From contig CAZUMH010000001.1 in assembly GCA_964621645.1 (NCBI GenBank), forward strand, positions 26,977-90,976: a DNA stretch of 64,000 bases, in the 5' to 3' direction. How positions within the stretch are numbered: the stretch's first letter is position 1; every line of letters starts with the position of its first letter. The notes beneath the pieces were generated by a model that searched no databases, was not told the origin of the DNA, and was given only the letters and a program-made list of their open reading frames with translations. The DNA is from an uncultured bacterium (lineage in GTDB: Bacteria; Zhuqueibacterota; QNDG01; JAGLOF01). The translations under genes and the position numbers were made by a program. Positions 1-64,000 of this stretch are shown here, piece after piece.

Positions 1-138
1 ACGCGGGGAAAGCGATCATACCGCAGTCTCCTTCGGGTGACCGACAGCGGATACAGCTCGATGATTTTATCCGTACCGTAAAAAATTACGTGAAGGACAA
101 ATAGCCGGCGAACTTTGTAAGAAAAAGCGAGGTGCATC

Positions 139-3100
139 ATGATGCTTTCCCATAGTAAATCGAAAAGGGCCCGTGCGATGTTTTTCCTGACCATCACGGG
201 CTTTATATGTATAATCCTGACGGGACAGGCTTTCGCGCAGAATCAGGCGGCCATGTTTGACGGCAATCTGACGGTGAATAATGGCAGCCGAATCCGCATA
301 ACTGACAGCCAGCCCATAGATCCGGGCTCTGCGAATCCTGCTGTATATCAGATCTCGGGGGACCATATTACGGTTGAGGCCTGGGTGTATCCTTTTTCGG
401 CAGACGGACCGTTATATAGCATCGTCCGGCGGCCCGCGGTCTATCCCGATCCGGATCCCCCTTATACTTATTCGCTTCATATGAACGCAGGCGTTCCCTA
501 TTTTGGGATTTCGGACGGGTCCGCGGGCAGTGCCATGGAGACGGATTACTCAGAGACAATTCCCGCCTTTGCATGGACCCACCTGGCCGGAACCTATGAC
601 GGCAGTTATCTCCGGCTGTACGTCAACGGCATTGAAAGAAGCAGTGTATTTATTGAGACGGATATTGGGTCCGGCAGCACAGGGCTTTATATCGGACGCC
701 TGGTCGGACGGGCCTTCGCGGGGCTCATCGATGAGGTGCGTCTCTGGAATATTACCCGGGATCAGGTTGATATTCAGAATGATATGTCTGTTGAGCTCAC
801 GGGAACTGAGACCGGTCTGGCTGGATACTGGAAATTCAATGGAATTGAAGAAATCAACGGCTTTCAGGCGGCCCGAGATTATACGTCAAACAACAATCAC
901 CTCATTGTGCAGTATAACACACCCTTCGTGACTTTCAATCCCATCGACCATCATGATGTGGATGCGGCGATCACCGCCCACACGCCCTCGATCGATTTTG
1001 GCACCATCGAACAGGCGTATGAATGGAAAACCCGAACCATTGACATCACCAATGGTAGTGAGAATCCGCTGGTTGGCATTATGTGGGGCAACATCAGCGC
1101 CAATACCGAAGGAACAGCTGTTATGTATGTACCTCCCTATGGGACCGAGAGCTTCGATATTTCCCTTCGTACAAAGGATGCGGGATCCCTAAGTGGCGAT
1201 ATCGCCATAGATTATAACGGGGGCTCGGAAACGGTATCCGCAACCATAGAGTCCGTCCCCGTCCTGCGCTTTGACGTGAATCAAATTGGATTATGGACCT
1301 CGCGTACCGGTATTGCCGGGTATGATCCTTTTACCGCATCTGCAGGTCTGGAATGGCCGATCGGCAGCGGTAAAACGGCGCTCTACTCAATGGGGATACG
1401 GATAGGGGCTCTCGTTGGAAATGAAATCCGCATCGCAGCCGTCAATTACAACGGCTCTGAGTTCAGCCCCGGTCCTATCATCAACGGAACGCCTGCGGAT
1501 CCGGAGGATCCGATATACCGCATGTACAAAACCGGCGGTCCCGGAGACGGAGACTGGGATGTCTGGCCTCTGGATCAGGGTGCTCCGGCATCTTTTTGGG
1601 GTTCGCCCAAATTGCTGGGAGACCAGACCCTCTTTTCCGTGTATAACGATATGGATCCGGGCAAGCATACGGTTTTTAACACGGCGCCACTGGGTGTCGA
1701 AGTGCAACAGACCGTATACGGCTATGGATCGGGTTCCACCGCGCTGGAAAATACCGTGTTCTTCGTCTACAAAATAATCAACAAGGGTAGCCATACCTGG
1801 GAAAACGCCTATATCTCGGTCTGGGCCGATCCGGACCTCGGTTACTACATGGACGACTTCGCGGGCGTGGATGTAAGCCGCGGCCTTGGATATCTTTATA
1901 ACGCTGACAATTTTGATGACCCCAATGACAGCAATCCTGGCTACGGCACACCCCCGCCGGCTCTGGGCATCGACATGCTGCGCGGAGCGTTTCTCTCAAC
2001 GCCTATCCAGGCATTCACCTATCATACTGGAATAGGCGGTTCAGCTCCCCTTGACGATCCTCAAAACGCCCAGGAGGCCTACAATTACATGCAGGGTCTG
2101 AAGTCGGACGGTTCACCCTTCATGGATGGTGGAACCCCAACGACATTTCCCCTGAGCGGTGATCCGGTAACCGGTACCGGCTGGGTGGATGCGGGAGAAG
2201 CGGACCGGCGCATTATGCTTTCCACCGGTCCCATTACACTGAAGCCGGGGGAATCCAGGCAGGTCATCGCCGCCCTGATAATGGCTGCAGGCAGCGATAA
2301 CATAGACAGCATCACGGAATTACGTAACGCCTCCGATGCCGTACAGCTCCTCTTTGATCCAATTGTGGTTACTTCCGCTGCTGACGCAGGTAACGGCACC
2401 TTCCGTGCGGCTCTCGAAGAGGCCAATGCCAGGCCCGGGATCGATTACATCCATTTTAATATTTCCGGTACTGGAGTGCATACCCTTCAGCCGGCCACTC
2501 CCTATCCTGTTGTCATGGATGCGGTGATTATTGATGGCAAGACTCAGGCTGGCTACAGCGGAACACCATTGATAGAGATCGATGGCTCCGGGGTGACAGG
2601 TACTGATCAGCGTGGTCTGGTCATCATTGCCGGGAATTCCACTGTCAGGGGACTTGCTATCAACCGGTTCGGACAGGCAGGCATTGTGCTTCAGGATAAC
2701 GGCGGTAATACCATTCAGGGCAACTTCATTGGGACAGATGCTGCAGGAGGAACAGCACTGGGTAATGGAGGATTCGCACTTGCAGTCGGTTGCTCCTCCA
2801 ATCTCATCGGTGGTTCCGCGCCAGGCGAGGGCAACCTTATCTCCGGGAATGGTTACGATGGTATTTTTATGAGTGATCCCGGCGGAGATGACAATCAGGT
2901 GCTGGGGAACATTATCGGCTTGGATCTTGATGGCCAGGCGGCTCTTGGAAACGGGCAGTGCGGCGTTCAAATATCAAACAACTGCGTCAATAATATTATC
3001 GGGCCCGACAACATTATTTCCGGGAATGTATCAGCAGGTGTTTGTATCGCAGGCGCCGCCGCGGCCAATAATACGGTGTTGAATAATAAAATCGGTACGG

Positions 3101-6100
3101 ACATCAGTGGTAGTCTTGCCATCGGGAACCTGCAGGGGGTTAATATACAAGCTCCTAATAACATTGTCAGTGCAAATCTAATCTCAGGGAATACAAGCGA
3201 TGGAATTACCCTGCATAATTCAGATGCTCACAACAATACCATCAAGGGCAACATAATCGGTCTGAATGCCGCAGGTGACGCAACACTCGCCAACACCTCT
3301 GTCGGGATCAATATCACAGGTCATCACAATACGGTTGGAGGGAGTACAACGGCTGATAGGAACATCATTTCAGGGAATATTCAGAATGGAATCTGTATCG
3401 AACTCGGAGCAACAGAAAACAACATACTGGGCAACTATATCGGTACAGACATCACGGGGACCAAAGCGGTTCCGAATGATCAGTCGGGCATTCAAATACG
3501 GCTCGCGGCAAACAACCATATCGGCGGCAAGAATGCGGGAGAGGGCAATCTGATCTCCGGCAATGATAAGCATGGGATCTATATTTATGGTACCGGTGTC
3601 ACTTTATCTCACAGCAATACCGTGCAGGGTAATTACATCGGAACTGACAAAACAGGATTGAAGTCACTCCCCAACACCGGCAGCGGCATCCACTACGCAA
3701 CGTACACATGGGGCAACCTGATCGGCGGCCTGGAACCCGGAAGTGGAAATCTCATTGCCTTTAACAATGGAGCTGGTGTTTCTTTTGGAGGAGGGGGTTT
3801 GGCCAGTCCACCTTACAGGAATGCCATATTCTCCAACTCAATATACGCCAATGTCGGTCTTGGGATCGACCTGAATTTCGGTTTGGATGGCACACCTTAC
3901 GGTGAAACACCCAATGATCCAGGCGATGCCGATTTCGGTACCAATGAACTCCAAAATTTCCCGGTATTATCTTCAGTGGAATTCACCACAGATGCTGCCA
4001 TTATTAACGGTTCTCTCAACAGCGCAGCCAACACCGACTATACCATTCAGTGCTTTGCCTGTAAAACGGCACACGAATCAGGCTACGGTGACGGTGAGAC
4101 TTTGCTGGGGACTGAGACGGTGACCACTGATGGATCCGGGAATGTTTCATTTACCTTCACCTTCCCGATTTCGGCTTCAGCCGGCCAGGTCATTTCCATG
4201 ACTGCCACGGATCCTTCAGGCAACACATCGGAATTCTCAGAGGTTAGCGGCGGCGCGGCTTCTCAGCTACTGGATCTGTCAGCAATGACATTTACCATTA
4301 ACAGCCAGGGTGACCCGACGATCGGGGACGGCAGTGATATCACCGCTGTTGAGGCCGCGTTTGCGACATGGAATGCTGTGTCTGAATGCACAGTGAACTT
4401 CAGTACAGTTACCTCTCCAGATTATTCAATTGCCGACGCGAATGACGGTATTAACCTTGTTACCTTCACGGATAACGAATTCCTCTTCGCGCCAGGCGTG
4501 CTGGCAGTGGCCGCCAAGACAATTCGCATGGATGCGGCCGGACTGCCCGCGGAAATCATCGATGCGGATATCGTATATAATCCTTACTGGACCACGCACT
4601 ACAAATACAACTTCAAGACGGATACCGATCCGGGCTACTTCGACATCCAGAGTGTCACCACCCATGAAATCGGCCACGTGCTGGGCCTTGTACACAGCGG
4701 CGTAGAGACCGCCACCATGTTTTTCATGATCGGCTCCGACATCAATGCCAGGACTCTGGAAACCGATGATATGGCCTGGGTACGTTCCAAATATCCGGAA
4801 ACAGGCACCTATTCAGCTACCTATGGCTCGCTTACGGGGAGAATCGAGGATGGTTACTCGTCGGGTACCGGCATAGCGGGCGCGCTGGTCTATGCCATCA
4901 GCGAGGCCACCGGTGATTCGGTACACACATACTCGGATGCCAATGGTGACTTTACCATTCCAGGCCTGCTTCCCGGCAACTATACAGTTTTTGTGGAACC
5001 ACTGGATGGTGATGTATGCGGCTTCGCACTGCGTCCGGCGCATATCAGCGCCTATATCTACGCGATCACCAAGATAACCGACTTCCCGGAGGAATACTAC
5101 AGCGGCACTTCTGAGGGCGTCTCTGAAGTGGAAGATATCGCGGCTATCGTCACGGTATCGGCCGGAGGACCCGCCGGCCCGATCACCATTCTCACGAATC
5201 GGGATGTGACGCCGCCGGTCGTGCTGTCTGTTTCACCGGGCTCCGGCAGCACCGATATAGCCGTCACATCCCAGATACTCGCCGGTTTTTCAGAACCCGT
5301 GGATGCGGCGACCATCAGTGCTTCCACCTGTTTCCTGTCCGTCGGCCCAAATCCTGTGAACTGCCAAATGGACTATACCATGATGGACAACGACAAGAAA
5401 GTGCTGCTGACACCGGGCATACTGCTTCAGCATGAGACTGATTACACCCTCCACATCACCTCCGGTGTAACGGACCTTCACGGGAACGGGCTGAGTTCTG
5501 AATATACCTCGACATTTACGACCATTCCAGCTGATATCGAAGCTCCTTCGGTGACCGGTGTGGTACCGGCTGACGGCGCGGGTTCCATTTTCCCGACAGC
5601 AAATATTACTGTTATCTTTTCCGAACCCGTTGACGCTTCCACCCTGGAAGCCGGATTCACCCTCAGCACGGCGAACATTTCCGATGTGCCGGCTTCTTTT
5701 ACTCTGAATCAGTCCGGATCGACCGTGACTTTTGATCCGGTCAACAGCCTGATGGAAGGGACGACCTATACCGTCACACTAACTGCTGACATCACGGATC
5801 TGTCTGGTAATCCACTGTCATCCGCTCCTTACTCCTCAAGTTTCACGACTGTGGCACAAGCGGCGCCCCTTCTCGAATACATCGGACCCAACCCTGGCCA
5901 GGACAATGTCAGCGTCACGACCACAGTGCTCACGGAGTTTTCCGAACCGATCAATCCTGCGACGGTAAATCCCTCCTCATTTATCCTGCGTCAAGGCAGC
6001 ACGCAGATTGCTGGCAATTTCGAATTCCTGAACAACAACGCCGGTGTGGTTTTCAGGCCGTTTGAGGATCTCGATTTTGGACTGACATATACGATCGAAC

Positions 6101-8040
6101 TCACGTCCGCGATTCAGGACGCCTCATCACCCCCGGAAGCATTCGCGGGCCATATCAGCACCTTCACCACGGCGGTTGAGGCACAGACGCCTGTAATCGC
6201 GTATGTCAATCCTTCGCAAGGTGCGGAGGGGACAGCGGTCGTTATTTCCGGTGAGGGATTCGATCCGGATCCGGCAAACAACGTCGTTTCATTCAACGGC
6301 ATAACAGCGGCGGTTACTGACGCAACCTTAACCAGTCTGGCCGCTTCCGTCCCCATTTCCGCCGTCACCGGACCGCTCGAAGTCACGGTTAACGGCAGTA
6401 CCAGCAACGCCTATTCATTTACTGTCCTTCAGCCTTCAGGATTTCCTGACGAATATGATACAATCAATGTGCCTGGTGAGCTGGACAATCAGGACGTTGA
6501 ATTTTCACCGGACGGCGCTTATGCGTATGTCACCAATACAGGGGCAAACTCTATCAGTGTTATTGATGTGGCGAATGGTGATTTTATCGGACAACCTGTA
6601 TCTGTCGGCGGAAGCCCGGTCAAAATCACGGTAAGCCCGGATGGTAAAAAAGCGTATGTCACCAACTTTGCCTCGCATACCATCTCCGTGTTGAATACGG
6701 CGGTTCCGGCTGATGTTACGGTTGAAACGACAATTCCCGTGGGGATCAATCCGGCCGGTATAGCAATTTCACCGGACGGGAAACGCGTCTATGTCGGCAA
6801 CTATACTTCCCGCAACATTTCCATCATCGATGTGGATGAGAACAGCGGCGGGTATAACCATGTCATCGCCAACGTGGACACCGATTCCGAAAACCGGGAT
6901 GTGGAGTTCGGCCCTGACGGACTTCGGGTGTTAATCACCGGTATGGGTATCATTGTACTCGATACCAATCCGTCTAGTGATACATACAATCAGGTCATTG
7001 CCAATGTGGAGCCGGACACCGAAACACGGGATGTTGATTTCAGTCCCGACGGCATGCTCGCGGTTGTCTCAACCATGGCCGGGAATATACTGCTCATCGA
7101 CATGATGGAAAATACCGCATCACCTTATCAGGTCATTGCCAATATCCATCCCGAGCAGGAGGCCCATGATGTTGAATTCGGACCCGATGGATCACACATT
7201 TATACTACAAATTATTATTATAATCAGCTATCCATCTATGAGCTGACGTATGGCGGTGATACTGGAGGTTCCGGAAGCAGCTATCCCTATATCGCTTCCA
7301 TGCAGTTACTCCAGACAATCGATGTTGGCGGCGCGCCTATGGGGCTTGCGATCGACAGCGGTGGCGAACGTATCATCGTGGCCAATTCAGGATCAGGTGG
7401 TGTTACGATAATCGATCTGTTCGGTACGCCTGAAAGCAATATCAAACATACCCTCAGCACAATTCACCAAATACAGGTGGATGGTTTCATCAACAGCGGC
7501 CAGGCCAACGCCCTCACCAACAAGCTGAACAACGCCTTGGATAAGCTCGCAAAGGGCAAAACGAAAACCGCTATCAATATTCTGGAATCCTTCTGCAATC
7601 AGGTTCAGGCTCTTATTAATGATGGGATAATTCCCGCGGGCATCGGTGAAGACCTAATGAACCGGGTCAAGGATATCATCGTCAGCCTGGTCAGCGGCAG
7701 TTCAGCCAGTCCTGAAGAAGAAAACCTCATGCTTACAGAACAGATGCCTAAGACCTTTTCGCTCGAACAGAACTATCCCAATCCGTTTAATTCGTCTACA
7801 ACTATCGCCTATACCATCCCGGCGGTGTCGGCGAAAACCGTAGATGTTCGACTGATACTCTATAATATTCTGGGGGAACCGGTGCGCACTCTGGTCAGCG
7901 AACAAAAATATCCCGGATTTTACGAAGTGGTCTGGGATGGACGGGACGATGCGAACAGAGATGTCCCCTCAGGCATCTATATTTATCGGGTCAAGGCGGG
8001 CGATTTCACGCAACTCCGGAAGATGATTTTGATTAAATGA
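139..8040 (+). CDS. Giant secreted multidomain T9SS cargo protein (LamG-like, parallel beta-helix repeats, metzincin Zn-protease, CarboxypepD_reg-like, Ig-like/Big, IPT/TIG, YVTN beta-propeller, FIMAH, T9SS C-terminal sorting domain)
   Basis: 2633-aa ORF with RBS GAGGTG 5 nt upstream and an N-terminal signal peptide (FFLTITGFICIILTGQAFAQ). LamG signature LYVNG...IDEVRLWN. About 500 aa of NxISGN/NxIGxD beta-helix repeats. HEIGHVLGLVH (nt 4663-4695), an HExxHxxGxxH metzincin motif. SbsA-Ig-like and IPT segments. Repeated YVTN / SPDGKxxYV propeller units. FIMAH-like helix (ALTNKLNNALDKLAKGKTKTAINIL). C-terminal QNYPNPFN...YNILGEPV...SGIYIYRVKAG...KMILIK is a T9SS CTD. Confidence 0.85.
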   Translation: MMLSHSKSKRARAMFFLTITGFICIILTGQAFAQNQAAMFDGNLTVNNGSRIRITDSQPIDPGSANPAVYQISGDHITVEAWVYPFSADGPLYSIVRRPAVYPDPDPPYTYSLHMNAGVPYFGISDGSAGSAMETDYSETIPAFAWTHLAGTYDGSYLRLYVNGIERSSVFIETDIGSGSTGLYIGRLVGRAFAGLIDEVRLWNITRDQVDIQNDMSVELTGTETGLAGYWKFNGIEEINGFQAARDYTSNNNHLIVQYNTPFVTFNPIDHHDVDAAITAHTPSIDFGTIEQAYEWKTRTIDITNGSENPLVGIMWGNISANTEGTAVMYVPPYGTESFDISLRTKDAGSLSGDIAIDYNGGSETVSATIESVPVLRFDVNQIGLWTSRTGIAGYDPFTASAGLEWPIGSGKTALYSMGIRIGALVGNEIRIAAVNYNGSEFSPGPIINGTPADPEDPIYRMYKTGGPGDGDWDVWPLDQGAPASFWGSPKLLGDQTLFSVYNDMDPGKHTVFNTAPLGVEVQQTVYGYGSGSTALENTVFFVYKIINKGSHTWENAYISVWADPDLGYYMDDFAGVDVSRGLGYLYNADNFDDPNDSNPGYGTPPPALGIDMLRGAFLSTPIQAFTYHTGIGGSAPLDDPQNAQEAYNYMQGLKSDGSPFMDGGTPTTFPLSGDPVTGTGWVDAGEADRRIMLSTGPITLKPGESRQVIAALIMAAGSDNIDSITELRNASDAVQLLFDPIVVTSAADAGNGTFRAALEEANARPGIDYIHFNISGTGVHTLQPATPYPVVMDAVIIDGKTQAGYSGTPLIEIDGSGVTGTDQRGLVIIAGNSTVRGLAINRFGQAGIVLQDNGGNTIQGNFIGTDAAGGTALGNGGFALAVGCSSNLIGGSAPGEGNLISGNGYDGIFMSDPGGDDNQVLGNIIGLDLDGQAALGNGQCGVQISNNCVNNIIGPDNIISGNVSAGVCIAGAAAANNTVLNNKIGTDISGSLAIGNLQGVNIQAPNNIVSANLISGNTSDGITLHNSDAHNNTIKGNIIGLNAAGDATLANTSVGINITGHHNTVGGSTTADRNIISGNIQNGICIELGATENNILGNYIGTDITGTKAVPNDQSGIQIRLAANNHIGGKNAGEGNLISGNDKHGIYIYGTGVTLSHSNTVQGNYIGTDKTGLKSLPNTGSGIHYATYTWGNLIGGLEPGSGNLIAFNNGAGVSFGGGGLASPPYRNAIFSNSIYANVGLGIDLNFGLDGTPYGETPNDPGDADFGTNELQNFPVLSSVEFTTDAAIINGSLNSAANTDYTIQCFACKTAHESGYGDGETLLGTETVTTDGSGNVSFTFTFPISASAGQVISMTATDPSGNTSEFSEVSGGAASQLLDLSAMTFTINSQGDPTIGDGSDITAVEAAFATWNAVSECTVNFSTVTSPDYSIADANDGINLVTFTDNEFLFAPGVLAVAAKTIRMDAAGLPAEIIDADIVYNPYWTTHYKYNFKTDTDPGYFDIQSVTTHEIGHVLGLVHSGVETATMFFMIGSDINARTLETDDMAWVRSKYPETGTYSATYGSLTGRIEDGYSSGTGIAGALVYAISEATGDSVHTYSDANGDFTIPGLLPGNYTVFVEPLDGDVCGFALRPAHISAYIYAITKITDFPEEYYSGTSEGVSEVEDIAAIVTVSAGGPAGPITILTNRDVTPPVVLSVSPGSGSTDIAVTSQILAGFSEPVDAATISASTCFLSVGPNPVNCQMDYTMMDNDKKVLLTPGILLQHETDYTLHITSGVTDLHGNGLSSEYTSTFTTIPADIEAPSVTGVVPADGAGSIFPTANITVIFSEPVDASTLEAGFTLSTANISDVPASFTLNQSGSTVTFDPVNSLMEGTTYTVTLTADITDLSGNPLSSAPYSSSFTTVAQAAPLLEYIGPNPGQDNVSVTTTVLTEFSEPINPATVNPSSFILRQGSTQIAGNFEFLNNNAGVVFRPFEDLDFGLTYTIELTSAIQDASSPPEAFAGHISTFTTAVEAQTPVIAYVNPSQGAEGTAVVISGEGFDPDPANNVVSFNGITAAVTDATLTSLAASVPISAVTGPLEVTVNGSTSNAYSFTVLQPSGFPDEYDTINVPGELDNQDVEFSPDGAYAYVTNTGANSISVIDVANGDFIGQPVSVGGSPVKITVSPDGKKAYVTNFASHTISVLNTAVPADVTVETTIPVGINPAGIAISPDGKRVYVGNYTSRNISIIDVDENSGGYNHVIANVDTDSENRDVEFGPDGLRVLITGMGIIVLDTNPSSDTYNQVIANVEPDTETRDVDFSPDGMLAVVSTMAGNILLIDMMENTASPYQVIANIHPEQEAHDVEFGPDGSHIYTTNYYYNQLSIYELTYGGDTGGSGSSYPYIASMQLLQTIDVGGAPMGLAIDSGGERIIVANSGSGGVTIIDLFGTPESNIKHTLSTIHQIQVDGFINSGQANALTNKLNNALDKLAKGKTKTAINILESFCNQVQALINDGIIPAGIGEDLMNRVKDIIVSLVSGSSASPEEENLMLTEQMPKTFSLEQNYPNPFNSSTTIAYTIPAVSAKTVDVRLILYNILGEPVRTLVSEQKYPGFYEVVWDGRDDANRDVPSGIYIYRVKAGDFTQLRKMILIK

Positions 8041-8098
8041 TTGAATGGGGATAACGTGGACGAGCGCGGATTATTACGGATAAGGCGTCCTTAATCGG

Positions 8099-8130
8099 GA
8101 AAGAAGGCGGGCTCACGCCCGCCTTCTTTC
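8099..8130. terminator. Bidirectional rho-independent terminator between convergent genes (14-bp perfect stem GAAAGAAGGCGGGC / GCCCGCCTTCTTTC, loop TCAC)
   Basis: Perfect inverted repeat read directly from the sequence. It lies between the stop of the giant + gene (8040) and the stop of the - strand kinase (8148). Confidence 0.6.
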
Positions 8131-8147
8131 ATCGTATTGACTTCCCA

Positions 8148-9809
8148 TTACCTGAGCCGTCGCATCTGTTGCACGGCTTCTGTTTTCCGCCCGGGATCGG
8201 TCTCAAGATCTGCCACCCGCTGCCAGCAGAAAAGAGCGGAGTCCGCAAAACCCGCTTTTTCGAACGCTTCCGCCGTCAGACGCAGGGTTTCCGTCTGGTC
8301 CGGCATTTCGGCATTGGATTTCTTCAGCCACCCAATTGCCTTTGTCGTCTCACCGTGTTTCAAATACGCTTCACCGAGATGACGCTGGATGATAGCGTTT
8401 AGCCGGGTGTCAGGGGTTCGTTCGATCGCATGTTCCAATATGGGAATAGCTTCATCAGTCCGCCCCAGCTCGATGAGAACATTCCCCAGTGCGCTGTATG
8501 CCAGGGTTAGATCCGGATCATGGGAAACGGCCTTACGATACGCTCTGACGGCTTCATCGTAGCGACGTTGATTCTCAAGCGCATATCCAAGATTGTAATA
8601 AGCCGGTGCGTAGGTGCTGTCCAACGCAATTGCCTTCTGTATACAGGTAAATGCCGAGTCCGGTTTGCCGGTGTTGATGTATACGGTGCCCAGCAGATTC
8701 CAAATCCTGACCAGGCCGGGATCGAAAGCCAGTGCCTTTCTCAGCGCTGAGACGGCTTCAACCGGTCTGTTCGCCGAGATATGGGACCGGCCCTGTTCAA
8801 CATACTGACGGGCAAGACGTTTCTTCCCGGCCTGCTGTGAAAAGGGTCCCCATAAAAACAGATATACTATCGCGGCAGCAAGGATAATGCAGCCGGGAAC
8901 AAGAAAGCGGGCCGTCTTTTTCAAATCTATCCGCTGAGGAAGTCCCGATCTGATGGTCTTTCCCTTTTCAAGGGACTTTATGGCCTGTCCGCTGGATTCT
9001 CCCTTTATTATTCGTTTGATTTCACTGACAATTTCGCCGGCATTGGCAAAACGATTTTCTTTATCCTTGGCCATGGCTTTCAGGATCAGGGCCTCGAAGG
9101 CCGGATCAATATCAGGATTGATTTCGCTGGGAGGGTCTGGCTGTTCATTGACAATGGCGTACATGACAGCCAGTTGATGGTCCGCATAGAAGGGAAGCCG
9201 GCCTGTCATCATCTGATAGCAAATGACACCGAATGAGTAGAGATCACTGCGATGATCCACCTCCCCCCCTTGCGCCTGTTCCGGAGGCATAAAAGCCGCA
9301 GTTCCAAGCGTCATACCCGAACGTGTATACTGCGAACCCATGGACAGCTTGGCAATCCCAAAATCCATAACCCGGACACGACCACGCTTATCAACCATAA
9401 TGTTAGCGGCTTTTAAATCACGATGAATGATCCCCTTTTCATGGGCGGCACTCAACGCCTCAGCGATTTGCAGGGCAATATCCAGGACCTTATCTGCGGG
9501 CATTGCCTTATCCTCGATAAGATCCTGAAGGTCACATCCTTCAATATATTCCATGACGATGCATGGGTGTCCGTCTGACTCACAGAAGTCAAAAATTGTA
9601 CAGATATTCGTATGATTCAACGTTGCGAGAATTTTTGCTTCCCGGGCCAGTCTATCCTTCAACTCATCCTGCAGTGGTGCCGCTGATGTCACAAATTTGA
9701 GGCCGACGATTCGGTCAAGCACGGTATCCTGAGCTTTGTAAACACTGCCCATTCCGCCTTCACCAAGTTTTTCAAGGATTGTATAGTGAGAAATAGTCCT
9801 GCCGATCAT
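8148..9809 (-). CDS. Hanks-type serine/threonine protein kinase with one TM segment and C-terminal TPR repeats
   Basis: Gly loop LGEGGMGSVYKA, VGLK lysine, catalytic HRDLKAANIMV, DFG...APE activation segment (DFGIAKL...AFMPPE). TM helix (FLVPGCIILAAAIVYLFLW) followed by several TPR units (AYYNLGYALENQRRYDEAVRAYRKAV...). Confidence 0.9.
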   Translation of the reverse strand: MIGRTISHYTILEKLGEGGMGSVYKAQDTVLDRIVGLKFVTSAAPLQDELKDRLAREAKILATLNHTNICTIFDFCESDGHPCIVMEYIEGCDLQDLIEDKAMPADKVLDIALQIAEALSAAHEKGIIHRDLKAANIMVDKRGRVRVMDFGIAKLSMGSQYTRSGMTLGTAAFMPPEQAQGGEVDHRSDLYSFGVICYQMMTGRLPFYADHQLAVMYAIVNEQPDPPSEINPDIDPAFEALILKAMAKDKENRFANAGEIVSEIKRIIKGESSGQAIKSLEKGKTIRSGLPQRIDLKKTARFLVPGCIILAAAIVYLFLWGPFSQQAGKKRLARQYVEQGRSHISANRPVEAVSALRKALAFDPGLVRIWNLLGTVYINTGKPDSAFTCIQKAIALDSTYAPAYYNLGYALENQRRYDEAVRAYRKAVSHDPDLTLAYSALGNVLIELGRTDEAIPILEHAIERTPDTRLNAIIQRHLGEAYLKHGETTKAIGWLKKSNAEMPDQTETLRLTAEAFEKAGFADSALFCWQRVADLETDPGRKTEAVQQMRRLR

Positions 9810-10044
9810 TGTTCATCACCTCCGGATCCCTGAAAAAGAAAAACAGAAGAAGATAAGAAGGTAAGGGAGAACTGTTATTAATAAATTATACTTGATTATA
9901 AGGAAAGAAGCAAGGGAAATCTTCTCCTTACAGCGAAGCGGAATATTGTGAGGAGCGTATCAAGAGGCAAAGTGCCGGCCCAATAAATACGTGAATGGTA
10001 TGTAACGTCAGTATTAAGGCCGCTTCGTCACCGGGCGCATCATT

Positions 10045-10878
10045 TCAATCGCGAGCCACCGGCTGATAGACAATTACCACCTGCTTTTCCCCGCAATCGG
10101 GACAGGTGCGGGCCTTGCCTGCTTCCACATTGCCCCCAATGGCTACTCCTCCCCGGAATGCATCGGCGGCGGAAAGACCGAAAATAAACGATCCCGGATA
10201 TAGCTTGCTACACCCGGCGCAGAACAGTCGGCAGGGGCCGTCCGCGGCGCTGACAAAGAAAGGATTGAATCCACCGCCTCCCGGATTCGGTACGCTGTTC
10301 AGCAGGCTCCCGTATATATCACCGAACTCATCCAGACTCAGTGACAGTCCGACCGGTATATTTCTTCCCTGAACAATTCTGGAAAACATCGCCTCATCAT
10401 CGATTATCGGCACTTTCATATCCAGAACGGCCATCATCTCAGCTGATTTCAGCAACCTGTTTTCCGTGTCGGTCAGCGACTGCCGTCTTTTCTCAGCAAC
10501 TTTGAGCACGGAAGGATCCTCTTCGTTCTCGATAATCTCCCCTAAGACGCCATCATCTGCAGTTTTTTCAATCGCGGCGATCTGGACAGTGGTATTTCCC
10601 TGGAAAGCTGTTCTGGCCAGCCTGTTTATATACCCCGGATCGGTGATATGATCGAGCGCGGCGATGCGCACATCTGTCTCCTTGTCAAATGATGCATGGC
10701 TGAAAAGAGCGCGCTGATTAGTCATTCTTGCTACCGCCGCTTTCCGCACATCCGCATTGTTATCGCTACATGCAATTTTTTCCAGAATCTCCTGATCGTC
10801 GACGCGGTCGATTTCAGCGATACGCACTGCGGGATCCGAGTGCTGCCATTTTGGTTTGAATAAGTTGGAGATTGGCAT
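10045..10878 (-). CDS. HEAT-repeat (PBS-lyase-like) protein with C-terminal Cys-rich (CxxC...CxxC) tail
   Basis: Repeated DPAVRIAEI / DVRKAAVARM / DVRIAALDHI units typical of HEAT_2/PBS-lyase repeats. C-terminal CAGCSKL...CPDCGEK resembles a zinc ribbon. Same strand as, and upstream of, the kinase. Confidence 0.55.
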   Translation of the reverse strand: MPISNLFKPKWQHSDPAVRIAEIDRVDDQEILEKIACSDNNADVRKAAVARMTNQRALFSHASFDKETDVRIAALDHITDPGYINRLARTAFQGNTTVQIAAIEKTADDGVLGEIIENEEDPSVLKVAEKRRQSLTDTENRLLKSAEMMAVLDMKVPIIDDEAMFSRIVQGRNIPVGLSLSLDEFGDIYGSLLNSVPNPGGGGFNPFFVSAADGPCRLFCAGCSKLYPGSFIFGLSAADAFRGGVAIGGNVEAGKARTCPDCGEKQVVIVYQPVARD

Positions 10879-11027
10879 AGTAATACTCCATGTTTTAGGA
10901 TTAAGCCCCTTTACCGGTTCAGTATTGTAGTAATATTATCAAGAAACCGCAAGAGAATTATAGCGGAAATTGGATAGAAGAAAGGGCATCGATTTACTGC
11001 TCGTTCAGGGAGGCGCCGCTTTAATGA

Positions 11028-11063
11028 GTGACCCTGTCAGGGTCTGGAACCCTGACAGGGTCA
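11028..11063. promoter_or_regulatory. 36-bp near-perfect palindrome (TGACCCTGTCAGGGTC-TGGAA-CCCTGACAGGGTCA) in the divergent region upstream of the PadR operon
   Basis: Read directly from the sequence. Two 15-bp inverted copies, each internally dyad-symmetric. It ends 50 bp upstream of a sigma70-like promoter. Confidence 0.4.
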
Positions 11064-11113
11064 TAAACGAAAAGTCACTATTCCATAGAACGGAGAAAAA
11101 AATAAAAAAACAC

Positions 11114-11142
11114 TTGCAATACCTAATTGAATTATGTATAAT
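11114..11142 (+). promoter_or_regulatory. Sigma70-like promoter (TTGCAA - 17 bp - TATAAT) immediately upstream of PadR
   Basis: TTGCAA at 11114-11119 and TATAAT at 11137-11142, with a 17-bp spacer and an A-rich tract upstream. The -10 element overlaps the first in-frame ATG at 11141, which suggests a short-leader or leaderless transcript using the ATG at 11153. Confidence 0.35.
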
Positions 11143-11485
11143 GCCTCTAGGTATGGGAAACAACTTTACAAGAGAACTGATCGCCGCTTCGACGATTCCG
11201 CTTATTCTGGCCGTGCTTCGGGAGGAAGAAAGCTACGGATACGCGATCATCAAGCGCGTCCGCGGGCTCTCGCAGGAGACCCTGGAATGGACCGAGGGGA
11301 TGCTCTATCCCGTCCTGCATCGGCTGGAAAAACAGGAACTGATCAAATCCTACTGGTCAAAAGAACAGGGCAGACGCAGGAGATACTATCGCCTCCTTCC
11401 GGCCGGAGTGGCGGAATTGGAGCGGCTTAAGAAGCAATGGACCTCTATCAATTCGACCCTGAACAGGTCATGGGGGCAGGTATGA
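11141..11485 (+). CDS. PadR-family transcriptional regulator
   Basis: Winged-helix PadR signature YGYAIIKRVRGLSQETLEWTEGMLYPVLHRLEKQELIKSYW...RRYYRLLPAG. The track ORF (10970-11485) has an unlikely 57-aa N-terminal extension, so an internal ATG (11141 or 11153) is preferred. The stop overlaps the next gene in ATGA fashion. Confidence 0.8.
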   Translation: MPLGMGNNFTRELIAASTIPLILAVLREEESYGYAIIKRVRGLSQETLEWTEGMLYPVLHRLEKQELIKSYWSKEQGRRRRYYRLLPAGVAELERLKKQWTSINSTLNRSWGQV

Positions 11486-12834
11486 AATTCGACATAGAGC
11501 AGAAAATTAAAAATTGGAAAGACTATCTGAATTCGCGCGGCAGTTTTTTACCTGACGATCTGGAGGAACTGGAAACACATCTTCGCGATGAAATCGACGC
11601 GCTGCAGAAAAACGGTCTGGACGCGGAGGAAGCGTATTTCATCGGCATCAAGCGGCTGGGCAAATCCGATGCCCTTTCCCGGGAGTTTTACAAAATCAAC
11701 GCCCAGTCCCTGTGGAAGCACCTGTTCACTCCTTCCGAACCCGGCGGAAGGAAAGCTGCCCGCCGCGATATCTGGATAATTATCGGTCTCGCTCTGCTTG
11801 CCGGATTTCTCGGGAAAATCCCCGATCTGTTCGGGTACCGGATCAGCAACAAATCCGACAGTCTTATCTACCTGCGGAACCTAAGTCTGTTTTTCATCCC
11901 TGTGATCGGCGGCTGGTTCCTTATTCAGAAAAAAAATTGGGGGACCGGTTTTTATCTGTTCGCGATAATCTGCCTCGGTGGCTTCCTTGCTGTCAATTTC
12001 TTTCCCTTTACAGGCGCGGGACATACTGAAATCTTGGCGGGTATCCATCTGATCATTCTGCTCTGGATGGTTCTTGAACGGCTCTACGGTCCAGGTCAGG
12101 AGATCGCCGCCGGCCGCATGAATTACATCACCTTCAGCGGTGAATTCTTCATCTACTCGGTGCTCTGCTACCTCGGTATCGGTGTGTTTACCATGTTTAC
12201 TATTGCCTTGTTCGAAACGCTGAACATCAGGCCCGATAAATTCATTCTTGAATATATCGTCGTGTTCGGCGGTCTGGGTGTGCCGGTTGTGGCGGTCTAT
12301 CTGGTGGAGAAGAAGAAAGCGCTCATCGAGAATATGGCTCCCGTGCTGGCAAACATTTTCACTCCCCTGTTTCTGCTGCTCATCAGCGGATTCGTCGCCG
12401 CGCTTTTGGGGCGACGATTGAATCTGACCGTTCAGAGGGAAACTCTGATCATTTTTGACTTCCTCCTGGTTCTGGTTTTAGGGCTTGTGCTCTATTCCCT
12501 TTCGGCGCGAAATCATTCAGAAAAGCCCCTCTTTTCCGACTATCTGGTGTTTATCCTGATTCTGGTCACACTTCTCGCGGACGTTTTCGCCATGAGTGCC
12601 ATCATTTCCCGGCTCAGTCAGTTCGGGCTGAGCCCGAATAAAGTGGCCGCATTGGGTGAAAATATCCTTCTCTTCATCAACCTGTCCGGACTGGCGGTGA
12701 CCTTCGGCGGGATCATCTTCAAAGGCAGGGATTTCCGCCGGCTGGAAGTCTGGCAGTCCTGCTGTTATGTGGGATTCATGGTCTGGATGGCCGTCGTGGT
12801 GTTCATCTTTCCCATTGCTTTTCATTTTGCCTGA
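11482..12834 (+). CDS. Polytopic membrane protein with N-terminal 'permease prefix domain' (PadR-associated sensor/permease-like protein)
   Basis: N-terminal cytoplasmic helix LEELETHLRDEIDALQKNGLDAEEAYFIGIKRLG matches the PadR-associated permease-prefix motif. At least 10 predicted TM helices follow. GGGGCAGGT RBS and ATGA overlap with the PadR stop. Confidence 0.7.
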   Translation: MKFDIEQKIKNWKDYLNSRGSFLPDDLEELETHLRDEIDALQKNGLDAEEAYFIGIKRLGKSDALSREFYKINAQSLWKHLFTPSEPGGRKAARRDIWIIIGLALLAGFLGKIPDLFGYRISNKSDSLIYLRNLSLFFIPVIGGWFLIQKKNWGTGFYLFAIICLGGFLAVNFFPFTGAGHTEILAGIHLIILLWMVLERLYGPGQEIAAGRMNYITFSGEFFIYSVLCYLGIGVFTMFTIALFETLNIRPDKFILEYIVVFGGLGVPVVAVYLVEKKKALIENMAPVLANIFTPLFLLLISGFVAALLGRRLNLTVQRETLIIFDFLLVLVLGLVLYSLSARNHSEKPLFSDYLVFILILVTLLADVFAMSAIISRLSQFGLSPNKVAALGENILLFINLSGLAVTFGGIIFKGRDFRRLEVWQSCCYVGFMVWMAVVVFIFPIAFHFA

Positions 12835-12946
12835 GAATAAGCGGATGATTTCCCGGCTTTGAACCTGCCAGAATACGGTAGACTGGTAAAGAAAGACTGA
12901 GATGAAATAACACATCATACATTCAACTTGCACAGGAGAATGGAAT

Positions 12947-14131
12947 ATGAACAGTTCAGAATCCGCATCCCGTGAACAGAGAAAAATGACGAACATTTTT
13001 GAACGCTATCTGACAATCTGGGTGGGGCTTTGCATTCTCTTCGGCATCCTGCTCGGGAAAATCGCCCCTTCCGTGGCGACAACGCTGGATAACATGTCTA
13101 TCTATGTCGGCGATGCACCTGTGGTATCGATCCCCATCGCGATCTGCCTTTTCTTTATGATGTATCCCATTATGGTGAAAATCGATTTTCAGGAAGTAAT
13201 CCGGGCAGGCAAGAACGGAAAGCCGGTGGGATTAACGCTCTTTCTAAACTGGGCGGTCAAACCGTTTACAATGTATGCAATCGCCTTCTTTTTTCTCGGT
13301 GTCCTTTTCAGGGGATTGATCGGCACTGAAGCAGTCGATTTGGTTAAACTGCCCTTTGGGCTGGATTTACCGGTTGGAGCCAGGCATGGAGCCGGAACCG
13401 TTATTTTGCATCAAGGAGTGAAAATGCTGCAGGTGCCTCTCTGGAGAAGCTATCTGGCGGGAGCGATCCTGCTCGGCATCGCGCCCTGTACGGCCATGGT
13501 TCTGGTCTGGGGATATCTGGCTCGTGGAAACGATGGACTCACTCTGGTAATGGTGGCCATCAACTCCCTCACGATGCTGGTGCTGTACGGAGTCCTCGGC
13601 GGATTTCTTCTCGGGATCGGCAGGCTGCCGGTTCCCTGGCAAGCGCTGTTTCTTTCAATTGCCGTATATGTGGCTCTTCCTCTGATTGCAGGATATTTCT
13701 CCCGAAAATGGCTCATCGCCGTTAAGGGAATTACATGGTTCAAGGAAAAATTTCTTCATATCCTGACTCCGATTACCATTATCGCACTTCTCGTCACCCT
13801 GATCCTGCTTTTTAGCTTTAAAGGAGAGATTATCCTTTCCAATCCGCTTACAATTTTATGGATTGCTATTCCGCTTTTCGTCCAGACCAATCTCATTTTC
13901 TGGCTGGGGTATGGTCTCGCCCGTTTGTTGAAATTAAAATATCAGGATGCTGCTCCCGCTGCCATGATAGGCGCTTCCAACCACTTTGAAGTCGCTATCG
14001 CGACATCCACTATGCTGTTTGGGTTGTCTTCCGGTGCGGCCCTGGCAACGGTTGTCGGAGTTCTGATCGAAGTTCCTGTCATGCTGATGCTTGTCAGAAT
14101 CTGTCGCAGGACACAAGGATGGTTTGATTAA
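12947..14131 (+). CDS. acr3: Arsenite efflux transporter, ACR3 family
   Basis: ACR3 hallmarks FERYLTIWV near the N-terminus and [26 protein letters not shown]. About 10 TM segments. There is an unusual ~35-aa insertion before the RSYLAG motif and a 13-aa N-terminal extension. Confidence 0.85.
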
Positions 14132-14688
14132 TCTGCTTTTTCTGTTCAGCAGGATTTCATGCCTCTGCGGAGATATAACAGCCATTATATATTTTTTTTA
14201 ATTAGACTCTGAAATAATTGAAAATCCGTTTATCTACGGTTTGACAAAATATGCCCGCCTATGAAAAATTCTTGCGGTTTCAGACCTTTTTTTAACTTCC
14301 CTTATCGCTTTCCCATTCTCAATATAATGCCACGAAAATTTCCACAACCGCGGCCTCTTTTCTCGAGCTGATAGTAACTGCCAATATCATTCGGTTAAAC
14401 ACATGTTCACTGTAGATCTGGAGAAACAATGACAACCTATGAAAAGAGACTTGATAATATAAATAAATTCATCTTCTACTTAATCATTGTCTTAGCATTG
14501 TATCTGATAGGAAAGATACCCGGAAAGGGAATGCCGCTGCTTGAGGTCTCAGTACAACTTCTTGTTATCCTTGCAGGCACATTATCCTATCGGTACTGGC
14601 TTAAAAAAAGTGTATTCTCAGAAAGATGAACGAGTATATCACCTCCCCTCAAGCTGTGCTTGGGACGGAAAAGTAACTCACCACTCTG

Positions 14689-16623
14689 TCAGTTGGATTT
14701 CCCGACTTTCCCCTCACCCCCCTTCATCAGTTTCGCCAATTCTTCCAGTTTTGCTGTCGCGTTTGAATTCTGGGGATTGAGCGCCAGTGATTTCCGATAA
14801 TTTTCCACCGCCGCGTCATACTGCCCGTCATTCATGTACGCTTCACCCAGGCTGTCATAGGTGTTAAACGCATCGGGATAGGCCTTCACGTTGAGCAGGA
14901 ACAATCCGATGGCTTCTTTCACCTCTCTCCTGTTGAGATAGTCATACCCCAGGGTGTTCATCTGCTGTTCCGTGAACAGGATAACGGCCGGATTTGCTTT
15001 TTGGGATCGATCGTAGTATGAAACCGCCGCCTCCACCCCCTCCCGGCGCAGCACGTTCATAAAACCGGGATCGATGCGTCTCAGCACCAGCCAGTAACGT
15101 CTCAGATCATATCTGGGATTTCTGCAGAGGCAAATTGGATCGTTGTTTTCGTAGGGCATGACATAGGGATGAGTAAAGACGGACAGCTCTGCTACTTCCT
15201 GAAATACACTGGACAGCTGTTGCGGGGACAATCCGATGGATATGTAAACATTTTTAAACCGGTGGTGTCTCAACGCTTCGAAATAGAACCAGCTGTTGAA
15301 ACAGATCGGTTCGGGTAGGTTATATTTTTTCCCGAACAAATGGACAGCCCCGGCCTCACCATAATTCTCCGTAATGATCCCGATATCTTCATCCAACTCA
15401 CGGGAGCTCTTTTTATAGGCATCCGCGATCTGATCGGCCATCTCTTCCCAGCCGAAGCGGTCGGCGACATGCTGGGGCAGCCGCTCCAGAGTCGTGTTCT
15501 CATGGCGCACCCCGGCCGTCACGCCCAGGACCGAAGCGTATTGTATGAATTGCTCGACGGGAAGCAGGGGAACGATCATGGGCAGGAGCGGCATGCTCAA
15601 GATAACATACAGGACGGGAAGAGCGATATGGGCAAGCAGTTTTTTATTTTTTTGCCAGGCGCGCTTCTGCAAATAATCTTCTATGCGGACTGAGCCCACC
15701 GCCAGCAGTATCGAGTACATGGGAATGGTAAAATAAAATTTCACTCCCAGGAAAAACGCCAGGAAGAAAACGATCACGTACATCAGCCCGAACAGACGAT
15801 ATCGTTTCCAGGAGGAGGAAAAAAGCAGCAGGATCAGTCCCGTCACCCAGATCGGCATCCCGAAAATATTATTGGGCAGTATCTGACCCCAGAGGAATTC
15901 CAGGAATGACGCCTGATAGGCCACGCCGCCGGAATACCCTGCTATGAAATTGAGATAGTACCAGTTGTGGTGAGATTGCCATATGACAAAGGGCACCAAG
16001 AAAACCAGGGCGATCAGCCCGGCCAGCCAGATCCACACGCGTTTGAAATACACCCGCTGCGGCCGGAGCAACAGGGAGAGGAACAGCGCCGCGCCGAATA
16101 TAAGGATACTCAATTTATTCAGGAGCCCTAGTCCCAGCACCAATCCGAACAGGATCCAGAGGCGCTGTTTATCCCCCTTGACTATTTTAACCAATAAATA
16201 CAGCAATAAGGTTTGCAGGAGAAAATCGAGGCAGTCATAGGTGAAGAGAGCCCCGAATATCAGGTAGCCGGAAAAAAATACTGATAATCCCGTCAGCAGG
16301 ACGGCATACCGTTTTCCGCCCAGTTCTTTGGCGATCAGGCAGGCCAGGACCAGTGAGAAAGCGCCGCAGAGGGAAGAGCCGAAATGCAGGGCCTTGATGG
16401 AATAGCCGAAAACGGCGGTGATCAGCTTGTAGTATAAGGGAGTAAGCGGCAGGATATCCAGATTGCCGAAGTCAAAATTATCGCCGATTGCCAGATAGTA
16501 CAATTCATCTCTGAAATAGCCGTATTCAGGATTAAGCAGGTGGAAAAAAATCTTGGCGATAAACAGATAGGTGATGATGGCCCTGTCGCTGGTGAAGCAT
16601 CGAGCGTCAAATTTTTCTTCCAT
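14689..16623 (-). CDS. Family GT39/GT83 (ArnT/PMT-like) membrane glycosyltransferase with C-terminal TPR repeats
   Basis: N-terminal multi-TM region with a DE-containing first loop (YFRDELYYLAIGDNFDFGNLDILPLTP), typical of ArnT/PMT-type lipid-linked sugar transferases. The C-terminus carries TPR units (YDSLGEAYMNDGQYDAAVENYRKSLALNP). Confidence 0.75.
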   Translation of the reverse strand: MEEKFDARCFTSDRAIITYLFIAKIFFHLLNPEYGYFRDELYYLAIGDNFDFGNLDILPLTPLYYKLITAVFGYSIKALHFGSSLCGAFSLVLACLIAKELGGKRYAVLLTGLSVFFSGYLIFGALFTYDCLDFLLQTLLLYLLVKIVKGDKQRLWILFGLVLGLGLLNKLSILIFGAALFLSLLLRPQRVYFKRVWIWLAGLIALVFLVPFVIWQSHHNWYYLNFIAGYSGGVAYQASFLEFLWGQILPNNIFGMPIWVTGLILLLFSSSWKRYRLFGLMYVIVFFLAFFLGVKFYFTIPMYSILLAVGSVRIEDYLQKRAWQKNKKLLAHIALPVLYVILSMPLLPMIVPLLPVEQFIQYASVLGVTAGVRHENTTLERLPQHVADRFGWEEMADQIADAYKKSSRELDEDIGIITENYGEAGAVHLFGKKYNLPEPICFNSWFYFEALRHHRFKNVYISIGLSPQQLSSVFQEVAELSVFTHPYVMPYENNDPICLCRNPRYDLRRYWLVLRRIDPGFMNVLRREGVEAAVSYYDRSQKANPAVILFTEQQMNTLGYDYLNRREVKEAIGLFLLNVKAYPDAFNTYDSLGEAYMNDGQYDAAVENYRKSLALNPQNSNATAKLEELAKLMKGGEGKVGKSN

Positions 16624-16699
16624 ATACTATCCTGTATTTGGACAGTAAACGGTTTTGCACTCCTGATATTTTTTAAAGAAAAAATTACAATGTCAATAA

Positions 16700-17371
16700 T
16701 CAATTTTCTGTTATTTCAATACCGGAGATGCTCCCTTCCCAGGAAGGGATTCTGGTCGCGAAGGAATCTTTCTTCCCAGTGGGCAGAATTATCGTGACTG
16801 TGTTTGACCGCGATGAACCATAGGAGGCTGCCATCCAACTGACATTGGATTCGAATGTGATCGTTACTTTCACCGTATACGATGTCGAATCAGCAAATGG
16901 TATATTCTTTTCCTTGGCCGTGCTGGTTCCCAGATCATCAGCATAGGTAACTTTTATGACCTCATCACCCCTGGCTCCCCTGTTGTCCAGATAAAAATAG
17001 GCGTTCAGACCGGTGATCCAGCCTCCCTTGGTGAGAAATTCGGCAAGCAATACCCCGGCTTCGGTTTTTACTTTCTCAGGGATACCGTATACATTAGCAG
17101 AAGTATGGATGACACTCTTATCTATTTGCTGCAATACGACATTGGGCAGCAGCATCGCCTTTCTGTTCCGGGCTTCCTGCAGATATTTGCTGTCAGGATA
17201 ATTAGCCATGAAAGTATCATATCCTTCAACTGTATTTTCTTTTATCGCCCTATTCCACTCCTTTTCCATGGGATTGCACGCGGCCAGTACCATTACGAAA
17301 AGCAGTATAATGACAAAGATATTCCTTGAGCATGAAGACCGGGAAAGAATTTTGGACATTTTCATGATCAC
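16700..17371 (-). CDS. Hypothetical lipoprotein
   Basis: Signal peptide plus lipobox (VMVLAAC). No recognisable catalytic motif. Confidence 0.55.
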   Translation of the reverse strand: MIMKMSKILSRSSCSRNIFVIILLFVMVLAACNPMEKEWNRAIKENTVEGYDTFMANYPDSKYLQEARNRKAMLLPNVVLQQIDKSVIHTSANVYGIPEKVKTEAGVLLAEFLTKGGWITGLNAYFYLDNRGARGDEVIKVTYADDLGTSTAKEKNIPFADSTSYTVKVTITFESNVSWMAASYGSSRSNTVTIILPTGKKDSFATRIPSWEGSISGIEITEN

Positions 17372-17551
17372 CCTCCGGATATATTATTAGTATGCAGAGC
17401 AGTTGAGTTTGAAATCGCTGATACAATCCACTGGAACATATGGATTAAGGGATAATCGAAATAAAGCAAATAATGCAGTGGATATAAAAATCTCGCCGGT
17501 AGTCGTTACTATGAGATTTCCACAGTAGAGGATTGACAGCTAATCCAGAAT

Positions 17552-17986
17552 TTAGGAGGTTTCCATATCACCATTCTGAGTAGAAAACATAGCATAAACG
17601 TCATTACCCGCTTTCACCGGATTTTTCGTCTCGGCGTCGATGGGCACCCAGTAGGTAACCGCCTTGGCCAGCAGTTTGCGATCGGATTTCCGCAGTATTT
17701 CCGTGTGCCGGGCAAACCGCCGGTGAGTGGCCTCGCCCACCCGGGTTCGAATCACCAAAGTATCGGATTTTACCGCCGGACGTTTGTATTCTATTTCGTG
17801 TTTCGCCACCACCCAGAGCAGGCTGGTCTTCTGCTCTTCGGTGGCCGCCGCGTACCAATGGGCTATGGCGATATCCTGAACCCAGCGCAGGTACACCACG
17901 TTATTGACATGACCGAGCTGATCGATATCCTCATCCTGTACGGTCAATTCCATTTCGTATGGTTCAACGGTGGACATTTCCTTCAT
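17552..17986 (-). CDS. Acyl-CoA thioesterase, hotdog fold (4HBT / YbgC-like)
   Basis: YEMELTVQDEDIDQLGHVNNVVYLRWVQDIAIAHW is the characteristic 4HBT thioesterase N-terminal motif (D...GHVNN..Y). The product is 144 aa. Confidence 0.8.
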   Translation of the reverse strand: MKEMSTVEPYEMELTVQDEDIDQLGHVNNVVYLRWVQDIAIAHWYAAATEEQKTSLLWVVAKHEIEYKRPAVKSDTLVIRTRVGEATHRRFARHTEILRKSDRKLLAKAVTYWVPIDAETKNPVKAGNDVYAMFSTQNGDMETS

Positions 17987-18142
17987 GATTCCCTTCCCGT
18001 TCCTTCCGGTTTTAGAAGTTGCCGGATTGCTTCACTTCAGTAAATCCGCTTAGGGTAAAATTACTATGAGGAGGATTTTTATCCAAGACAATTTTTCTTA
18101 ACACTTTTTCAAAACAGTGGGAGCAATCCGGATCAGCGGGGA

Positions 18143-18577
18143 TTAATTTTCCAGGGAGTCAGGCAGCGTCTGGATAAATGCCCTGATCTCATCCCTGATC
18201 TTTCTGTAGATGCCGAGAACTTCCTCTTCTGACTTTGCGTACCTGGCCAGAAAAGGTGGATCGGCGAAACTTTTATGCAGTTTTTTCACCGGTCCGGGAA
18301 AAACAGGACAGCTCTCCCGCGCCTGATCGCATACCGTGACAACCCAGTCAAAAGGGATCTGCAGCACCTCTTTCACATGAGTGGAGCGCTGCTCCGAGAT
18401 ATCAACTCCGGCTTCGGCCATGACTCTCACGGCGAGAGGATCCAGTTCCCGCGGCTCTATCCCGGCGGACCAGACGTCGATCCGGTCTTCTTTCAAATGA
18501 CGGGTCCAGCCCTCCGCCATCTGGCTGCGGCAAGAGTTACCGCTGCAGAGAAAGAGTAGTTTCAACTTCGTGCGCAT
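18143..18577 (-). CDS. arsC: Arsenate reductase ArsC, LMW-PTP / thioredoxin-coupled type
   Basis: P-loop LFLCSGNSCRSQMAEG (CX5R). Downstream Cys in VTVCDQARESCP matches the Cys82/Cys89-type relay of thioredoxin-coupled ArsC. The start is taken at MRTKLKLLFL; the track ORF begins 9 codons earlier. Confidence 0.85.
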   Translation of the reverse strand: MRTKLKLLFLCSGNSCRSQMAEGWTRHLKEDRIDVWSAGIEPRELDPLAVRVMAEAGVDISEQRSTHVKEVLQIPFDWVVTVCDQARESCPVFPGPVKKLHKSFADPPFLARYAKSEEEVLGIYRKIRDEIRAFIQTLPDSLEN

Positions 18578-18891
18578 TATCAGTCCCCAGGGCGTAAATT
18601 CCACCTGGCTACCCGTTAGATGGAATTAACATACGACTGAGATGGGTATTCCGCAAGGGAATTCTCAATTACCGCCTGGCGTCGGCCACCAGGCTTGTCT
18701 TTTTTCTTGCTTTTAAAGATCAATATTCCTAAAATAGACACGATTAGGGATTCTTTCTTATTTATTAATCCACATGCCAAATGAATGAAAAAGAAGATGT
18801 TATCCGACCGAAAGGGTACTATGTAACGGACAAAAGGACTGACCCTCGCTGAATGATTGTATTTGTCATCACCAACCCATAAGGAGTGACT

Positions 18892-19599
18892 ATGAACATC
18901 CCGACAAAACTGGTGTGCCTGACGATATTCTCTCTGCTGCTTCTCACCGCCTGCAGCACCAACCGGCTGCATGAGTACACCCTGGAAAATACCACAGCTG
19001 CTGCCGAGATGTCCCCGGCGCCGCGGGCTCAGGTGTTTTCTCACACCTTCTTCGCTCCGAGCGGAAACATCGTTTCCGCGCTGATCGAGGCCGGCACCAA
19101 CATCGCCAAGGAGGTCGAGGCCCAGAAAGCGCAGCGGAAACTGGACAGCGCCATGGTACAGGTGGATATTCCGGAGATTATACGGTACCGGACCCTGCAG
19201 AAATGCAGCCGCCATCTCGAGATGCGGCCGGTGGAAAAACGCGAGCAGGCGGATTTTGTCTACGTGATGCGCATTAAAAAATACGGCATAGAAGCGGAAT
19301 CATGGACAGCCCAGGTCCAGTTTTTAATCGATGTAAACGTGCGTATGATCGACAATGAGAAGGAACTGAAGATCTGGGAACGAAACATCCATGAACGCAT
19401 GGATATCACCGGCTCTATTTTCGGTTTCAGCGAACGGCTGGGCGACGTGATCACGGCAGCGGCATTATCGAAACTGACGGAAGAGCAAATGGTAGAAGGA
19501 TTTGCAAACCTGGCGGAATACGCCGCCGGAAGAGTCGCCGAACGGATTTACGATGATTTTCTTGAATCACGGGAGAGACTGGAGGAACAAACCCAATAG
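18892..19599 (+). CDS. Hypothetical lipoprotein
   Basis: Signal peptide with lipobox LLLLTAC. Charged C-terminal half with no identifiable domain. Confidence 0.5.
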   Translation: MNIPTKLVCLTIFSLLLLTACSTNRLHEYTLENTTAAAEMSPAPRAQVFSHTFFAPSGNIVSALIEAGTNIAKEVEAQKAQRKLDSAMVQVDIPEIIRYRTLQKCSRHLEMRPVEKREQADFVYVMRIKKYGIEAESWTAQVQFLIDVNVRMIDNEKELKIWERNIHERMDITGSIFGFSERLGDVITAAALSKLTEEQMVEGFANLAEYAAGRVAERIYDDFLESRERLEEQTQ

Positions 19600-20498
19600 C
19601 GGGATATGATACAAAATCAAACTGACACCAGCCTGAATAAATAATACTTGCGAATGAAAAAATCGGGATGCTTTGAACAAATGCCCTGAAAAGATGTCTC
19701 ATACCATGGGAAAGCTCATCTGCTGGTTGAGTGGGGACGGGTTCTCCGGCATTAGGAAAATCGCCGCCCGGACAGGGGAAACAAGGGATCGCCCGTCCCG
19801 ATTATTCAATACTATTCTTAAAAAAAATATCGGAAATGACCGAGTGACCATGTCAGGCGATTTTTCTGAAGCCGAGGGTTGTCTTTGACTGTACCATAAA
19901 GAATCATTTACAGAAACGTTGTTGCCAAAAAGAAATATACCTCATTTCGGGCCTGATTTCGGCCCGAAGGCGCGGCTGCCGCTTTATATACCGTAAAACA
20001 CCCGCATCCGAAAAGGGGCCGGCGTAAAAATGAAAACAGTTGGCGGCCCGTCTCATTTTCGGGCCGCCGTATAGAGAGAAAAGCAGCGTCCGGGGGCCGG
20101 GATGGGGCATGGAGACTCGAAGAATGGGAACGCACCTGTGAAAAGCTATTCAGCCGCGCCAGGGGTTTTTGGTCCTTTTTGCCCCGTCAAAAAAGATATC
20201 TCATCCTAAAGGGAGACTTCTGATACAGTCCGATTAACTAAATTGAAATGTAAGAATCCCTTAAATTGTTAACCATGTACTTGGACTGTCCCAATTCAAT
20301 ACAGAGTATTATTGAGAGATTCCGGATTGGTTTCACCGATAATCATAACAACGTACACTACAAAATGAAAAATTAATCGCTGTGCCCGGTATCTGAAAAT
20401 TGCCGGGCGTTTTTTCAACATTTCTTGTAAAATATGGGTATCATATAGTGAAAGCGCTGCGGGGAAAGCGGTCAGGCTGGACAAACCGGAAAGAACAG

Positions 20499-21107
20499 AT
20501 GGTGACAAAGAGTGGTGACATTGAAAAAAGTATTCTTACCTCAGCACAGAAGGGCGACGGGGCAGCCTTTGAAAAGATCGTGCTCCATTATCAGCATCGG
20601 GTGCTAGCGCTGGCCTGCAACATCGCGGGAAATCCCGTGGACGCGTGGGATATTGCCCAGGAAGTATTCATCAGACTCTACCGCTACCTGCCGGGCTTTC
20701 GCTTTCAAAACAGGTTCTATACCTGGCTCTACCGCATTGTGGTCAACACCAGCTACGACTGGCTCAAACAAAAACAGCGCTTTCGTACCGTCACACTCGA
20801 CAGCATCAAAGAAACCGGACAGCCGGAGACGGTGCACCGGACATTGGATTGTTTTGACCTGCAGGAGAAAATAATGGAAGGACTGGACCGGATGAATCAC
20901 CTCCATAAAACCGCTTTTATACTGAAAGAAGTGGAAGGTCTTTCCTGCAAAGAGATCGCCAACGTCATGGAGTGTCCGCCCGGTACGGTACGCAGTCACC
21001 TCTTTCACGCCAGAAAAGGCCTGCAGGCTCACCTGCGGATCAACTATCCTGAACTGGCCCAGATGTCTAAAAAGAAGGATAAAAACGATGCGATGCTCAT
21101 GGACTAA
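20499..21107 (+). CDS. RNA polymerase ECF-type sigma-70 factor (sigma-24 family)
   Basis: Region 2 (HYQHRVLALACNIAGNPVDAWDIAQEVFIRLYR) and region 4 HTH (LDRMNHLHKTAFILKEVEGLSCKEIANVMECPPGTVRSHLFHARKGL). The track ORF starts at an upstream TTG; the ATG at 20499 gives a ~200-aa product. Confidence 0.85.
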   Translation: MVTKSGDIEKSILTSAQKGDGAAFEKIVLHYQHRVLALACNIAGNPVDAWDIAQEVFIRLYRYLPGFRFQNRFYTWLYRIVVNTSYDWLKQKQRFRTVTLDSIKETGQPETVHRTLDCFDLQEKIMEGLDRMNHLHKTAFILKEVEGLSCKEIANVMECPPGTVRSHLFHARKGLQAHLRINYPELAQMSKKKDKNDAMLMD

Positions 21108-21585
21108 AAACAGGCTGGCCAACTATCGCGGTGGGGAACTGCACCGCTGGGAGAACCTCCTGGTCCAGCACCACCTGAAGCGTTGCGATTCCTGCCAGGC
21201 GGAACTGGAGAATCTGAACAGGATAACAGTGGCGGCAGCGGAGGCGCTGCGGCAACAGCGGGAGGAACTTCCCCGGACCGATCTCTGGCCGGTCATCCTT
21301 CCCAATCTACCAAAAGTAGCCGAACCCGTCGGAATGAATCCCACCCGGCCCCTCTGGCAGCACTGGCCCTCAGCAGCGGCGTTGGCGGCGGCCGCTGTCC
21401 TGATCATCTTATTGATCGGAAGGGACAGGCTGTCACTGACTGAGGACAGATCCCTGGCATCGCAGCAAATTGAACCGCCGGCGGTGGAAGAAGTGTTCAC
21501 ACCCAATACCACCGTCATGACGATCCAGACAGAAGATCCCAAGGTACGGATCGTCTGGCTGTTCCAGGACGACAGTAAATCGTAA
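21088..21585 (+). CDS. Anti-sigma factor, zf-HC2 type, single TM
   Basis: N-terminal HHLKRCDSCQAELENL (HxxxCxxC zinc motif of ChrR/RslA-type anti-sigmas). One TM helix (AAALAAAAVLIILLIG). Short periplasmic tail. Overlaps the sigma stop, which suggests translational coupling. Confidence 0.7.
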   Translation: MRCSWTKNRLANYRGGELHRWENLLVQHHLKRCDSCQAELENLNRITVAAAEALRQQREELPRTDLWPVILPNLPKVAEPVGMNPTRPLWQHWPSAAALAAAAVLIILLIGRDRLSLTEDRSLASQQIEPPAVEEVFTPNTTVMTIQTEDPKVRIVWLFQDDSKS

Positions 21586-21606
21586 ATTTCAGATAAGGAG
21601 AACATC

Positions 21607-22584
21607 ATGAAAAAGCACATCATTGTAATTACACTGCTGGCCCTGCTGCTGACTGCGGCGGCCGGCATGACCCAGGTCCCCAATCACGGCACGGTAAGCG
21701 GCACCGTTATCGATGAGGATTCAGGAAAGCCGATTGAGAATGTACTGGTAAAGTATCATTACACCGGCAGCGATAAAGCGGAGATGGGGACAATGACCGA
21801 CGCCAAGGGGGAATTCACTGCCAAGATGATCGAGCCAAACCAGATCGTGATCTTCCTTTTCAGTAAAAAGGAGTATCAGCAGGAGTATCGAGAACTGGTG
21901 GTGGAAAAATTCGAATCCAAGGAACTTTCCATCTCACTGAAAAAAATCACCCCTTCCTTAAATTATGCCCCTGAAGCCCGGACCTTTCAAATAAAGTACC
22001 GCGACGCTCAGGATATCCTGGAAATTATCAAGCCCTTTCTCAGTGATGCCACTGGCCATGATAAGGTCTCGATGTCTCCTTCCCTGCAGACAATAACGGT
22101 CTACGCCAATCAGGAGAAACTGGCCAAAATCGCCAAGACCATTGCCACCTACGATGTCCCCCCGAAGCAGATCTGGGTGGAAGTAATGCTGGTCAAGGCC
22201 AGCGGCAACGGCGGCGGCAAGGCGAAAATTCCGGCGGAATTGAATAATCTGGCGAAACAGCTGGAATCCGTCTTCAAATTCACCACTTTTGAAATCATCG
22301 GCAGAACGACCGCCACAGGGGTGGAGGGAGCGAACATCCAGACCTCCTCAAATATGGATAAAGTCAACCTGCTTCCCAGCTTTCAGATACGGGGCGGCCT
22401 CAATCTCAGCGGTGATGTCATCAGGCTGGATCATTTCCAGGTCCAAGTTGTCAGGCCCATCCGCAGCGAGATCGCCACTACGGTCAACATTCCCGACGGC
22501 GGCAAGATGATTCTGGGAGCCTCCAACGATAACGCTCTGGAAGGCTCGCTGATCACGGTGGTGTCCGCCAGAGTAATGAAATAA
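21607..22584 (+). CDS. Secreted CarboxypepD_reg-domain + Secretin_N-domain protein with short secretin-like C-terminal beta region (mini-secretin-like)
   Basis: AAGGAG RBS and signal peptide. GTVSGTVIDEDSGKPIENVLV...DAKGEF is a carboxypeptidase-regulatory-like beta-sandwich. ARTFQIKYRDAQDILEIIKPFL...ITVYANQEKLAKIAKTIATYDVPPKQIWVEVMLV matches the GspD/PilQ secretin N-domain pattern. C-terminal TTVNIPDGGKMILGAS...LITVVSARV resembles the end of a secretin domain. At 325 aa it is far shorter than canonical secretins. Confidence 0.6.
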   Translation: MKKHIIVITLLALLLTAAAGMTQVPNHGTVSGTVIDEDSGKPIENVLVKYHYTGSDKAEMGTMTDAKGEFTAKMIEPNQIVIFLFSKKEYQQEYRELVVEKFESKELSISLKKITPSLNYAPEARTFQIKYRDAQDILEIIKPFLSDATGHDKVSMSPSLQTITVYANQEKLAKIAKTIATYDVPPKQIWVEVMLVKASGNGGGKAKIPAELNNLAKQLESVFKFTTFEIIGRTTATGVEGANIQTSSNMDKVNLLPSFQIRGGLNLSGDVIRLDHFQVQVVRPIRSEIATTVNIPDGGKMILGASNDNALEGSLITVVSARVMK

Positions 22585-22627
22585 CGTGATGACTTGATTC
22601 TTCAATAACAAAAGCAATGTTGCAGCC

Positions 22628-22660
22628 GGCCCCCTCTGGATGAGGGGGCCTATTCTTTTT
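22628..22660 (+). terminator. Rho-independent terminator (stem GGCCCCCTC / GAGGGGGCC, loop TGGAT, followed by TATTCTTTTT)
   Basis: Read directly from the sequence, 44 bp after the stop of the 21607-22584 gene. Confidence 0.6.
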
Positions 22661-22824
22661 GGATGGAAAGATAGTTGGATTCGAAGTGAATAATGTACCC
22701 GGTTTTTCAAACGAGTATTCGGGAGGCAGGGAATTTATCCGGACATCCGTAATGTATTGCAGAAGATATCCTTTATAAAAAATATCCTGCAGCAGCCAGC
22801 TGCAGGCAGGGAAAGGATAACCAC

Positions 22825-24720
22825 TTGAAGGTTCGCTCCCTCCCTTATCGGGCTGCCCTGATCCTGATGCTCCTCTCGGCACACTTCTGCCGGGCAGGGC
22901 ATGAAGTCAGCACCCTCCTCAAACTGGATTATTCGGCAGCAGCTGATATCCGCATCCGCAGCAGCAGCGACGGCAATGCCGGTATCGTCGCGTTCAGCGT
23001 TCTGGATGAGGCCCGGGTCGCCCTGCTCTGTATTACCACCGACTGCATTACTATCCACCGCATCCCAGATGGTCTGCTGCTGCAGACAATTCCCCTACTC
23101 AGCCACCCCAGGGATTTCATCTGGAACGGCAGCCGGTTTTTTGTCCGCTTCAGCGACAGGGTTCTGACAATGGACGCTGAAGGCGGTCAGCGGACCGAGA
23201 TACCCCTCAATCCCTCAATCAGGTTCATCTCCCGGCTGAAATGGCGGAATGGAACACTTTATGCCCTCACCGTGGATGGATACTCCTATCCGCTTTCCCG
23301 GAACGGACAGCCGCTGGAGACGGGCAGTCAAATCAGAGAGCGGATACGCGGGTGGGCATTGGATAATGGAATATCGGCATTTCCGGTCATTACCGCTGAA
23401 TTCAGCGGCGAAATCAGAGTCTACACCGGCCCGGACAGCACCTTTATCCCCGTCTCCTCCAGTACACCTCTTGGCTGCATGCGGATCATCGGCACAGCCG
23501 ACAGCTCCCTCTACCTGGAAATCCAGACTATCCTGCAGCAGGTCCCCTTGCGAGTCAGCCGTACGGTTGCCCGTCTCTCGATGAGTGGTGGACGGATCAT
23601 CGACACCTTCGAACCGCCCCGCAGTACTTTTTTCCCCATGACCGCTGATCTTATCATAAGGGAAAACACGCTCTATCACGCGCTCACAACACCGGAATCG
23701 ATCATTTTTTACCGGCTTCGCCAGGACTCCCGCCTCCGGAAGACAATTTTTCCTGCACCGCCGGAGGAGTACCATTATAATGATCATCTGCCGGAATGGG
23801 ACAGGATGAGCGTACCAAGTGAAGCTGTGCCGGGGCCGGCGGTACTCGATCCCATCAGCAGAAGTGCAATCATGGAGAATGCCGACAAGTATGTCCAGGT
23901 CGAATGGATATGCGGAGAGAAGAATACGAGCAACAATGAAGTGATCTCCCTTCCGGACGGTGCCCTTATTCAAACGCCTGCCTGGGTGACGGTCGGCCCC
24001 AAGAAGCGGACTCCCTACAAATGGGGAGGATTCACCCATGTCGATATATTCAGGGAACGAATCGAAGCGGAATGCTATGCAGGAGACGTCTACGGCGACA
24101 GGAATGATCCCCAGACCGTCAGTCCCGGAGACGCCTACTGCGTCGGTGTCGACTGCAGCGGATTCGTCTCCCGCGCCTGGAACCAGCCGGTGAAACACTG
24201 GACCGGATCACTCCCGGAAATCTCGGAACCTCTGGAGAGCTGGTCCGAGGTGCGGCCCGGAGACATAGCGGATAAAGTCGCGGGACATGTGATGCTGATC
24301 GTGGACAGGAGCAATTCCGGGGTTTTCAGTGTTGTGCACTCCAACGGGACTACCGAAAATGTGTGCTATCAGATAAAGACACTGTACGATCTCAGCGGAT
24401 ATGTACCCATGAAATACGCGGCGGTCATCGAAGACGGGTGGGAGCCCGAAACGGCGGAATGGACGGCCCTGTATCAGAATTTCCCTAATCCGATTCGCTC
24501 TGCCACCCAGATGCCATTCTACCTTACCTATGAATCGGACGTGACCATCAGCGTGTATAACCTTCTCGGACAGGAAGTCGCCGTTCCCTGCAGCGGACAT
24601 TTCAGCGAAGGCGCACACAGCATCGGCTGGGATCCCGGTGAACTGCCGTCGGGGATCTATTTCTACCGTTTGAAGACCGACTGGGACGTATTCATGAAAA
24701 AATGCATCGTCGTCGAATGA
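22825..24720 (+). CDS. T9SS-sorted secreted protein with NlpC/P60 (CHAP-like) cysteine peptidase domain
   Basis: TTG start with GGAAAGGA RBS and signal peptide. Cys/His pair in YCVGVDCSGFVSRAW ... GDIADKVAGHVMLIV (nt ~24130-24310) fits NlpC/P60 cell-wall hydrolases. C-terminal YQNFPNPIRSAT...VYNLLGQEV...SGIYFYRLK is a T9SS CTD. Confidence 0.75.
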   Translation: MKVRSLPYRAALILMLLSAHFCRAGHEVSTLLKLDYSAAADIRIRSSSDGNAGIVAFSVLDEARVALLCITTDCITIHRIPDGLLLQTIPLLSHPRDFIWNGSRFFVRFSDRVLTMDAEGGQRTEIPLNPSIRFISRLKWRNGTLYALTVDGYSYPLSRNGQPLETGSQIRERIRGWALDNGISAFPVITAEFSGEIRVYTGPDSTFIPVSSSTPLGCMRIIGTADSSLYLEIQTILQQVPLRVSRTVARLSMSGGRIIDTFEPPRSTFFPMTADLIIRENTLYHALTTPESIIFYRLRQDSRLRKTIFPAPPEEYHYNDHLPEWDRMSVPSEAVPGPAVLDPISRSAIMENADKYVQVEWICGEKNTSNNEVISLPDGALIQTPAWVTVGPKKRTPYKWGGFTHVDIFRERIEAECYAGDVYGDRNDPQTVSPGDAYCVGVDCSGFVSRAWNQPVKHWTGSLPEISEPLESWSEVRPGDIADKVAGHVMLIVDRSNSGVFSVVHSNGTTENVCYQIKTLYDLSGYVPMKYAAVIEDGWEPETAEWTALYQNFPNPIRSATQMPFYLTYESDVTISVYNLLGQEVAVPCSGHFSEGAHSIGWDPGELPSGIYFYRLKTDWDVFMKKCIVVE

Positions 24721-25030
24721 TCCGGATGAAGTTCAGGGCCGCCGGATCTCCACCTGGTAATTCACGTCCAGCGGGCGGGAGCCCGTGAAGGCGATGGGGT
24801 TGCTGGAAGTATTTCGAAACATACTGCGGGAAAAACTTGAAATTCCGGATCCAGGACATCCAACGCCTCAAGCATGTCATCAACCGTATTTAAGATCTCC
24901 TTTTTGCCGCTCATGGTTCCGGGACCTTCTCCCGGCCAAAGCAAATTCTTACAATCCTGGATTTCATCTTTCTTCCATGTTCTATCAGCAGATCTCCCAA
25001 GCGAGAACGCGGATATAAATTTTTGTCATG

Positions 25031-25070
25031 GATACCTAAAAACAAAACCCGGGGCAACTCACCCCGGGTT
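25031..25070 (-). terminator. Rho-independent terminator for the minus-strand gene ending at 25099 (stem AACCCGGGG / CCCCGGGTT, then T-run on minus strand)
   Basis: 9-bp perfect stem at 25046-25070. On the minus strand it is followed by TTTTGTTTTTAGG. Confidence 0.5.
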
Positions 25071-25098
25071 GTTAGGTTACTATAATACCGTCTGATTA

Positions 25099-27258
25099 TT
25101 ATAGGCGCCAGAGATAGGAGGCCTTGAAGAAGAGGCCCCGCTGCGTTTCCAGAAAACGGTCGCTCTCGATGTACTGATCCGTGTTCCACTCGATCCGGTC
25201 ATAGCGGGAACCGTAGCCGAAATGGAGCACGGTACCGGGAATATAGGTAAATGAAACCAGGAAATCGGTGGTGAGCTCTTCGTAGAAACTGTTGTATTCC
25301 ACAATGGCCCGCAGGAAAAGATAGCGGTTAATCTGATACGTGTTTCTGCTTCTGATGATGGTGTAATCGAATACCTTGGAGCTGTCATCCTCGCGATAGA
25401 GATCACTGTACACCAGCGACAGGGTAGAATTTAGGTATTTATTAGGCTGGTAGATCAGCGAGACGGAGCCGGTATTCCCCCGGCCCTGGTAAGGATCCTC
25501 TATATAGCGGATTTTTTTTGCGCCGGCCCAGGAAAGAGAAAAAAAGAATCCTTTCATTATCTGGCTCTGGCCGATGAGGCTGTAGCCGCTTGTCTCGAAC
25601 TTCTCCTCGTTAAAGATTTCGGTGGAATAAATATATCCCACCCTGAAAATCGAGTTACGCGTCAGTATCAGGTTCGTATAGAATCCGTTCGCGTTTTCCC
25701 ACTCACCGGCATGCTTGTCCCTGATGAACTGATTGTTCAGCATCGGATCGATCCGTTTCAGGATCCCCTTTTTGAGAAAGAAGTGCTTGACTACGCCCAA
25801 ACGATAACGGGTGATGCCGGTTCGGGTCAGGTATCCGATCTCGGTATTGAAATGTTCAGACAGGTCGTGCACCCGGGCGTTTATCTGCCAGTCACGGTTG
25901 CTGTAGAGATAATTCACCCCGACCGCGTGTCCCTTCTGTCTGATGTCGGTATTCAGATTTCCATCATAGGAGAAAATTCCGTGGTATCCGATAGCACTGG
26001 AGCGGGTCAGCCGCATGTATCCGTCGATTCCAGTCACTCTGTTGAAGCCGTCTTCCCGTTCTCTTCCGGTGTAAAAACTCCCTATATAACTGTCTCGGTC
26101 CAGGGCTTTCTTGTGCCTGATAATGAGAATGTCGGCACAGGCTGGATCACCTCCCGTTTCCGAAAGTTCATCCCGGGCGTAGATGGCGGTAATGGTATTG
26201 GTGGCATCCAGCTTTCCGGATAATTTGACCCCCAGCTTGGGATCGACGATGCTGCGGGTATGAACAATCTCTCCCAGGGGATCCCCGTCACTGCTGCCGC
26301 CGAAGATGAAATGTTCCTTCCCTTCGAGGAAAAAGGGCCGCTTTTCGGGATAGTAAAGCGCGTAGCGCTGGTTGAAATCGACCTGACCCGCGTCCGATTC
26401 AACCTGACTGAAGTCGGGATTATAGGTCGCGTCCAGGATCAGCCTGGAGGTTAGACCCAGTTTGCCGGTCAGACTGAATTCTCCGTCTCCGTCCTCGGCC
26501 TTCAGTTGCCCCATTTCATCATAACTGTTCCGGGACCAGGTTACCGCGGGCAGTATTTCCAGCAGCCGGTAGTGCTTGATCCCCTCATAGACCAGCGGCC
26601 GTGTCTGGGTGTTGAAATTCGGCCCCCATTTGGGATCAAGCGCGGGATAGGTGCCGGCCTCTGTCTTGCGGCTGATGAAGCGTTCGAAAATCACCCCCAT
26701 GGTCACCGGATCGCTGTCCGAATACCGGATGGATTTGAATGGGATTCTCATCTCGGTAGCGTACCCCTCTGGTGTAATCGTCCCGTGACTGTACCAGACG
26801 AAATCAACGCTGGTATCCTCATTGTCACCGACAGCCCTGGCGTCCATCTGGATACCCTGGGGATTAACATAGAAAGTATAGAGCCCCTGTTGGTCATTGT
26901 AGGTGTCGAGATTGATGCAGATCCAGTCATCGGAACGGATTTTGTCCCGCGCCGTGATGGATGTTTTAATCTTGTCAGGTTCACTGTCATAGCACAAAAA
27001 AGCGAAATAGATGTTCTCCCGGTCATAGGCGTACCAGACCTTGGTCTGTTCACTCATGGGAACGCCGTAATCAGGCAGATAAGTCATGAATCCTGTCTCT
27101 GACGGCGCCTGCTTCCAGACGGCGTCATCGAGCACTCCGTCGATGACCGGAGGGATGTTCGTTTTGAATGGTCTCAGGATTTCCTTTTTCTGCGCGGTCA
27201 GGGCCGTTGTAACAATAAAAAGCATACAAAGGGCCGGGATCCAGGTTTTTTTCACCAT
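25099..27258 (-). CDS. DUF5916-like outer-membrane protein with N-terminal CBM9-like domain
   Basis: Signal peptide. N-terminal IPPVIDGVLDDAVWKQAP...WYAYDRENIYFAFLCYD is typical of the CBM9-like module that precedes the DUF5916 beta-barrel in Bacteroidota. The C-terminus ends in an aromatic residue (YLWRL), which fits an OM barrel. Confidence 0.55.
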   Translation of the reverse strand: MVKKTWIPALCMLFIVTTALTAQKKEILRPFKTNIPPVIDGVLDDAVWKQAPSETGFMTYLPDYGVPMSEQTKVWYAYDRENIYFAFLCYDSEPDKIKTSITARDKIRSDDWICINLDTYNDQQGLYTFYVNPQGIQMDARAVGDNEDTSVDFVWYSHGTITPEGYATEMRIPFKSIRYSDSDPVTMGVIFERFISRKTEAGTYPALDPKWGPNFNTQTRPLVYEGIKHYRLLEILPAVTWSRNSYDEMGQLKAEDGDGEFSLTGKLGLTSRLILDATYNPDFSQVESDAGQVDFNQRYALYYPEKRPFFLEGKEHFIFGGSSDGDPLGEIVHTRSIVDPKLGVKLSGKLDATNTITAIYARDELSETGGDPACADILIIRHKKALDRDSYIGSFYTGREREDGFNRVTGIDGYMRLTRSSAIGYHGIFSYDGNLNTDIRQKGHAVGVNYLYSNRDWQINARVHDLSEHFNTEIGYLTRTGITRYRLGVVKHFFLKKGILKRIDPMLNNQFIRDKHAGEWENANGFYTNLILTRNSIFRVGYIYSTEIFNEEKFETSGYSLIGQSQIMKGFFFSLSWAGAKKIRYIEDPYQGRGNTGSVSLIYQPNKYLNSTLSLVYSDLYREDDSSKVFDYTIIRSRNTYQINRYLFLRAIVEYNSFYEELTTDFLVSFTYIPGTVLHFGYGSRYDRIEWNTDQYIESDRFLETQRGLFFKASYLWRL

Positions 27259-27513
27259 ACAGTGATTCCTCATGCTTTAAATTGGCTTCTGGAAATTATT
27301 GGTGTCCGGTTACGAATAAACCGGCTGGCATATAGTCATAATACGGAAAAGTAGAGAATGAGTTTCTTGATTCCTCCTGCAAGAAATTGAGCTTTGTCTT
27401 CCGGAATCCTTAAGCTTTCAGAGCAAGAAAAATTCATCCATGACAGCATAATAAAACCCCCGACAATAAATGCCGGGGATTTTAAGTACTCTCTCACCTG
27501 CTTCAGCATGTAG

Positions 27514-28815
27514 CTATTTTTCTTTTTCCTGTTTTTCTTTTAACTGCTTCTCTTTTTCCTGACTGTCATGCTGCCATTTTTTATACTTTTCGTCAAGCAG
27601 CTGCAGTTTTTTCTTTACTGCATCCCGCTCTTCATCGGTCTCAGCATCTTTGTATTTCTGCTCCAGCGCCGCGTGATCTTTCTTGTACATCTTTTCGTAT
27701 TCGGAATCCGTAACTGTAACGGTCTTCATGTTATTTTTTTCATCCTGTTTCAGCATCTGCAGTTTCTTTTCGACCTCCGCCATCTTCTTCTTCAGCATCG
27801 CCTTCTCATCTTCGGTCTCAGCCTTTTTATATTTGGCTTTGAGTTCCTTGAGCATGGTTTCGAGCTTTTTAATCTCTTCTTTCTTCTTGGTGTCTTCATC
27901 ATAGGCGGTGCTCTGATCCGTGACGGTAAGGACCGGGCCGGTCTGTGCCATTGCCTTGGTGTCGATTAAGGCTTTGGGCCGCGCAAACGCCAGGATGAGA
28001 ATCGAGAATACAGGCAAGATCAGCAGCACTCGCAGGCGTGACCATCTGCCGGATTGTTTTTTCTGCATCATGGCTATTCTCCTTCTTATTTGAGATTGAT
28101 GAAAATTATTCGCCAGGCTGAAAATCCTGACGCCCACGAACCGCTCAAAAATCAGCGTCTGATAGCCTGCCCTGTCGCAGCCCTGCGCAATGACCGCTTC
28201 ATCGGCAAGAAATTCGTGGGTCTCCTTGATCGCCCTTTTGTATGGCCAGACAAAAGGATTGAACCACTGTACTATTGAGTACAGTTCCGTCAGCAGAATA
28301 TCTATGGTATGATACTGCCGTATATGAACAATTTCATGGGAAATGATTTGTTCCAGGTCATTTTGATCCAGCTTGGATGTATCGAGAAAAATGAGATTGA
28401 AAAAGGTAAAATCCGATATCCCGTTATCCGTAAAGACGAATTTATGTCCGTTCTTTTCCGTTATTCCATATTTTTTAACCAGCTTCGCAAGGTGCCCAAG
28501 GCGCAGCATGAAAATGACCAGCAGCAGGACTGCGCCCCCTATATAAACATACAGCAGGTAATCCGTGATATCGGTCCTGTATCCGGTGCCTTCATAGACG
28601 GTCTCGACGCTGTAGCCGGTAACATCCATGCTCCGGGAAAGAAATGGTGATTGCAGATGAATTGCGGGAATCAGCAGTGAAACAGGCATGGCGAGGAGTA
28701 AAAACAGCCTGTTTATTCTGAAGAATGTCTCTTTCCGCAGCAGAAGCCGGTATATCAGATAAAACAGAGCCATACTGATTCCGGATTTCAGCAGATAGAT
28801 TAGTGCGGGATTCAT
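27514..28815 (-). CDS. BlaR1/MecR1-like M56 family signal-transducing metalloprotease with C-terminal K/E-rich coiled coil instead of a sensor domain
   Basis: Four N-terminal TM helices. HEXXH Zn site HEIVHIRQYH and downstream FLADEAV (M56 motifs). A further TM follows, then ~180 aa of lysine/glutamate-rich heptad repeats (KYKKAETEDEKAMLKKK ... KYKDAETDEERDAVKKK). Confidence 0.8.
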   Translation of the reverse strand: MNPALIYLLKSGISMALFYLIYRLLLRKETFFRINRLFLLLAMPVSLLIPAIHLQSPFLSRSMDVTGYSVETVYEGTGYRTDITDYLLYVYIGGAVLLLVIFMLRLGHLAKLVKKYGITEKNGHKFVFTDNGISDFTFFNLIFLDTSKLDQNDLEQIISHEIVHIRQYHTIDILLTELYSIVQWFNPFVWPYKRAIKETHEFLADEAVIAQGCDRAGYQTLIFERFVGVRIFSLANNFHQSQIRRRIAMMQKKQSGRWSRLRVLLILPVFSILILAFARPKALIDTKAMAQTGPVLTVTDQSTAYDEDTKKKEEIKKLETMLKELKAKYKKAETEDEKAMLKKKMAEVEKKLQMLKQDEKNNMKTVTVTDSEYEKMYKKDHAALEQKYKDAETDEERDAVKKKLQLLDEKYKKWQHDSQEKEKQLKEKQEKEK

Positions 28816-28816
28816 C

Positions 28817-29194
28817 TCAGTCCCCCTTCTTTTTCTCAATTTCCTGCTGAATGAGCCTGGCAATCTCCTCCAGTTCATTCAGATTTACCTGTTTTTCCTT
28901 GGCAAAGAAAGAGACCAGCTCCTGGTAGGAATTCTCAAAGTAGTTTTTGACAAAATTATGCAAATATTGCTTTTTATACTCATCCTCATCAATCAGGGGA
29001 TAGTACTGGTGAGTGTTCCCGAAGGAGCGGTGGTCCACAAATCCCTTTTTCTGCAAAATCCGCACAATGGTGGAAACGGTGTTATACGCGGGTTTCGGTT
29101 CCTGGAGTTCTTCCAGGATATCCCTGACGAATCCTTTTCCAATGTTCCAGAGTACCCGCATGATCTGTTCTTCCGCTTTTGTCAGAGTTTTCAT
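28817..29194 (-). CDS. BlaI/MecI/CopY-family transcriptional repressor
   Basis: Penicillinase-repressor winged helix: LTKAEEQIMRVLWNIGKGFVRDILEEL...YNTVSTIVRILQKKGFV. It sits directly upstream of, and adjoins, the M56 gene. Confidence 0.85.
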   Translation of the reverse strand: MKTLTKAEEQIMRVLWNIGKGFVRDILEELQEPKPAYNTVSTIVRILQKKGFVDHRSFGNTHQYYPLIDEDEYKKQYLHNFVKNYFENSYQELVSFFAKEKQVNLNELEEIARLIQQEIEKKKGD

Positions 29195-29204
29195 GGCTTT
29201 TCCC

Positions 29205-29227
29205 TGTATTCTAATCAATTGTTTACA
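29205..29227. promoter_or_regulatory. Candidate BlaI operator (TGTA-N15-TACA dyad with central CAATTG) overlapping the blaI translation-initiation region
   Basis: TGTATTCTAATCAATTGTTTACA lies 11-33 bp upstream of the blaI start codon. BlaI/MecI/CopY repressors bind TACA/TGTA dyads. Confidence 0.3.
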
Positions 29228-29246
29228 TCTGAACGACTTTATATCT

Positions 29247-30152
29247 TTATTGATCAGGTCTCAATCTCCCGATAAATGCCGCAGGCATCCACCACATCCC
29301 GCCATTCACATAAAATAAATATTTACCATCAGGTGATATCCGCGGACTGAGCCCGCCTTTCTCTTTGGTTCCGCCCTCGGCCATTACCGGCGGCATCCAG
29401 TTCCCCGCTTTATCCCGGTAGCTGATGAAAATCCCCGTGATTTTCACATTTGTTTCATCAAATCGCGTAAAAACGAGGTAGGATTCATCAGGGGCGATAT
29501 CAGGGCAGGTTTCGGTTGCGGGTGTGTTTATTGCCGGGCCGATGCTGACAGGTTTTGTATAGACGCCGTTAACCAGCGTCGAATAGTAGATATCGCCAAT
29601 TCCCCCCTTGCCTTTCCCGCTCATATCCTGAAACTGGAAGTAGAGCGTGCCGCGATTGGATACCGAAATACTCCAATGCAAAGGGGTTTCGTTCAAAGCC
29701 ATGCTCACCGGTTCTGGATCGGACCATCCTGCCGCGGTTCTTTTGCAATACCAGATGGTTTCCTTCTCCGCCGAAACAGCACCCGGCCGGAACGAGGTAA
29801 AGAATAATTTCCTGCCGTCCGGGGTGATAAAGGGATTATCATACAGGAAGGAATCATCTTTGCAGAATGTGAGTGTTTCGGGTTTGGTCCATCGCCCGTT
29901 TTCCATCCTGCTGCCCCATAGTTTCCGTACATCAGTCACTATAGCCCAGTATATTTCCTTTCCATCCGGACTGATAGCGACACTGCTGTGGTTTCTGCCG
30001 GTGGACACAATGCCGGGAGCAAATAAAACCGGCCTGTTCACGGGAGGAGTTTGTCCCAGGTAGGGACCGGTGAGTTCGGGAAATGGCTTCTCCTGGGCAT
30101 TGATGTTAATTACCATCAATGCCATTAAGAAAACGAACCCATACCTTCTCAT
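29247..30152 (-). CDS. Secreted TolB-like beta-propeller protein (PD40/WD40-like repeats)
   Basis: AGAAGGAG RBS and signal peptide. Repeated ISPDGKxIYW / ITPDGRKLFFTS / ISPDGKYLFY units are characteristic of PD40 repeats. Confidence 0.7.
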   Translation of the reverse strand: MRRYGFVFLMALMVININAQEKPFPELTGPYLGQTPPVNRPVLFAPGIVSTGRNHSSVAISPDGKEIYWAIVTDVRKLWGSRMENGRWTKPETLTFCKDDSFLYDNPFITPDGRKLFFTSFRPGAVSAEKETIWYCKRTAAGWSDPEPVSMALNETPLHWSISVSNRGTLYFQFQDMSGKGKGGIGDIYYSTLVNGVYTKPVSIGPAINTPATETCPDIAPDESYLVFTRFDETNVKITGIFISYRDKAGNWMPPVMAEGGTKEKGGLSPRISPDGKYLFYVNGGMWWMPAAFIGRLRPDQ

Positions 30153-30619
30153 AGTGATTTGACTCCTTCTAGACTTGATCATGAATTATTGATTGTGTCG
30201 GTTCCATTGCGCCAATAACTACTGATTTAGTTTTCTAACTATTTGTTTAGTTATACACCAGGTATTCAGAAAAGTTTCATTTTTTTTTAAGTCCCCCGAC
30301 ATTTTATATCCACCTGCTGCAGATCAGTTATTACATCGACATCCCGTACCTCTCTCGGGAGTTCAAAACTGAACGGTTCTCCCTTTAATAACAGAAAGGG
30401 ATCGTTTATCCAGATGGTGTTGTCGTTACGATGAAAAATATCAAGGAGGAGTGAAATCGGCAGACCTAATCAGCTCCCGCTGTAGTTACTGAAACCAGAA
30501 AAAACAGCAAAATCAGAAGGAGAAATTCCGTCCAGACCGTCGTGATATAGGAAGCCCTGACTTTCACCACTTCAATTTTCCCTAAAGGACGGCCAAACCG
30601 GAAGATGTCTCCATTTACG

Positions 30620-32170
30620 TCAGGGCAAAGCGGCCTTCCACCCCGCGTGCAGCTGTACTGCCAGTTCGTCCACCAGTATTTTCATTTCAGGATGGGAGGC
30701 CAGGTTCTCATTTTCCTGGTCGTCGGACTGGTGATCGTAAAGCTCCACCCCCACCAGCTTCCGGCTATCCCGCTCCAGCCATTCCACATAGCGATAGCGG
30801 TCCGTCCTGATGGCGTAGCCGATATATTCCTTGCCGTCGGGGCCCACCCAGATCCCTTCCCGCAGGAACTCGCTGAAGGCTGCGGTCTTCCAGCTTCGGT
30901 TTGGATCTTTCAGAAGCGGCTTCATACTCAGACCCTCCAGATCTCCGGGAACAGGCAGGCGGCAGAGCTGGCAGAGGGTGGGATAGATGTCCACGAACTC
31001 CACCAGGGCATCGGAGCGCTGTCCCGGCCGGCCCACACCAGGCGCCGCTAATATCAGAGGGGCGTTGGTGTCGATCTCATAGTTGGTCATCTTGCACCAG
31101 CTGTTATGCTCGCCCAGCTTCCAGCCGTGATCGCCCCACAGCACTACGATGGTATTATCAGCCAGTCCCACTTCATCCAGCGTGTCCAGCAGCCGGCCAA
31201 CCTGGGCGTCGGTGTAGCTCACCGAGGCCAGGTAACCGTGACGCAGCAGCCGGGCCTCATCATCGTTCAGGTGATCCTCGAGCGGCGTGCCGTGCTTGGA
31301 GAAATCGGTATAACCCCGCAGTTCCCGCAGGTTGTTGATGGCCATGGTCGGTGCTTCCTTGGGCAGGAAATCGTTCTCCGCCAGCGGGATGCTGCCGCGG
31401 TCGTAGAGATCCCAATACTTCCTGGGCGCGTTGAAGGGCAGATGGGGCCGGTAGTACCCCACGGCCAGGAAAAAGGGCTGCTTCTGATTTTTGAGCTGTT
31501 TCAGCTTTTCCACGGCCCAGTCGGTTTGGGCTCCGTCATAATAGGTATTGTCCGGTACATCAGGAGCCTCGGTGGCCTGGGCCTTGAGATAGTAGTAGCC
31601 GAAGCGGTCCTTACGGCTCTCCCCCCGCCCGGCGGCGATGATCCGTTTCTTGCGCGCCTCCTGGATGGCCCGGCCCTCCGCGCCCAGATAGACGGCATCC
31701 GGGTCGAAGGGAAAACCCTTCAGATAGGCTCGCTCGTCCCAGGATGGTTCATCTGGATAGATATTGTGAAAGATCTTGCCGATGCTGGCAGTATAATACC
31801 CATGCTGCCGGAAATACTGCGGCAGGGTGATCACATCGGGCGACACCTGACGCAGGTCGGTATGCAGATCGAGGACACCGATGGTGTCGGGCCGCTTGCC
31901 CGTGAGCAGGCTGGCCCGGGAAGGATTGCACACGGCCGACTGGCAGTAGGCCCGGGTGAAAACCGCCCCCTGGCCCGCCAGACGATCGATGTTTGGACTG
32001 ATGACGTAGTCCTTACCGTAGCAGCCCAGTTCGGTGCGCAGATCATCCACGGGGATAAAGAGCACGTTGGGCCGCCGTCCCGGTTTCAGAGTGGTGCAGC
32101 CCGTCAGAGCGGCAGCGGCCAGGGCCGCGGCGCTCTTCCCTATAAATGCGCGGCGATTAATGGTATTCAC
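30620..32170 (-). CDS. Sulfatase (Cys-type, formylglycine-dependent; iduronate-2-sulfatase-like), Tat signal
   Basis: Twin-arginine signal RRAFIGKSAAALAAAAL. Sulfatase signature CNPSRASLLTG (C-x-P-x-R) with metal ligands in PNVLFIPVDDL. Size and motifs match the family S1 sulfatases. Confidence 0.9.
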   Translation of the reverse strand: MNTINRRAFIGKSAAALAAAALTGCTTLKPGRRPNVLFIPVDDLRTELGCYGKDYVISPNIDRLAGQGAVFTRAYCQSAVCNPSRASLLTGKRPDTIGVLDLHTDLRQVSPDVITLPQYFRQHGYYTASIGKIFHNIYPDEPSWDERAYLKGFPFDPDAVYLGAEGRAIQEARKKRIIAAGRGESRKDRFGYYYLKAQATEAPDVPDNTYYDGAQTDWAVEKLKQLKNQKQPFFLAVGYYRPHLPFNAPRKYWDLYDRGSIPLAENDFLPKEAPTMAINNLRELRGYTDFSKHGTPLEDHLNDDEARLLRHGYLASVSYTDAQVGRLLDTLDEVGLADNTIVVLWGDHGWKLGEHNSWCKMTNYEIDTNAPLILAAPGVGRPGQRSDALVEFVDIYPTLCQLCRLPVPGDLEGLSMKPLLKDPNRSWKTAAFSEFLREGIWVGPDGKEYIGYAIRTDRYRYVEWLERDSRKLVGVELYDHQSDDQENENLASHPEMKILVDELAVQLHAGWKAALP

Positions 32171-32249
32171 AGTTCTTCCTCGCTCTCAAGATTATATGAC
32201 ATACATTCTATCGGAAAGCCGGACTAAAAGTACAGGAACACCGTACCAT

Positions 32250-32759
32250 TCACCCCTTCTGATACGGTTTAAGCTTCCGGTACTCATTTTCCGAGAACGT
32301 CTGATAGAGATACGTTTCGCCCCATTTTACTCCGCGGTATTCGAATGCTCGTTTTTTCAGCTTTCTCCCGCGCCAGGTGAATCCAGCCCAGATGATGTAA
32401 TAGGTCACACCGAGGAACAGCAGTAGATAGATAATGCCTATCAGCAGCATCCAGATAGAAAATTTCATTTCGAACAAATGTGACGGGATTAAAAAGCGGA
32501 TATTGTTCATCGGTGCCACCGCCATGGTAAAAATCCAGAGAGCCGCCGCCGGCAGCGTCAAAGCGGCGATGATGCGCCCCTTCAGGTTACAGGTATGGCA
32601 GGTGGAAAATAAATGGGACACGAAATCTCCGTATACCGTCGTCGTTTTCTCGACAGTGCCGGTGCGGTATTTAATTTCCCGGAGTTTCTTCGCGGTGTGA
32701 AAACTATGAATCTCGCCTCCCTTGGCAATGTTCTTTTTGCATAGCGCGCATTGGGACAT
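32250..32759 (-). CDS. Hypothetical small membrane protein
   Basis: Three hydrophobic helices. N-terminal CxxC. No known domain; the start is uncertain. Confidence 0.35.
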   Translation of the reverse strand: MSQCALCKKNIAKGGEIHSFHTAKKLREIKYRTGTVEKTTTVYGDFVSHLFSTCHTCNLKGRIIAALTLPAAALWIFTMAVAPMNNIRFLIPSHLFEMKFSIWMLLIGIIYLLLFLGVTYYIIWAGFTWRGRKLKKRAFEYRGVKWGETYLYQTFSENEYRKLKPYQKG

Positions 32760-32935
32760 ATACCCCCTCCTCTCCTTCTCCCAGTTTGACTTTACGTGCA
32801 TCCCCGGACGAAAATTAATGTATGGCGTCTAAATCGGAAATAAAACTTACATTCTTGATCGACAACGCCCAAATTATTCTCTTCTCCTGTGGGGATTGCC
32901 CGGTTATGTGATGACACTTCCCGTCAGGATACAAG

Positions 32936-33577
32936 CTAATCCTTCTGCCAACAATTTATATATAATTTGAAATATATATCAATCATCTGCTCCGGATATC
33001 GAGCCGCCAGAAACTCATACTCTTTTAATACAGTAAATCCTTCTTTACCTAACCGATCCCTGATTTTCGCATCGCCGTGACGGTACATCAAGACGTCATA
33101 TTCCTGTTCTGTTCCTTCTCCAATATGAATACTGTATCGATCGTCCTGTTTTTCCTTTTTCTCTTCGATGGAAAAAGCGAATATTCCGTTTGCTTTTATT
33201 ATCCTGGCAGCTTCACGGAAAACTGCGGACAGATCGCTGAAAAAATTGAGTACCGCAAGGGATATGATGTTATCAAAGGATGTGCCGGGAAAAGGATAAG
33301 GTGCCTTCAATAGGTCATGCCGGATAAGCGTTCCCGAAAATTTCTTTTTACGGCATTCTTCAAGCATATCAGGGGAACTGTCAAACCCGGAAATTTTCAA
33401 CCCCGCCTTATGGAATAACAAGGAACTTAATCCGGTACCAATCCCGATATCCAGGAGTGATTCCCCGGATTGGATATATTCATACATCAGACCGAAGAGG
33501 ATCTCATGTCCGTGCCAGGCCATCTCTTCCGCCTGGCGCTCATAGGTTTCAGGATTATCTCCGCGATAATTGCTCAT
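32936..33577 (-). CDS. Class I SAM-dependent methyltransferase
   Basis: Motif I LLDIGIGTGLSS, followed by post-I acidic GFDSS and motif II/III DNIISLAVLNF...NGIFAF. Confidence 0.8.
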   Translation of the reverse strand: MSNYRGDNPETYERQAEEMAWHGHEILFGLMYEYIQSGESLLDIGIGTGLSSLLFHKAGLKISGFDSSPDMLEECRKKKFSGTLIRHDLLKAPYPFPGTSFDNIISLAVLNFFSDLSAVFREAARIIKANGIFAFSIEEKKEKQDDRYSIHIGEGTEQEYDVLMYRHGDAKIRDRLGKEGFTVLKEYEFLAARYPEQMIDIYFKLYINCWQKD

Positions 33578-33984
33578 GCGGCCGATCCCTCTCTGCGTCT
33601 TGGTGTATAGTGCCATGAGTCAAGGATGAACAAGGGGATGAGGATAGAGATATAGGCGGGGAAATCCCAGGGATCAAAGGTGGATTCGTAAAGATGCATA
33701 TATTGGGCTCCTTCGACGCAGAAGCAGAAAATCAGAAAAAGGACCACTGTTCTCCCCGGTGTAAAGAATCTTGTCCAGGGATTATCCTTCCAGGCCGTGA
33801 ATAGCCCCCGGAAGAGGATGTAGCTCCACGCCGGACCAACCATGTCAAGTACATATCCTTTCCAGAAAAGCCCGAAATCGAACCAGATTGTCGCCAGTCC
33901 GGTACTGCAGAGGACAAAGAGAGCGGCGGCCCAATAGGGTGCGAATCGATCGTGTCTGTTTTTATTTCCTTCTTGGTCTGCCAA
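33574..33984 (-). CDS. Hypothetical membrane protein
   Basis: Four hydrophobic segments and Trp-rich loops. No known domain. Its stop abuts the methyltransferase start. Confidence 0.35.
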   Translation of the reverse strand: MADQEGNKNRHDRFAPYWAAALFVLCSTGLATIWFDFGLFWKGYVLDMVGPAWSYILFRGLFTAWKDNPWTRFFTPGRTVVLFLIFCFCVEGAQYMHLYESTFDPWDFPAYISILIPLFILDSWHYTPRRREGSAA

Positions 33985-34049
33985 TCCAATAATCTCCTGT
34001 AATTGTGCAGAGGAAGGGCCGTACGGTAATAATCCCCTTTATTAATAAG

Positions 34050-35237
34050 TTATTCGATCCCGAGCGTCGCTCCCATAAGAACCACCGTGTAAGGATTCCA
34101 GGTTGACATGGTAAAATAGATAGTTGTTTCTACACTGTTGCCGGCGGCATGGTCCGGAAATTGATAAGGACCGTAGACTCCGCCCCATTCATTCTCCCGT
34201 CCCTGATCATGGAGACTGTCACTGACACTGTTAGTCCAGCTGATGTGGATGAATTCGCCATACCCGTCATCGGTCCAGGGATCATAGAGTACCTGGGCGG
34301 CGGTCCAGGGACCCCACGGCTCCTCGGCCGAACGAATGATCACCTGGGCGCCGGCATTATAAAGCATGAGCCAGCGGCCGATAAAGCTGTTGTAGCTCAC
34401 CGAAAGCTCACCCACCACCGGATGAGAAAAGAGCGCTACCGCGTCCGATTCACTGCTGCTCCAGAGCGGGTTGTAGGATGCGTCAAATCCTTTGAAGTAG
34501 GATATATTGGTTTTGGCGGCAATGGAAGCAGCTGGCTGGTATGCCAGATACACATCACTGGCCCGATAGGAGCCGGAACCGAAGATCACCAGGCCGTCTC
34601 CCTCGGAATCGGGAAAGCCCGGCCATAGAGAAACATCCGTCTCGACGATGGATACGTTGATGAAATGGCTGGAGGAAAAATCATAGAGCCGGGTGAAGGT
34701 GCGGCCGTCATCATCGGAGACGGCAACGACGGACCGCCCCATAGTAACGGTTTGAGTGTGGCCGGTGGTGGCATAGAGGTACATATGTCCGTCCACGCTG
34801 ACGCCCTCCATAGGGACTTCGAAATCGGCGAGACTGACACCAGGAATCTCCACCGGACGGTAGGTGGTCAGGTTCTGTTTAATAAAGGTTAAATCGAGAC
34901 CGTCGGAAAGGTCGGTGTCCAGCGTGTAGGCGATGGGATCATCCGCTTTAGGCGGAATATCACCGAAGAGCAGATACCAGCGGTCGCCGTGATGAAAACA
35001 CACGCCCAGATCGGTGAAGTAAAGCTGGTACCGCTGCCCGGTCAGATTGCGGGTCGGCGCCTGGTACTGCCGGTCGTAATCACCGATCAGCTGTTCTATT
35101 TTCTGCGGACGGCTGAGGATTGTCAGCAGATTCGGCGCGGTCGGCGCCGACGTGGGAGTGTGTGTAGGGCAGCCGGAAGTCAGAAGAATTACCGTTACCG
35201 CCGATAAGAAGAAAATTTTATGACGAAACCGCCCCAT
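34050..35237 (-). CDS. Secreted lipoprotein, DUF4185-like / BNR-sialidase-like beta-propeller (putative glycan-active)
   Basis: Lipobox LTSGCP. Repetitive W/D/S-rich blades (SVVAVSDDDGRTF, ...LWSSSESD..., SWTNSVSDS) resemble BNR/Asp-box propellers. The DUF4185 assignment is from memory only. Confidence 0.4.
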   Translation of the reverse strand: MGRFRHKIFFLSAVTVILLTSGCPTHTPTSAPTAPNLLTILSRPQKIEQLIGDYDRQYQAPTRNLTGQRYQLYFTDLGVCFHHGDRWYLLFGDIPPKADDPIAYTLDTDLSDGLDLTFIKQNLTTYRPVEIPGVSLADFEVPMEGVSVDGHMYLYATTGHTQTVTMGRSVVAVSDDDGRTFTRLYDFSSSHFINVSIVETDVSLWPGFPDSEGDGLVIFGSGSYRASDVYLAYQPAASIAAKTNISYFKGFDASYNPLWSSSESDAVALFSHPVVGELSVSYNSFIGRWLMLYNAGAQVIIRSAEEPWGPWTAAQVLYDPWTDDGYGEFIHISWTNSVSDSLHDQGRENEWGGVYGPYQFPDHAAGNSVETTIYFTMSTWNPYTVVLMGATLGIE

Positions 35238-35377
35238 AACAGTTTCCTTGTAATGATTTTCATTCCGCAGAGGATTTTATCCCAACTGGATCAACAAAAT
35301 AACCGGATTATTTCCTGCTGCTTTTATCTATTCGATGATCCGCCGGTACAATTCCTCTCGGCCTCGATTGCTCCCAT

Positions 35378-36526
35378 TTACCTAAGCAATATCAGCTTTC
35401 TTATCTTTGTATATTCTCCCGCCTTCATTTTGTAAAAATATACGCCGCTGGCCAATCCGTTGGGCTGCCAGACTGTTTCATGCAGACCTGCCGGCATGGT
35501 GCCATCAACCAGGGTTTCTATTTCCTGTCCGACAATATTATATACTTTGATCACGACGCGGCTCGCCTCGGCCAGCGTGAATTTTATGTTTGTTGACGGA
35601 TTAAAGGGATTGGGATAGTTTTGGTACAGATTAAAACCCCCGGGGATGACCTTGTCATCCTTCCCGATCAGTGTTGTACCGCTCCTTGTATGCAGGGTGA
35701 AAAAATCCCAGATGCTATCAGTTGCGGTGATTCCCCAGTTTGAAGGTCGCGGCCACTCATGCTCTCCGGTCGGATTTGTATAGAGGATGATGTCCGTCAA
35801 TCCGGTTGATGATGGCCATTGCCTTCCAATAATGCCATTTTCATTATATATAGTATCCGGATCCGAGCTGCAGTCATTGATGCGGCGCCATGCAGCCATG
35901 GTTGAATCCACCGGAGGGATGGCATTCGTGCTGTCACCCGCTCCATAATAGGGGAAGATATCATCACTCAAGCCGTGAAAATGAATGATCGGCACCGGGA
36001 ACTCGGGATTGCAGTATTCATACAGCATCTGTCCCGAACTCACTCCCATCGCCGCGATTTTATCTGATAGTTCCGCGGCAACACGGTAGGCCATGGCAGC
36101 TCCGTTGGAAAAGCCCATAACATAAATTCTGGTAGTATCGACATTATTGTTCATTATCATTGTGTCGATGAGTGCCGAGATAAATCCGATATCATCAGTT
36201 CCTTGAGTGATATCTTCATAGATGCCGCCGGCGTTCCACCAGGTCAGCAGGTTGTAACGGAGACCGTTGGGACAGGCGACGTAAAACTTTTCTTTTATGG
36301 CTTTCTGCACAATGGCCGTGGTTGCCATAAATGTCAATCCATCCGAACCTGAACCGTGCAATCCGATAATCAGGGGATACCCATCGAGATTGGGAGGCAA
36401 GGAAGATTCATACATCGCGTAAGTACGTGTAGTGTCTCCGTATACGAAATCCTGATACTGCCCGTACAGCAGTTGAGAGATAAGACAGATCCCGATGACA
36501 ATGAATAGTACCGTTCTCTTCGACAT
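35378..36526 (-). CDS. T9SS-sorted alpha/beta-hydrolase esterase (PHB-depolymerase/feruloyl-esterase-like, CE1-type)
   Basis: AAGGAGGG RBS and signal peptide. LIIGLHGSGSDG oxyanion region, nucleophile elbow GFSNGAAMA (GxSxG), His in FHGLSDD. C-terminal YQNYPNPFNPSTNIKF...VYNIVGQEI...SGVYFYKMKAG...KLILLR is a T9SS CTD. Confidence 0.8.
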   Translation of the reverse strand: MSKRTVLFIVIGICLISQLLYGQYQDFVYGDTTRTYAMYESSLPPNLDGYPLIIGLHGSGSDGLTFMATTAIVQKAIKEKFYVACPNGLRYNLLTWWNAGGIYEDITQGTDDIGFISALIDTMIMNNNVDTTRIYVMGFSNGAAMAYRVAAELSDKIAAMGVSSGQMLYEYCNPEFPVPIIHFHGLSDDIFPYYGAGDSTNAIPPVDSTMAAWRRINDCSSDPDTIYNENGIIGRQWPSSTGLTDIILYTNPTGEHEWPRPSNWGITATDSIWDFFTLHTRSGTTLIGKDDKVIPGGFNLYQNYPNPFNPSTNIKFTLAEASRVVIKVYNIVGQEIETLVDGTMPAGLHETVWQPNGLASGVYFYKMKAGEYTKIRKLILLR

Positions 36527-36941
36527 GATCCCTCCTTTTCTGGCTGGGTTACGTTTAAAGGCCCGCCGGCCCTGACATCTCCGAATCCTAATTGAAGAAA
36601 AATCTCAGCGCTCTCTAAGGATTGTTTCTAACTGGTACGCTTTGTGGACGGCGTTAATTCACAGTTACAAGAATCGTGTACTTTGTTTATTTTAAATGTG
36701 ATTGTGATACGTTAGTTTAAAGTAAACGTGTATTTTGTCAAAATACTACAATGGAAAGAATTTTACAAGATAAATTTAACAAAGGCTGCCATACCAAACA
36801 GATGGTTGAGGATATTGGTTATTATCAATCCGGAGATAAAGCCTGCTTGTGGCGATTGTAGACTTTATCTCCTTTCGGTCTCATTCACAGAGAGAAAAAT
36901 CAGATCGACGATGACTTGTCTTGATTGTATGGTAATGGTAA

Positions 36942-37892
36942 CTATTTCGAATTAAACTCCTTCTCACTGACATTGCGAACGAGAATGGTGCGCTCAACAA
37001 CACCGTTTATTTTATTCGGCGGCATAGGCAGGGTCGTCTCACTGACAACGAACTCATGGAGCGTGGCTTTCTGCACCCAGTTGGTCTTGAGGTCCTTATA
37101 AATATCTCCAAAGTAATGGGAGCTGCCCACTGTCTCGACCTTCATATTAGGCATCGGTTCCATGATCATTTTATAGGAACTTTCCCCTGAATCATATCCC
37201 AACAGAGCGCACTCTCTGTCGTTTGCCACGCCAAGCCCCTTGAATTCAAGAGTTATCTCGCCGTTCTTGAAAAAAGATCCTTTAGACACATTGCTTCCCA
37301 GATTCACGGGCGGTTCGGAAAAGGCGGCCGCATGGACGATCTTTTGACCGATCTTTGTCAAATCTTGAATTCCGTTGCCCTCATCGGTCTTCTCTGCAAA
37401 AACGTTATTAAAGGTATGAAAATCGATAAAGGCATTATAGACATGATAGGCAATTCCGGCTGGCAACATTTTTCCTTTACTGTCAACAAGATGTTCGAAT
37501 TTGCCGTGATCGATCCCTAGCACCTCTCCTTTCTCATTGTCTCTCTTGAACACATATGTCCAGTTCTCCAGTGCAGGAATAGTAACTTCTGAACCGCCTT
37601 CCTGCTTCACCGTGAATTGTATGCAGGTATATTCATCGCCTTCTGTTCCGGCGATTTTCGCGGGCACACATTTAAGATGCAGCCGGAAAATATCAGCTTT
37701 ATCACGCTTTCCATCCAGAGAATAGGTGACGAGTTTTGATTCCATGATAAAATATTGCGTTTCCGGTGAATGTTTCCCGGCAAGATTAAATTCTCTATTC
37801 ACTAATGATTTTTGCTGAGCCGCGGCGGGAATAAGTGAAATAACAATCGCAAACAAATTACATATGGCAAAAGTAAGCAATCTCTTTTTCAT
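36942..37892 (-). CDS. Hypothetical secreted protein
   Basis: GGAGAGG RBS and a signal peptide (MKKRLLTFAICNLFAIVISLIPAAAQ). No recognisable domain. Confidence 0.5.
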   Translation of the reverse strand: MKKRLLTFAICNLFAIVISLIPAAAQQKSLVNREFNLAGKHSPETQYFIMESKLVTYSLDGKRDKADIFRLHLKCVPAKIAGTEGDEYTCIQFTVKQEGGSEVTIPALENWTYVFKRDNEKGEVLGIDHGKFEHLVDSKGKMLPAGIAYHVYNAFIDFHTFNNVFAEKTDEGNGIQDLTKIGQKIVHAAAFSEPPVNLGSNVSKGSFFKNGEITLEFKGLGVANDRECALLGYDSGESSYKMIMEPMPNMKVETVGSSHYFGDIYKDLKTNWVQKATLHEFVVSETTLPMPPNKINGVVERTILVRNVSEKEFNSK

Positions 37893-38020
37893 AATTTCAG
37901 CCTCTCCATTATTGATTGGGATGTTGCCTGGTTGCATTTTTTCTTTTCAATCGCTTTACAGGAAGGTCCGCGGGCAATTGGATTTACCATATTATTTTTA
38001 ACTTCTTTGGTCAACGAAGA

Positions 38021-39043
38021 TCACTCTATTGTTTTTTTCCTGACGCCATTGATGGTCATCCGGACCGGCCTGATGGTGCCGTCTCGATTGAAATAGAGTC
38101 GATCGATACAGGTCACGCGGTGATCCCGCCCTTTATTGGGAATGGGACGTCTATGGTAGACGATGTACCATTGGTCCGTTCCCGGAATTTGGATCACCGA
38201 ATGATGCCCGGCGCCGGTCGCGATGGTGTCGTCCGACTGGAGAATGACGCCCAGGCGCCGAAAGGGCCCGGTGGCGCTTTTACTCATGGCATAAGCGACT
38301 CGATAGGAACCGTCTCCCCAGTTTCCCTCGGACCACATGAAATAGTAGGTCCCGTTCCGCAGGATCATCACCGGTCCCTCCACATACCCATCGGGAGTAA
38401 TTTCCTGGAACAGAGTGCCGTCATCCCAGGGCAGGAATCCGGTAAAATCATCCTTGAGTTTTGCCATGTTGCAGTGGCGCCAGCCGCCATAGATTATATA
38501 ATAGGTGGAATCTGTGTCCCGGAAGACAAACTGGTCGATGGGCTGGGCGTCGTTGTAAAAATCGGAAATAAGAGGGTGCCCCAGGTAATCGATATACGGA
38601 CCGGAGGGAGAGTCCGCCACGGCCACTCCAATGCCGCCATAGTGATTTCTGGTGTCGTTTTCTTCCCACATGGGTCCGCCGGGACGCTGCACGTCGTTTG
38701 CCGAGAAAAACAGATAGTATTCACTCTCTTTCTCAATAATCGCCGGTGCCCACATGGCCCGGTGGGCCCACTTTACTGCCGACGTGTCCAGTACATGGGG
38801 ATACTTTTTCCAGGTGATCAGATCTTTGGAGGAAAAAGCATCCAGAAACACCTGCTGATCATAGGGCGCCGAACAGGTCGGAAAGATCCAGCACGTTTTT
38901 CCGAATACCGTTCCTTCCGGATCCGCGTACCAGCCATCCAGGATTGGATTCCCGGACATGGTCTTGCTGATTTCCGCCGTTTTGGAACAAAAGCTGAAAA
39001 AAGAGAGAGATACCATGATAAGCAGATAACGAACGATGGTCAT
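38021..39043 (-). CDS. Glycoside hydrolase family 43 (beta-xylosidase / alpha-L-arabinofuranosidase type)
   Basis: GH43 five-bladed propeller motifs: NPILDGWYADPEG (catalytic base Asp), WAPAIIEKESEYYLFFSAND, GGIGVAVADSPSGPY (catalytic acid Glu region), GPVMILRNGTYYFMWSEG. Confidence 0.9.
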   Translation of the reverse strand: MTIVRYLLIMVSLSFFSFCSKTAEISKTMSGNPILDGWYADPEGTVFGKTCWIFPTCSAPYDQQVFLDAFSSKDLITWKKYPHVLDTSAVKWAHRAMWAPAIIEKESEYYLFFSANDVQRPGGPMWEENDTRNHYGGIGVAVADSPSGPYIDYLGHPLISDFYNDAQPIDQFVFRDTDSTYYIIYGGWRHCNMAKLKDDFTGFLPWDDGTLFQEITPDGYVEGPVMILRNGTYYFMWSEGNWGDGSYRVAYAMSKSATGPFRRLGVILQSDDTIATGAGHHSVIQIPGTDQWYIVYHRRPIPNKGRDHRVTCIDRLYFNRDGTIRPVRMTINGVRKKTIE

Positions 39044-39083
39044 GATGTAATAATGCTCCCCTTTTTATTTTCAAGGGTATTGT

Positions 39084-41750
39084 TCAATCGTTTACTGTCA
39101 ATGTTCCTCGTAATCGGATATCATTTGATGACGTTCCTATCATAATCCGGAATTCCCCCGGTTCGACGATCCGTTTTAAATTAATATCCAGCATGGACAG
39201 CAGCTCCGGTGTGATCTTAAAAAACAATTCTTTTGTTTCACCCTTCCTGAGATGGACTCTTTGGAAACCCTTTAATTCCATCACCGGACGCGCCACGGAA
39301 GCGAACAGATCCTTGATATACAGCTGCACTACTTCGTCCCCGTCGTAATCACCGCTGTTTGTAACATGAAACCTGAGGACATTGCTTTCATCTGTATCGA
39401 TATCAGGTTTTTCGATGATCAGATCGCTGTAATGAAAAACGGAATAACTCAATCCGAACCCAAAAGGAAAGAGCGGCTTCCCGGTAAGATTGAGATAATC
39501 ATCACCCCGTCCGGTGGGTTTGTGATTATAATACAGAGGAAGCTGCCCTTCATGCATCGGGAACGTAATGGGCAGGCGGCCGGCGGGATTGTATTCCCCG
39601 AACAGGACATCCGCCACCGCGTTACCCCCTTCTTCGCCCGGATACCAGACATCGAGGATTGCGGACACCTTGTCTATCCAGCTACTCATGGTAACGGCGC
39701 TTCCGCCCACTAACAGGACCACGACGGGCTTGCCGGTAGCGGCGACGGCGTTGATTAATTCCTCCTGATGCCCCGGCAGACGCAGCAGAGCCCTGTCCCG
39801 GAATTCGCCTTCCTCGAGGCCGGCCGCGATAAGGGCGACATCACTTTTTTGGGCCGCGGCGACGGCCTTTCGGATCTCATCCCGCCAGGTCGGCTTGACT
39901 CCCATGTTCCAGACCAGATTCAGCCGGACATTTCCCGCGGTTTCATAAAACTCCACCTTGATATCGTACTCTTTTCCCTTTTCAAAGGAATAGTCTCCCG
40001 TTATCCGCCGGAAAGTCTGCTTTTTCCAGTCGTCCACGATCAGCTCACCATTAATGTAAAGGCGGTAGCCGTCATCCCCCTCCAGGCCGATCTTGAACGT
40101 ACCCGTTTCAGTCGCCCGCAGCGTTCCTGTCCAGCGGACCGAAAACCAGTCATAATTGATTTTCTCCGGATCCGGTGAAAACAGGGTCCAGCGGCATTGG
40201 ATATTCCGATCTATTCTTTTTAAGGCGGGACTGCCTTCCAGCCCGGGATTGTTGAAATATGCCGCGTTCAACCCTGATCTCTTTGCACCGTTCTCAGTAT
40301 GGGAAAGGACGTGGGGGGGGACGACGGCGAAATCCGCCGCTTCTCTGCCACATCCGGGGGAATAGGTGATCTGACAGGTGCCGCCGACTCTGTTTTCAAT
40401 TCCTTTCAGGATGCTGACCGGATCGATTCCCGGTCCGGAATATCCGCCCAGTCTGGCCTCCGCGGCATCACTGCCGATAACGGCAATGGAACGAATCCGT
40501 TTGTCCAGCGGCAGAGTATTCTCGTTGTTTTTCAGCAGCACTATCGATTCCCGGGCCGCTTTCCGTGCCAGTTTCCGGTGTTCCGGACTGCCGTTCCATT
40601 TACCGGCTTCAGCGGGATCGACATAAGGGTTCTCGAATAATCCCAGTCTGAATTTGGCCCGCAGCACCCGCCGTACGGCCTCATCGATGGCGGCCTCAGC
40701 GATCATGCCCTTTTCAAATGCTTCCCAGAAAAGCGGATAATGGTCATAGGATGTCTGGAAGATAACATCCAGGCCGTTCTCGAGCGCCTGCTGCGTGGAC
40801 TCGGCGTAATTCCTGGCCGTGAAATGCAACACATTGGCCCCGCCGGTCGCCCCGGCATCGGAGATGACAAATCCGGTGAAGCCCCATTCTTTTTTTAATT
40901 TCTGATGCAGCAGCCAGTCATTCGCCGTGCAGGGACGGCCGTCCAGGGAATTATACGCCGTCATGATGGATGTCGCCCCTGCTTTCTGGATACACGCCTT
41001 GAAGGCGGGAAAATATATCTCATCCAGCAGTCTCTCATTGAAATGGATGGGATAGCTGTCCCGACCGCCGTCTCCGACATTGGCCACAAAGTGCTTGGGC
41101 GTGGCAATCACGCCGTTCCTTTCAAAGGAGAAAACAAAGGCGACTCCCATCCGGGTCGTCAGGAAAGGATCCTCTCCATAGGTCTCTTCCGTTCTGCCCC
41201 ATCGGGGATCCCGGGCGATATTGATTACCGGGGAGAGAACCTGGCGGATGCCGCGGAATTTCACCTCCATGGCGACGGCTTCGGCGACGTCTCCCATCAG
41301 CGCGGTATCCCATGTCGCCGCCAGTCCGATCGCCTGGGGAAAGGCCGTTGCCCCTTTCCTGATGAGGCCATGCAGCGCCTCGTCGAAGGGAATGATCGGG
41401 ATTCCCAATCTCGTTTCTTCAACAAAATACTTCTGGATACCGTTGATCAGCTCGGCAGTTTTCCCGGCGACCTCACCTTCATAACTGTCCAATATCTGTC
41501 CGGCCGCGTTTTGGGATGATCCGCTTGAGGCGTTAAAACCGAAGATACCGTACCGGTATCGTTCTTTTCCATCCGACAGGTCACCGGGAATCATGAATAA
41601 CTGCCAGAATTTTTCCTCTATGGTCATTCTTTTCAGCAAGTCATCCACTCTTCTTTCAACGGGCAGATTGGGATTTTTGTAGTCAGGGTGCTGTCCGTAT
41701 AAGGGAGCGAAGAAACACAAGAGGAGACCGAGATTAATAAACGTCTTCAT
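39084..41750 (-). CDS. Glycoside hydrolase family 3 (beta-glucosidase/beta-xylosidase, BglX-like) with PA14 insertion and Fn3-like C-terminal domain
   Basis: GH3 N-domain (LGIPIIPFDEALHGL, RDPRWGRTEETYGEDPFL, nucleophile region GFVISDAGA). PA14 insert (YFNNPGLEGSPALKRI...FSVRWTGTL...GDDGYRLYINGELIVDDW). GH3 C-domain and Fn3-like tail. Confidence 0.9.
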   Translation of the reverse strand: MKTFINLGLLLCFFAPLYGQHPDYKNPNLPVERRVDDLLKRMTIEEKFWQLFMIPGDLSDGKERYRYGIFGFNASSGSSQNAAGQILDSYEGEVAGKTAELINGIQKYFVEETRLGIPIIPFDEALHGLIRKGATAFPQAIGLAATWDTALMGDVAEAVAMEVKFRGIRQVLSPVINIARDPRWGRTEETYGEDPFLTTRMGVAFVFSFERNGVIATPKHFVANVGDGGRDSYPIHFNERLLDEIYFPAFKACIQKAGATSIMTAYNSLDGRPCTANDWLLHQKLKKEWGFTGFVISDAGATGGANVLHFTARNYAESTQQALENGLDVIFQTSYDHYPLFWEAFEKGMIAEAAIDEAVRRVLRAKFRLGLFENPYVDPAEAGKWNGSPEHRKLARKAARESIVLLKNNENTLPLDKRIRSIAVIGSDAAEARLGGYSGPGIDPVSILKGIENRVGGTCQITYSPGCGREAADFAVVPPHVLSHTENGAKRSGLNAAYFNNPGLEGSPALKRIDRNIQCRWTLFSPDPEKINYDWFSVRWTGTLRATETGTFKIGLEGDDGYRLYINGELIVDDWKKQTFRRITGDYSFEKGKEYDIKVEFYETAGNVRLNLVWNMGVKPTWRDEIRKAVAAAQKSDVALIAAGLEEGEFRDRALLRLPGHQEELINAVAATGKPVVVLLVGGSAVTMSSWIDKVSAILDVWYPGEEGGNAVADVLFGEYNPAGRLPITFPMHEGQLPLYYNHKPTGRGDDYLNLTGKPLFPFGFGLSYSVFHYSDLIIEKPDIDTDESNVLRFHVTNSGDYDGDEVVQLYIKDLFASVARPVMELKGFQRVHLRKGETKELFFKITPELLSMLDINLKRIVEPGEFRIMIGTSSNDIRLRGTLTVND

Positions 41751-41882
41751 ATTCTCTTCTTTTTTTTTGGAGAATAATCCGGAGAGGATAGTATGATGTT
41801 TATGCCTTCCGGGATACCTGTCCGGAACATTCGGAGATATCAGAGCCTACCCGTTCCGCGTTTCGGAACTGCTTCTATTCAC

Positions 41883-42218
41883 TTATTGGTGCTTACGAAG
41901 CTTTTCCAAGACGGCGCCGGCTTCGGGGGCGATTTTAATAAAATTCATTATTGTCTCACATCCGTAATCGTCACAGGCGGCACAATGTTCAACATTCCTG
42001 GAAATACAGCATTTCCGGATTTCGCAAATATTCTCACAATAAAAGAATTTTTTCCCCGTTGCAGTGCAGCCGTCACAGTTAATGCTTTCCGGCGTGATAT
42101 CGGACTTGTACATCTGGGTCCATTTCTCCGCTACTTCGGATCTGGCACGATCATCATCCGCTTGAGTAGCAAGATAGGCTTCACACTGTGAACAATCCAA
42201 CCCGCAATAAGCGATCAT
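41883..42218 (-). CDS. Cysteine-rich DUF3795-family protein
   Basis: [15 protein letters not shown]...CDGCTATG...[11 protein letters not shown]...CAACDDYGC. Multiple CxxC clusters typical of DUF3795. Confidence 0.55.
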
Positions 42219-42326
42219 TTTTCTCTCCCGTTAGCTTAAATGGTAAAATGGACTTCTCCCCGATCTTACTGCGCTCCTGCGTTCCATTGGAGAGCGAATC
42301 GGATTCCACACGCTTCCGCTCCAGTT

Positions 42327-43286
42327 CTAGTAGCGGACGTTTATTTTTTTTTCTGCAGCGTTTTTACTGATTTTCTTCTCAAGCAATTGATAGATCGAAT
42401 CCGCGAACCTGACACCCAAATCCAGATACCCATTGCTGTCGTAATGCCAGGGATCGGAATAGTAATAATACCTGGTGGTCCTGACGATCATGGCATTTGT
42501 ATCCGTCCTGGCATACTTCTCTTCGGCGTACTGCACCAATTCACCGTAGTTCCAGACTTTCCCGTCACTGTCATTCCAGGAATCAGATATTTTGCCTATG
42601 ACAACAGGGAGATCATCGGTATGCAGGCTGGCCCGGATCAAATCCATCAGTCTCTTTAAATTTTGATAGTAACGATTTGCTATTTTTTCATTAAAGGATG
42701 CATCCGCTTCTCCCTGCATCCAGACGATCCCTGAAGGGATGAGGATATCTTCCCTTCCGTCTTTATCGATATCCTTGACCGACAGGGCCTGATGTACTGT
42801 TCTAAGGAAATGATCGTATTGATTGATTCCGTTTTCCCCTTCAAAGTCCGGTTCCCAGCAGCCGAAATACCCCGCTGCCATGGAATCGATGGAGGTTCCT
42901 CCCCGGGAGTATTTGATCAGGGCGATCTTTTCACCAGGATATAACTTCTGCAACCGTTTGGCAAATGCCAGCTCGACTCCAAACCGGTCGGAATAATGAT
43001 TCTTCTTGCCGTCGGAGGTAAAACCAACCCCGTGTCCAGGTTTCAATTTCTCCCAGAAGCCCAATCCCCCCGAACTGTCCCCGTCCGCGGCGGAATTGCC
43101 CTGGAATATCCAGACATTTGACCGGGTTTTAAAAGAATCCGGTAGATCTTTTACATAACCGTATCCATCCATATTCGACTGGCCGCCCAGGAAAAACACC
43201 CGGATTTCATTCCTGTTTTTCCCTTGGCCGAAGGCGAAGAATGGGAGTAACGCCACGCACAGGATGATCATTACTATTCTTTTCAT
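42327..43286 (-). CDS. SGNH-hydrolase carbohydrate esterase, sialate-O-acetylesterase (SASA/DUF303) type, putative acetylxylan esterase
   Basis: Signal peptide, then the hallmark GQSNMDG motif of SASA-domain esterases. C-terminal DPWHYD catalytic His region. Confidence 0.8.
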   Translation of the reverse strand: MKRIVMIILCVALLPFFAFGQGKNRNEIRVFFLGGQSNMDGYGYVKDLPDSFKTRSNVWIFQGNSAADGDSSGGLGFWEKLKPGHGVGFTSDGKKNHYSDRFGVELAFAKRLQKLYPGEKIALIKYSRGGTSIDSMAAGYFGCWEPDFEGENGINQYDHFLRTVHQALSVKDIDKDGREDILIPSGIVWMQGEADASFNEKIANRYYQNLKRLMDLIRASLHTDDLPVVIGKISDSWNDSDGKVWNYGELVQYAEEKYARTDTNAMIVRTTRYYYYSDPWHYDSNGYLDLGVRFADSIYQLLEKKISKNAAEKKINVRY

Positions 43287-43419
43287 GATCGCTCCTCTGA
43301 ATTAAATAATCTCAAGTCGATTTTGAATGAAAGATCAGTGTATGAAATATAATCAAATCAAACAGGTTTTGCAATGAAGGGATAGCGCCATTCACTGATC
43401 ACCTGATTCGAGGCGGCCC
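43287..43419. repeat. Promoter/5'-leader segment of the SGNH esterase gene, duplicated at 47889-48012
   Basis: About 75-80% identity over ~130 bp with 47889-48012. This includes the block AACAGGTTTTGCAATGAAGGGATAGCGCCATTCACTGATCACCTGATTCGAGGCGGCCC (43361-43419), which matches 47954-48012. Confidence 0.6.
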
Positions 43420-43576
43420 TACAATCTTTATCAACTTCGGTAGAATCACTTCCGGATGTACACCGCTCAACAATCTTCATCTTTTTAATTAAATGAATCG
43501 TAATGGTGGGAGTTTTAATTGCCACTGCTACTATTTTCCCGGGATCTAAAAGCGGTTAAAGAAATTTCGTTATTTA

Positions 43577-44269
43577 TCAAATTCTTATCAAAAATTGATA
43601 TAATGGCCCCAGGGTAAAGAAAGCCTCGATCAATTCATCGACCAATTTCGCCGAAAACAATATTTCATCTATAGATTTATTTCGACAGAAATAGAAGGAC
43701 TTTAGCTGGAACCATTCCTGTAGATCTTCCGGGCAATCATTTTTAATCGGTTTTTTATATTGTTCCCCTTCCAGACTGAATGGACTATCACTTTCTCTGT
43801 AAAAAGCAATTGCCCTTTTAAAGGATTTACTATTCTGACTTATCGCCTCTCTAAAATTATCCATGACTTTTCTGGAAGCACTGTAAAAACCCATGCCGTA
43901 TCTGTAGGAATCTACGGATATCTCAAAAAAATATCCAATTGACTCTTCCTGCCAGTTTTTCGATGGCCGTTTAAACACGATCCACATCTTATCCTTGAAA
44001 AGTGATTTATCTCTGGAGAATCGGGTGTCACGATAGATTCGTGATATTGTCCTGTTAATCGATGGCCTCGTTTCGAAATAGGGATCGATTGTCAGCATCG
44101 CTTCTTCCAGATCACCAACTAATTGCCGAAGTGGATCTAACAACATTCTTTGATACTCCGAATTAGGCTGTTGGAACCATGGTTTACTGTTGTTCTCTCT
44201 TACATTCCTGAGGAACTCCAGAGTGGCAGGGGAAAAACCGGAAAATGATTTGATATCTTGTTCATTCAT
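43577..44269 (-). CDS. DUF2461 (TIGR02453) family protein
   Basis: FLRNVRENNSKPWFQQP...YQ...DPYF...SRIYRDTRFSRDKSLFKD is the conserved DUF2461 signature. Confidence 0.75.
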   Translation of the reverse strand: MNEQDIKSFSGFSPATLEFLRNVRENNSKPWFQQPNSEYQRMLLDPLRQLVGDLEEAMLTIDPYFETRPSINRTISRIYRDTRFSRDKSLFKDKMWIVFKRPSKNWQEESIGYFFEISVDSYRYGMGFYSASRKVMDNFREAISQNSKSFKRAIAFYRESDSPFSLEGEQYKKPIKNDCPEDLQEWFQLKSFYFCRNKSIDEILFSAKLVDELIEAFFTLGPLYQFLIRI

Positions 44270-44513
44270 ATGAGTACTCTTATGGGAATAATGGTGTTAG
44301 GCACACAATCCTCCTAGTCCGGAAGGAGCTATTAGAACTGTTCTTTTCATTGCTATGTATCTTTTAAATGCCCGCCTTAATTTCACCCTGTGAATGAAAT
44401 CCTTTACGGACCTGCCGAAAGACGGAAATTGATCCGACTTGCTTAAATCGATTCGTCCGAAGAAGGCACATTCCTGATGAATATCCAAGATGAGCGGAGT
44501 TTCCTGTCACACC

Positions 44514-45512
44514 TCAGTGCCGCTGGGCCACATAAATATCCGACTCTATCTTATGTCCTTCATCATCATAGAATACATGGGTGAAATAGAGATTGCCCGC
44601 GGCGTCCAGACCCGGATCGCCGACATAGTTGGACACGATCTCTTCCGGAGTGCTCCAGGTATCACCGGATTTTCTTGATCTGAAAACTGCCGGCCCGCCA
44701 TAGCCCAGACCGCTTACTCTCGCGAACCAAAGATCAGCGCCATCCGCTGAAACAAAGGGTTGCCCTTCATTTCCGGACGTGTTAACCAGAGCGCCGAGAT
44801 TAACCGGTACGGACCAGCTCTCGCCCTGCCGGACTGTATGCCAGATATCGAGGTCGTTGCCCGAATTCGATTGTGCGCCAAAAAAAAGAGTCTTACCGCC
44901 CGCGGTCGGGTATAATTCACCAGCATCGAAATCCTGATTTAACTGTTCGCCGGCGTTCTGCCAGTTGGTCCAGGTCCCTTTGGAAAGTACCGCGGTCCAG
45001 ATATCCAGATCGCCGTAATTCCCCGCTCTGGCCGAACCGAACCAAAGTGTGTCTCCCTGGACGGCAAAAGGACCGTCCAGGTGCAGTTCACCCGGATCAG
45101 CCAGCCGGGCCCGTACCGGTTCCGTCCAGGAGGAGCCGTCCCAGGTGCACCACCACACACCGCTGACACCGTCGAAGAGCTGATCCTCAGCCGGAATGTT
45201 CCCGTCGGGCGTGAAGAAGAAGATGAATGTACTGCCGTCAGGAGTGATCACGGGGGCATCCTCAATACCGGCGGTGTTGATTGGACCGGCCATAGGGACT
45301 GTATCATAAAAGTCTGCGGAATGGAGCACGGGCGGAAAGTAATCAGTGGCGGGAGTCATTTTGACAGCATCCGCGGCAAGAGATTCCTCACGGGTCATTT
45401 CTTCCGAATCATCAGGATTTTGCTTGAGAGAACATCCGTAAAAAATAAAAATGACAGCTATCAAATGAATCTCAGGCGATAATGTCAACCACGAGAGCTT
45501 TTTTGTAATCAT
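44514..45512 (-). CDS. Lipoprotein with TolB-like PD40 beta-propeller repeats
   Basis: Lipobox FYGCS. ITPDGSTFIFFFT, LWFGSARAGNYGDLDIW and LFFGAQSNSGNDLDIW repeats. This is a paralog of 29247-30152. Confidence 0.65.
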   Translation of the reverse strand: MITKKLSWLTLSPEIHLIAVIFIFYGCSLKQNPDDSEEMTREESLAADAVKMTPATDYFPPVLHSADFYDTVPMAGPINTAGIEDAPVITPDGSTFIFFFTPDGNIPAEDQLFDGVSGVWWCTWDGSSWTEPVRARLADPGELHLDGPFAVQGDTLWFGSARAGNYGDLDIWTAVLSKGTWTNWQNAGEQLNQDFDAGELYPTAGGKTLFFGAQSNSGNDLDIWHTVRQGESWSVPVNLGALVNTSGNEGQPFVSADGADLWFARVSGLGYGGPAVFRSRKSGDTWSTPEEIVSNYVGDPGLDAAGNLYFTHVFYDDEGHKIESDIYVAQRH

Positions 45513-45597
45513 ATCAATGATTGGACTGATAATAATGATTATTCATAGGACAAACGAGTACGACCGAGCCAGGATCGATGGCAACAAACAAGAATTA

Positions 45598-46473
45598 CTA
45601 AATAAACTCACCCTGGGCCACGATGATACTTTTCCCACCGATAGAAATAGTAATGTTTTCACCGCTCTTTTCAGCTTTTAAAAGCAAAAGAGACGGCCTG
45701 CCGATTTCATACCCTTGTTCACTGCGGATATCGATGCTGTTTTTTCCAAAATAGCGATATTTCACCAGGTACCCCGCCAGGCAGCCGTTACCGCTGCCCG
45801 TTGCCGGATCTTCGGGAATTCCGTAATAATCAACAAATACCCGCACACTGATATCATTCTCAGGTTTGTGTGTTTCGGGGCAAAAAATCAGAACCCCCTT
45901 TGCCTCTGTATCCTTTATCAATGTAAAATACTTATCCTTTTCGAGTTTCGTCTTTTTCAGCGCTGCAATATTCTTCAACGGCACGATGAAAAAAGGCAAT
46001 CCGGTGGATACTTCCTGAATCGGAAAACGATTGTCAATATCAGTGAGATCTATACCAAGAATACGCGCAAGTTTTTCAGGTTCGTGTTGTTTACCGAAAT
46101 CCGGCTGAATTTGTTTCATCCAGCAACCGCCGTCTTTTAAAAAAGTAACTGGTATCCGGCCCACCTTCAAATTGAGCACAACATCACCGGATTGATCCGG
46201 AATAATGACGCTGTGAATGACATGGGCCGTTCCTAGGGTTGGATGACCAGCAAAAGGGACTTCTTCATTCGGCGTAAATATGCGAACATCAAAGCCGCCG
46301 TTGTTTTTTTCATCTGAAAGGATGAATGTGGTCTCAGAGAAATTTATCTCTCTGGCGATGCCTTGCATTTCTTCGCCACTGATTTTACCGGCGTAGCGAA
46401 ACACTGCCAGTTGGTTACCCGCATATTTTTTCTCGGCAAAGACATCAACGATGTAGAAAGTAAGTCCTTTCAT
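45598..46473 (-). CDS. PhzF-family isomerase (phenazine biosynthesis-like protein, DapF-like fold)
   Basis: FYIVDVFAEKKYAGNQLAVF...INFSETTFIL...RIFTPNEEVPFAGHPTLGTA shows the canonical PhzF motifs, including the catalytic Glu in SETTF. Confidence 0.85.
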   Translation of the reverse strand: MKGLTFYIVDVFAEKKYAGNQLAVFRYAGKISGEEMQGIAREINFSETTFILSDEKNNGGFDVRIFTPNEEVPFAGHPTLGTAHVIHSVIIPDQSGDVVLNLKVGRIPVTFLKDGGCWMKQIQPDFGKQHEPEKLARILGIDLTDIDNRFPIQEVSTGLPFFIVPLKNIAALKKTKLEKDKYFTLIKDTEAKGVLIFCPETHKPENDISVRVFVDYYGIPEDPATGSGNGCLAGYLVKYRYFGKNSIDIRSEQGYEIGRPSLLLLKAEKSGENITISIGGKSIIVAQGEFI

Positions 46474-46543
46474 GGTATTTACTCCGGAATGTGATGAAAT
46501 GTTTACTTTTATTCCGCTGTAGACCTGTGTATCATGTCGCTGT

Positions 46544-47374
46544 TTATCGCCGACGGGTCTCTACTAAAATCGTGAGTGCCATTTGGGACACAATCGTCGG
46601 AAGGTTTTGAGAGTCACCTTCATAATTATTACTCCATAAATGCGTATCCGTAGCTACTTCGATCAGGGTTACATTGATTCGTATTCTATCTCCTCTTGCC
46701 ATTACCGTTCCTTCTATAATTGCATCGGCGGACAGTTCACGCCCTATCTCGGTCACCTGTCGATACGGATCATAGTGTTGCATTACTGCCTCCCGCGATA
46801 TGACCTTTTTTACAGGCATTTGAGACAGGTTTTTAATAAGACTACCAGTTATCTCGTCAGCTAAGTTCTCGTGCCCAGGCTCATTTGATATGTTTGTGAA
46901 CGGTAACACTGCGATCGATTCGATCTTAGGAGCCGCTAAAGGAGCTGAAGGAAAATTGTACAAATAAATCATAGGCCAGACGAGGGCAATAAGGCCAATC
47001 ACGGCAAGAATAGCAACCGTGAAGCCTGTTGATTGTGAACCTGACGACAATTCTCCAAATCGATTGTCCCCTTGAGTGCCTGCGGAAAGGCCAGCCTCAA
47101 TAAAAGCCCAGAATGGACCAACAAGGGGAATAAGGGAAACGAAAATATACCACCCTGACTTATTCCGATCATGCCAGCGTTTAATCATGACCGCAATGGC
47201 TGGCCACGCTGACAAGAATATTACCGCACATGCGACTATTCCTCCGGCCCGTGTCATGAAATCAATGAGACAGGCAATATTCCAGAGTGCATAGATGGGA
47301 ATGAGCCCCCTAAGCCAAAACGTCCGACGATCGATGCGTCCCTTGGGCGATAAATATAGTTGTATGAATGGCAT
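46544..47374 (-). CDS. DUF805-domain inner-membrane protein with additional C-terminal extracytoplasmic domain
   Basis: GRIDRRTFWLRGLIPIYALW...MIKRWHDRNKSGWYIFVSLIPLVGPFWAFIE is the DUF805 (YhaH-like) core. A TM follows, then a ~130-aa C-terminal domain of unknown type. Confidence 0.7.
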   Translation of the reverse strand: MPFIQLYLSPKGRIDRRTFWLRGLIPIYALWNIACLIDFMTRAGGIVACAVIFLSAWPAIAVMIKRWHDRNKSGWYIFVSLIPLVGPFWAFIEAGLSAGTQGDNRFGELSSGSQSTGFTVAILAVIGLIALVWPMIYLYNFPSAPLAAPKIESIAVLPFTNISNEPGHENLADEITGSLIKNLSQMPVKKVISREAVMQHYDPYRQVTEIGRELSADAIIEGTVMARGDRIRINVTLIEVATDTHLWSNNYEGDSQNLPTIVSQMALTILVETRRR

Positions 47375-47520
47375 ATTTCACTCCTCCCAAATTGGTTTAC
47401 ATGTACCCAAACGTATATCCTAAATCATGTAAAAGAACTTGACTCAGCAGTAACAATATCCCCGGGTGAATGTATATATGAGAAACCTGATTATTCGCAA
47501 AACTAATAATCTTGTTCAGC

Positions 47521-47793
47521 AGGGGCTCATGCCCCTACGGAGTAAAATCAATACAAATTAAATTACTTTAATTCTTGTCCCGCTAGGGACAAAATGTTTA
47601 TATGACACCCTCCCCTATTGATCAAGTCCCGTTAGGGACGAAATAATATCTCTCCCCATGAAGGCTCATGACCTTGCAGATAAAAATATTATTGCACAAC
47701 ACTAAAAACCTGTCCCGGTATTCTTTAGGTCGGGAGGCATGACGAAGGACAATTTCCCCTCTCCGCGGGGGCTCATGCCCCTGCGGAGTAAGA
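47521..47793. repeat. Cluster of short hairpin-forming repeats (MITE/REP-like). Two copies of GGGGCTCATGCCCCT(A/G)CGGAGTAA flank two copies of (C)TTGTCCCG(C/T)TAGGGAC(A/G)AAAT plus degenerate relatives.
   Basis: Read directly: 47521-47547 and 47767-47793 are a direct repeat, each with a 5-bp stem GGGGC/GCCCC. 47575-47596 and 47624-47645 are each GTCCC-GNTA-GGGAC palindromes. Degenerate copies lie at 47661-47677 and 47709-47744. The right-hand copy sits exactly where homology of the truncated esterase fragment ends. Confidence 0.5.
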
Positions 47794-47888
47794 AAAAACA
47801 CCCGGATAAGATTCTGATTATTTGCTTGGCCGAAGACAAATAACGGCATAAGGATCAAGCAAAGGATAAGCATCCGTTTTATTTTCAT
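47622..47888 (-). pseudogene. Truncated duplicate of the 5' end (signal peptide + first ~33 codons) of the SGNH/SASA esterase gene 42327-43286
   Basis: MKIKRMLILCLILMPLFVFGQANNQNLIRVFFL aligns with MKRIVMIILCVALLPFFAFGQGKNRNEIRVFFL of the intact gene. Homology stops at the GGGGCTCATGCCCC repeat. The GQSNMDG catalytic motif is absent, and the upstream region is also duplicated. Confidence 0.55.
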
Positions 47889-48012
47889 GGCTGCTCCGCT
47901 GAATTAAATAGTATTACTGGTTATTACGATCGAAGGTTCCGTGTATAAAATATAAGCAAATCTAACAGGTTTTGCAATCAAGGGATAGTGCCATCCTCTG
48001 ATCATCTGATCC
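47889..48012. repeat. Second copy of the esterase promoter/leader segment (see 43287-43419)
   Basis: 47954-48012 (AACAGGTTTTGCAATCAAGGGATAGTGCCATCCTCTGATCATCTGATCCGAGGTCGCCC) matches 43361-43419 at ~85% identity. Confidence 0.6.
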
Positions 48013-48422
48013 GAGGTCGCCCAATGACCGGCATTATCATCATTGCAATCACCGCTGCGGGTTACCAAGTCAGGTATCTGCATAAACTGATTGAATAATA
48101 CTTCGATGGCGGATATGTGGCTTTTTCATGCAGATGTTCCTCAAGAGAGCCCAAACATACTGTCTTATCTAGCAGAAGATGCTCCGGCTTTCTACCGGGT
48201 TTGCTGATTCCTGTTAGCCTATATAGGCGGTTCGGGTATCCCACCTCAGATACTATGGGAGTTCTGGAAAATCCTTTTCGATTTAAAAAACTATTTGATA
48301 TATAATTTGAAAAAACTACATTTCAATAATATCGGTGGAGATATAAATATCGATTATAACCTCTCAAATAATAACTCAAAACATAAAGGAATTAACAAAT
48401 TAGTATCTGGAAAGGGCTTAAA

Positions 48423-49094
48423 ATGCGAAGATGTATTTTATATGCCGCAACCATTATCGTTCTCCTTATAATATGTGCTTGTAATAATAAAGAGTTCGCC
48501 AAAGTTTATTGGCAGGGAGATTTGATTCAGAATAAGACGGATGTAAAGTATTTATACTGGCAGGATGGAAACCAGTATTTTCGACAACAGGAAGACAGTG
48601 TGATCGTAGAGTTGACAGGGTTTTCAGTAAATAGAATGGTTTTACTGCTCATTTCCTTAAGAAATAACAAAAACCAAATATTTACTTTCCTTCCTAATGA
48701 ATGTACATTATCGTACGACTTTGACGACAATCCTATCGATTTAAAACCGAGCAGACCGAAAAATCTGGATAAAAAGCAGCTTTCTCTATTCAATTCCATC
48801 ATCAGCAGCGCGGGTACTATCACCAAGCTGATTATTAATATACCGGCAGACAAGCTTATCTCACAAAAAAGACAAAGCCCATTGTCGACCATCGATTCAG
48901 AGTATAGAGAGAATGAGATTAAAATCACCAAAAAGATATTCGTTGGAAATCATACGTTGATGCCGCAGTCAAGCTATGCGGGATTTCTGGTATTTGAATA
49001 CGAAAAAGAGTATCCATTAATAGACCGTTTATTCACTATTCAAATAGTAACCGCTCACCATCAGTTTACGGCATCGGGGACACTCCGTTTATAA
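48423..49094 (+). CDS. Hypothetical lipoprotein in AT-rich islet
   Basis: Lipobox LLIICAC. The surrounding ~1.3 kb (48050-49400) is markedly AT-rich relative to the contig. No known domain. Confidence 0.5.
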   Translation: MRRCILYAATIIVLLIICACNNKEFAKVYWQGDLIQNKTDVKYLYWQDGNQYFRQQEDSVIVELTGFSVNRMVLLLISLRNNKNQIFTFLPNECTLSYDFDDNPIDLKPSRPKNLDKKQLSLFNSIISSAGTITKLIINIPADKLISQKRQSPLSTIDSEYRENEIKITKKIFVGNHTLMPQSSYAGFLVFEYEKEYPLIDRLFTIQIVTAHHQFTASGTLRL

Positions 49095-49462
49095 TTATAA
49101 AATGTAATCGCCAAAAATTTTTGAGGTTAACCGGCCCTTCTTTATTGATATTTTCTTATTTTAACCGGAGACTAATGAATAAAAATATTACATATTCCCC
49201 TTCAAATCAACAATAATATAACTCTCGGAGGGAAGATCTGAATTGGTAAATTTCTTACCTTAATGAATATTGTCCATTATTCTCAGAAACTGTAGGATAT
49301 TCTCCAGAATTCTCACCATAGCAACGCACCCGATCTACTGACTCCATCCTCCTAACTGCCTTATATTTAATCTACTATGGCAATCTCATTCATTGGAGAA
49401 ATTATTTGGCACCGCATTTGTATGTTACGCCCGGAAACAAAGATCAAAGAAGGAGTAAAGAA

Positions 49463-49849
49463 ATGTCCTATTATTATGCTAAAACAACCGGCCTGTCCCA
49501 GGATGAAGCCCTGGAGAGGGTTGGGGAAGAACTGAAGAAGGAAGGATTCGGAGTACTTACGGAGATCGACGTCAAGGCAACACTGAAGAAGAAGATGAAT
49601 GTGGACTTTCCTCCCTACGCCATCCTGGGTGCCTGCAATCCAGCCTTCGCCTACGAAGCTCTGAAAAATGAAGCGATGATAGGTGTGATGCTGCCCTGCA
49701 ACGTCATCGTGCGTGAGAATGAAGACGGGATGACTGTAGTCGCGGCTGTGGATCCGGCGGCTTCCATGCAGGCCGTGAATAATCCCGCCCTGGCCGGGAT
49801 CGCGGGGCAAGTCCGGGAAAAACTGCAGCGAGTAATCGATGCCGTCTGA
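49463..49849 (+). CDS. DUF302-domain protein
   Basis: AGGAG RBS 8 nt upstream. GFGVLTEIDVKATLKKKMNVDFPPYAILGACNP...MLPCNVIV is the DUF302 signature. The track ORF begins 19 codons upstream at a poorer start. Confidence 0.75.
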   Translation: MSYYYAKTTGLSQDEALERVGEELKKEGFGVLTEIDVKATLKKKMNVDFPPYAILGACNPAFAYEALKNEAMIGVMLPCNVIVRENEDGMTVVAAVDPAASMQAVNNPALAGIAGQVREKLQRVIDAV

Positions 49850-49870
49850 TCGGGACATTTCGGGAAAATC

Positions 49871-51232
49871 ATGAGGATTGTCATGAGTACTAAAAGAATT
49901 GTATGGCCCGGGATCATCCTGCTGATCTATTCTTGTGGGATGGGATTGGAAGGGATGCTGGCGGCCCAGGAGATCCTGCCGCCAAAGGCGGTGGAATTCC
50001 CGGCCGATTACACGACCGCGGACTGGAATCTGCCCGCGTCTCCCGCCCTGGCGGACTATGAGGAAGCCCTCCTGTATCATAATCCTGAGGTCAGGAGCGC
50101 CTATGAAACTTGGCGTGCCCAGGTGCGACAGATCGCCGTCAGCCGATCCCTGCCGGATCCGAAAATCAGTCTGGGGTATTTCATCCGGAATGTTGAGACC
50201 GCGGTGGGACCTCAGCAATACAAGATCGGTCTCTCCCAAATGATCCCCTGGTTCGGCAAACTGAGCCTGCAAGGTGATATTCAGGCCGGCCGGGCCCAGG
50301 CCTCCTATGAGCAGCTGCAGACCATGCTGAACAGCCGCATCCTAGAGCTGCGCCGGGTCTACTACGACGCCTACTATCTGGAACGCGCCGTCGCCATCAC
50401 TCGCCAGAACTTGGATCTGTTGCAGAACTGGGGAAAAGTCATACTGGCCAAATACAGCACCGGCACGGCCCGACACGCCAATCTGGTCAAAACCCAGATC
50501 GAGGTCATCAAATTGGAGGATGACCTGGAAACCCTCAAAGAGACACGCCGGCCCCTGCTGGCCTCCCTCCGGGCTCTCCTGAACCGGAATGATCTGGAAA
50601 AAATCAATCTGCCCGACAGCCTGGATTTCCGGCCCTTAGCCGTCACCAAGGATGAAGTTTTCCGGCTGGTTCTGGATGCTAATCCCGGGTTGGCCGGCCT
50701 GCGCTCCCTCAACCGGGTCGCCGAACAGTCAGTCACCCGGGCCAAACTGAACTATCTGCCGGATTTCTCCCTGGGACTGGAGCGGGTCTTCACCGGCGAC
50801 AAACTCAACGTCGCGGGAGTACCGGTACCCGGCAGCGGCAAGGATCCGCTGGTTGTGAGCGGCTCCCTCACCATCCCTCTCTGGTTCGGCAGGCAGTCTG
50901 CGGAGGTGAACCGGGCCCGCCATCTGGAGCAAAAATCCCAGGCCGACCTGGAAAGCGGCAAGAACGGACTGCGGCGGGAACTGGAGAGTCTCTGGTTCGA
51001 GCTGGAAAAATCCCGACGCCGGGTTAGCCTCTACCAGGATCAATTGATCCCCCGCAGCCTGGAATCGCTCCGGGCGGTGGAGAAATCCTATATTGGTGGA
51101 GAAATGGACTTTTTGAATTTAATAGACGCCCAGAGACGCCATCTGGAATTCACCCTGTCTCTGGAGAAATCCCTGGTGGAATACCACAAAGCCAAGGCCC
51201 GGCTCGAGGCTCTGGCGGGGAGGAACCTATGA
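49871..51232 (+). CDS. czcC: Outer-membrane efflux protein (TolC family; CzcC/CusC-type outer membrane factor)
   Basis: Signal peptide. Two tandem OEP repeats rich in L/Q/E coiled-coil (ALLYHNPEVRSAYETWRAQ..., ...LESLWFELEKSRRRVSLYQDQLIPRS...). The stop overlaps the next start (ATGA). Confidence 0.85.
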   Translation: MRIVMSTKRIVWPGIILLIYSCGMGLEGMLAAQEILPPKAVEFPADYTTADWNLPASPALADYEEALLYHNPEVRSAYETWRAQVRQIAVSRSLPDPKISLGYFIRNVETAVGPQQYKIGLSQMIPWFGKLSLQGDIQAGRAQASYEQLQTMLNSRILELRRVYYDAYYLERAVAITRQNLDLLQNWGKVILAKYSTGTARHANLVKTQIEVIKLEDDLETLKETRRPLLASLRALLNRNDLEKINLPDSLDFRPLAVTKDEVFRLVLDANPGLAGLRSLNRVAEQSVTRAKLNYLPDFSLGLERVFTGDKLNVAGVPVPGSGKDPLVVSGSLTIPLWFGRQSAEVNRARHLEQKSQADLESGKNGLRRELESLWFELEKSRRRVSLYQDQLIPRSLESLRAVEKSYIGGEMDFLNLIDAQRRHLEFTLSLEKSLVEYHKAKARLEALAGRNL

Positions 51233-53133
51233 ATCCAATTAAAAATATTCCGGCCTGGATAAGCTCGTCCCGAAAGGCTCTTGGGAAGCTGCCCCGCTTT
51301 GTCTGGCTGCTGCTGGCTCTGGCCTTTATCGCGGGGATGTTCGTACGGGGTTCCGCACCTGCCTCCCCCTCTTCTTCTGAAATACAGACAGAGGCGGATA
51401 CCACGACAGTGCGGTGGTGGACCTGCTCCATGCACCCCCAGATAAAACTTCCAAAACCCGGTCAGTGTCCCATCTGCTTCATGGATCTTATCCCCTTGGA
51501 GCAGGATGATTCCAGGGAAGCGCCCGGAGAACTGGCCATGTCCGAGGCGGCCGTGAAACTGGCGGAAATCAGCACCGTACCGGTGGTACGGGGAAAGGGG
51601 CATAAGAACCTGCGGCTCTCGGGAAAAGTCATGGTGGATGAAACCCGCCTGGGCCGCATCACTGCTTGGGCCGCGGGTCGGCTGGAAAAACTCTACGTCA
51701 ACTATACCGGAAGCTCCGTGAAAAAAGGCGATCCGCTGGTGCGGCTTTACAGCCCGGAACTCTACGTAGCTCAAGAGGAACTGCTTCAGGCCGGTCTGCT
51801 TCTGCGAGGAGCCACCACAGAGTCGCTGCGAGAATCGGCTCTGCTTAACAGGAAAGCGGCCCGGGGAAAACTGCGGGAACTGGGACTCACTCCGGCCCAG
51901 ATCGACGCCGTTGAAAAAAGCGGCAAAGCTTCCGACCGGATTACCATCACCAGCCCCCTGAGCGGGGTGATCACTCGCCTGGAAGCCCGGGAGGGCCTCT
52001 ATCTGAAACAAGGTTCACCCATCTGCTCCATCGCGGATCTGTCGGTCGTCTGGGTCGAGCTCGATGTCTATGAATCGGAACTGGCCTGGATCAAGAAAGG
52101 CCAATCCGTTACCTTTTCGGTTGAGGCACTCCCTGGCGTTCTCTTTAAGGGAAGGATTTTCTTTATCGATCCGCTGCTCCACTCCGAAACCAGAACGGTG
52201 CGGGCCCTGGTGGAGGCCGGGAACCGGGAAGGCCATCTGAAACCGGGAATGTTCGTGCGGGCCCGGGTCGAAGCGGTCATCAATGCGGATACGGAGGGCC
52301 GTCCACCCCTGCTGGTTCCCACCGCCGCGGTGCTGCAGACAGGCAAACGGGCCCTTGTCTATGTGCGGAAAGAAGGCACGGATAAGCCCGTTTTCCAGTC
52401 CCGGGAGATCGTCCTCGGACCCCGGGCGGATGACTACTATATCGTCGAGTCCGGATTGCAGCAAGGCGAAGAGGTGGTAGTGAAGGGGAATTTCAAGATA
52501 GACAGCGCCTTCCAGATAGCGGCCAAACCCAGCATGATGAGTCCCCAGGGCGGCCCCGCAGGCGGCGGCCACCATCACGAAGGGACGTTTCCAACGGGCA
52601 CGATGGATACAATCCCTCAGGAAGCGGAATCACAGGATCTGATGAGAGAGGATGGCTTTGTCGCTGAGCTCTCGGGAGTTTACCAGAGCTATTTCCAAGC
52701 CCAGCGGGCCCTGGCTGATGATGATTTCCCCGCGGCCCGTACGGCCCTGCGGGAGTTGGACGGAATCGTCACTTCCCTGGGCGATGATGGACTGCAAGGG
52801 AAACCGCTCGAACAGTGGCAGGTCCTGCGGGATTCCCTGCATCAAAGCCTTCAGCATGCTCCCCACTGGTCCGATATAGCGGACGCCAGGCTGGCCTTCG
52901 CTGCCATCAGCCGCGCCGTTCTCAGGATGGAAAGAGTCTACGGCCATCCGGGCGGAAAAACCCATTATGAAATCTTCTGCCCCATGGCCTTCAACAACAA
53001 AGGAGCCTTCTGGCTGCAGGATCAGGATACGGTGAAAAACTCCTTTTTCGGGGCCGCCATGCTCAGCTGCGGAGAGATAAAAAATACCTATACGCCGGTG
53101 GAAGGGGACCGGTCATCGGAAAAAGATAAATAG
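51229..53133 (+). CDS. czcB: Efflux RND periplasmic adaptor (CusB/CzcB family) with N-terminal heavy-metal-binding domain and C-terminal DUF3347-like domain
   Basis: WWTCSMHPQIKLPKPGQCPICFMDL is the HMBD found at the CusB N-terminus. Membrane-fusion-protein barrel-sandwich/hairpin regions (LSGKVMVDETRLGRITAWAAGRLEKLYV..., SPLSGVITRLEAREG). The C-terminus has a His run and YEIFCPMAFNNKGAFWLQ...CGE, matching DUF3347. Confidence 0.85.
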   Translation: MNPIKNIPAWISSSRKALGKLPRFVWLLLALAFIAGMFVRGSAPASPSSSEIQTEADTTTVRWWTCSMHPQIKLPKPGQCPICFMDLIPLEQDDSREAPGELAMSEAAVKLAEISTVPVVRGKGHKNLRLSGKVMVDETRLGRITAWAAGRLEKLYVNYTGSSVKKGDPLVRLYSPELYVAQEELLQAGLLLRGATTESLRESALLNRKAARGKLRELGLTPAQIDAVEKSGKASDRITITSPLSGVITRLEAREGLYLKQGSPICSIADLSVVWVELDVYESELAWIKKGQSVTFSVEALPGVLFKGRIFFIDPLLHSETRTVRALVEAGNREGHLKPGMFVRARVEAVINADTEGRPPLLVPTAAVLQTGKRALVYVRKEGTDKPVFQSREIVLGPRADDYYIVESGLQQGEEVVVKGNFKIDSAFQIAAKPSMMSPQGGPAGGGHHHEGTFPTGTMDTIPQEAESQDLMREDGFVAELSGVYQSYFQAQRALADDDFPAARTALRELDGIVTSLGDDGLQGKPLEQWQVLRDSLHQSLQHAPHWSDIADARLAFAAISRAVLRMERVYGHPGGKTHYEIFCPMAFNNKGAFWLQDQDTVKNSFFGAAMLSCGEIKNTYTPVEGDRSSEKDK

Positions 53134-53141
53134 GATTAGAA

Positions 53142-56100
53142 ATGGAAAAGGGAAATAAATCCTCCATTGTGAATACATTGATCAGGTTCTCACTGGAAAA
53201 CAAACTGATCGTCTTTCTCTTCTTTATCTCACTCATGGTCTGGGGTCTGCTGGTGGCACCTTTCGACTGGCATATCCCCGGCCTGGCCCGGGATCCGGTG
53301 CCGGTGGATGCCATTCCCGATATCGGTGAAAATCAGCAGATCGTCTTCACCAGCTGGAAGGGGCGCTCTCCCCAGGATGTCGAGGACCAGGTCACCTACC
53401 CCCTCACCGTCGCTCTGCTGGGGATTCCCGAGGTAAAGACGATCCGCTCCTACTCCATGTTCGGCTTTTCCACCATCTATGTCATCTTCAAGGAAAAGGC
53501 GGATTTTTACTGGTCCAGGAGCCGCATTCTGGAGAAACTGAACGCTCTGCCACCCGGCACCCTGCCCCCTGACACCAAACCCTCCCTGGGGCCGGATGCC
53601 ACCGCACTGGGGCAGGTCTTCTGGTATACGCTGGAGGGAAGGGATCACCAGGGGAATCCCGCCGGTGGCTGGGATCCAGAGGAGCTGCGTTCGGTACAGG
53701 ACTGGTATGTGCGTTACGCCCTTCAGTCAGCCGCGGGAGTTGCCGAAGTCGCCTCCGTGGGAGGGTACGTCAAGGAGTATCAGATCGATGTGGACCCGGC
53801 CGCCTTGCGGGAGCAAGGAATCACCCTTTCCGATGTGTTCACTGCCGTCCGCGGCTCCAATCTTGACGTGGGAGCGCGCACTGTGGAAATAAACCGGGTC
53901 GAATATGTCATCCGAGGACTGGGCTTCATCAGAAAGATGGAGGACCTGGAATACACCGCCGTGAAAACCCGGGATAACGTGCCGATTTACCTGAAAGATG
54001 TGGCCCATATTTCCCTGGGACCGGCCCCCCGGCGCGGTGCCCTGGACAAGGCTGGAGCCGAGGCCGTGGGCGGTGTGGTAGTGGTCCGCTATGGCGAAAA
54101 TCCCCTGGCCGCTATCAATAACGTCAAAAAGAAAATCCGGGAAATCAGCCCCGGATTGCCCAAAAAAACGCTGAAGGACGGTACCGTCTCCCAGGTGACC
54201 ATAGTGCCATTCTATGACAGATCCGGACTTATTTACGAGACCCTGGGGACCCTAAACCACGCCCTGCGGGACGAGATTCTCATCACCGTCATCGTCATTC
54301 TGGTGATGGTAATGCATTTGACCGCTTCGGCGCTGATTGCCGGCTTGCTGCCCATGTCGGTCCTGCTGGTCTTCATCGGCATGAAGATCTTTGGAGTGGA
54401 CGCCAATATCGTGGCCCTCTCCGGCATCGCCATCGCCATCGGAACCATCGTAGACATGGGCATTGTCGTTTCCGAAAATATCCTGAAACACCTGGAGAAA
54501 GCCCCCCCCGAAGAAAACAAGCTGGAAGTGATTTATCGCGCCGCAACAGAAGTGGGCGGCGCCGTGCTCACCGCGGTTTCCACCACGATTGTCAGCTTCC
54601 TGCCCGTCTTCGCCATGCAGGCGGCCGAAGGTAAATTGTTCAAACCGCTGGCCTACACCAAAACGCTGGCGCTCATCGCCTCTGTGATTCTGGCGTTGAC
54701 CCTGCTGCCGCCGCTGGCTCATATTCTAATGACCAGAAAGATTAAAAGCGAACGGGTCAAGACCGGATTCTATCTGGCCATTGGCATTCTGGGAGTCGTC
54801 TGTCTCATCACCGTCTCCTTCTGGCCCGGCCTGGCCGCCCTCCTCTTTTCTCTTTTCGGACTGGTTCGTTTCAGGCTTAAAAAGAACATTACCCGAAGGA
54901 TCCCCGCGGCCGCCAACTGGCTTATTATCTTTACCGTGGCCCTGATCCTCTCCACTACCTGGGCCCCTCTGGGATTCGGCCGTTCGGGATTTACAAATTT
55001 TATCTTTGTGGCCATTGTCCTGGCTGCCGTCCTGGGAGCATTGATGGGATTTATACGGATCTACCCCCGTCTGCTGGCCTGGGCCCTGGATCATAAGGTC
55101 AAAGCCCTGGCGGTTCCCCTGCTGGTGGTGCTCATTGGATATACCGTCTGGCTCGGCTTCGGCAATCTCACCGGCTTCCTGCCCGGATTTATGAAAAGGA
55201 CTCGGCCCTACCAGTATCTGGTGCATACCTTCCCCGGCCTGGGCAGCGAATTCATGCCGCCTCTTGACGAGGGCTCCTTCCTTTACATGCCCACCACCAT
55301 GCCCCACGCCGGCATGGAGGAGGCCTCCGATGTCCTGCGGAAACTGGATATGGCCATCTATGCCGTACCCGAAGTCGATATGGTTGTAGGCAAACTGGGC
55401 CGGGCCGAATCCCCCCTGGATCCGGCGCCGATCTCGATGATCGAAACCATCGTCAGTTACAAACCGGAGTATGTGGTGGATAAGAGCGGCAGGAGGATGA
55501 AATTTAACGTTGACAGAGAGGGCCGCTTTGTAAAGGACAAAAATGGCGAGCTCATCCCCGACTCCAGGGGCCGGCCTTACCGCAACTGGAGGGATCATAT
55601 CCACACCGCGGACGATATCTGGGATGAATTGGTACGGGCGGCCCGGCTGCCCGGAACCACTTCGGCGCCGCGACTCCAGCCCATATCGGCTCGGCTGGTG
55701 ATGCTGCAGAGCGGCATGCGTGCCCCCATGGGCGTCAAAATAAAGGGCCCTGATCTGGAGACCATTGAGAAGGTCGGAATGCGGCTGGAAAAACTCCTGA
55801 AACAGGTTCCGGATGTAGAATCATCCGCGGTTATTGCTGACAGGATTATAGGCAAACCCTATCTGGAAATCGCCATCGACCGCCGGGCCATCGCCCGTTA
55901 CGGCATCCCCCTCAGCCGGGTGCAGGAGATCATCGAAGTCGCCCTGGGCGGCAAGCAGCTCACCACCGCTGTCGAAGGACGGGAACGATATCCCATCCGT
56001 GTGCGCTATCTGCGGGAGCTGCGAGGCGACCCGGAATCACTGCAATCGGTTCTGGTTCCCGGTCAAAACAAGGTGCAGATTCCGCTGGGACAGCTGGCGG

Positions 56101-56912
56101 ATATCAACTACGTCCGCGGCCCCCAGATGATCAAGAGCGAGGACACCTTCCTGGTCGGGTACGTGCTCTTTGACAAGAAGGAAGGCCGGGCGGAAACGGA
56201 TGTTGTTCGGGAAGCGCAGCGCTTTCTGCAGCAGAAAATCGACACCGGCGAGCTGGTTATACCGGCCGGGGTCAGTTACACATTTGCCGGCAGTTACGAG
56301 AATCAGCAGCGGGCCGCCCAAAGGCTGCGCCTCATCCTGCCCCTGGCCCTTCTCGTCATTTTTCTGATTCTCTACCTCCAGTTCCGGCGTACCTCCACCA
56401 CCCTCATTGTTTTTTCCGGAATCTTCATGGCCTGGGCCGGAGGCTTTCTCATGCTCTGGCTCTACGGCCAGGAATGGTTCCTGCGCTTTTCCTTCGCCGG
56501 GGTTGACATGAGGGCTCTTTTTCAGATGCATCCGGTGAATCTTTCCGTGGCCGTCTGGGTCGGATTCCTCGCCCTCTTCGGCATCGCCAGCGACAATGGT
56601 GTCATCATCAGCACCTATCTGGATCAGAATTTCGCTCGTTTGCGGCCCGGGACCATTCAGGATATCCGCGAAGCCGCCGTGGAAGCCGGCAAACGCAGGA
56701 TCAGGCCGGCTATGATGACCACCGCCACCACCATTCTGGCCCTGATCCCGATTCTCACCTCCGTGGGCCGGGGAGCCGATGTCATGGTGCCCATGGCCAT
56801 TCCTTCTTTCGGCGGCATGTGCCTGGCGGTACTCACCACCTTCATCGTGCCTGTTCTCTACGCTGCTGTGGCGGAAAAACGTCTGGAGAAAGGACAGAAA
56901 AAATTGCGCTGA
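53142..56912 (+). CDS. czcA: Heavy-metal efflux RND transporter, CusA/CzcA (HME) family
   Basis: 1256 aa with 12 TM helices. RND motifs (GLLPMSVLLVFIGMKIFGVDANIVALSGIAIAIGTIVD). The large periplasmic loops carry insertions typical of FCB-group HME-RND pumps. Confidence 0.9.
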   Translation: MEKGNKSSIVNTLIRFSLENKLIVFLFFISLMVWGLLVAPFDWHIPGLARDPVPVDAIPDIGENQQIVFTSWKGRSPQDVEDQVTYPLTVALLGIPEVKTIRSYSMFGFSTIYVIFKEKADFYWSRSRILEKLNALPPGTLPPDTKPSLGPDATALGQVFWYTLEGRDHQGNPAGGWDPEELRSVQDWYVRYALQSAAGVAEVASVGGYVKEYQIDVDPAALREQGITLSDVFTAVRGSNLDVGARTVEINRVEYVIRGLGFIRKMEDLEYTAVKTRDNVPIYLKDVAHISLGPAPRRGALDKAGAEAVGGVVVVRYGENPLAAINNVKKKIREISPGLPKKTLKDGTVSQVTIVPFYDRSGLIYETLGTLNHALRDEILITVIVILVMVMHLTASALIAGLLPMSVLLVFIGMKIFGVDANIVALSGIAIAIGTIVDMGIVVSENILKHLEKAPPEENKLEVIYRAATEVGGAVLTAVSTTIVSFLPVFAMQAAEGKLFKPLAYTKTLALIASVILALTLLPPLAHILMTRKIKSERVKTGFYLAIGILGVVCLITVSFWPGLAALLFSLFGLVRFRLKKNITRRIPAAANWLIIFTVALILSTTWAPLGFGRSGFTNFIFVAIVLAAVLGALMGFIRIYPRLLAWALDHKVKALAVPLLVVLIGYTVWLGFGNLTGFLPGFMKRTRPYQYLVHTFPGLGSEFMPPLDEGSFLYMPTTMPHAGMEEASDVLRKLDMAIYAVPEVDMVVGKLGRAESPLDPAPISMIETIVSYKPEYVVDKSGRRMKFNVDREGRFVKDKNGELIPDSRGRPYRNWRDHIHTADDIWDELVRAARLPGTTSAPRLQPISARLVMLQSGMRAPMGVKIKGPDLETIEKVGMRLEKLLKQVPDVESSAVIADRIIGKPYLEIAIDRRAIARYGIPLSRVQEIIEVALGGKQLTTAVEGRERYPIRVRYLRELRGDPESLQSVLVPGQNKVQIPLGQLADINYVRGPQMIKSEDTFLVGYVLFDKKEGRAETDVVREAQRFLQQKIDTGELVIPAGVSYTFAGSYENQQRAAQRLRLILPLALLVIFLILYLQFRRTSTTLIVFSGIFMAWAGGFLMLWLYGQEWFLRFSFAGVDMRALFQMHPVNLSVAVWVGFLALFGIASDNGVIISTYLDQNFARLRPGTIQDIREAAVEAGKRRIRPAMMTTATTILALIPILTSVGRGADVMVPMAIPSFGGMCLAVLTTFIVPVLYAAVAEKRLEKGQKKLR

Positions 56913-57013
56913 TATGTGAGAAGAAAGAGGGAATGCGGGCAGACATTCAAGTCCAGATAAAATCTTACACACATGGCCCTCGACATATATCGGGGCCATT
57001 GCAGGTATATCAA

Positions 57014-57056
57014 CGAATAAAAATGGGCAGAAAGCGCTCATGGACGCCTTCTGCCC
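57014..57056 (-). terminator. Rho-independent terminator for the GEVED-repeat gene (12-bp stem with one mismatch GGGCAGAAAGCG/CGCCTTCTGCCC; T-run on minus strand)
   Basis: Hairpin 57025-57056, 20 bp downstream (minus orientation) of the stop at 57076. It is followed on the minus strand by ATTTTTATTCGTTG. Confidence 0.5.
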
Positions 57057-57075
57057 GGTGGAGTGGAATAAAAAA

Positions 57076-60000
57076 TTACTTGAGGAAGATCATTTTCCTG
57101 ACCGCCTTGTACCCTCCCATCTCGATCCGATAGAAATAGATACCTGATGAAAGGCCTTTCGCGTTAAACACAACGATATGGCTTCCCGCTTCATACCGCT
57201 TATTGGTCAACACTGCCATTTCTTCTCCCAGGATGCTGTAGACTTTCAGCGTGACGTTACAGGCCTTCTTCACGGTAAATCGAACGGTCGTCTCCGGATT
57301 GAATGGATTGGGATAATTCTGCAGCAGCTCGAATTCGCCCGGGATGCCAATGTATTGATCCTTTTCGCTGACATCGGTGACATTGACATTGATCAGATAG
57401 TCCTCAACCTCACCATCCGCGGCTGGCCCGTTGAAAGTCAGACCTCCGGCGGCGTTGAATCGGAATCTGGCAAAGAGAACCGAATCAGTGAACGCCGAAT
57501 CAGGTATGGAATAATTGAGGAAATTATTACCGGCATGCAGAGGCTGATTGATAAATATCTGTTCACCGCCGTCAAGCCAGTCACCATCGCTGTTGAAGTC
57601 GATCCAGGCGTTGATGAATCCGGAATCAGAAGCTGAGGCTGTCAATGTAGCGCCGGTTCCCGGAGAAAGCGGCGACGTAAAGAATATCCCGTCATCATCA
57701 TTATCTCCCGCTATATCATCCCCGTCAGCCACATTGTTCGGCTGGCCGTCATTTTCGCTGTCAATCTTGTTGCCTAACATATACCCTGACACCCATTTAT
57801 GCATGGCACCACCGCCAGCCCAGAGGGTTGGATAGGGTGGGTCAGGAGCGTCACCGAAGTCAAATTTTGTATCCGCCGTGCTGATCAGGACTGCGTAATC
57901 CTCCACTTCACCGATGGGAGGCAGATCGAGCTGATCGGGATAATCAGAGAAATGGGCCGGACCATCATACGACAATCCGCCGGTATCGCTAAAACGGAAC
58001 CGGGCGTAGGTTATCCCGGGTGCCGCTGAAGCGGGCACGGCAATGGAGATCAGGTTCGTTCCCGAAGACAACTGACCGTCCTGCACGATCTGCTCCCCCG
58101 CGTCGTCCCAGCTGGAATCGGCGTTGAAATCAATCCAGGCATTCAAGATACCGGAACCGGAAGCGGTCACCTGAAGCTGCATGGTTTGTCCTGGAATCAA
58201 GGCTTTGGGGAAACTGACTCCATCATCATCATCCATACCATCATTATCATCCCCGGAACCGCCGGGACCCGGCTGACCGTCAGGATCAGGATCCACATAG
58301 TTCCCGAGATGAAATCCCGACTGAATCGTGTGAATCGCCCCGCCGTCAACATGCAACACGCCGTAGGCTCGCGAGGGAACATCTCCGAAATCGAAGACAT
58401 CGCTGTAGTCATCGATTTTAATCAGATAGTCCTCGGTCTCACCGTCCACGAAATCACCTGAGCCGTCCCAGCCCCAATGTTCCACCATGGTTTTCGTGAT
58501 TGTACATCTCATCCAGGCATACCCGGCATTGGGACCGATTCTGAAGGTCGGCGGGGATTTTGTAGAGAGCAAGCCGCCGTCAGAAATGTAGAAATTACGC
58601 AGTACCCGTTCGGGAATCGTCGGGCTGCCGTCACCCGGGTCGATGATATCCTTCCAGTCACCATCCTGATTCCAATCGATGGCAACATTGATGTAGGCGC
58701 CGGTCTCATGCATATTTATCACGGTCATAAGATCGAGGTTGACACCCCAGGCGGCAATCTGCCCGATACTCCCGATGGTCTCGGGCAGTCCGGTGCCGTC
58801 ATCATAAGCGACCACGGTTTCAGAGCCGGCTGAACCGGTGATGTGATGAGGGAATACTCCCCGTAATCCGGCATCCCATTTATAGGACATGAGGAGCGTA
58901 TTGTGGAAATCCTCATCCGCATCATAGAAACCGGTAAACAGAGGACTGAAGCCGGCGTTTCCCTCATATTCATAATCCACTGAGTAACCAAAGTACCGGT
59001 CGCCGCCGTGAGCGTGCCTGATATACCCTTCACCGGTAACGTTGACACCGGTGGGGAACTGTCCTGTGACTCCGGTCGAGGGATAGGCCAGCGCGCCTTC
59101 AGGCGCGTCACCGTAATCATACATCCCGTCGTAGGAGACGCAGATGAGATAATCCTCCGTCTCACCATCACTAAACGTACCGGAGCCGTCCCAGTCGGAC
59201 GCTACCGGGGTATCGGAAAGAGTAACCCGCATCCAGGCGAATCCTTCCGTATTGCCGATGGTAAATTGAGGCGGACTCAGATCGCTCACTTTCCCCGTAC
59301 CCGCGGGAATGGGGAAATTTTGCAGCACATGCTCATCGGTATCACCCCAAGTACCGTTCTGGTTCCAGTCGATGAGAATATTCAGATAAGCTCCATCAGG
59401 ATCGGTCACACTGTAATGAATATCGAGGTAATTGTTATAAGCGAGATATCCCCAATGCACCAGCTCACCGGTTTCACCCAGCACTCCTTTATCCTGATGA
59501 TAGGCACTGTAGGCCCAGTAATGCAGATACCCGCCGGTTTCACGGATCGTGTAGGCATGCGGCGAGATGAGACCGATATCGCCGGTTGCCAGGGAACTGG
59601 TTCTTACATCGTTCATTCCTTCATCCTGGTCGTAATCGCCGCCAAAGGGCGGCAGGACTCCGGCATTCCCGTCCGTCTCATAATCGACGGACCACCCCAG
59701 CTGCCTGGTACCGGCTGTACCGTGTCTGACAAATCCGGCCGTGGTAATATCCTCGAAGGTGGGGAATTGACCGGTGACACCCAGATGAGGATAGGCCTCG
59801 GCATTTTCCGGGGCATCACCGTATTCGTAGAGAATCTCCAGCCGGTCGAATATATTGATGCGGTAGTCTTCCACCTCTCCGTTGATCGCGTCTCCGCCCA
59901 CGGAATCGATCGGCAGCGTGGAGTATCGGAACCGGATATAGGCTGTTCCAGCATGGAAAAGGGAATCCTCCACGCTGATGTCGATTTCATTGACACCAGC

Positions 60001-62472
60001 CTGTACCTGAATCTTTGTCGCTTCATAGACAAAATTACCAGCTGCCAATGGCTTGCTGTTCTGCCCGTTCCCTGTGGATGGGTACCCGCACCAAATACCG
60101 AGGAATCCATTCTGGGAGGCGCTTACCACCGCGGTCACCGTATCTCCCAGTACCCAAGCGCCCTTAAAGGAGACACCATCATCGTCATCGTTCTGGTCGC
60201 TGCTGAAATCACCCATAGCCGTCGAATCAGGTGTGCCGTCCTCATCGGCATCCACGCCGGAACCGAGATAGATTTCTGGGTCAATCATATGGCGGGCGCC
60301 CCCCTGCTGTCGGAGCGTGGGGAACGGCCAAGGCGCATCTCCGTAATCGAACATCATCTTTCCGATGCGAACCCGGTAATCCTCAACCTCCCCGGCGTGT
60401 GAACTCGGTCCGTCGGAGCCTGGCAGCGCATCATCATCAGAGTAGCGGAAGCGGGCGTAAGTGTAGCCGATATGAACATCCGCCGGAATGAGACGACGGT
60501 AGGTGTTGGTTCCGTCAGAGGTAGTGATACCGTCAAAAATTTTCTCGCCTGCATCATTAAAATCGCCATCATGATTGAAGTCGATCCAGCCGTGCAGCAA
60601 GGGATAGAAAGGTGATGTATAGTTTCCCCAGGTGGTAATCTCGAAACTGCTCTCCTCTCCAGGAATCAGTTCGGAGAACACAACGCCGTCTTCATCATCA
60701 TGGCCGTCGGTATCATCCCCCAAGGCATCAGGATCGGGACTTCCATCAAGTTCATTGTCAGTATAAGTGGTACCCAGAAAAATGAGGATATTCCCCCGAT
60801 GACAGGCACCATCGGGCTCGAGTGTGCCGTATGAATCGGGAGCGTCACCGTAATCGAGATATGCTTCGGTTACGGTGCACAAGTAGTCCTCAACCTCCCC
60901 GTTGCCGCCACGGCCATAGGGGGTCAGGAGCGGATCGACGCTGTAACGGAAGCGGGCGTAGGTGTTGCCAAGTTCAGCGGTTTCCGGCACATTAAAATTC
61001 ACCGGGTATATCCCGGTGCCGTGGGTGTTATTATAATTAATTACATACTCCCCGGCATCGGCCCAGTCGCCATCCCGGTTCCAGTCGAACCAGCCGTGCA
61101 GGGTGCCGGTGCCTTTGCATGAAACAATCACCATTGACGCCTCTCCCGGAGTAAGCGCCATCCAAAAGAGAATGCCCTTTTCATCGTCTAGGTCGGTATC
61201 ATTGTCACCTCTGGCGTTAAGTGTAGGCTGGCCGTTGCCTTCCAAATCGGGAGGTGTGCCGGGCATGTAGGAGTAGAGATCAGACCCCCTGTCTACCAGA
61301 TAGATCGTATCGGAAACAGTGTGTCTGGCACCGTTATGGGACCGGAGGGTGGGGTAATGATATATGTCGTCATCAGGAGCGTCCCCATAGTCAAAGAAGT
61401 GGAAATTCTCGATGTAAAACTGCATATCCTCTACTTCACCTTTTGTCACCAGCCCGGTGGCGCCGGGAATGGTGTTCTCGGAATAACGGAAGCGGGCAAA
61501 GGTATTGCCTTCCTTGGCGTCAGCCGGAACGACGATACCGATATCATTGGCGCCCGCTCCAACCTGAGTATCTGCCGCCTCTTCACCGGCGTCATCCCAA
61601 TCACCGTCCTGGTTCCAGTCGAACCAGGCCTTGAGATATCCGCCTGATGATGCGGTAATCCTGACAAGGGCAGTGTCACCCGGGACAAGTTCCTGCAGCA
61701 ATTCGATGCCGTCCTCATCATCGTTCCCGTCATTGTCGTCTCCGGTGGCAGTGGAATCAGGCTGTCCGTCAGTGTCGGCGTCCACACCCTGTCCAAGATA
61801 GATACCTTCGGCGATGGTGTGTCTGGCTCCGCCTTCGTTCAACAGGGTCGGATAGGGTGCGGGAGCGTCACCGAAATCATAGGAATCAGGCGGTGATGAA
61901 TCGGTAATGGTCACCAGATAATCTTCCACTTCACCCTCATATCCATATCCGGTATAGGAAATACCGCCGTTGCTGTTGAAACGGAAACGGGCAAAAGTGT
62001 ATCCTGCGGCAGCACCCGAGGGGACAGAGATGTTGAGAGTATTATTACCGGCTGAAAGGGCTTGATTTGAAAAAATATGTTCACCCGCATCGGCCCAGTC
62101 GCCGTCATCGTTAAAGTCGAGCCAGGCGTTCAGGGTGCCGCTCGCAGAAGCAGTGACAACAATTGTGGCCGTACTGCCTTTAATCAGTGTGGAGAAACTG
62201 ACGCCGTCTTCATCATCGGTGTTATTATTGTCGTCTCCTTTTCCATCAGAAGAAGGTATTCCGTCATTTTCATCATCAACCTTGTTCCCCAAATAGAATC
62301 CAGCGACAATTTTATGGTAGGCGCCGTTGGAATTCAATATTGTCGGATAGGGATTGGGGGCATCTCCAAAGTCATAGAGAGTCTTCTGGGCAAACACGGC
62401 ATTCCCTGCCGCCAGCAAGAGAACAGCCAGCAGTATCCCTGTTTTTCGAACAACAGTACTAAACCTCATCAT
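57076..62472 (-). CDS. Giant T9SS cargo protein composed of nine tandem ~190-aa Asp-rich repeats, each ending in a GEVED motif (GEVEDY / GETEDY)
   Basis: Signal peptide. Nine units of the form Y-DFGDAP-x-PYPT...GARH...LG..VD.D.DG.P...GDD.DG.DDEDGV.F...L.PG...AW.DFN.DGDW.D.GE...ARFR(F/Y)S...GEVEDY. The C-terminus LLQNYPNPFNPETTVRF...VYSILGEEM...SGIYFYRIEMGGY..KMIFLK is a T9SS CTD. Confidence 0.85.
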   Translation of the reverse strand: MMRFSTVVRKTGILLAVLLLAAGNAVFAQKTLYDFGDAPNPYPTILNSNGAYHKIVAGFYLGNKVDDENDGIPSSDGKGDDNNNTDDEDGVSFSTLIKGSTATIVVTASASGTLNAWLDFNDDGDWADAGEHIFSNQALSAGNNTLNISVPSGAAAGYTFARFRFNSNGGISYTGYGYEGEVEDYLVTITDSSPPDSYDFGDAPAPYPTLLNEGGARHTIAEGIYLGQGVDADTDGQPDSTATGDDNDGNDDEDGIELLQELVPGDTALVRITASSGGYLKAWFDWNQDGDWDDAGEEAADTQVGAGANDIGIVVPADAKEGNTFARFRYSENTIPGATGLVTKGEVEDMQFYIENFHFFDYGDAPDDDIYHYPTLRSHNGARHTVSDTIYLVDRGSDLYSYMPGTPPDLEGNGQPTLNARGDNDTDLDDEKGILFWMALTPGEASMVIVSCKGTGTLHGWFDWNRDGDWADAGEYVINYNNTHGTGIYPVNFNVPETAELGNTYARFRYSVDPLLTPYGRGGNGEVEDYLCTVTEAYLDYGDAPDSYGTLEPDGACHRGNILIFLGTTYTDNELDGSPDPDALGDDTDGHDDEDGVVFSELIPGEESSFEITTWGNYTSPFYPLLHGWIDFNHDGDFNDAGEKIFDGITTSDGTNTYRRLIPADVHIGYTYARFRYSDDDALPGSDGPSSHAGEVEDYRVRIGKMMFDYGDAPWPFPTLRQQGGARHMIDPEIYLGSGVDADEDGTPDSTAMGDFSSDQNDDDDGVSFKGAWVLGDTVTAVVSASQNGFLGIWCGYPSTGNGQNSKPLAAGNFVYEATKIQVQAGVNEIDISVEDSLFHAGTAYIRFRYSTLPIDSVGGDAINGEVEDYRINIFDRLEILYEYGDAPENAEAYPHLGVTGQFPTFEDITTAGFVRHGTAGTRQLGWSVDYETDGNAGVLPPFGGDYDQDEGMNDVRTSSLATGDIGLISPHAYTIRETGGYLHYWAYSAYHQDKGVLGETGELVHWGYLAYNNYLDIHYSVTDPDGAYLNILIDWNQNGTWGDTDEHVLQNFPIPAGTGKVSDLSPPQFTIGNTEGFAWMRVTLSDTPVASDWDGSGTFSDGETEDYLICVSYDGMYDYGDAPEGALAYPSTGVTGQFPTGVNVTGEGYIRHAHGGDRYFGYSVDYEYEGNAGFSPLFTGFYDADEDFHNTLLMSYKWDAGLRGVFPHHITGSAGSETVVAYDDGTGLPETIGSIGQIAAWGVNLDLMTVINMHETGAYINVAIDWNQDGDWKDIIDPGDGSPTIPERVLRNFYISDGGLLSTKSPPTFRIGPNAGYAWMRCTITKTMVEHWGWDGSGDFVDGETEDYLIKIDDYSDVFDFGDVPSRAYGVLHVDGGAIHTIQSGFHLGNYVDPDPDGQPGPGGSGDDNDGMDDDDGVSFPKALIPGQTMQLQVTASGSGILNAWIDFNADSSWDDAGEQIVQDGQLSSGTNLISIAVPASAAPGITYARFRFSDTGGLSYDGPAHFSDYPDQLDLPPIGEVEDYAVLISTADTKFDFGDAPDPPYPTLWAGGGAMHKWVSGYMLGNKIDSENDGQPNNVADGDDIAGDNDDDGIFFTSPLSPGTGATLTASASDSGFINAWIDFNSDGDWLDGGEQIFINQPLHAGNNFLNYSIPDSAFTDSVLFARFRFNAAGGLTFNGPAADGEVEDYLINVNVTDVSEKDQYIGIPGEFELLQNYPNPFNPETTVRFTVKKACNVTLKVYSILGEEMAVLTNKRYEAGSHIVVFNAKGLSSGIYFYRIEMGGYKAVRKMIFLK
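57372..62390 (-). repeat. Nine tandem coding repeats (~570 bp period, diverged) of the GEVED-domain unit
   Basis: Periodicity of the DFGDAP and GEVEDY motifs seen in the translation. Copies are divergent at the DNA level. Confidence 0.6.
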
Positions 62473-62979
62473 GTCCTCCTGTCTTGATGTCTACAGAGAA
62501 AATATATATGTAAAAAACAGTATTCATCCAGAAGGCTGTCAATACATGAAAATGATTTCAGCTGTTCATCAGGGGTGAAACAGGGACAACATTTCACAGT
62601 TACGCTGTCACCGCAAGGACGGTGTATCGACATATTCATACGTAAAAATACGCATCGAATAAGGGCGTAATAAGGATGTGTTCCGGTTACGACGACGTGT
62701 GGTGTATGCCAAGGTATGGATATTTTTGCTTGATGTCAATTTATTTTCAGATCTAACATTTCTGAATGTGAGTGACCGCCCCGGGCAATATTGCCTGGGA
62801 TACAGTCTTGGGGGGCCTCTGCTCCGGATGAACGTTCAGGGGCATAGGAATTTTTGCTTAAAAGTTGCAGGCCTTAGACCCAGGAGGTTACGCATTAATG
62901 CGAGTCGGAATATACAGGTCTCACTTCAAATGTTTGTGAGAATGTAATTGGCAAAGTGAATTGCCGTCAAGACTAAAGT

Positions 62980-63936
62980 TCACCGGGATATTCCCGCCGG
63001 TTTCTGCCAGAATATCGTCTCGTCATTTATAGAATAGATCTTTTCACCACGGCCGGTGAGCCGGTATTTCCGCAGCTGTTCGGATTTGTATCCGTCGGGG
63101 ATCAGCTCGAAAAACTCCCTGACCCGAACAGTGTCCTGAGCGAATCTGCTGTATTCCGGGCAGCGCATCTTGAAGACAAATTCGGAGAGAAACCAGAGGT
63201 AATTGGCACCTTCGATGAAATTACCGAGATTGAACCAGGCCATTTCGAGACCGCTTCTGCCCACATGGTGCACCTTCATCGGCGCGCCTGAGATCAATCC
63301 TCTCCTGATCTCTGCCACACCCAGGATGTTCCCCTTCTTATCGGTCACATAGGCACCAAAATCCGGATCCATGAGAATCCATTTGTCCAGGGTTTGGGAG
63401 AACACCGACGTGACAAAGTGACTCTCCTCTTCCTCATGGGAATATGGCAGGAGATGGGTGTGACGGGAATAGAATCCCATAGACAGATAGACTTCATTGA
63501 GAATGACTGTCTTCATATAGCAGTTGATATTCATATGTTGATCTTTCGCCAAATGAATAAATGAAAAGGCATTGCGTTCGGCGGGAACAGCCGGCTCATT
63601 GGCATGCGCGGCCAGGCCGTATACCCAGGTCATCAGGTTGATGATTCGCTCGGTTTCCGATCCCTGCCCGGCAATGCTGTCCAGATCATATTGCTTCCGC
63701 AGTCTTCTAAGATTTTCATCCGTGGAATCGGAATATAGGAAGGTAACGTCGATGGGATAGCCCGTCCCCTGAGCGGAAAAGCCCGGATGCTGCTTCAAAT
63801 GGGACATCCATTCTTTGCCCATCGATACATATTTATGCCGTTCCTGTAGTTCCGGGATTACTGCCTCGAAAATAATGAACAACAGGAACAAGACAGCCAG
63901 AACACCAATAGAAATTTTAATGATTAATTTTTTCAT
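62980..63936 (-). CDS. Hypothetical N-terminally membrane-anchored protein
   Basis: GGGAAG RBS and a single N-terminal TM (LIIKISIGVLAVLFLLFIIF). No recognisable domain. The gene runs to the window edge and is intact. Confidence 0.5.
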   Translation of the reverse strand: MKKLIIKISIGVLAVLFLLFIIFEAVIPELQERHKYVSMGKEWMSHLKQHPGFSAQGTGYPIDVTFLYSDSTDENLRRLRKQYDLDSIAGQGSETERIINLMTWVYGLAAHANEPAVPAERNAFSFIHLAKDQHMNINCYMKTVILNEVYLSMGFYSRHTHLLPYSHEEEESHFVTSVFSQTLDKWILMDPDFGAYVTDKKGNILGVAEIRRGLISGAPMKVHHVGRSGLEMAWFNLGNFIEGANYLWFLSEFVFKMRCPEYSRFAQDTVRVREFFELIPDGYKSEQLRKYRLTGRGEKIYSINDETIFWQKPAGISR

Positions 63937-64000
63937 ATAAGCTTCCCTGTGGCTCATGCAGTGACCCATCCATCGGGTTATACGGGCTGGATGAATATCC

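What the first reader, a model, noticed from the sequence alone, without database searches (positions are those of the whole stretch)
139..8040. A 2633-aa mosaic T9SS cargo combines a metzincin protease with lectin, beta-helix, YVTN-propeller and FIMAH modules
One polypeptide strings together the following modules in order: LamG-like lectin, ~500 aa of parallel beta-helix repeats, an HExxHxxGxxH metzincin catalytic site (HEIGHVLGLVH at nt 4663-4695), a carboxypeptidase-regulatory-like domain, several Ig-like/IPT domains, a multi-blade YVTN beta-propeller, a FIMAH helical module and a Por C-terminal sorting domain. I do not recognise this domain order from any characterised protein. It looks like a surface-anchored or secreted protease/adhesin built for polymer or cell-surface attack.
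Basis: partly seen in the sequence, partly recalled or inferred. Interest (0 to 1): 0.55.

Follow-up and report, generated by a model that had tools for sequence, protein, structure and literature searches.

The report
Giant secreted matrixin protease-adhesin gene
This is a real 2633-residue gene for a giant secreted or surface protein with one intact matrix-metalloprotease-like domain set among sugar-binding, rod-like and stalk modules; it is an uncharacterised but fairly ordinary example of the huge type IX secretion cargo proteins common in these bacteria.

Summary

- Peptidase_M10 scores 50.6 bits against a cut-off of 24.
- The closest solved relative is karilysin, with the Met-turn methionine in register.
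- The zinc-site residues H-E-G-H-G-H are invariant in 33 relatives.
- An AlphaFold model matches MMP and karilysin catalytic domains (TM 0.62-0.75).

It is not an assembly chimera: three colinear full-length orthologues (63, 44 and 41% identity) come from other assemblies.

The protein is built from cassettes that also occur separately in other proteins. Most likely it is a secreted or surface-displayed zinc endopeptidase guided by glycan-binding modules.

Novelty is modest: a new member of a known kind. Interest is about 0.3.

The parts
139..8040 (+). Whole gene, 2633 codons plus stop
   Evidence: An identical protein, P0001, is in NCBI on a 101,586-bp contig.
139..237 (+). Sec-type signal peptide (aa 1-33, MMLSHSKSKRARAMFFLTITGFICIILTGQAFA|Q)
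   Evidence: Read from the sequence: basic n-region, hydrophobic core, AFA-Q. No predictor was available.
355..843 (+). LamG / concanavalin-A-like lectin domain (aa 73-235)
   Evidence: PF13385, E 6e-22, 78.8 bits.
844..1266 (+). Beta-rich linker, possibly Ig-like (aa 236-376); least conserved part
   Evidence: No family hit. 32-37% identity among orthologues.
1267..2358 (+). Unmodelled galactose-mutarotase-like beta-supersandwich module (aa 377-740), with an Asp-rich conserved signature (W562-x-D564-x-D566-x-G568...D573...D578)
2359..3843 (+). Right-handed parallel beta-helix (aa 741-1235)
   Evidence: PF13229 at 48.6 bits and PF05048 at 35.9 bits. This unit is tandemly repeated in other giant proteins.
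3844..4248 (+). Asp-rich loop plus Ig-like cap that ends the beta-helix cassette (aa 1236-1370)
   Evidence: Weak Big_6 hit (24 bits, below cut-off). Weak match to Bap 7dm0 (E 0.007). It travels with the beta-helix in homologues.
4285..4794 (+). Peptidase M10 (matrixin-like) catalytic domain (aa 1383-1552)
   Evidence: PF00413, E 2.5e-13. Karilysin and MMP-12 are the best PDB sequences. Foldseek probability 1.00, TM 0.62-0.75 to MMPs and karilysin.
4663..4695 (+). Zinc-binding motif HEIGHVLGLVH (H1509, E1510, H1513, H1519), followed by Ser1520
   Evidence: Coordinates. Invariant in 33 relatives.
4717..4719 (+). Met-turn methionine M1527 (ATMFF)
   Evidence: Aligned to the karilysin Met in HSNVSSALMY. 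At least 90% conserved.
4795..5202 (+). CarboxypepD_reg beta-sandwich plus conserved EPLDG segment (aa 1553-1688)
   Evidence: PF13620 at 47.7 bits. It forms a recurrent cassette with M10. aa 1622-1667 have low model confidence.
5203..6171 (+). Three Big_5 bacterial Ig-like domains (aa 1689-2011)
   Evidence: PF13205, E 1e-55, 3 stretches.
6172..6426 (+). IPT/TIG domain (aa 2012-2096)
   Evidence: PF01833 at 26.9 bits.
6466..7434 (+). Seven-bladed YVTN beta-propeller (aa 2110-2432)
   Evidence: TIGR02276 at 79.7 bits. Blades at aa 2124, 2167, 2212, 2259, 2303, 2349 and 2407. Closest solved structure is the archaeal S-layer protein 1L0Q, E 9e-48.
7456..7680 (+). FIMAH helical module (aa 2440-2514)
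   Evidence: PF22888 at 32 bits against 24.8. No solved relative by sequence.
7774..8037 (+). T9SS type A C-terminal sorting domain (aa 2546-2633)
   Evidence: TIGR04183 at 27.3 against 23. FlgD_ig at 34 bits. 35-52% identity to the CTDs of many T9SS cargo proteins.
3..104 (+). C-terminal end of a small conserved upstream ORF, cut off by the window edge
   Evidence...IQLDDFIRTVKNYVKDK* resembles the end of the 148-aa ORF directly upstream of orthologue P0004.
8148..9809 (-). Convergent Ser/Thr protein kinase with TPR repeats; a conserved neighbour
   Evidence: Pkinase E 3.5e-54 plus TPR. The same neighbour lies beside P0004 and P0002. 37% identity over the full length.

Best explanation

Proposed sequence of events:
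1. Sec exports the protein using the N-terminal signal peptide.
2. The T9SS recognises the C-terminal type A sorting domain and carries the folded protein across the outer membrane.
3. The sorting domain is removed. The protein is then either tethered to the cell surface by its new C-terminus or released.

In the tethered state the modules would lie, from the cell outward, in this order:
- FIMAH helical module and the S-layer-like YVTN propeller, nearest the cell.
- A stalk of TIG and Big_5 Ig-like domains.
- The protease with its CarboxypepD_reg partner.
- A rigid beta-helix rod of about 490 aa.
- A distal head made of a LamG lectin domain and a probably calcium-dependent beta-supersandwich.

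The head is proposed to bind glycans on particles, cell walls or glycoproteins, bringing the protease to protein substrates.

Shown here: gene integrity, module identities, catalytic-motif conservation, the folds of two modules, conservation of the architecture, and the cassette structure. Inferred: secretion route, anchoring, topology, glycan binding, substrate and activity.
For: Protease:
- PF00413 scores 50.6 bits against a cut-off of 24.
- Karilysin and MMP-12 are the best PDB sequences, with HEIGHxLGxxHS and the Met aligned.
- H1509, E1510, G1512, H1513, G1516 and H1519 are invariant, and M1527 is at least 90% conserved, in 33 relatives.
- The motif and the TMF[FY] turn are kept in all four orthologues.
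- The model matches MMP-3/9/11/12/13 and karilysin with probability 1.00, TM 0.62-0.75.
- M10 is among the best-conserved modules: 78/60/51% identity to the three orthologues.

Secretion:
- TIGR04183 is above its cut-off.
- The CTD is 35-52% identical to the CTDs of proteins that NCBI names T9SS type A sorting domain proteins.
- Three more CTD-bearing genes lie in the same 64 kb.
- The mechanism of CTD cleavage and anchoring is taken from PMC5445135.

Targeting modules:
- LamG is confirmed.
- The module carries a conserved Asp/Asn/Trp signature.
- LamG and the supersandwich travel together as one cassette in other T9SS cargo proteins.
- The propeller resembles that of an S-layer protein.

Context and reality of the gene:
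- GH3, sulfatase, SASA esterase, CBM9-like and DUF4185 genes are in the window, consistent with a polymer-degrading lifestyle.
- Colinear orthologues at 63, 44 and 41% identity come from independent assemblies.
Against: - There are no biochemical data.
- No propeptide or latency element was recognised. There is no PRCGxPD cysteine switch; the nearest upstream cysteines are 1305 and 1308, in the Ig cap.
- The MMP structural-zinc site is absent, since the domain has only one non-catalytic His. Stability and regulation therefore differ from characterised matrixins.
- The Pfam Por_Secre_tail model is below its gathering score.
- No T9SS machinery gene lies in the window.
- Model coordinates could not be read, so His-Zn and Met-turn geometry were not measured directly.
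- Anchoring through A-LPS is documented only in Bacteroidota, and the taxon here is unresolved.
Confidence: 0.7

Rival explanations
1. Polyprotein model. The 2633-aa product is a precursor that is cut on the cell surface, by its own M10 domain or by other proteases, into separate pieces. A lectin/supersandwich/beta-helix adhesin and a protease-stalk fragment would then stay associated or act independently, as with the RgpA/Kgp gingipains.
For: The protein is a concatenation of cassettes that exist as independent units elsewhere. Karilysin and the other KLIKK proteases autoprocess (PMC4404884). RgpA and Kgp are fragmented into catalytic and adhesin domains (PMC5445135). The inter-cassette linkers are the least conserved parts.
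Against: No cleavage sites can be predicted. The colinear order is conserved across 41-63% identity, which fits function as one chain equally well. This rival refines the main explanation rather than excluding it.
Confidence: 0.3
2. Bifunctional degradative enzyme. The supersandwich module, the beta-helix, or both are themselves catalytic on polysaccharides (a new lyase or hydrolase family), so the protein attacks glycan and protein in one substrate.
Confidence: 0.15
3. Mainly structural surface-layer or adhesin protein. The M10 domain serves only for self-maturation, or is a binding module with no external substrate.
For: The propeller is closest to that of an archaeal S-layer protein. Most of the mass is Ig-like, beta-helix and propeller scaffold. 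A Latescibacteria relative carries one dead M10 copy (HSAGHIAAIAN) beside a live one, which shows the fold can be kept without catalysis.
Against: In this protein and all three orthologues every catalytic residue and the Met-turn are intact, and M10 is among the most conserved modules.
Confidence: 0.12
4. Assembly or gene-calling artefact: a chimeric ORF joining unrelated genes.
For: The protein is very long and modular, it comes from a metagenome-assembled contig, and read coverage could not be examined.
Against: Three end-to-end colinear orthologues (2653, 2730 and 2617 aa) come from two JGI assemblies and one ENA assembly. The flanking genes are conserved. There is no compositional break.
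Confidence: 0.02

Closest known systems
Karilysin (Kly) of Tannerella forsythia, an MMP-like KLIKK protease (PDB 2XS3, 2XS4, 4R3V)
   Same: It is a bacterial M10/matrixin-like catalytic domain in a T9SS-dependent secreted protein. It is the best PDB sequence match (E 1.4e-4), with HEIGHxLGxxHS and the Met-turn in register, and a structural match at TM ~0.62-0.70. Its layout is signal peptide at the N-terminus and CTD at the C-terminus (PMC4404884).
   Different: Karilysin is a small protein: a 14-residue propeptide, then the catalytic domain near the N-terminus, then a C-terminal extension with an atypical KLIKK CTD. Here the catalytic domain starts at residue 1383 of 2633. No propeptide is recognisable, the canonical MMP structural-zinc ligands are missing, the CTD is type A, and about 2,400 aa of binding and stalk modules are added. 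Identity is only ~21-23%.
Uncharacterised bacterial 'Matrixin + CarboxypepD_reg' proteins (P0169-P0190), and NCBIfam NF041905, the MXAN_2677/2678 myxosortase-dependent metalloprotease family
   Same: They share the same M10-CarboxypepD_reg-EPLDG cassette at 27-49% identity. The NF041905 partial match has E 6e-14.
   Different: These are 300-560 aa proteins without the lectin, beta-helix or propeller modules. The NF041905 score (51.7) is far below its cut-off (250), so the protein is not a member of that family. None of them is characterised, as far as the sources show.
Latescibacteria 'beta-propeller fold lactonase family protein' NIO29561.1 (P0121/P0013, 3403-3574 aa)
   Same: It shares the C-terminal half of the architecture: M10-CarboxypepD_reg-Big_5, then Big_5-TIG-YVTN propeller, then the T9SS CTD, at 27-31% identity over the body cassettes and 53% over the CTD.
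   Different: Both cassettes are duplicated there, and one of its two M10 copies has a dead motif. It lacks the LamG/supersandwich/beta-helix N-terminal half.
Gingipains RgpA/Kgp of Porphyromonas gingivalis, and cytophagalysin CPL1 of Cytophaga
   Same: They are large multi-domain proteases that combine a catalytic domain with adhesin or Ig-like domains. The gingipains are T9SS cargo anchored by A-LPS after PorU cleaves the CTD (PMC5445135). CPL1 is a 137-kDa metzincin with eight Ig-like domains (PMC11674741).
   Different: Gingipains are cysteine proteases. CPL1 is a pappalysin-family enzyme with an N-terminal prosegment and catalytic domain. Neither has LamG, supersandwich, beta-helix or propeller modules.
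N-terminal beta-supersandwich domains of GH15 glucoamylase/glucodextranase (1LF6, 1ULV), dextran dextrinase (9JU0) and GH94/GH65 phosphorylases; aldose-1-epimerases
   Different: Sequence identity is 6-14%, and there is no sequence-level relationship. Here the module is not attached to an (alpha/alpha)6 catalytic domain. It occurs alone with a T9SS tail or after a LamG domain, and has its own Asp-rich signature.
YVTN beta-propeller of the Methanosarcina mazei surface-layer protein (PDB 1L0Q)
   Same: It is the best solved relative of aa 2110-2432 (E 9e-48), with seven YVTN blades in an extracellular structural protein.
   Different: The partner domains differ. The organism name and the PKD partner domain are from my own knowledge. 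The archaeal protein has no protease.

Membership tests
Peptidase family M10 / matrixins (metzincin clan) | Profile match above the curated threshold (Pfam PF00413) | tested here: met
   43.0 bits on the whole protein and 50.6 on the segment, against a cut-off of 24; profile positions 7-158 of 159 covered.
Peptidase family M10 / matrixins (metzincin clan) | Extended zinc-binding motif HExxHxxGxxH with the catalytic Glu | tested here: met
   HEIGHVLGLVH at aa 1509-1519. Invariant in 33 relatives and in the four orthologues.
Peptidase family M10 / matrixins (metzincin clan) | Met-turn methionine downstream of the third His, and Ser directly after the third His (the matrixin-type residue, from established metzincin literature) | tested here: met
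   H1519-S1520, with M1527 eight residues after the third His. This aligns column for column with karilysin HSNVSSALM. The Met is at least 90% conserved.
Peptidase family M10 / matrixins (metzincin clan) | Catalytic-domain fold (five-stranded sheet, three helices) | tested here: met
   AF2 model with pLDDT 76-95 over the catalytic domain. Foldseek probability 1.00, target TM 0.62-0.75 to MMP-3/9/11/12/13 and karilysin.
Peptidase family M10 / matrixins (metzincin clan) | Second, structural zinc site (three His plus one Asp in the S-loop region) typical of animal MMPs | tested here: not met
   Only four His occur in aa 1383-1552: 1487 and the three catalytic ones. The site cannot be formed. This excludes the canonical MMP subtype, not family M10.
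Peptidase family M10 / matrixins (metzincin clan) | Latency propeptide (cysteine switch PRCGxPD in MMPs; short Asp-switch propeptide in karilysin) | tested here: not met
   There is no Cys between 1308 and 1417, and no PRCG. The catalytic domain is preceded by an Ig-like cap. An unrecognised latency segment cannot be excluded.
Peptidase family M10 / matrixins (metzincin clan) | Zn-dependent endopeptidase activity | not testable with these tools
   Needs recombinant protein.
T9SS type A cargo | C-terminal sorting domain matching TIGR04183 / PF18962 | tested here: met
   TIGR04183 scores 27.3 against 23. PF18962 scores only 18.3-22.2 against 27, so the match is borderline in Pfam. The CTD is 35-52% identical to the CTDs of many annotated T9SS cargo proteins.
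T9SS type A cargo | N-terminal Sec signal peptide | tested here: met
   By inspection only: KSKRAR n-region, a 17-residue hydrophobic core, AFA|Q. No predictor was available.
T9SS type A cargo | T9SS machinery genes in the same genome | not testable with these tools
   None among the annotated ORFs of the 64-kb window. Three other CTD-bearing genes in the window give indirect support.
T9SS type A cargo | T9SS-dependent export, CTD cleavage and surface attachment | not testable with these tools
   Mechanism taken from PMC5445135.
Galactose-mutarotase-like beta-supersandwich superfamily | Fold match to members that consist only of this fold | tested here: met
Galactose-mutarotase-like beta-supersandwich superfamily | Sequence-level membership in an existing family model | tested here: not met
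   No Pfam hit at E<=1, no NCBIfam hit at E<=0.1, and no PDB profile hit outside the CTD.
Galactose-mutarotase-like beta-supersandwich superfamily | Carbohydrate binding or catalysis | not testable with these tools
   Only the conserved Asp/Asn/Trp signature is available.
YVTN beta-propeller repeat proteins (TIGR02276) | Repeat model above its cut-off and a closed seven-blade count | tested here: met
   79.7 bits against 27.85. Seven blade motifs. 1L0Q at E 9e-48.
NF041905 MXAN_2677/2678 myxosortase-dependent metalloprotease | Score above the equivalog cut-off (250 bits) | tested here: not met
   51.7 bits, a partial match. Not a member.
FIMAH domain (PF22888) | Profile match above the gathering score | tested here: met
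   27.1-32.0 bits against 24.8. No literature or solved structure was found for its function.

The most novel reading that the evidence does not exclude
The LamG + Asp-rich supersandwich cassette (aa ~35-740) may be a previously undefined, very widespread glycan-recognition or glycan-cleaving module of T9SS cargo in the Fibrobacterota-Chlorobiota-Bacteroidota (FCB) group. It has at least 6,615 clusters at 50% identity and no family model. In this protein it would be fused to a propeptide-less, single-zinc matrixin, making a glycan-guided surface protease. That would be functionally analogous to glycoprotein-specific proteases but assembled from different parts. If the supersandwich proved catalytic, it would found a new carbohydrate-active enzyme family.
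Probability: 0.15. Interest if true: 0.55.

Novelty: new member of a known kind. Interest (0 to 1): 0.3.

Why it matters
If the reading is right, this protein and its three orthologues show how uncultured FCB-group bacteria (sources label the relatives' genomes Marinimicrobia, Latescibacteria or Ignavibacteria) build very large surface enzymes by joining ready-made cassettes: a lectin head, a rod, a protease, a stalk and a sorting tail. That bears on how such bacteria degrade particles and glycoproteins.

The more useful by-product is the 365-aa supersandwich module. It is a large, well-folded family of T9SS-associated proteins with no Pfam or NCBIfam model and no known function, and it could be defined and tested. 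The minimal matrixin, with no structural zinc and no recognisable propeptide, is of some interest for metzincin evolution and latency.

None of this overturns current understanding. Giant mosaic T9SS cargo proteins are common in these lineages.

Tried and rejected
- **Source contig:** an exact-sequence look-up of P0001 found nothing on record, so the organism and the full contig context could not be retrieved. The taxon stays unresolved beyond 'FCB-group-like'.
- **Genome scan:** the single genome-contig scan was seeded by the tool from the two LamG motifs only. It returned LamG proteins in general. None of the 80 loci kept looks like a colinear full-length orthologue. This is weak evidence of rarity because of the seeding.
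- **AlphaFold database:** the afdb50 fold library was unavailable.
- **FIMAH literature:** the search returned only fimA-H fimbrial papers, and there is no solved relative by sequence. Its role as a spacer is a guess.
- **SNase lead:** an SNase nuclease gene lies next to stand-alone supersandwich genes in 2 of the first 2 contexts but in none of 3 further ones. Rejected as a general association.
- **Terminator scan:** the scan downstream of the gene called only a weak site inside the coding region (7959-7978). It did not call the perfect 12-bp hairpin at 8101-8128, which lacks a T-tract.
- **T9SS machinery:** no machinery genes were found in the window.
- **Assembly chimera:** considered and rejected.
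- **Shadow ORFs:** the reverse-strand ORFs inside the gene (for example 2320-2970, 216 aa) were treated as shadow ORFs and not pursued.
Full report

Yes. The window holds one ATG-started ORF at 139..8040 on the + strand, 2633 codons. A GAGG ribosome-binding motif lies a few bases upstream. GC content stays between 0.485 and 0.557 across the gene, with no break.

- Laminin_G_3, aa 73-213
- Beta_helix/NosD
- Peptidase_M10, aa 1383-1552
- CarboxypepD_reg, aa 1564-1620
- Three Big_5 domains, aa 1689-2011
- TIG, aa 2018-2095
- YVTN/lactonase-type propeller, aa 2110-2432
- FIMAH, aa 2442-2514
- T9SS type A sorting domain, aa 2546-2630

The sorting domain passes the NCBIfam cut-off (27.3 against 23). 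It falls short of the Pfam one (18-22 against 27).

**2.

The segment aa 260-780 gave no Pfam family at all, even at E<=1. It also gave no NCBIfam hit at E<=0.1. So the LamG domain is not directly followed by the beta-helix. About 500 residues lie between them.

A homology search with this segment alone found 47 proteins at E<=1e-5. BLASTP mapping shows the conserved core is aa ~377-740. In many relatives this core is the whole mature protein: signal peptide + module + T9SS tail, 490-600 aa. Some are annotated only as 'T9SS type A sorting domain-containing protein', in Ignavibacteria and Melioribacteraceae. Others are labelled 'hypothetical protein', in Latescibacteria and Zixibacteria, or 'T9SS C-terminal target domain-containing protein', in Flavobacteriales.

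The module is therefore a galactose-mutarotase-like beta-supersandwich. Sequence identity to the hits is only 6-14%, and a profile search finds no PDB relative by sequence.

An exhaustive phmmer search of 1.84 billion cluster representatives found 6,615 relatives at E<=1e-3. Of these, 5,013 are at E<=1e-10 and 1,308 at E<=1e-30. In most, the module sits directly after the signal peptide.

Across 184 diverse members (31-62% identity) the conserved signature is rich in Asp, Asn and Trp: N503, D504, E521, N548, W562, D564, D566, G568, D573, D578, Y587, N588, D593, D675, W682, D684, D689 and R691. I read the WxDxDxG...DD...D part as a probable Ca2+ site. That reading is inference.

**3. The protease**

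- **HMM hit.** PF00413 scores 50.6 bits on the segment against a cut-off of 24, covering profile positions 7-158 of 159.
- **Solved relatives.** The best PDB sequences are karilysin (2XS4, E 1.4e-4) and MMP-12. The printed alignment puts HEIGHVLGLVHSGVETATMF against HEIGHLLGIEHSNVSSALMY, so the third His, the following Ser and the Met-turn Met are in register.
- **Conservation.** In an alignment of 33 relatives, H1509, E1510, G1512, H1513, G1516 and H1519 are invariant. M1527, D1543 and D1544 are at least 90% conserved. All four orthologues keep the motif and a TMF[FY] turn.
- **Fold.** An AF2 model of aa 1375-1700 has pLDDT 76-95 over the catalytic domain. It is poor for aa 1622-1667 and the tail. 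It matches MMP-3/9/11/12/13 and karilysin with Foldseek probability 1.00 and target TM 0.62-0.75.

I could not read the model coordinates, so the metal geometry itself was not measured.

There are two differences from animal MMPs.
- The domain has only one non-catalytic His, at 1487, so the His3-Asp structural zinc site cannot exist.
- There is no cysteine-switch propeptide. The nearest upstream cysteines, 1305 and 1308, lie in the preceding Ig-like cap.

The domain passes membership in family M10 but not in the canonical MMP subtype. The NCBIfam equivalog NF041905 is hit at only 51.7 bits against a cut-off of 250, so the protein is not a member of that family.

**4. Is the architecture real and conserved?**

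The identical protein is in NCBI (P0001, on a contig of 101,586 bp). Three proteins align end to end:

| Protein | Length (aa) | Identity | Source |
|---|---|---|---|
| P0002 | 2653 | 63% | JGI |
| P0003 | 2730 | 44% | ENA |
| P0004 | 2617 | 41% | JGI, 119-kb contig |

This rules out an assembly chimera for practical purposes.

Identity to the three orthologues differs by module:

| Module | P0002 | P0003 | P0004 |
|---|---|---|---|
| M10 | 78% | 60% | 51% |
| Supersandwich | 63% | 55% | 53% |
| Propeller | 80% | 47% | 46% |
| FIMAH | 61% | 21% | 36% |
| Linker aa 236-376 | 37% | 34% | 32% |

M10 and the supersandwich are the best conserved at every divergence level. FIMAH and the linker are the least conserved.

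**5. Cassette structure**

BLASTP mapping of the other hits shows that the protein joins units that also occur independently.
- **A, aa ~35-740 (LamG + linker + supersandwich).** It moves as one block at 41-45% identity in P0006-P0012. One of these is labelled Marinimicrobia/Neomarinimicrobiota (P0010), and P0012 sits on a Kryptoniota contig. There the block is internal and is followed by a T9SS tail.
- **B, aa ~740-1367 (beta-helix + Ig cap).** It is tandemly repeated in giant proteins (P0005, P0014-P0016, P0018, P0020, P0037, P0044), which suggests a structural rod.
- **C, aa 1383-1797 (M10 + CarboxypepD_reg + Big_5).**
- **D, aa ~1900-2430 (Big_5 + TIG + propeller).** C and D each occur twice in a Latescibacteria protein (P0013/P0121, NIO29561.1) that ends with a 53%-identical CTD.

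M10 + CarboxypepD_reg is also a common stand-alone architecture of 300-560 aa, and M10-only relatives of ~210 aa exist. FIMAH + CTD recur together in P0006 and P0009.

The propeller has seven YVTN blades. Its closest solved relative is the propeller of an archaeal surface-layer protein, 1L0Q, at E 9e-48. That is a structural surface module, not an enzyme.

**6. Surroundings**

Downstream, on the opposite strand, lies a Ser/Thr kinase with TPR repeats (8148-9809). The same neighbour flanks P0004 and P0002, at 37% identity over the full length.

In those two loci a 148-156-aa ORF directly precedes the giant gene, and a TPR-CHAT protein lies further upstream. The window starts too late to show this. 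However, nt 3-104 encode ...IQLDDFIRTVKNYVKDK*, which resembles the C-terminus of that small ORF.

A perfect 12-bp GC-rich hairpin sits between the convergent genes at 8101-8128 (sequence). It has no T-tract and was not called by the terminator scan.

The window holds three more genes with T9SS tails:
- 22825-24720
- 35378-36526, an esterase
- 57076-62472, with eight GEVED repeats

It also holds glycan-processing genes: GH3 + PA14, sulfatase, SASA esterase, DUF4185 and a CBM9-like protein. No T9SS machinery gene lies in the window.

**7. Mechanism proposed**

Steps 1 to 3 are inferred. Steps 4 and 5 add a topology and a substrate proposal that are further inference.
1. Sec export through the N-terminal signal peptide. 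This was read by eye only.
2. T9SS recognition of the type A CTD and transport across the outer membrane.
3. CTD removal and either covalent surface anchoring or release. This mechanism is taken from P. gingivalis (PMC5445135).
4. With the C-terminus proximal to the cell, the FIMAH module, propeller and Ig/TIG stalk would hold the protease away from the cell. The beta-helix rod would project the LamG/supersandwich head further out.
5. The head binds glycan, and the matrixin cleaves nearby protein.

I put 0.7 on 'secreted or surface T9SS cargo with an active M10 endopeptidase and binding modules'.

A gingipain-like fragmentation into separate pieces is a compatible refinement (0.3). Karilysin and its KLIKK relatives autoprocess (PMC4404884). 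A catalytic role for the supersandwich or the beta-helix (0.15) and a mainly structural role (0.12) remain open.

**8. Comparison and novelty**

The closest characterised protein is karilysin: the same catalytic family, the same secretion route and the same SP...CTD logic. But karilysin is small, its catalytic domain is N-terminal behind a 14-residue propeptide, and its CTD is atypical.

Cytophagalysin (PMC11674741) and the gingipains show that large protease-plus-Ig/adhesin proteins are a known kind in this group of bacteria.

No characterised protein has the present order of modules. The only proteins that do are three unstudied metagenomic orthologues. I therefore file this as a new member of a known kind.

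The one component that is truly undescribed at family level is the supersandwich module.

**9. Leads that went nowhere**

These are listed in full under 'tried and rejected':
- the look-up of the source contig
- the LamG-seeded genome scan
- the unavailable afdb50 library
- the FIMAH literature search
- the SNase-adjacency lead (2 of 5 contexts)
- the GH174 fold question

Noticed in passing
L086:111-11644 (JGI 3300037781, contig of 350,670 bp): A tandem array of at least 7 complete genes plus one cut gene, all on the same strand, each overlapping the next by 4 nt. Each encodes signal peptide + supersandwich module + T9SS tail (520-559 aa). They are 44-63% identical to each other and 29-34% identical to window aa ~405-736. 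This looks like paralogue diversification of a surface binding protein.
   Followed up: partly
window 3-104 (+), 8148-9809 (-); L079:26-953 and 8908-10533: The neighbourhood around the giant gene is conserved across orthologues that are only 41-63% identical. A small 148-156-aa ORF with no family lies directly upstream, a TPR-CHAT protein lies further upstream, and a convergent Ser/Thr kinase-TPR gene lies downstream. A functional link, for example regulation, is possible but untested.
   Followed up: partly
window 8101-8128: A perfect 12-bp GC-rich inverted repeat (AAGAAGGCGGGC tcac GCCCGCCTTCTT) sits between the convergent giant gene and the kinase gene. It has no T-tract on either side and was not called by the terminator scan.
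   Followed up: no
P0013 aa 639-807 and 1097-1258 (Latescibacteria; member P0121 = NIO29561.1): Two tandem M10 cassettes in one protein. The first has a dead motif (THSAGHIAAIANS: Glu to Ser, Gly to Ala, third His to Asn). The second is intact (HEAGHLFGLSHS...SMFF). This is a protease/pseudoprotease pair.
   Followed up: partly
L080-L082:4960-5979 and L083:7703-8371: A staphylococcal-nuclease-like (SNase, PF00565) gene lies directly beside stand-alone supersandwich+CTD genes in two unrelated genomes. It is absent in three other contexts (L084, L086, L088).
   Followed up: yes
window 57076-62472 (-): A second giant T9SS cargo gene: 1798 aa with eight GEVED domains (PF20009, E 5e-106) and a clear Por_Secre_tail (35.9 bits).
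   Followed up: no
window 22825-24720 (+) and 35378-36526 (-): Two more T9SS-tailed proteins. One is 631 aa with no other recognisable domain. It sits downstream of an ECF-type sigma factor (20400-21107) and a CarboxypepD_reg/Secretin_N protein (21607-22584). The other is a 382-aa esterase (Abhydrolase_2/Esterase_PHB).
   Followed up: no
window 25099-27273, 30620-32170, 34050-35237, 39084-41750, 42327-43286 (all -): A loose cluster of glycan-processing genes: a CBM9-like/DUF5916 protein, a sulfatase, DUF4185, GH3 with a PA14 insert, and a SASA-type carbohydrate esterase. This suggests a lifestyle of degrading sulfated or acetylated polysaccharides.
   Followed up: no
P0126, P0129, P0139: Some members of the supersandwich family carry a dockerin (PF00404) instead of a T9SS tail, so the module is used with more than one surface-attachment system.
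   Followed up: no
P0172, P0173, P0174, P0169: Several short 'M10-only' database proteins begin with the end of the upstream Ig cap (...ATATDxxGNTSEFS...). They are probably fragments or split gene calls of larger beta-helix-Ig-M10 proteins, which means the B-C cassette junction seen here is itself recurrent.
   Followed up: no

Follow-up and report, generated by a model that had tools for sequence, protein, structure and literature searches.

Gene content and layout of the locus

Within the 64-kb stretch of DNA analysed here (the window), three genes follow one another on the + strand: a PadR-family winged-helix regulator of 110 aa (11153..11485), a 450-aa membrane protein (11482..12834) and, beyond a gap of 112 bp (12835..12946), an intact ACR3-family arsenite efflux permease of 394 aa (12947..14131). 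A 35-bp palindrome that we class as REP-like (11029..11063) and a sigma70-like promoter (11114..11142, + strand) enclosing a predicted PadR operator (a 21-bp inverted repeat, 11119..11139) lie upstream of padR. A thioredoxin-type ArsC with an LMW-PTP fold is encoded on the − strand (18143..18604), about 4 kb away, where an earlier note on this DNA had placed it. Arsenite efflux genes are usually found in operons controlled by ArsR. The earlier note had proposed that at this locus arsenic resistance is controlled in a non-canonical manner, by the PadR protein or by a membrane sensor, and that the palindrome serves as the operator.

PadR and its membrane partner

In a profile search the regulator scored 78.5 bits with PF03551, for which the cut-off is 27, and this identifies it as a stand-alone PadR-type winged-helix protein and agrees with its earlier assignment. 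The nearest NCBIfam model, padR_acidobact (TIGR03433), scored 79.4 bits, below its own cut-off. The ATG of the membrane gene at 11482 overlaps the TGA of padR as ATGA, an arrangement that supports the proposed translational coupling, and an in-frame ATG at 11437 offers an alternative start for the membrane protein. This protein had been described as having ten or more transmembrane segments and a permease prefix, and both features were recovered: it is a firm match to NCBIfam perm_prefix_1 (NF038403; 34.7 bits, cut-off 30), and its AlphaFold model has an N-terminal three-helix domain (residues 5-61), a disordered linker and about 10-12 further helices. For the polytopic domain, Pfam and structure searches returned neither a Pfam family nor a solved structural relative. 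Membership of the HAAS superfamily was tested against PF22564, DUF1700 and DUF1048; the matches of the prefix domain to Pfam HAAS were weak (2/48 family members, E about 0.07), and a profile of the N-terminal domain, compared with PDB sequences, matched only designed helical proteins and no HAAS structure.

The pairing of the two genes is strongly conserved. Both are kept in all five close relatives, at 71-84% identity, and in a distant set of 80 genomes or loci from many phyla the PadR gene lay directly upstream of the membrane gene in 71 of 78 loci. ACR3 does not share this pattern: it did not follow the PadR pair in any of the five close relatives, and it was found within 10 kb or less of the module in none of the 80 distant loci. 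An ACR3 gene beside the PadR module was therefore seen in this genome only and in none of the 85 other module loci examined. Judged by gene order, padR and the membrane gene are a conserved, self-contained module of which acr3 is not a part. The module is very widespread yet uncharacterised.

Dyads of HAAS and PadR-like wHTH proteins have been proposed (PMC11237479), and the PadR repressors of Listeria mainly regulate their own operons, which encode membrane proteins (PMC6624303). The module resembles these dyads and the Listeria lstR and lltR operons in that a stand-alone PadR gene directly precedes, and is coupled to, a gene for a membrane protein, in that the partner has a short N-terminal helical domain followed by a multi-TM domain, in that the predicted operator, placed within the module's own promoter, points to autoregulation, and in that the pairing is widespread and conserved. 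It differs from them in that its polytopic domain of about 10-12 helices is without Pfam family or solved structural relative, and in that its prefix domain is only marginally similar to Pfam HAAS, the firm match being to the NCBIfam permease prefix domain 1. The acr3 gene downstream, present in this genome only, is a further departure from both the dyads and the Listeria operons.

A predicted operator in the padR promoter

The near-consensus sigma70 promoter reported earlier was recovered by a promoter scan as TTGCAA-17-TATAAT (11114-11142), with 10 of 12 positions matching. Since its -10 hexamer ends 10 nt before the padR ATG, the padR mRNA is probably leaderless or nearly so. The relatives share the promoter block at almost every base, while the intergenic DNA around it is not alignable. 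Between the -35 and -10 hexamers, the spacer is filled by the inverted repeat ATACCTA-ATTGAAT-TATGTAT (11119-11139), and an additional TAGGTAT half-site (11148-11154) overlaps the padR start codon. The corresponding motif, ATACMT-N9-AKGTAT, occurred with no mismatch in 41 of 66 PadR-upstream regions of family loci and with at most one mismatch in 60 of the 66, compared with 0.2% of 1320 control windows. At this latter stringency, 11119-11139 is the sole site in the 64-kb window.

The position and the family-wide recurrence of the 21-bp inverted repeat suggest that it is most likely the PadR operator, implying autoregulation. We suggest that padR and its coupled permease-prefix (HAAS-like) membrane gene may form a self-contained two-gene signalling module, in which PadR would most likely bind ATACCTA-N7-TATGTAT in its own promoter and so repress the module, and the membrane protein, presumed to be the sensor partner of PadR, would relieve this repression on sensing a signal that is probably envelope-related. 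A motif so sharply defined and spanning phyla makes the PadR/membrane-protein module experimentally tractable.

The palindrome belongs to a REP-like repeat family

The earlier note had described a near-perfect palindrome of 36 bp at 11028-11063. Such an element exists; it is 35 bp long, starts one base later and has perfect arms. It reads TGACCCTGTCAGGGT-CTGGA-ACCCTGACAGGGTCA, with 15-nt arms that are 100% complementary and a 5-nt loop, and it can equally be read as a self-palindromic 13-14-mer (the 14-mer being ACCCTGNCAGGGTC) that occurs twice in direct orientation at a spacing of 18 bp. The pattern of the repeat can be written ACCCTGNCAGGGT-N5-ACCCTGNCAGGGT. Its predicted DNA fold of -19.1 kcal/mol (z = -6.3) was equalled by none of 200 shuffled sequences. 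The palindrome occurs once in the 64-kb window, 51 bp upstream of the -35 hexamer, in a 274-bp intergenic region between divergent genes. We rejected the idea that it is an intrinsic terminator, since neither strand has a T-run after it and it stands between divergent genes. An Rfam search in E-value mode gave no match to an RNA family for the palindrome, for the 112-bp gap or for the DNA downstream of acr3.

The 24-base core of the palindrome was matched in at least 120 metagenome loci, with several metagenomes supplying multiple repeat-carrying contigs. Of 128 elements, 113 had complementary centre bases and 98 a loop of 5 nt; the single 13-nt unit did not occur in 1.3 Mb of sequence from the other loci retrieved. 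The genes next to the copies stand in all four orientations at about equal frequency, and some copies lie in frame inside real genes. The largest cluster of flanking proteins is a Y1/HUH family whose only NCBIfam match is the REP-associated tyrosine transposase, at 45-65 bits and so under the cut-off of 80; JGI names relatives of this family RayT. In three loci a RayT-like ORF is bracketed by copies of the repeat (L128, at 413 and 1041; L194, at 2051 and 2799; L210, at 547 and 1196). Because its core recurs in at least 120 loci, next to neighbours in every orientation, in frame within genes and on both sides of RayT-like genes, we class the palindrome as REP-like, and it appears to be a member of a widespread repeat family associated with RayT-like genes.

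Several features are shared with described REP/RAYT systems (PMC2817692, PMC3733652), namely a perfect hairpin of 31-35 bp, a mostly intergenic location, and copies that bracket an IS200-like Y1/HUH gene whose best match is the REP-associated tyrosine transposase. In-frame copies inside functional genes also have precedents, in some REPs and in Rickettsia palindromic elements (RPEs) (PMC3733652). Described REPs carry a GTAG or CGTC tetranucleotide at one end (PMC3733652), whereas the family here is without this tag: a search of the 10-nt flanks of 133 elements turned up the tags in only 1-4; the sole enrichment in the flanks was of A at -1 and T at +1. Other differences are that each arm of the repeat is itself palindromic, that the 13-nt core was found in contigs of 30-70% GC, unlike the species-specific REP families described, and that the 64-kb window holds one copy and no RayT gene, high copy number within the host genome being a hallmark of REPs. 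A literature search with the core of the palindrome brought up nothing but unrelated primer sequences, and no description of it by sequence was found in the searchable literature. A widespread, RayT-associated family of REP-like palindromes that also lies in frame inside protein-coding genes is a by-product of this analysis.

The proposal that the palindrome is the PadR operator is not supported: no copy lies upstream of PadR in the five relatives, the element belongs to the REP-like family, and the conserved motif is elsewhere. We think it quite improbable that the palindrome is a functional site of another kind, either the operator of a different regulator (for example of the divergent gene at 10045-10878) or a hairpin with a structural or insulating role between the divergent promoters. 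The 274-bp divergent intergenic region would suit such a role, tandem self-palindromic 13-mers spaced 18 bp apart are reminiscent of some tandem operators, and the relatives L002 and L004 have GC-rich hairpins at a similar position. Yet the L002 hairpin is itself a repeat, found on both sides of the module, and the core of the palindrome recurs in at least 120 unrelated contexts without preferred neighbour orientation, coding genes included, next to protein families that are nearly all different (151 clusters among 175 proteins); the missing T-run after the palindrome on both strands also counts against this role. In our reading the 35-bp element is probably a stray member of a widespread family of mobile, REP-type palindromes and not the operator.

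ACR3, ArsC and the absence of ArsR

The identification of ACR3 was borne out by a full-length match to TIGR00832 (371 bits, cut-off 282.8, model positions 2-327) and by the motifs GIAPCTAMV and SNHFEVAIA in the translation. The Cys of P-C-T-A-M and the Glu of N-x-F-E-x-A-I-A have been reported to be essential in characterised Acr3 proteins. The gene has a ribosome-binding site, AGGAGA, 7 nt upstream, and its product is 81-90% identical to many homologues. ArsC, whose likely start is the Met at 18577, matches PF01451 and scores 132 bits with TIGR02691, below the cut-off of that model; the CX5R loop and a Cys82/Cys89-type catalytic pair are present, and it is 62-75% identical to the ArsCs of ars clusters, including 75% to the ArsC inside the ars operon of locus L008. 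The absence of ArsR that had been remarked on extends to the whole 64-kb window, in which five ArsR queries gave no tblastn match, and no HTH_5/ArsR domain emerged when small ORFs nearby were scanned with Pfam. Nor does the window contain arsP, arsM or thioredoxin/DsbD genes.

In other genomes the closest homologues of this ACR3 are found in ArsR-type settings, as were all five distinct ACR3 contexts sampled. The metagenome-assembled genome GCA_016934955.1 has the PadR pair on one contig and an arsR-DGC-arsC-acr3 cluster on another, and other close homologues lie in arsR-arsP-trx-...-acr3 clusters. The ACR3 proteins of ArsR-controlled operons of the arsR-arsP-trx-dsbD-arsC-arsM-acr3 type are 82-90% identical to that of the window, and the acr3 leader in the window resembles the arsM-acr3 junction of L008. 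Unlike these operons, the window lacks arsR, arsP, arsM and the thioredoxin/DsbD genes; its acr3 and arsC are separated by 4 kb, stand on different strands and both have foreign neighbours. We suggest that acr3 is probably an orphan here, its counterparts in relatives being members of clusters that begin with arsR.

The 112-bp gap and transcription of acr3

The apparent operon of the earlier note is interrupted by neither a predicted promoter nor a predicted terminator: a consensus scan, which misses weak or non-sigma70 promoters, found no promoter-like site on the + strand between 11142 and 14241, and a scan for terminators, likewise based on consensus matches, found none in the 112-bp gap. 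The gap also contains no inverted repeat and is not unusually folded (RNA fold z = -0.75), and comparison with the regions upstream of arsR in L008, L010 and L012 yielded no usable ArsR-type inverted repeat shared with it. The last ~48 nt of the gap match the arsM-acr3 junction of L008, the closest homologue in this anchored comparison, at 27 of 48 positions (p < 0.0002); L010 was marginal (20/48, p = 0.03), L012, L213 and L215 were not significant, and aligning the complete gap locally with arsM 3′ ends gave no significant result either. The opening part of the gap shows weak similarity to the DNA 3′ of the membrane gene in L001 (z = 3.0; 3 of 500 shuffles score as high). Terminator-like hairpins stand right after the membrane gene in the relatives L002, L004 and L005 and were seen neither in the window nor in L001. 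ARAGORN did not recognise a tRNA gene in a tRNA-like fragment noticed by eye in L001.

Transcription from the PadR promoter could plausibly read through into acr3, because the gap is without a predicted promoter or terminator and the acr3 leader is like an arsM-acr3 junction from within an operon. With its intercistronic-type leader 112 bp past the PadR module, acr3 would probably be transcribed at least in part in this way.

Is arsenite efflux under PadR control?

We consider it likely that three unrelated parts, each of a known kind, have come together at this locus by chance, and a new arsenic control system is not supported. What remains of the tie between acr3 and PadR would be an accidental, lineage-specific link by read-through. 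That PadR, alone or together with its membrane sensor, stands in for ArsR as a dedicated regulator of arsenite or oxyanion efflux, using the 35-bp palindrome as its binding site to run a padR-membrane-acr3 operon, strikes us as very improbable indeed. Such a regulator would fit the three genes on one strand with a gap of 112 bp, the lack of a predicted terminator or promoter in that gap, and a window devoid of ArsR. The comparative evidence speaks against it, as none of the 85 module loci carries ACR3, a related genome keeps its acr3 under arsR on another contig, the palindrome is a mobile repeat that is not conserved upstream of PadR in relatives, and the family-wide operator motif is located elsewhere. 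The PadR- or membrane-sensor-based control of arsenic resistance put forward in the earlier note is not supported, given the same absence of ACR3 from other module loci and the ArsR-type clusters of the nearest ACR3 relatives, and as originally posed the finding gives no pointer to a new arsenic-sensing mechanism. The locus illustrates how same-strand adjacency and a striking palindrome can mislead.

Two further accounts concern acr3 itself. It could be a unit of its own, with a promoter, within the gap or close to it, that went unrecognised and is either constitutive or answers in trans to an ArsR whose gene lies beyond the window; its PadR neighbourhood would then be of no regulatory consequence. 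We regard this as somewhat unlikely. Consensus scans miss weak or atypical promoters, the contig extends to at least 101 kb, of which the 64-kb window is just a part, and ArsC is detached as well, so that scattered ars genes may share a distant regulator. Against this stand the lack of a promoter-like site and of an inverted repeat in the gap, the resemblance of the acr3 leader to an operon-internal intercistronic junction, and the terminator that follows the membrane gene in three relatives and is missing here. It is less likely again, in our estimation, that a promoterless acr3 from an ArsR-type operon was captured by the promoter of the PadR/membrane-sensor module, which would place efflux under a membrane-stress-type sensor rather than an arsenite-binding repressor; a stronger form of this idea, with arsenite acting on the sensor itself, is far less probable. 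If true, the capture would be a case of natural regulatory rewiring, in which a resistance gene comes under a new promoter.

Gene order around padR and acr3

We compared the gene order proposed in the earlier note, PadR, a membrane protein and ACR3 with an ATGA overlap and no ArsR in the window, with the sequence and ORF list, and it was confirmed. The padR gene (11153-11485, + strand; Pfam PadR, 78.5 bits) is followed by a membrane gene (11482-12834, +) whose ATG overlaps the padR stop as ATGA and, after a gap of 112 bp, by acr3 (12947-14131, +; TIGR00832, 371 bits against a cut-off of 282.8), with conserved Cys and Glu motifs intact. The membrane protein matches NCBIfam permease prefix domain 1 (34.7 against a cut-off of 30) and had no family in a Pfam search. 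A thioredoxin-type ArsC lies at 18143-18604 (-), and no ArsR was found in the 64-kb window with five different ArsR queries or among the small ORFs close to ArsC. A 199-aa ORF 11 bp upstream of ArsC (18616-19215, -) has no family match, and a 277-aa gene divergent from padR (10045-10878, -), which has an ortholog-like neighbour in the closest relative, L001, gave only weak HEAT or PD40 hints. A perfect hairpin with 14-nt arms at 8099-8130, GAAAGAAGGCGGGC-N4-GCCCGCCTTCTTTC, sits between a convergent 2633-aa ORF (139-8040) and a Ser/Thr kinase-TPR gene (8148-9809) and is probably a bidirectional terminator.

The protein collection holds 119 homologues of the membrane protein, and five close relatives (71-84% identity) were examined in their own contigs. 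PadR is immediately upstream in all five; the downstream neighbour varies among PKD-repeat proteins, convergent genes or an AT-rich stretch (in one relative IS200-like by eye) and is ACR3 in none. A scan of the genome collection, using the family alignment as query, gave 80 loci spread over many phyla, with PadR directly upstream in 71 of the 78 that have enough upstream sequence and ACR3 in the flanks, up to 10 kb, of none. PadR and the membrane protein form a conserved module of which ACR3 is no part. It agrees with a proposal drawn from comparative genomics, the HAAS-PadR dyad (PMC11237479), and its pairing of PadR with a membrane-protein gene resembles that of the Listeria PadR repressors, whose main targets are their own operons, which code for membrane proteins (PMC6624303). 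In L001, AT-rich DNA flanks the module (L001:6940-7671 and L001:9354-10042); it carries a tRNA-like fragment, in which ARAGORN calls no tRNA gene, and the minus strand of the downstream flank has, by eye, an IS200-type transposase look. Local rearrangement around the module is suggested in this relative.

A predicted operator in the padR promoter

To locate conserved upstream sequence, PadR upstream regions from the window and the five relatives were aligned. The 35-bp palindrome, which the earlier note regarded as a strong candidate operator, has no counterpart in any of the five, and the sole conserved block is the promoter block TTGCAATACCTAATTGAATTATGTATAAT, near-invariant with its spacer included, which in the window contains a sigma70-like promoter (TTGCAA-17-TATAAT, 11114-11142, +). 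Within the block is an inverted repeat, ATACCTA-N7-TA(T/G)GTAT. In the 150 bp upstream of PadR at 66 distant loci, the motif ATACMT-N9-AKGTAT occurred without mismatch in 41 and with at most one in 60, against 0.2% of 1320 control windows from the same loci at either threshold. The single site with at most one mismatch in the whole 64-kb window is 11119-11139, which exactly fills the interval between the -35 and -10 hexamers, and there is no second such site near acr3. This strong phylogenetic-footprint evidence makes 11119-11139 the predicted PadR operator, where autorepression would act by promoter occlusion. No Shine-Dalgarno sequence precedes padR. Because only 10 nt separate the end of the -10 hexamer from the padR ATG (11142-11155) and this short geometry is kept in the relatives, the mRNA is probably leaderless or nearly so.

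The palindrome as a probable REP-like element

The palindrome itself exists, although the 36 bp from 11028 first described were one base off in both start and length: it spans 11029-11063, with 15-nt arms that are 100% complementary and a 5-nt loop (DNA fold -19.1 kcal/mol, z = -6.3). Rfam contains no matching family, and the searchable literature gave no match to the sequence. A metagenome scan with the pattern ACCCTGNCAGGGT-N2-8-ACCCTGNCAGGGT (24 specified bases), which the window palindrome fits, found at least 120 loci. The matches listed include 128 distinct elements: 113 have two centre bases that are complementary, and 98 have a 5-nt loop. Among these matches, host contigs range from 30 to 70% GC, and the flanking proteins are nearly all unrelated (175 proteins in 151 clusters). 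In many elements variable outer stems lengthen the hairpin. The four classes of flanking-gene orientation are about equally common (18, 17, 17 and 16 among the matches listed), which argues against a terminator or operator role for the family.

Also among the matches listed, ORFs of at least 100 aa contain 26 of 133 occurrences. Several of these ORFs are real genes whose reading frame continues through the palindrome: a TonB-dependent receptor, xanthine-dehydrogenase-like enzymes, a MeaB-mutase fusion, a histidine kinase and T9SS-tailed proteins (for example L094:1396-1426, L100:1490-1520, L208:3640-3670 and L111:834-864, and further L116:1832-1862, L184:4048-4078 and 4321-4351, and L212:3022-3050). 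Such copies recall the Rickettsia palindromic elements. The host genes appear intact, and those of L100 and L208 are seemingly orthologous and share the insertion site. Direct tandem arrays of the 13-nt unit ACCCTGNCAGGGT occur too, with a period of 18-19 bp and spacers rich in C or G (L125:490-559, and starting at L167:1011, L179:325, L180:7124 and L122:1236); some lie within ORFs, where a period of 18 bp would correspond to repeats of 6 residues.

One recurrent protein family flanks palindrome copies, a Y1/HUH family of 187-206 aa with an NHFHLL motif. Its sole NCBIfam match is REP-associated tyrosine transposase (45-65 bits, under the cut-off of 80), and its relatives in the database carry the JGI name "REP element-mobilizing transposase RayT". 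In L128, L194 and L210, two palindrome copies bracket the RayT-like gene, as in REP-RAYT units, which are defined by a transposase gene bracketed by two repeat copies (PMC2817692); unlike in REPs, no GTAG or CGTC tag was found at the palindrome elements. The 64-kb window has one palindrome copy and no RayT gene. Given the family properties, the RayT-like bracketing and the absence of even a single 13-nt unit from 1.3 Mb of other loci examined, the best interpretation of the window copy is as a mobile palindrome of REP-like type. In the relative L002 (GCA_016934955.1; L002:7548-7580 and L002:9458-9478) the module has on each side a repeated GC-rich hairpin of another kind, CGGGGACCTCACAGGTCCCCG, which may be another REP-like family; since L002 has its own hairpin there, repeats seem to collect in the intergenic spaces around the module.

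Origin and expression of acr3

The window ACR3 is 81-90% identical to many homologues, and every ACR3 context examined has an ArsR-type cluster: arsR-arsP-trx-trx-dsbD-(arsC)-(arsM)-acr3 in L008, L010 and L012, arsR-arsP-trx-arsC-acr3-arsM in L213 and L214, and arsR-DGC-arsC-acr3 in L215. The last comes from MAG GCA_016934955.1, which carries its PadR module on another contig, so module and acr3 are unlinked there and acr3 is with arsR. With ACR3 linkage in 0/80 loci and 0/5 relatives, and acr3 elsewhere accompanied by arsR, the dedicated PadR-based arsenic system that had been proposed is not supported.

We considered how acr3 might be transcribed. Consensus scans found no terminator-like site in the 112-bp gap, which is not unusually structured, and no + strand promoter-like site from the PadR promoter as far as 14241; terminator-like hairpins directly follow the membrane gene in L002, L004 and L005 and are absent in L001 and the window. 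In an ungapped comparison, the last 48 nt before acr3 agree with the arsM-stop/acr3 junction of L008, the closest homologue, at 27 of 48 positions (p < 0.0002), and at 18 of 34 (p = 0.001) when the RBS region is left out. This match, in a leader lacking a promoter-like site, suggests that acr3 brought along an intercistronic leader but no promoter, which would make read-through from the PadR promoter plausible, with the chances about evenly balanced on the consensus scans and one leader comparison. If so, acr3 would be a passenger of a module linked to arsenic nowhere else.

The earlier assignment of the palindrome as operator is wrong. The locus is best read as a mosaic specific to this lineage, made up of a PadR/membrane-sensor module, a stray REP-like palindrome and an orphan acr3 for which promoter capture may provide expression. 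The module is of a known type, and acr3 and the palindrome are likewise of known kinds; the original claim is of less use than two other results, the repeat family and the operator motif.

The ACR3 subtype (12947-14131), at about 394 aa, is some 44 residues longer than the TIGR00832 model, and 81-90% identity among records labelled Thermodesulfobacteriota, Kiritimatiellia, KSB1 and Deltaproteobacteria implies very strong conservation or frequent horizontal transfer. Between its arsP/trx genes and dsbD, the L008 ars cluster encodes a 426-aa fusion of thioredoxin and MerB (organomercurial lyase family; L008:3111-4391), which is not a usual companion of arsenic genes.

What the first reader, a model, noticed from the sequence alone, without database searches (positions are those of the whole stretch)
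20499..22584. ECF sigma / zf-HC2 anti-sigma module coupled to a 325-aa CarboxypepD_reg + secretin-N mini-secretin
Cell-surface signalling in FCB bacteria normally couples an ECF sigma and FecR-type anti-sigma to a TonB-dependent transducer, whose N-terminus carries an STN domain plus a CarboxypepD_reg domain. Here the third gene keeps a CarboxypepD_reg domain and a secretin-N/STN-like domain (ARTFQIKYRDAQDILEIIKPFL...IWVEVMLV) but has no TonB barrel. It ends instead in a short secretin-like beta segment (TTVNIPDGGKMILGAS...ITVVSARV). The anti-sigma is the small zinc-binding HxxxCxxC type rather than FecR. The arrangement looks like a stripped-down or novel trans-envelope signalling or export module. 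The three genes are tightly packed (gaps of -20 and 21 bp), carry a strong RBS and end in a clear terminator. The T9SS-sorted NlpC/P60 peptidase gene follows immediately after the terminator.
Basis: partly seen in the sequence, partly recalled or inferred. Interest (0 to 1): 0.6.

Follow-up and report, generated by a model that had tools for sequence, protein, structure and literature searches.

The report
Sigma/anti-sigma operon with periplasmic mini-secretin partner
This three-gene operon (a stress-type sigma factor, its membrane anti-sigma factor, and an exported protein built like a cut-down secretin) belongs to a widespread, apparently undescribed envelope-signalling module, in which the secretin-like protein is most likely the anti-sigma factor's periplasmic partner, not a secretion pore.

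Summary
Window 20499-22584 encodes an ECF sigma factor, a single-pass zinc-type (C-x25-H-x3-C-x2-C) anti-sigma factor, and a 325-aa exported protein. The exported protein has CarboxypepD_reg and Secretin_N domains (both above Pfam cut-offs) plus a 138-aa C-terminal domain with no Pfam model. The gene spacing, RBS and terminator are as described.

New findings:
- The domain is about half the normal size. It lacks the amphipathic helical loop, which the literature describes as one of the outer-membrane-inserted parts. Its composition looks soluble.
- This Secretin_N plus mini-secretin module defines a large family: at least 500 clusters at 50% identity, mostly proteins of about 240 aa.
- Fifteen distinct members (18-50% identity; candidate division KSB1, Myxococcota and others) could be checked. 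All sit directly after a small anti-sigma gene. All 11 with enough upstream sequence also have an ECF sigma gene.
- Most of the anti-sigma factors share an extreme C-terminal periplasmic hairpin motif (T-x-D-P-x-I-x-I-V-W).

Not supported: the STN/TonB-transducer analogy, an export role, and the NlpC/P60 call for the neighbouring gene. CarboxypepD_reg is an accessory domain found in only part of the family.

Verdict: a new variant of sigma/anti-sigma/periplasmic-partner signalling. The signal is unknown.

The parts
20416..20442 (+). Candidate autoregulated ECF-type promoter: CAACA (-35), 16-nt spacer, GGTATC (-10), 57 nt upstream of the sigma ATG.
   Evidence: Similar CAAC[AG]...[AG]GTAT elements lie upstream of the sigma genes in L007, L019, L014/L016 and L012, with a one-mismatch version in L001. 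The only other exact site in the window is at 891, inside an ORF, and is at chance level. The generic sigma-70 scan also flagged it as TCAACA-18-TATCAT. This part is inferred, not shown.
20499..21107 (+). ECF (group 4) sigma factor, 202 aa. Alternative GTG start at 20448 gives the 219-aa NCBI call.
   Evidence: Sigma70_r2, Sigma70_r4_2 and Sigma70_ECF hits. TIGR02937 is above its cut-off. Orthologues are 63% (L001), 48% (L007) and 21-32% identical in distant modules, and share a [YH]PE[LY] motif after region 4.
21088..21585 (+). Single-pass zinc-type (ZAS) anti-sigma factor, 165 aa. Cytoplasmic C3/H29/C33/C36 motif at 21094-21195, TM helix at 21364-21420, periplasmic tail of about 54 aa.
   Evidence: zf-HC2 21.5 bits. 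NF052375 anti-sigma 1.8e-10. JGI names it 'anti-sigma factor RsiW'. Alignment A6. Coordinates.
21511..21564 (+). Conserved extreme C-terminal periplasmic beta-hairpin motif of the anti-sigma factor (TVMTIQTEDPKVRIVWLF). Proposed docking element for the third protein.
   Evidence: It is the only conserved periplasmic segment. Consensus: h-x-h-x-h-x-[TS]-x-[DN]-P-x-[IV]-x-[IV]-[IVY]-W. Present in the window and in L004, L005, L007, L010, L012, L014, L016, L018, L019, L020, L023 and L024. Degenerate in L021 and L022.
21607..21675 (+). Sec-type signal peptide of the third protein, with no lipobox Cys.
Evidence: Read from the sequence MKKHIIVITLLALLLTAAAGMTQ.
21691..21939 (+). CarboxypepD_reg (transthyretin-like beta-sandwich) accessory domain, residues 29-111.
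21973..22167 (+). Secretin_N (N3-type, beta-alpha-beta-beta-alpha) domain, residues 123-187.
   Evidence: PF03958 31.9 bits, GA 28.2. Family profile against PDB: GspD N domains at 1.9e-19. hhalign against true secretins: Prob 97.5, E 7e-12.
22168..22584 (+). Mini secretin-like C-terminal domain, residues 188-325: eight short strands plus one amphipathic helix, ending in the LITVVSARV strand. No Pfam model.
22628..22650 (+). Intrinsic terminator that ends the three-gene operon.
   Evidence: 9-bp stem with 8 G-C pairs, followed by a T-run.

Best explanation
This is a three-component envelope-signalling module.

Shown:
- An ECF sigma factor is co-transcribed with a single-pass zinc-binding anti-sigma factor and an exported protein.
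- The exported protein's conserved core is a secretin N3-type domain fused to a half-size secretin-like beta domain.
- This gene order is kept across very distant bacteria.
- The only conserved periplasmic part of the anti-sigma factors is a C-terminal beta-hairpin, seen in 13 of 15 members.

Inferred:
- The anti-sigma factor holds the sigma factor at the inner membrane.
- Its C-terminal hairpin docks onto the secretin-fold protein in the periplasm, probably by beta-strand addition.
- That contact controls access of proteases to the anti-sigma factor, as a protector or sensor in the manner of RseB/MucB or the FecA signalling domain.
- A signal disturbs the contact. It could be envelope damage, the assembly or oligomeric state of the secretin-like protein, or, in this candidate division KSB1-type variant, a ligand bound by the extra CarboxypepD_reg domain.
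- The anti-sigma factor is then degraded and the sigma factor is released. The operon is induced from its own CAACA-N16-GGTATC promoter, together with an unknown regulon.

The secretin-like protein is most likely periplasmic and possibly ring-forming, not an outer-membrane pore.
For: - Domains and gene spacing.
- Synteny: in 15 of 15 distinct family members with readable upstream DNA, the gene follows a small anti-sigma-like gene. In 11 of 11 with enough sequence, an ECF sigma gene precedes that. Members are 18-50% identical and include candidate division KSB1 and Myxococcota. Downstream genes differ, so the unit is just these three genes.
- The conserved C-terminal hairpin of the anti-sigma factors co-occurs with the family.
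- Family size: 1997 representatives at E<=1e-3 and 502 at E<=1e-10. 146 of the best 150 are <=401 aa with the module at the C-terminus.
- Secretin-core fold by two methods.
- Signs of solubility: the AHL is absent, strands are short, strand faces alternate polar and hydrophobic, GRAVY is -0.08, and 24% of residues are charged.
- No T2SS, T4P or T3SS genes in the 64-kb window.
Against: - No direct evidence of binding between the hairpin and the third protein. No complex model could be run.
- Genes co-transcribed with an autoregulated sigma factor can simply be regulon outputs.
- The secretin-domain fold is otherwise known only in oligomeric outer-membrane channels, so a pore or ring cannot be excluded.
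- In two distant relatives, T2SS-type genes lie nearby: T2SSF directly downstream in L022, and T2SSE two genes downstream in L014.
- The signal is unknown.
- The promoter assignment rests on a short motif.
Confidence: 0.55

Rival explanations
1. The secretin-like protein is an output of the sigma factor, not a regulator. It would be a periplasmic or outer-membrane-associated structural protein, possibly a ring, made when the sigma factor is active. It is co-transcribed only because the operon is autoregulated.
For: It is the last gene of an autoregulated operon. N3-type domains and secretin sheets are ring-building elements in all solved relatives. Accessory N-terminal domains vary, as in surface or structural proteins.
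Against: The three-gene order is strictly conserved across phyla while flanks vary. A conserved anti-sigma periplasmic hairpin also co-occurs with the family. Both are typical of regulatory partners such as RseB, not of regulon cargo, which usually varies.
Confidence: 0.2
2. It is a genuine minimal secretin: an oligomeric outer-membrane channel. The channel would either export something or let an external signal reach the anti-sigma tail, giving TonB-independent cell-surface signalling.
For: The best structural matches are only secretin pores: pIV, GspD, RcpA, PilQ and InvG. A few family members carry the CpaC/RcpA-type N-terminal domain PF13629. T2SSF and T2SSE genes lie near two distant members.
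Against: - No PF00263 hit at E<=1.
- About 137 aa stand where secretins have >=220 aa.
- The amphipathic helical loop is deleted. It is the most conserved secretin element and, with the beta-lip, the only membrane-inserted part (PMC6532946).
- Strands are 9-13 residues long, with polar outer faces.
- No lipobox, pilotin, S domain or secretion-machine genes in the window.
Confidence: 0.12
3. One reading: a stripped-down derivative of a Bacteroidota-type TonB-dependent transducer (CarboxypepD_reg plus STN) that has lost its barrel.
Against: No STN (PF07660), Plug or TonB_dep_Rec hit. The middle domain is Secretin_N and matches secretin N1-N3 domains. Most family members lack CarboxypepD_reg altogether yet keep the sigma/anti-sigma linkage. 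The anti-sigma factor is not FecR-type.
Confidence: 0.03

Closest known systems
Secretins (GspD/PulD, PilQ, InvG, f1 pIV, RcpA/CpaC; Pfam Secretin_N PF03958 plus Secretin PF00263)
   Different: The C-domain is about 137 aa against >=220 aa, and there is no PF00263 hit. The amphipathic helical loop (VP.LG.IP.LG.LF) is deleted. Strands are short and an amphipathic helix is inserted after the first strand. There is no N0 or S domain and no pilotin, and no secretion or pilus machine genes lie nearby. The gene sits in a sigma/anti-sigma operon. Oligomerisation and membrane insertion are untested.
RpoE-RseA-RseB (AlgU-MucA-MucB) envelope-stress modules
   Same: The operon order is sigma, single-pass anti-sigma, exported partner. 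The partner is expected to bind the anti-sigma periplasmic domain and gate its proteolysis.
   Different: RseB/MucB has a different fold (lipoprotein-carrier-like, from general knowledge), and no such family was hit here. RseA is not a zinc-type anti-sigma factor. The tail motif and the partner family here are different and undescribed.
FecI-FecR-FecA cell-surface signalling (TonB-dependent transducers)
   Same: An envelope-side protein with a small alpha/beta signalling domain contacts the C-terminal periplasmic part of an anti-sigma factor. Bacteroidota transducers also start with a CarboxypepD_reg-like domain.
   Different: No STN domain, TonB box, plug or 22-strand barrel. The anti-sigma factor is a small ZAS type, not FecR. 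The core family lacks CarboxypepD_reg.
SigW-RsiW type ZAS anti-sigma systems controlled by regulated intramembrane proteolysis
   Same: ECF sigma factor plus a zinc-motif anti-sigma factor with one TM helix and a short extracytoplasmic tail. JGI labels the anti-sigma factor 'RsiW'.
   Different: Those systems have no dedicated secretin-fold partner gene. The conserved T-x-D-P-x-I-x-I-V-W tail is specific to this module.

Membership tests
ECF (group 4) sigma-70 family | Only regions sigma2 and sigma4; matches the ECF superfamily model | tested here: met
   PF04542 1.4e-15, PF08281 1.7e-11 and PF07638 2e-5. TIGR02937 81.1 bits against a cut-off of 42.9. No equivalog-level model is reached: RpoE TIGR02939 scores 136 bits against 236.
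ZAS (zinc-binding) anti-sigma factors | N-terminal anti-sigma domain with H-x3-C-x2-C plus an upstream Cys/His ligand | tested here: met
   C3-x25-H29-x3-C33-x2-C36 is read from the sequence and conserved in the alignment. Pfam zf-HC2 scores 21.5 bits, 0.7 bit below the gathering score. Zinc binding itself is not testable here.
ZAS (zinc-binding) anti-sigma factors | Binds and inhibits the cognate sigma factor | not testable with these tools
   Inferred from the 20-nt overlap with the sigma gene and the conserved pairing in all relatives.
Secretin (PF00263) outer-membrane channels | Match to the Secretin domain model | tested here: not met
   No PF00263 hit at E<=1 for the window protein. One of 10 short relatives gives a partial hit, E 0.004. 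hhalign of the C-terminal block gives E 0.0015, probability 17%.
Secretin (PF00263) outer-membrane channels | N3-type Secretin_N domain immediately before the beta domain | tested here: met
   PF03958 31.9 bits, GA 28.2. hhalign Prob 97.5.
Secretin (PF00263) outer-membrane channels | Double-sheet secretin-domain fold | tested here: met
Secretin (PF00263) outer-membrane channels | Amphipathic helical loop and beta-lip, the membrane-inserted and most conserved elements | tested here: not met
   Only 7-8 residues lie between 'ILGAS' and the last strand, against about 38 residues including 'VPVLGNIPLIGQLF' in HofQ and other secretins. The role of the AHL and lip comes from PMC6532946. No strand is longer than 13 residues.
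Secretin (PF00263) outer-membrane channels | 12-15-mer, detergent-resistant ring in the outer membrane | not testable with these tools
   No multimer prediction or experiment was available.
TonB-dependent transducers (cell-surface signalling) | STN signalling domain, plug and TonB-dependent barrel | tested here: not met
   No PF07660, PF07715 or PF00593 hit at E<=1. The protein is 325 aa.
CarboxypepD_reg domain proteins | Match to PF13620/PF13715 above the gathering score | tested here: met
RseB/MucB anti-sigma-binding proteins | Sequence or fold membership in the RseB/MucB family | tested here: not met
   No such Pfam or NCBIfam hit. Structural matches are to secretins only. The functional analogy remains possible.
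New family: Secretin_N plus mini-secretin domain encoded after ECF sigma and anti-sigma | Full-length match to the 212-position module profile ending at the protein C-terminus, directly downstream of an anti-sigma gene with the T-x-D-P-x-I-x-I-V-W tail | tested here: met

The most novel reading that the evidence does not exclude
The secretin-derived protein forms a ring at or under the outer membrane and works as a new kind of envelope sensor. It would hold the C-terminal hairpin of the anti-sigma factor and release it when the ring's assembly state or a bound ligand changes. That amounts to TonB-independent cell-surface signalling, or a secretin/outer-membrane assembly surveillance system, present across many diderm phyla (candidate division KSB1, Myxococcota and others).
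Probability: 0.2. Interest if true: 0.8.

Novelty: new variant of a known kind. Interest (0 to 1): 0.6.

Why it matters
ECF sigma/anti-sigma pairs are a major route of bacterial signal transduction, yet for most groups the sensing partner and the signal are unknown. This module has a well-defined and widely conserved third component: at least 500 sequence clusters, none with a Pfam or NCBIfam model for the C-terminal domain, and 'hypothetical protein' as the only name found. It also has a matching conserved motif on the anti-sigma tail. That makes the sensing step directly testable.

It also shows that the secretin fold, so far known only from large outer-membrane channels, has a half-size, apparently soluble derivative used in signalling. 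This bears on how secretins evolved and how they oligomerise.

Tried and rejected
- afdb50 fold search: library not available.
- The search for related loci with broad alignments A3 and A4: failed for lack of conserved stretches.
- Metagenome scan: only a duplicate locus and a truncated one.
- Word-indexed homologue search with the family profile: few hits, because of the candidate cap.
- Literature: searches on ECF/anti-sigma/secretin, Secretin_N/PF03958 and mini-, small- or truncated-secretin found no description of the module. The main text of the ECF re-classification paper does not mention secretin, and its supplements are not held.
- Regulon search: the promoter motif has no further credible site in the window, so no regulon could be defined.
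- Rfam: nothing in the window or in the 19550-20520 spacer.
- Profile-profile alignment of the C-domain to true secretins: only a weak collinear block. Homology of the C-domain therefore rests mainly on fold.
- Fusion proteins joining anti-sigma and mini-secretin: none among 42 longer members.
- NlpC/P60 for the downstream gene: no support.
- A link to T2SS/T4P genes: considered because of L014 and L022, but absent from the window and from most loci.
- A fused-chain AlphaFold test of tail-partner binding: considered but not run.
Full report
**1. What is in the sequence**

Three same-strand ORFs fill window 20499-22584.
- The sigma gene runs from ATG 20499 to stop 21107.
- The anti-sigma gene (21088-21585) overlaps it by 20 nt.
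- The third gene (21607-22584) follows after 21 nt. AAGGAG lies 6 nt before its ATG.
- A 9-bp, G+C-rich hairpin with a T-run at 22628-22650 ends the unit.

The minus-strand ORFs over this stretch are shadows and have no homologues.

Domain hits support the gene calls.
- The first protein is an ECF sigma factor: Sigma70_r2 1.4e-15, Sigma70_r4_2 1.7e-11, and TIGR02937 at 81 bits against a cut-off of 42.9.
- The second protein has a complete zinc-type anti-sigma motif (C3-x25-H29-x3-C33-x2-C36), one TM helix (residues 93-111) and a periplasmic tail of about 54 aa. Pfam zf-HC2 scores 21.5 bits, just under its gathering score.
- The third protein has a signal peptide without a lipobox. CarboxypepD_reg covers residues 29-111 (37.3 bits, GA 32.3) and Secretin_N covers residues 125-188 (31.9 bits, GA 28.2).
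- Its last ~138 residues match no Pfam or NCBIfam family. There is no Secretin (PF00263), STN, Plug or TonB-receptor hit at E<=1.

The domain is Secretin_N (N1-N3 type), not STN. The downstream T9SS-sorted protein has no detectable NlpC/P60 domain.

**2. The fold of the third protein**

A first model from four sequences had pLDDT 76. A second model of residues 118-325, built from 82 family sequences, had pLDDT 92.1 and pTM 0.83.

The second model shows a beta-alpha-beta-beta-alpha N3-type domain. This is followed by one long strand, an amphipathic helix and seven further strands of 5-13 residues that run to the C-terminus.

- PilQ: 166 residues aligned.

Foldseek agrees. The 31 best hits (E <= 2e-6, TMq 0.44-0.59) are all secretin cores. 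N-domain-only entries score E 0.03-0.1 with TMq about 0.28. The C-terminal domain therefore contributes decisively to the match.

At sequence level, only the N3 domain plus the first strand is clearly homologous (family profile against GspD 1.9e-19; hhalign Prob 97.5). A second, collinear but weak block aligns 'IRL...T.v.i.dG..vilG' with the conserved secretin block.

**3. Why it is probably not a pore**

In solved secretins, each protomer contributes a 4-stranded outer sheet stacked on a smaller inner sheet. Only the beta-lip and the amphipathic helical loop (AHL) are hydrophobic and inserted in the outer membrane. The AHL is present in all solved secretins and is their most conserved region (PMC6532946).

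The window protein differs on each point.
- Only 7-8 residues lie between 'ILGAS' and the last strand. True secretins have about 38 residues there, including 'VPVLGNIPLIGQLF'. The AHL is therefore deleted.
- No strand exceeds 13 residues.
- Across the family, strands beta4, beta7, beta8 and beta9 alternate hydrophobic and polar positions.
- The C-domain has GRAVY -0.08 and 24% charged residues.
- There is no lipobox, S domain or pilotin. No T2SS, T4P, Tad or T3SS gene lies in the 64-kb window.

These points favour a soluble periplasmic protein, possibly ring-forming. That conclusion is an inference. Oligomeric state and localisation could not be tested.

**4. A large family tied to sigma/anti-sigma pairs**

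A word-indexed search found only three relatives, at 50%, 34% and 26% identity.

A full HMMER scan with a profile of residues 118-325 found far more.
- 1997 representatives (50% clusters) at E<=1e-3.
- 502 at E<=1e-10.
- 39 at E<=1e-30.

Of the best 150, 146 are <=401 aa with the module running to their C-terminus, which typically ends '...ALI.VvTAKVv[DE]'. Most are ~230-260-aa proteins made of a signal peptide plus the module. The other four are long proteins (564-2269 aa), at least two with a full secretin domain, matched through repeated Secretin_N domains.

Among 42 longer members, N-terminal additions vary: CarboxypepD_reg in 30, the CpaC/RcpA-type PF13629 domain in 3, and PEGA in 3. The CarboxypepD_reg domain of the window protein is therefore an accessory found in only part of the family. 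The only names found in source databases are 'hypothetical protein'.

Genomic context was readable for 15 distinct members.
- The set comprises the window, P0002, P0003, L007, L010/11, P0155, P0154, P0153, P0021, P0110, P0055, P0130, P0090, P0105 and P0140.
- It spans 18-50% identity and includes candidate division KSB1 and Myxococcota MAGs.
- In all 15, the gene directly follows a small anti-sigma-like gene.
- In all 11 with enough upstream DNA, an ECF sigma gene precedes that.
- Flanking genes differ from locus to locus, so the conserved unit is exactly these three genes.
- The T9SS-sorted neighbour in the window is not part of it.

**5. The anti-sigma tail**

Alignment of the anti-sigma factors shows the conserved zinc motif, a TM helix and a variable periplasmic linker. 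At the extreme C-terminus lies a conserved hairpin-like motif, h-x-h-x-h-x-[TS]-x-[DN]-P-x-[IV]-x-[IV]-[IVY]-W.
- Window: TVMTIQTEDPKVRIVWLF, residues 142-159.
- L019: YEVRMCTDDPKIKIVWVF.
- L012: VEIRMATGNPSIQVIWVM.
- L023: LLVKLETPDPDVVIYWIV.

It is the only conserved periplasmic element and it co-occurs with the mini-secretin family. This is the main, indirect argument that the two proteins contact each other.

The sigma factors of the modules are divergent (21-37% identity between phyla). Nine of the ten compared (all but L019) share a [YH]PE[LYI] motif after region 4.

Upstream of the sigma gene lies CAACA-N16-GGTATC (20416-20442). Related elements precede the sigma genes of several relatives. 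This is plausibly the autoregulated ECF promoter. No further site was found in the window, so the regulon is unknown.

**6. Mechanism**

Shown:
- the gene order;
- the domain content;
- the fold;
- the conservation of the triad and of the tail motif.

Inferred:
- The anti-sigma factor sequesters the sigma factor at the inner membrane.
- Its C-terminal hairpin docks on the secretin-fold protein, probably by strand addition.
- That contact shields or exposes the anti-sigma factor to regulated proteolysis.
- A signal disturbs the contact. Candidates are envelope damage, the assembly state of the secretin-like protein, or, in the candidate division KSB1-type variant, a ligand of the CarboxypepD_reg domain.
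- The sigma factor is released and induces its own operon.

I put this at about 0.55. The rivals are:
- the third protein is merely a co-expressed output (about 0.2);
- it is a true minimal secretin channel, possibly for TonB-independent surface signalling (about 0.12);
- it is a degenerate TonB-dependent transducer (about 0.03, contradicted by the domain tests).

The T2SSF gene directly after the L022 member and the T2SSE gene near the L014 member keep a link to type IV filament machines open for some lineages.

**7. Comparison with known systems, and novelty**

The module works most like RpoE-RseA-RseB or FecI-FecR-FecA, that is, sigma, anti-sigma and an envelope partner. The partner belongs to neither family.

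Structurally it derives from secretins, but it fails membership tests for the channel family: no PF00263 match and no AHL, and its short strands leave little room for a beta-lip.

I found no description of this module in the searchable literature. ECF Hub group descriptions could not be consulted.

I rate it a new variant of a known kind. The family it reveals has at least 500 clusters, with no Pfam or NCBIfam model for its C-terminal domain. The window copy itself is one ordinary member, probably from a candidate division KSB1-related FCB bacterium, because the closest genomic relatives are KSB1 MAGs.

Noticed in passing
window 20384-20415 and 19600-20400: A G+C hairpin (GCCCGG...CCGGGC, 13-nt loop) followed by TTTTTT lies immediately upstream of the candidate promoter. 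It looks like a terminator insulating the operon. The ~800 bp before it (19600-20400) holds no convincing ORF and no Rfam match.
   Followed up: partly
window 22825-24720: The downstream 631-aa protein has a T9SS C-terminal sorting domain. It also has a DCSGF...GHVMLIV motif reminiscent of a cysteine peptidase, but no NlpC/P60 or other catalytic-domain hit in Pfam, NCBIfam or PDB sequences. A hairpin with flanking A/T runs (22786-22806) sits just before its TTG start.
   Followed up: partly
window 21050-21070; L001, L007, L010, L012, L014, L016, L020, L021 sigma genes: The sigma factors of this module share a short [YH]PE[LYI] motif just after region 4, despite only 21-37% identity between phyla. 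It might mark a coherent ECF group.
   Followed up: no
L022 1336-2595; L014 7073-8206: In two distant family members, type II secretion/type IV pilus genes are close by. A T2SSF (GspF/PilC-like) gene overlaps the stop codon of the mini-secretin gene in L022. A T2SSE ATPase gene lies two genes downstream in L014. Neither is seen in the window or in other loci.
   Followed up: partly
window 20448 vs 20499: Public annotations disagree on the sigma start: 219 aa from GTG 20448 in the NCBI record, 202 aa from ATG 20499 in JGI/Logan. The GTG lies right after the proposed -10 element, so the ATG start with its GGAAAG RBS seems more likely.
   Followed up: no
window 139-8040 and 57076-62472: Two giant secreted proteins. 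One is 2633 aa with Laminin_G_3, beta-helix, matrixin, Big_5, beta-propeller and FlgD_ig domains. The other is 1798 aa with eight GEVED repeats and a T9SS sorting tail. A third T9SS-sorted esterase lies at 35378-36526. The genome clearly uses type IX secretion.
   Followed up: no
window 49871-56912: A heavy-metal-type RND efflux operon: an OEP outer-membrane factor, a CusB-like HlyD_D23 adaptor with an HMBD domain, and an AcrB-family pump.
   Followed up: no
window 27514-28878 and 10970-12834: A BlaR1-type M56 sensor peptidase gene. Separately, a PadR-family regulator gene is followed by an overlapping 465-aa ORF without any family match. These are other small signalling units in the same window.
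   Followed up: no
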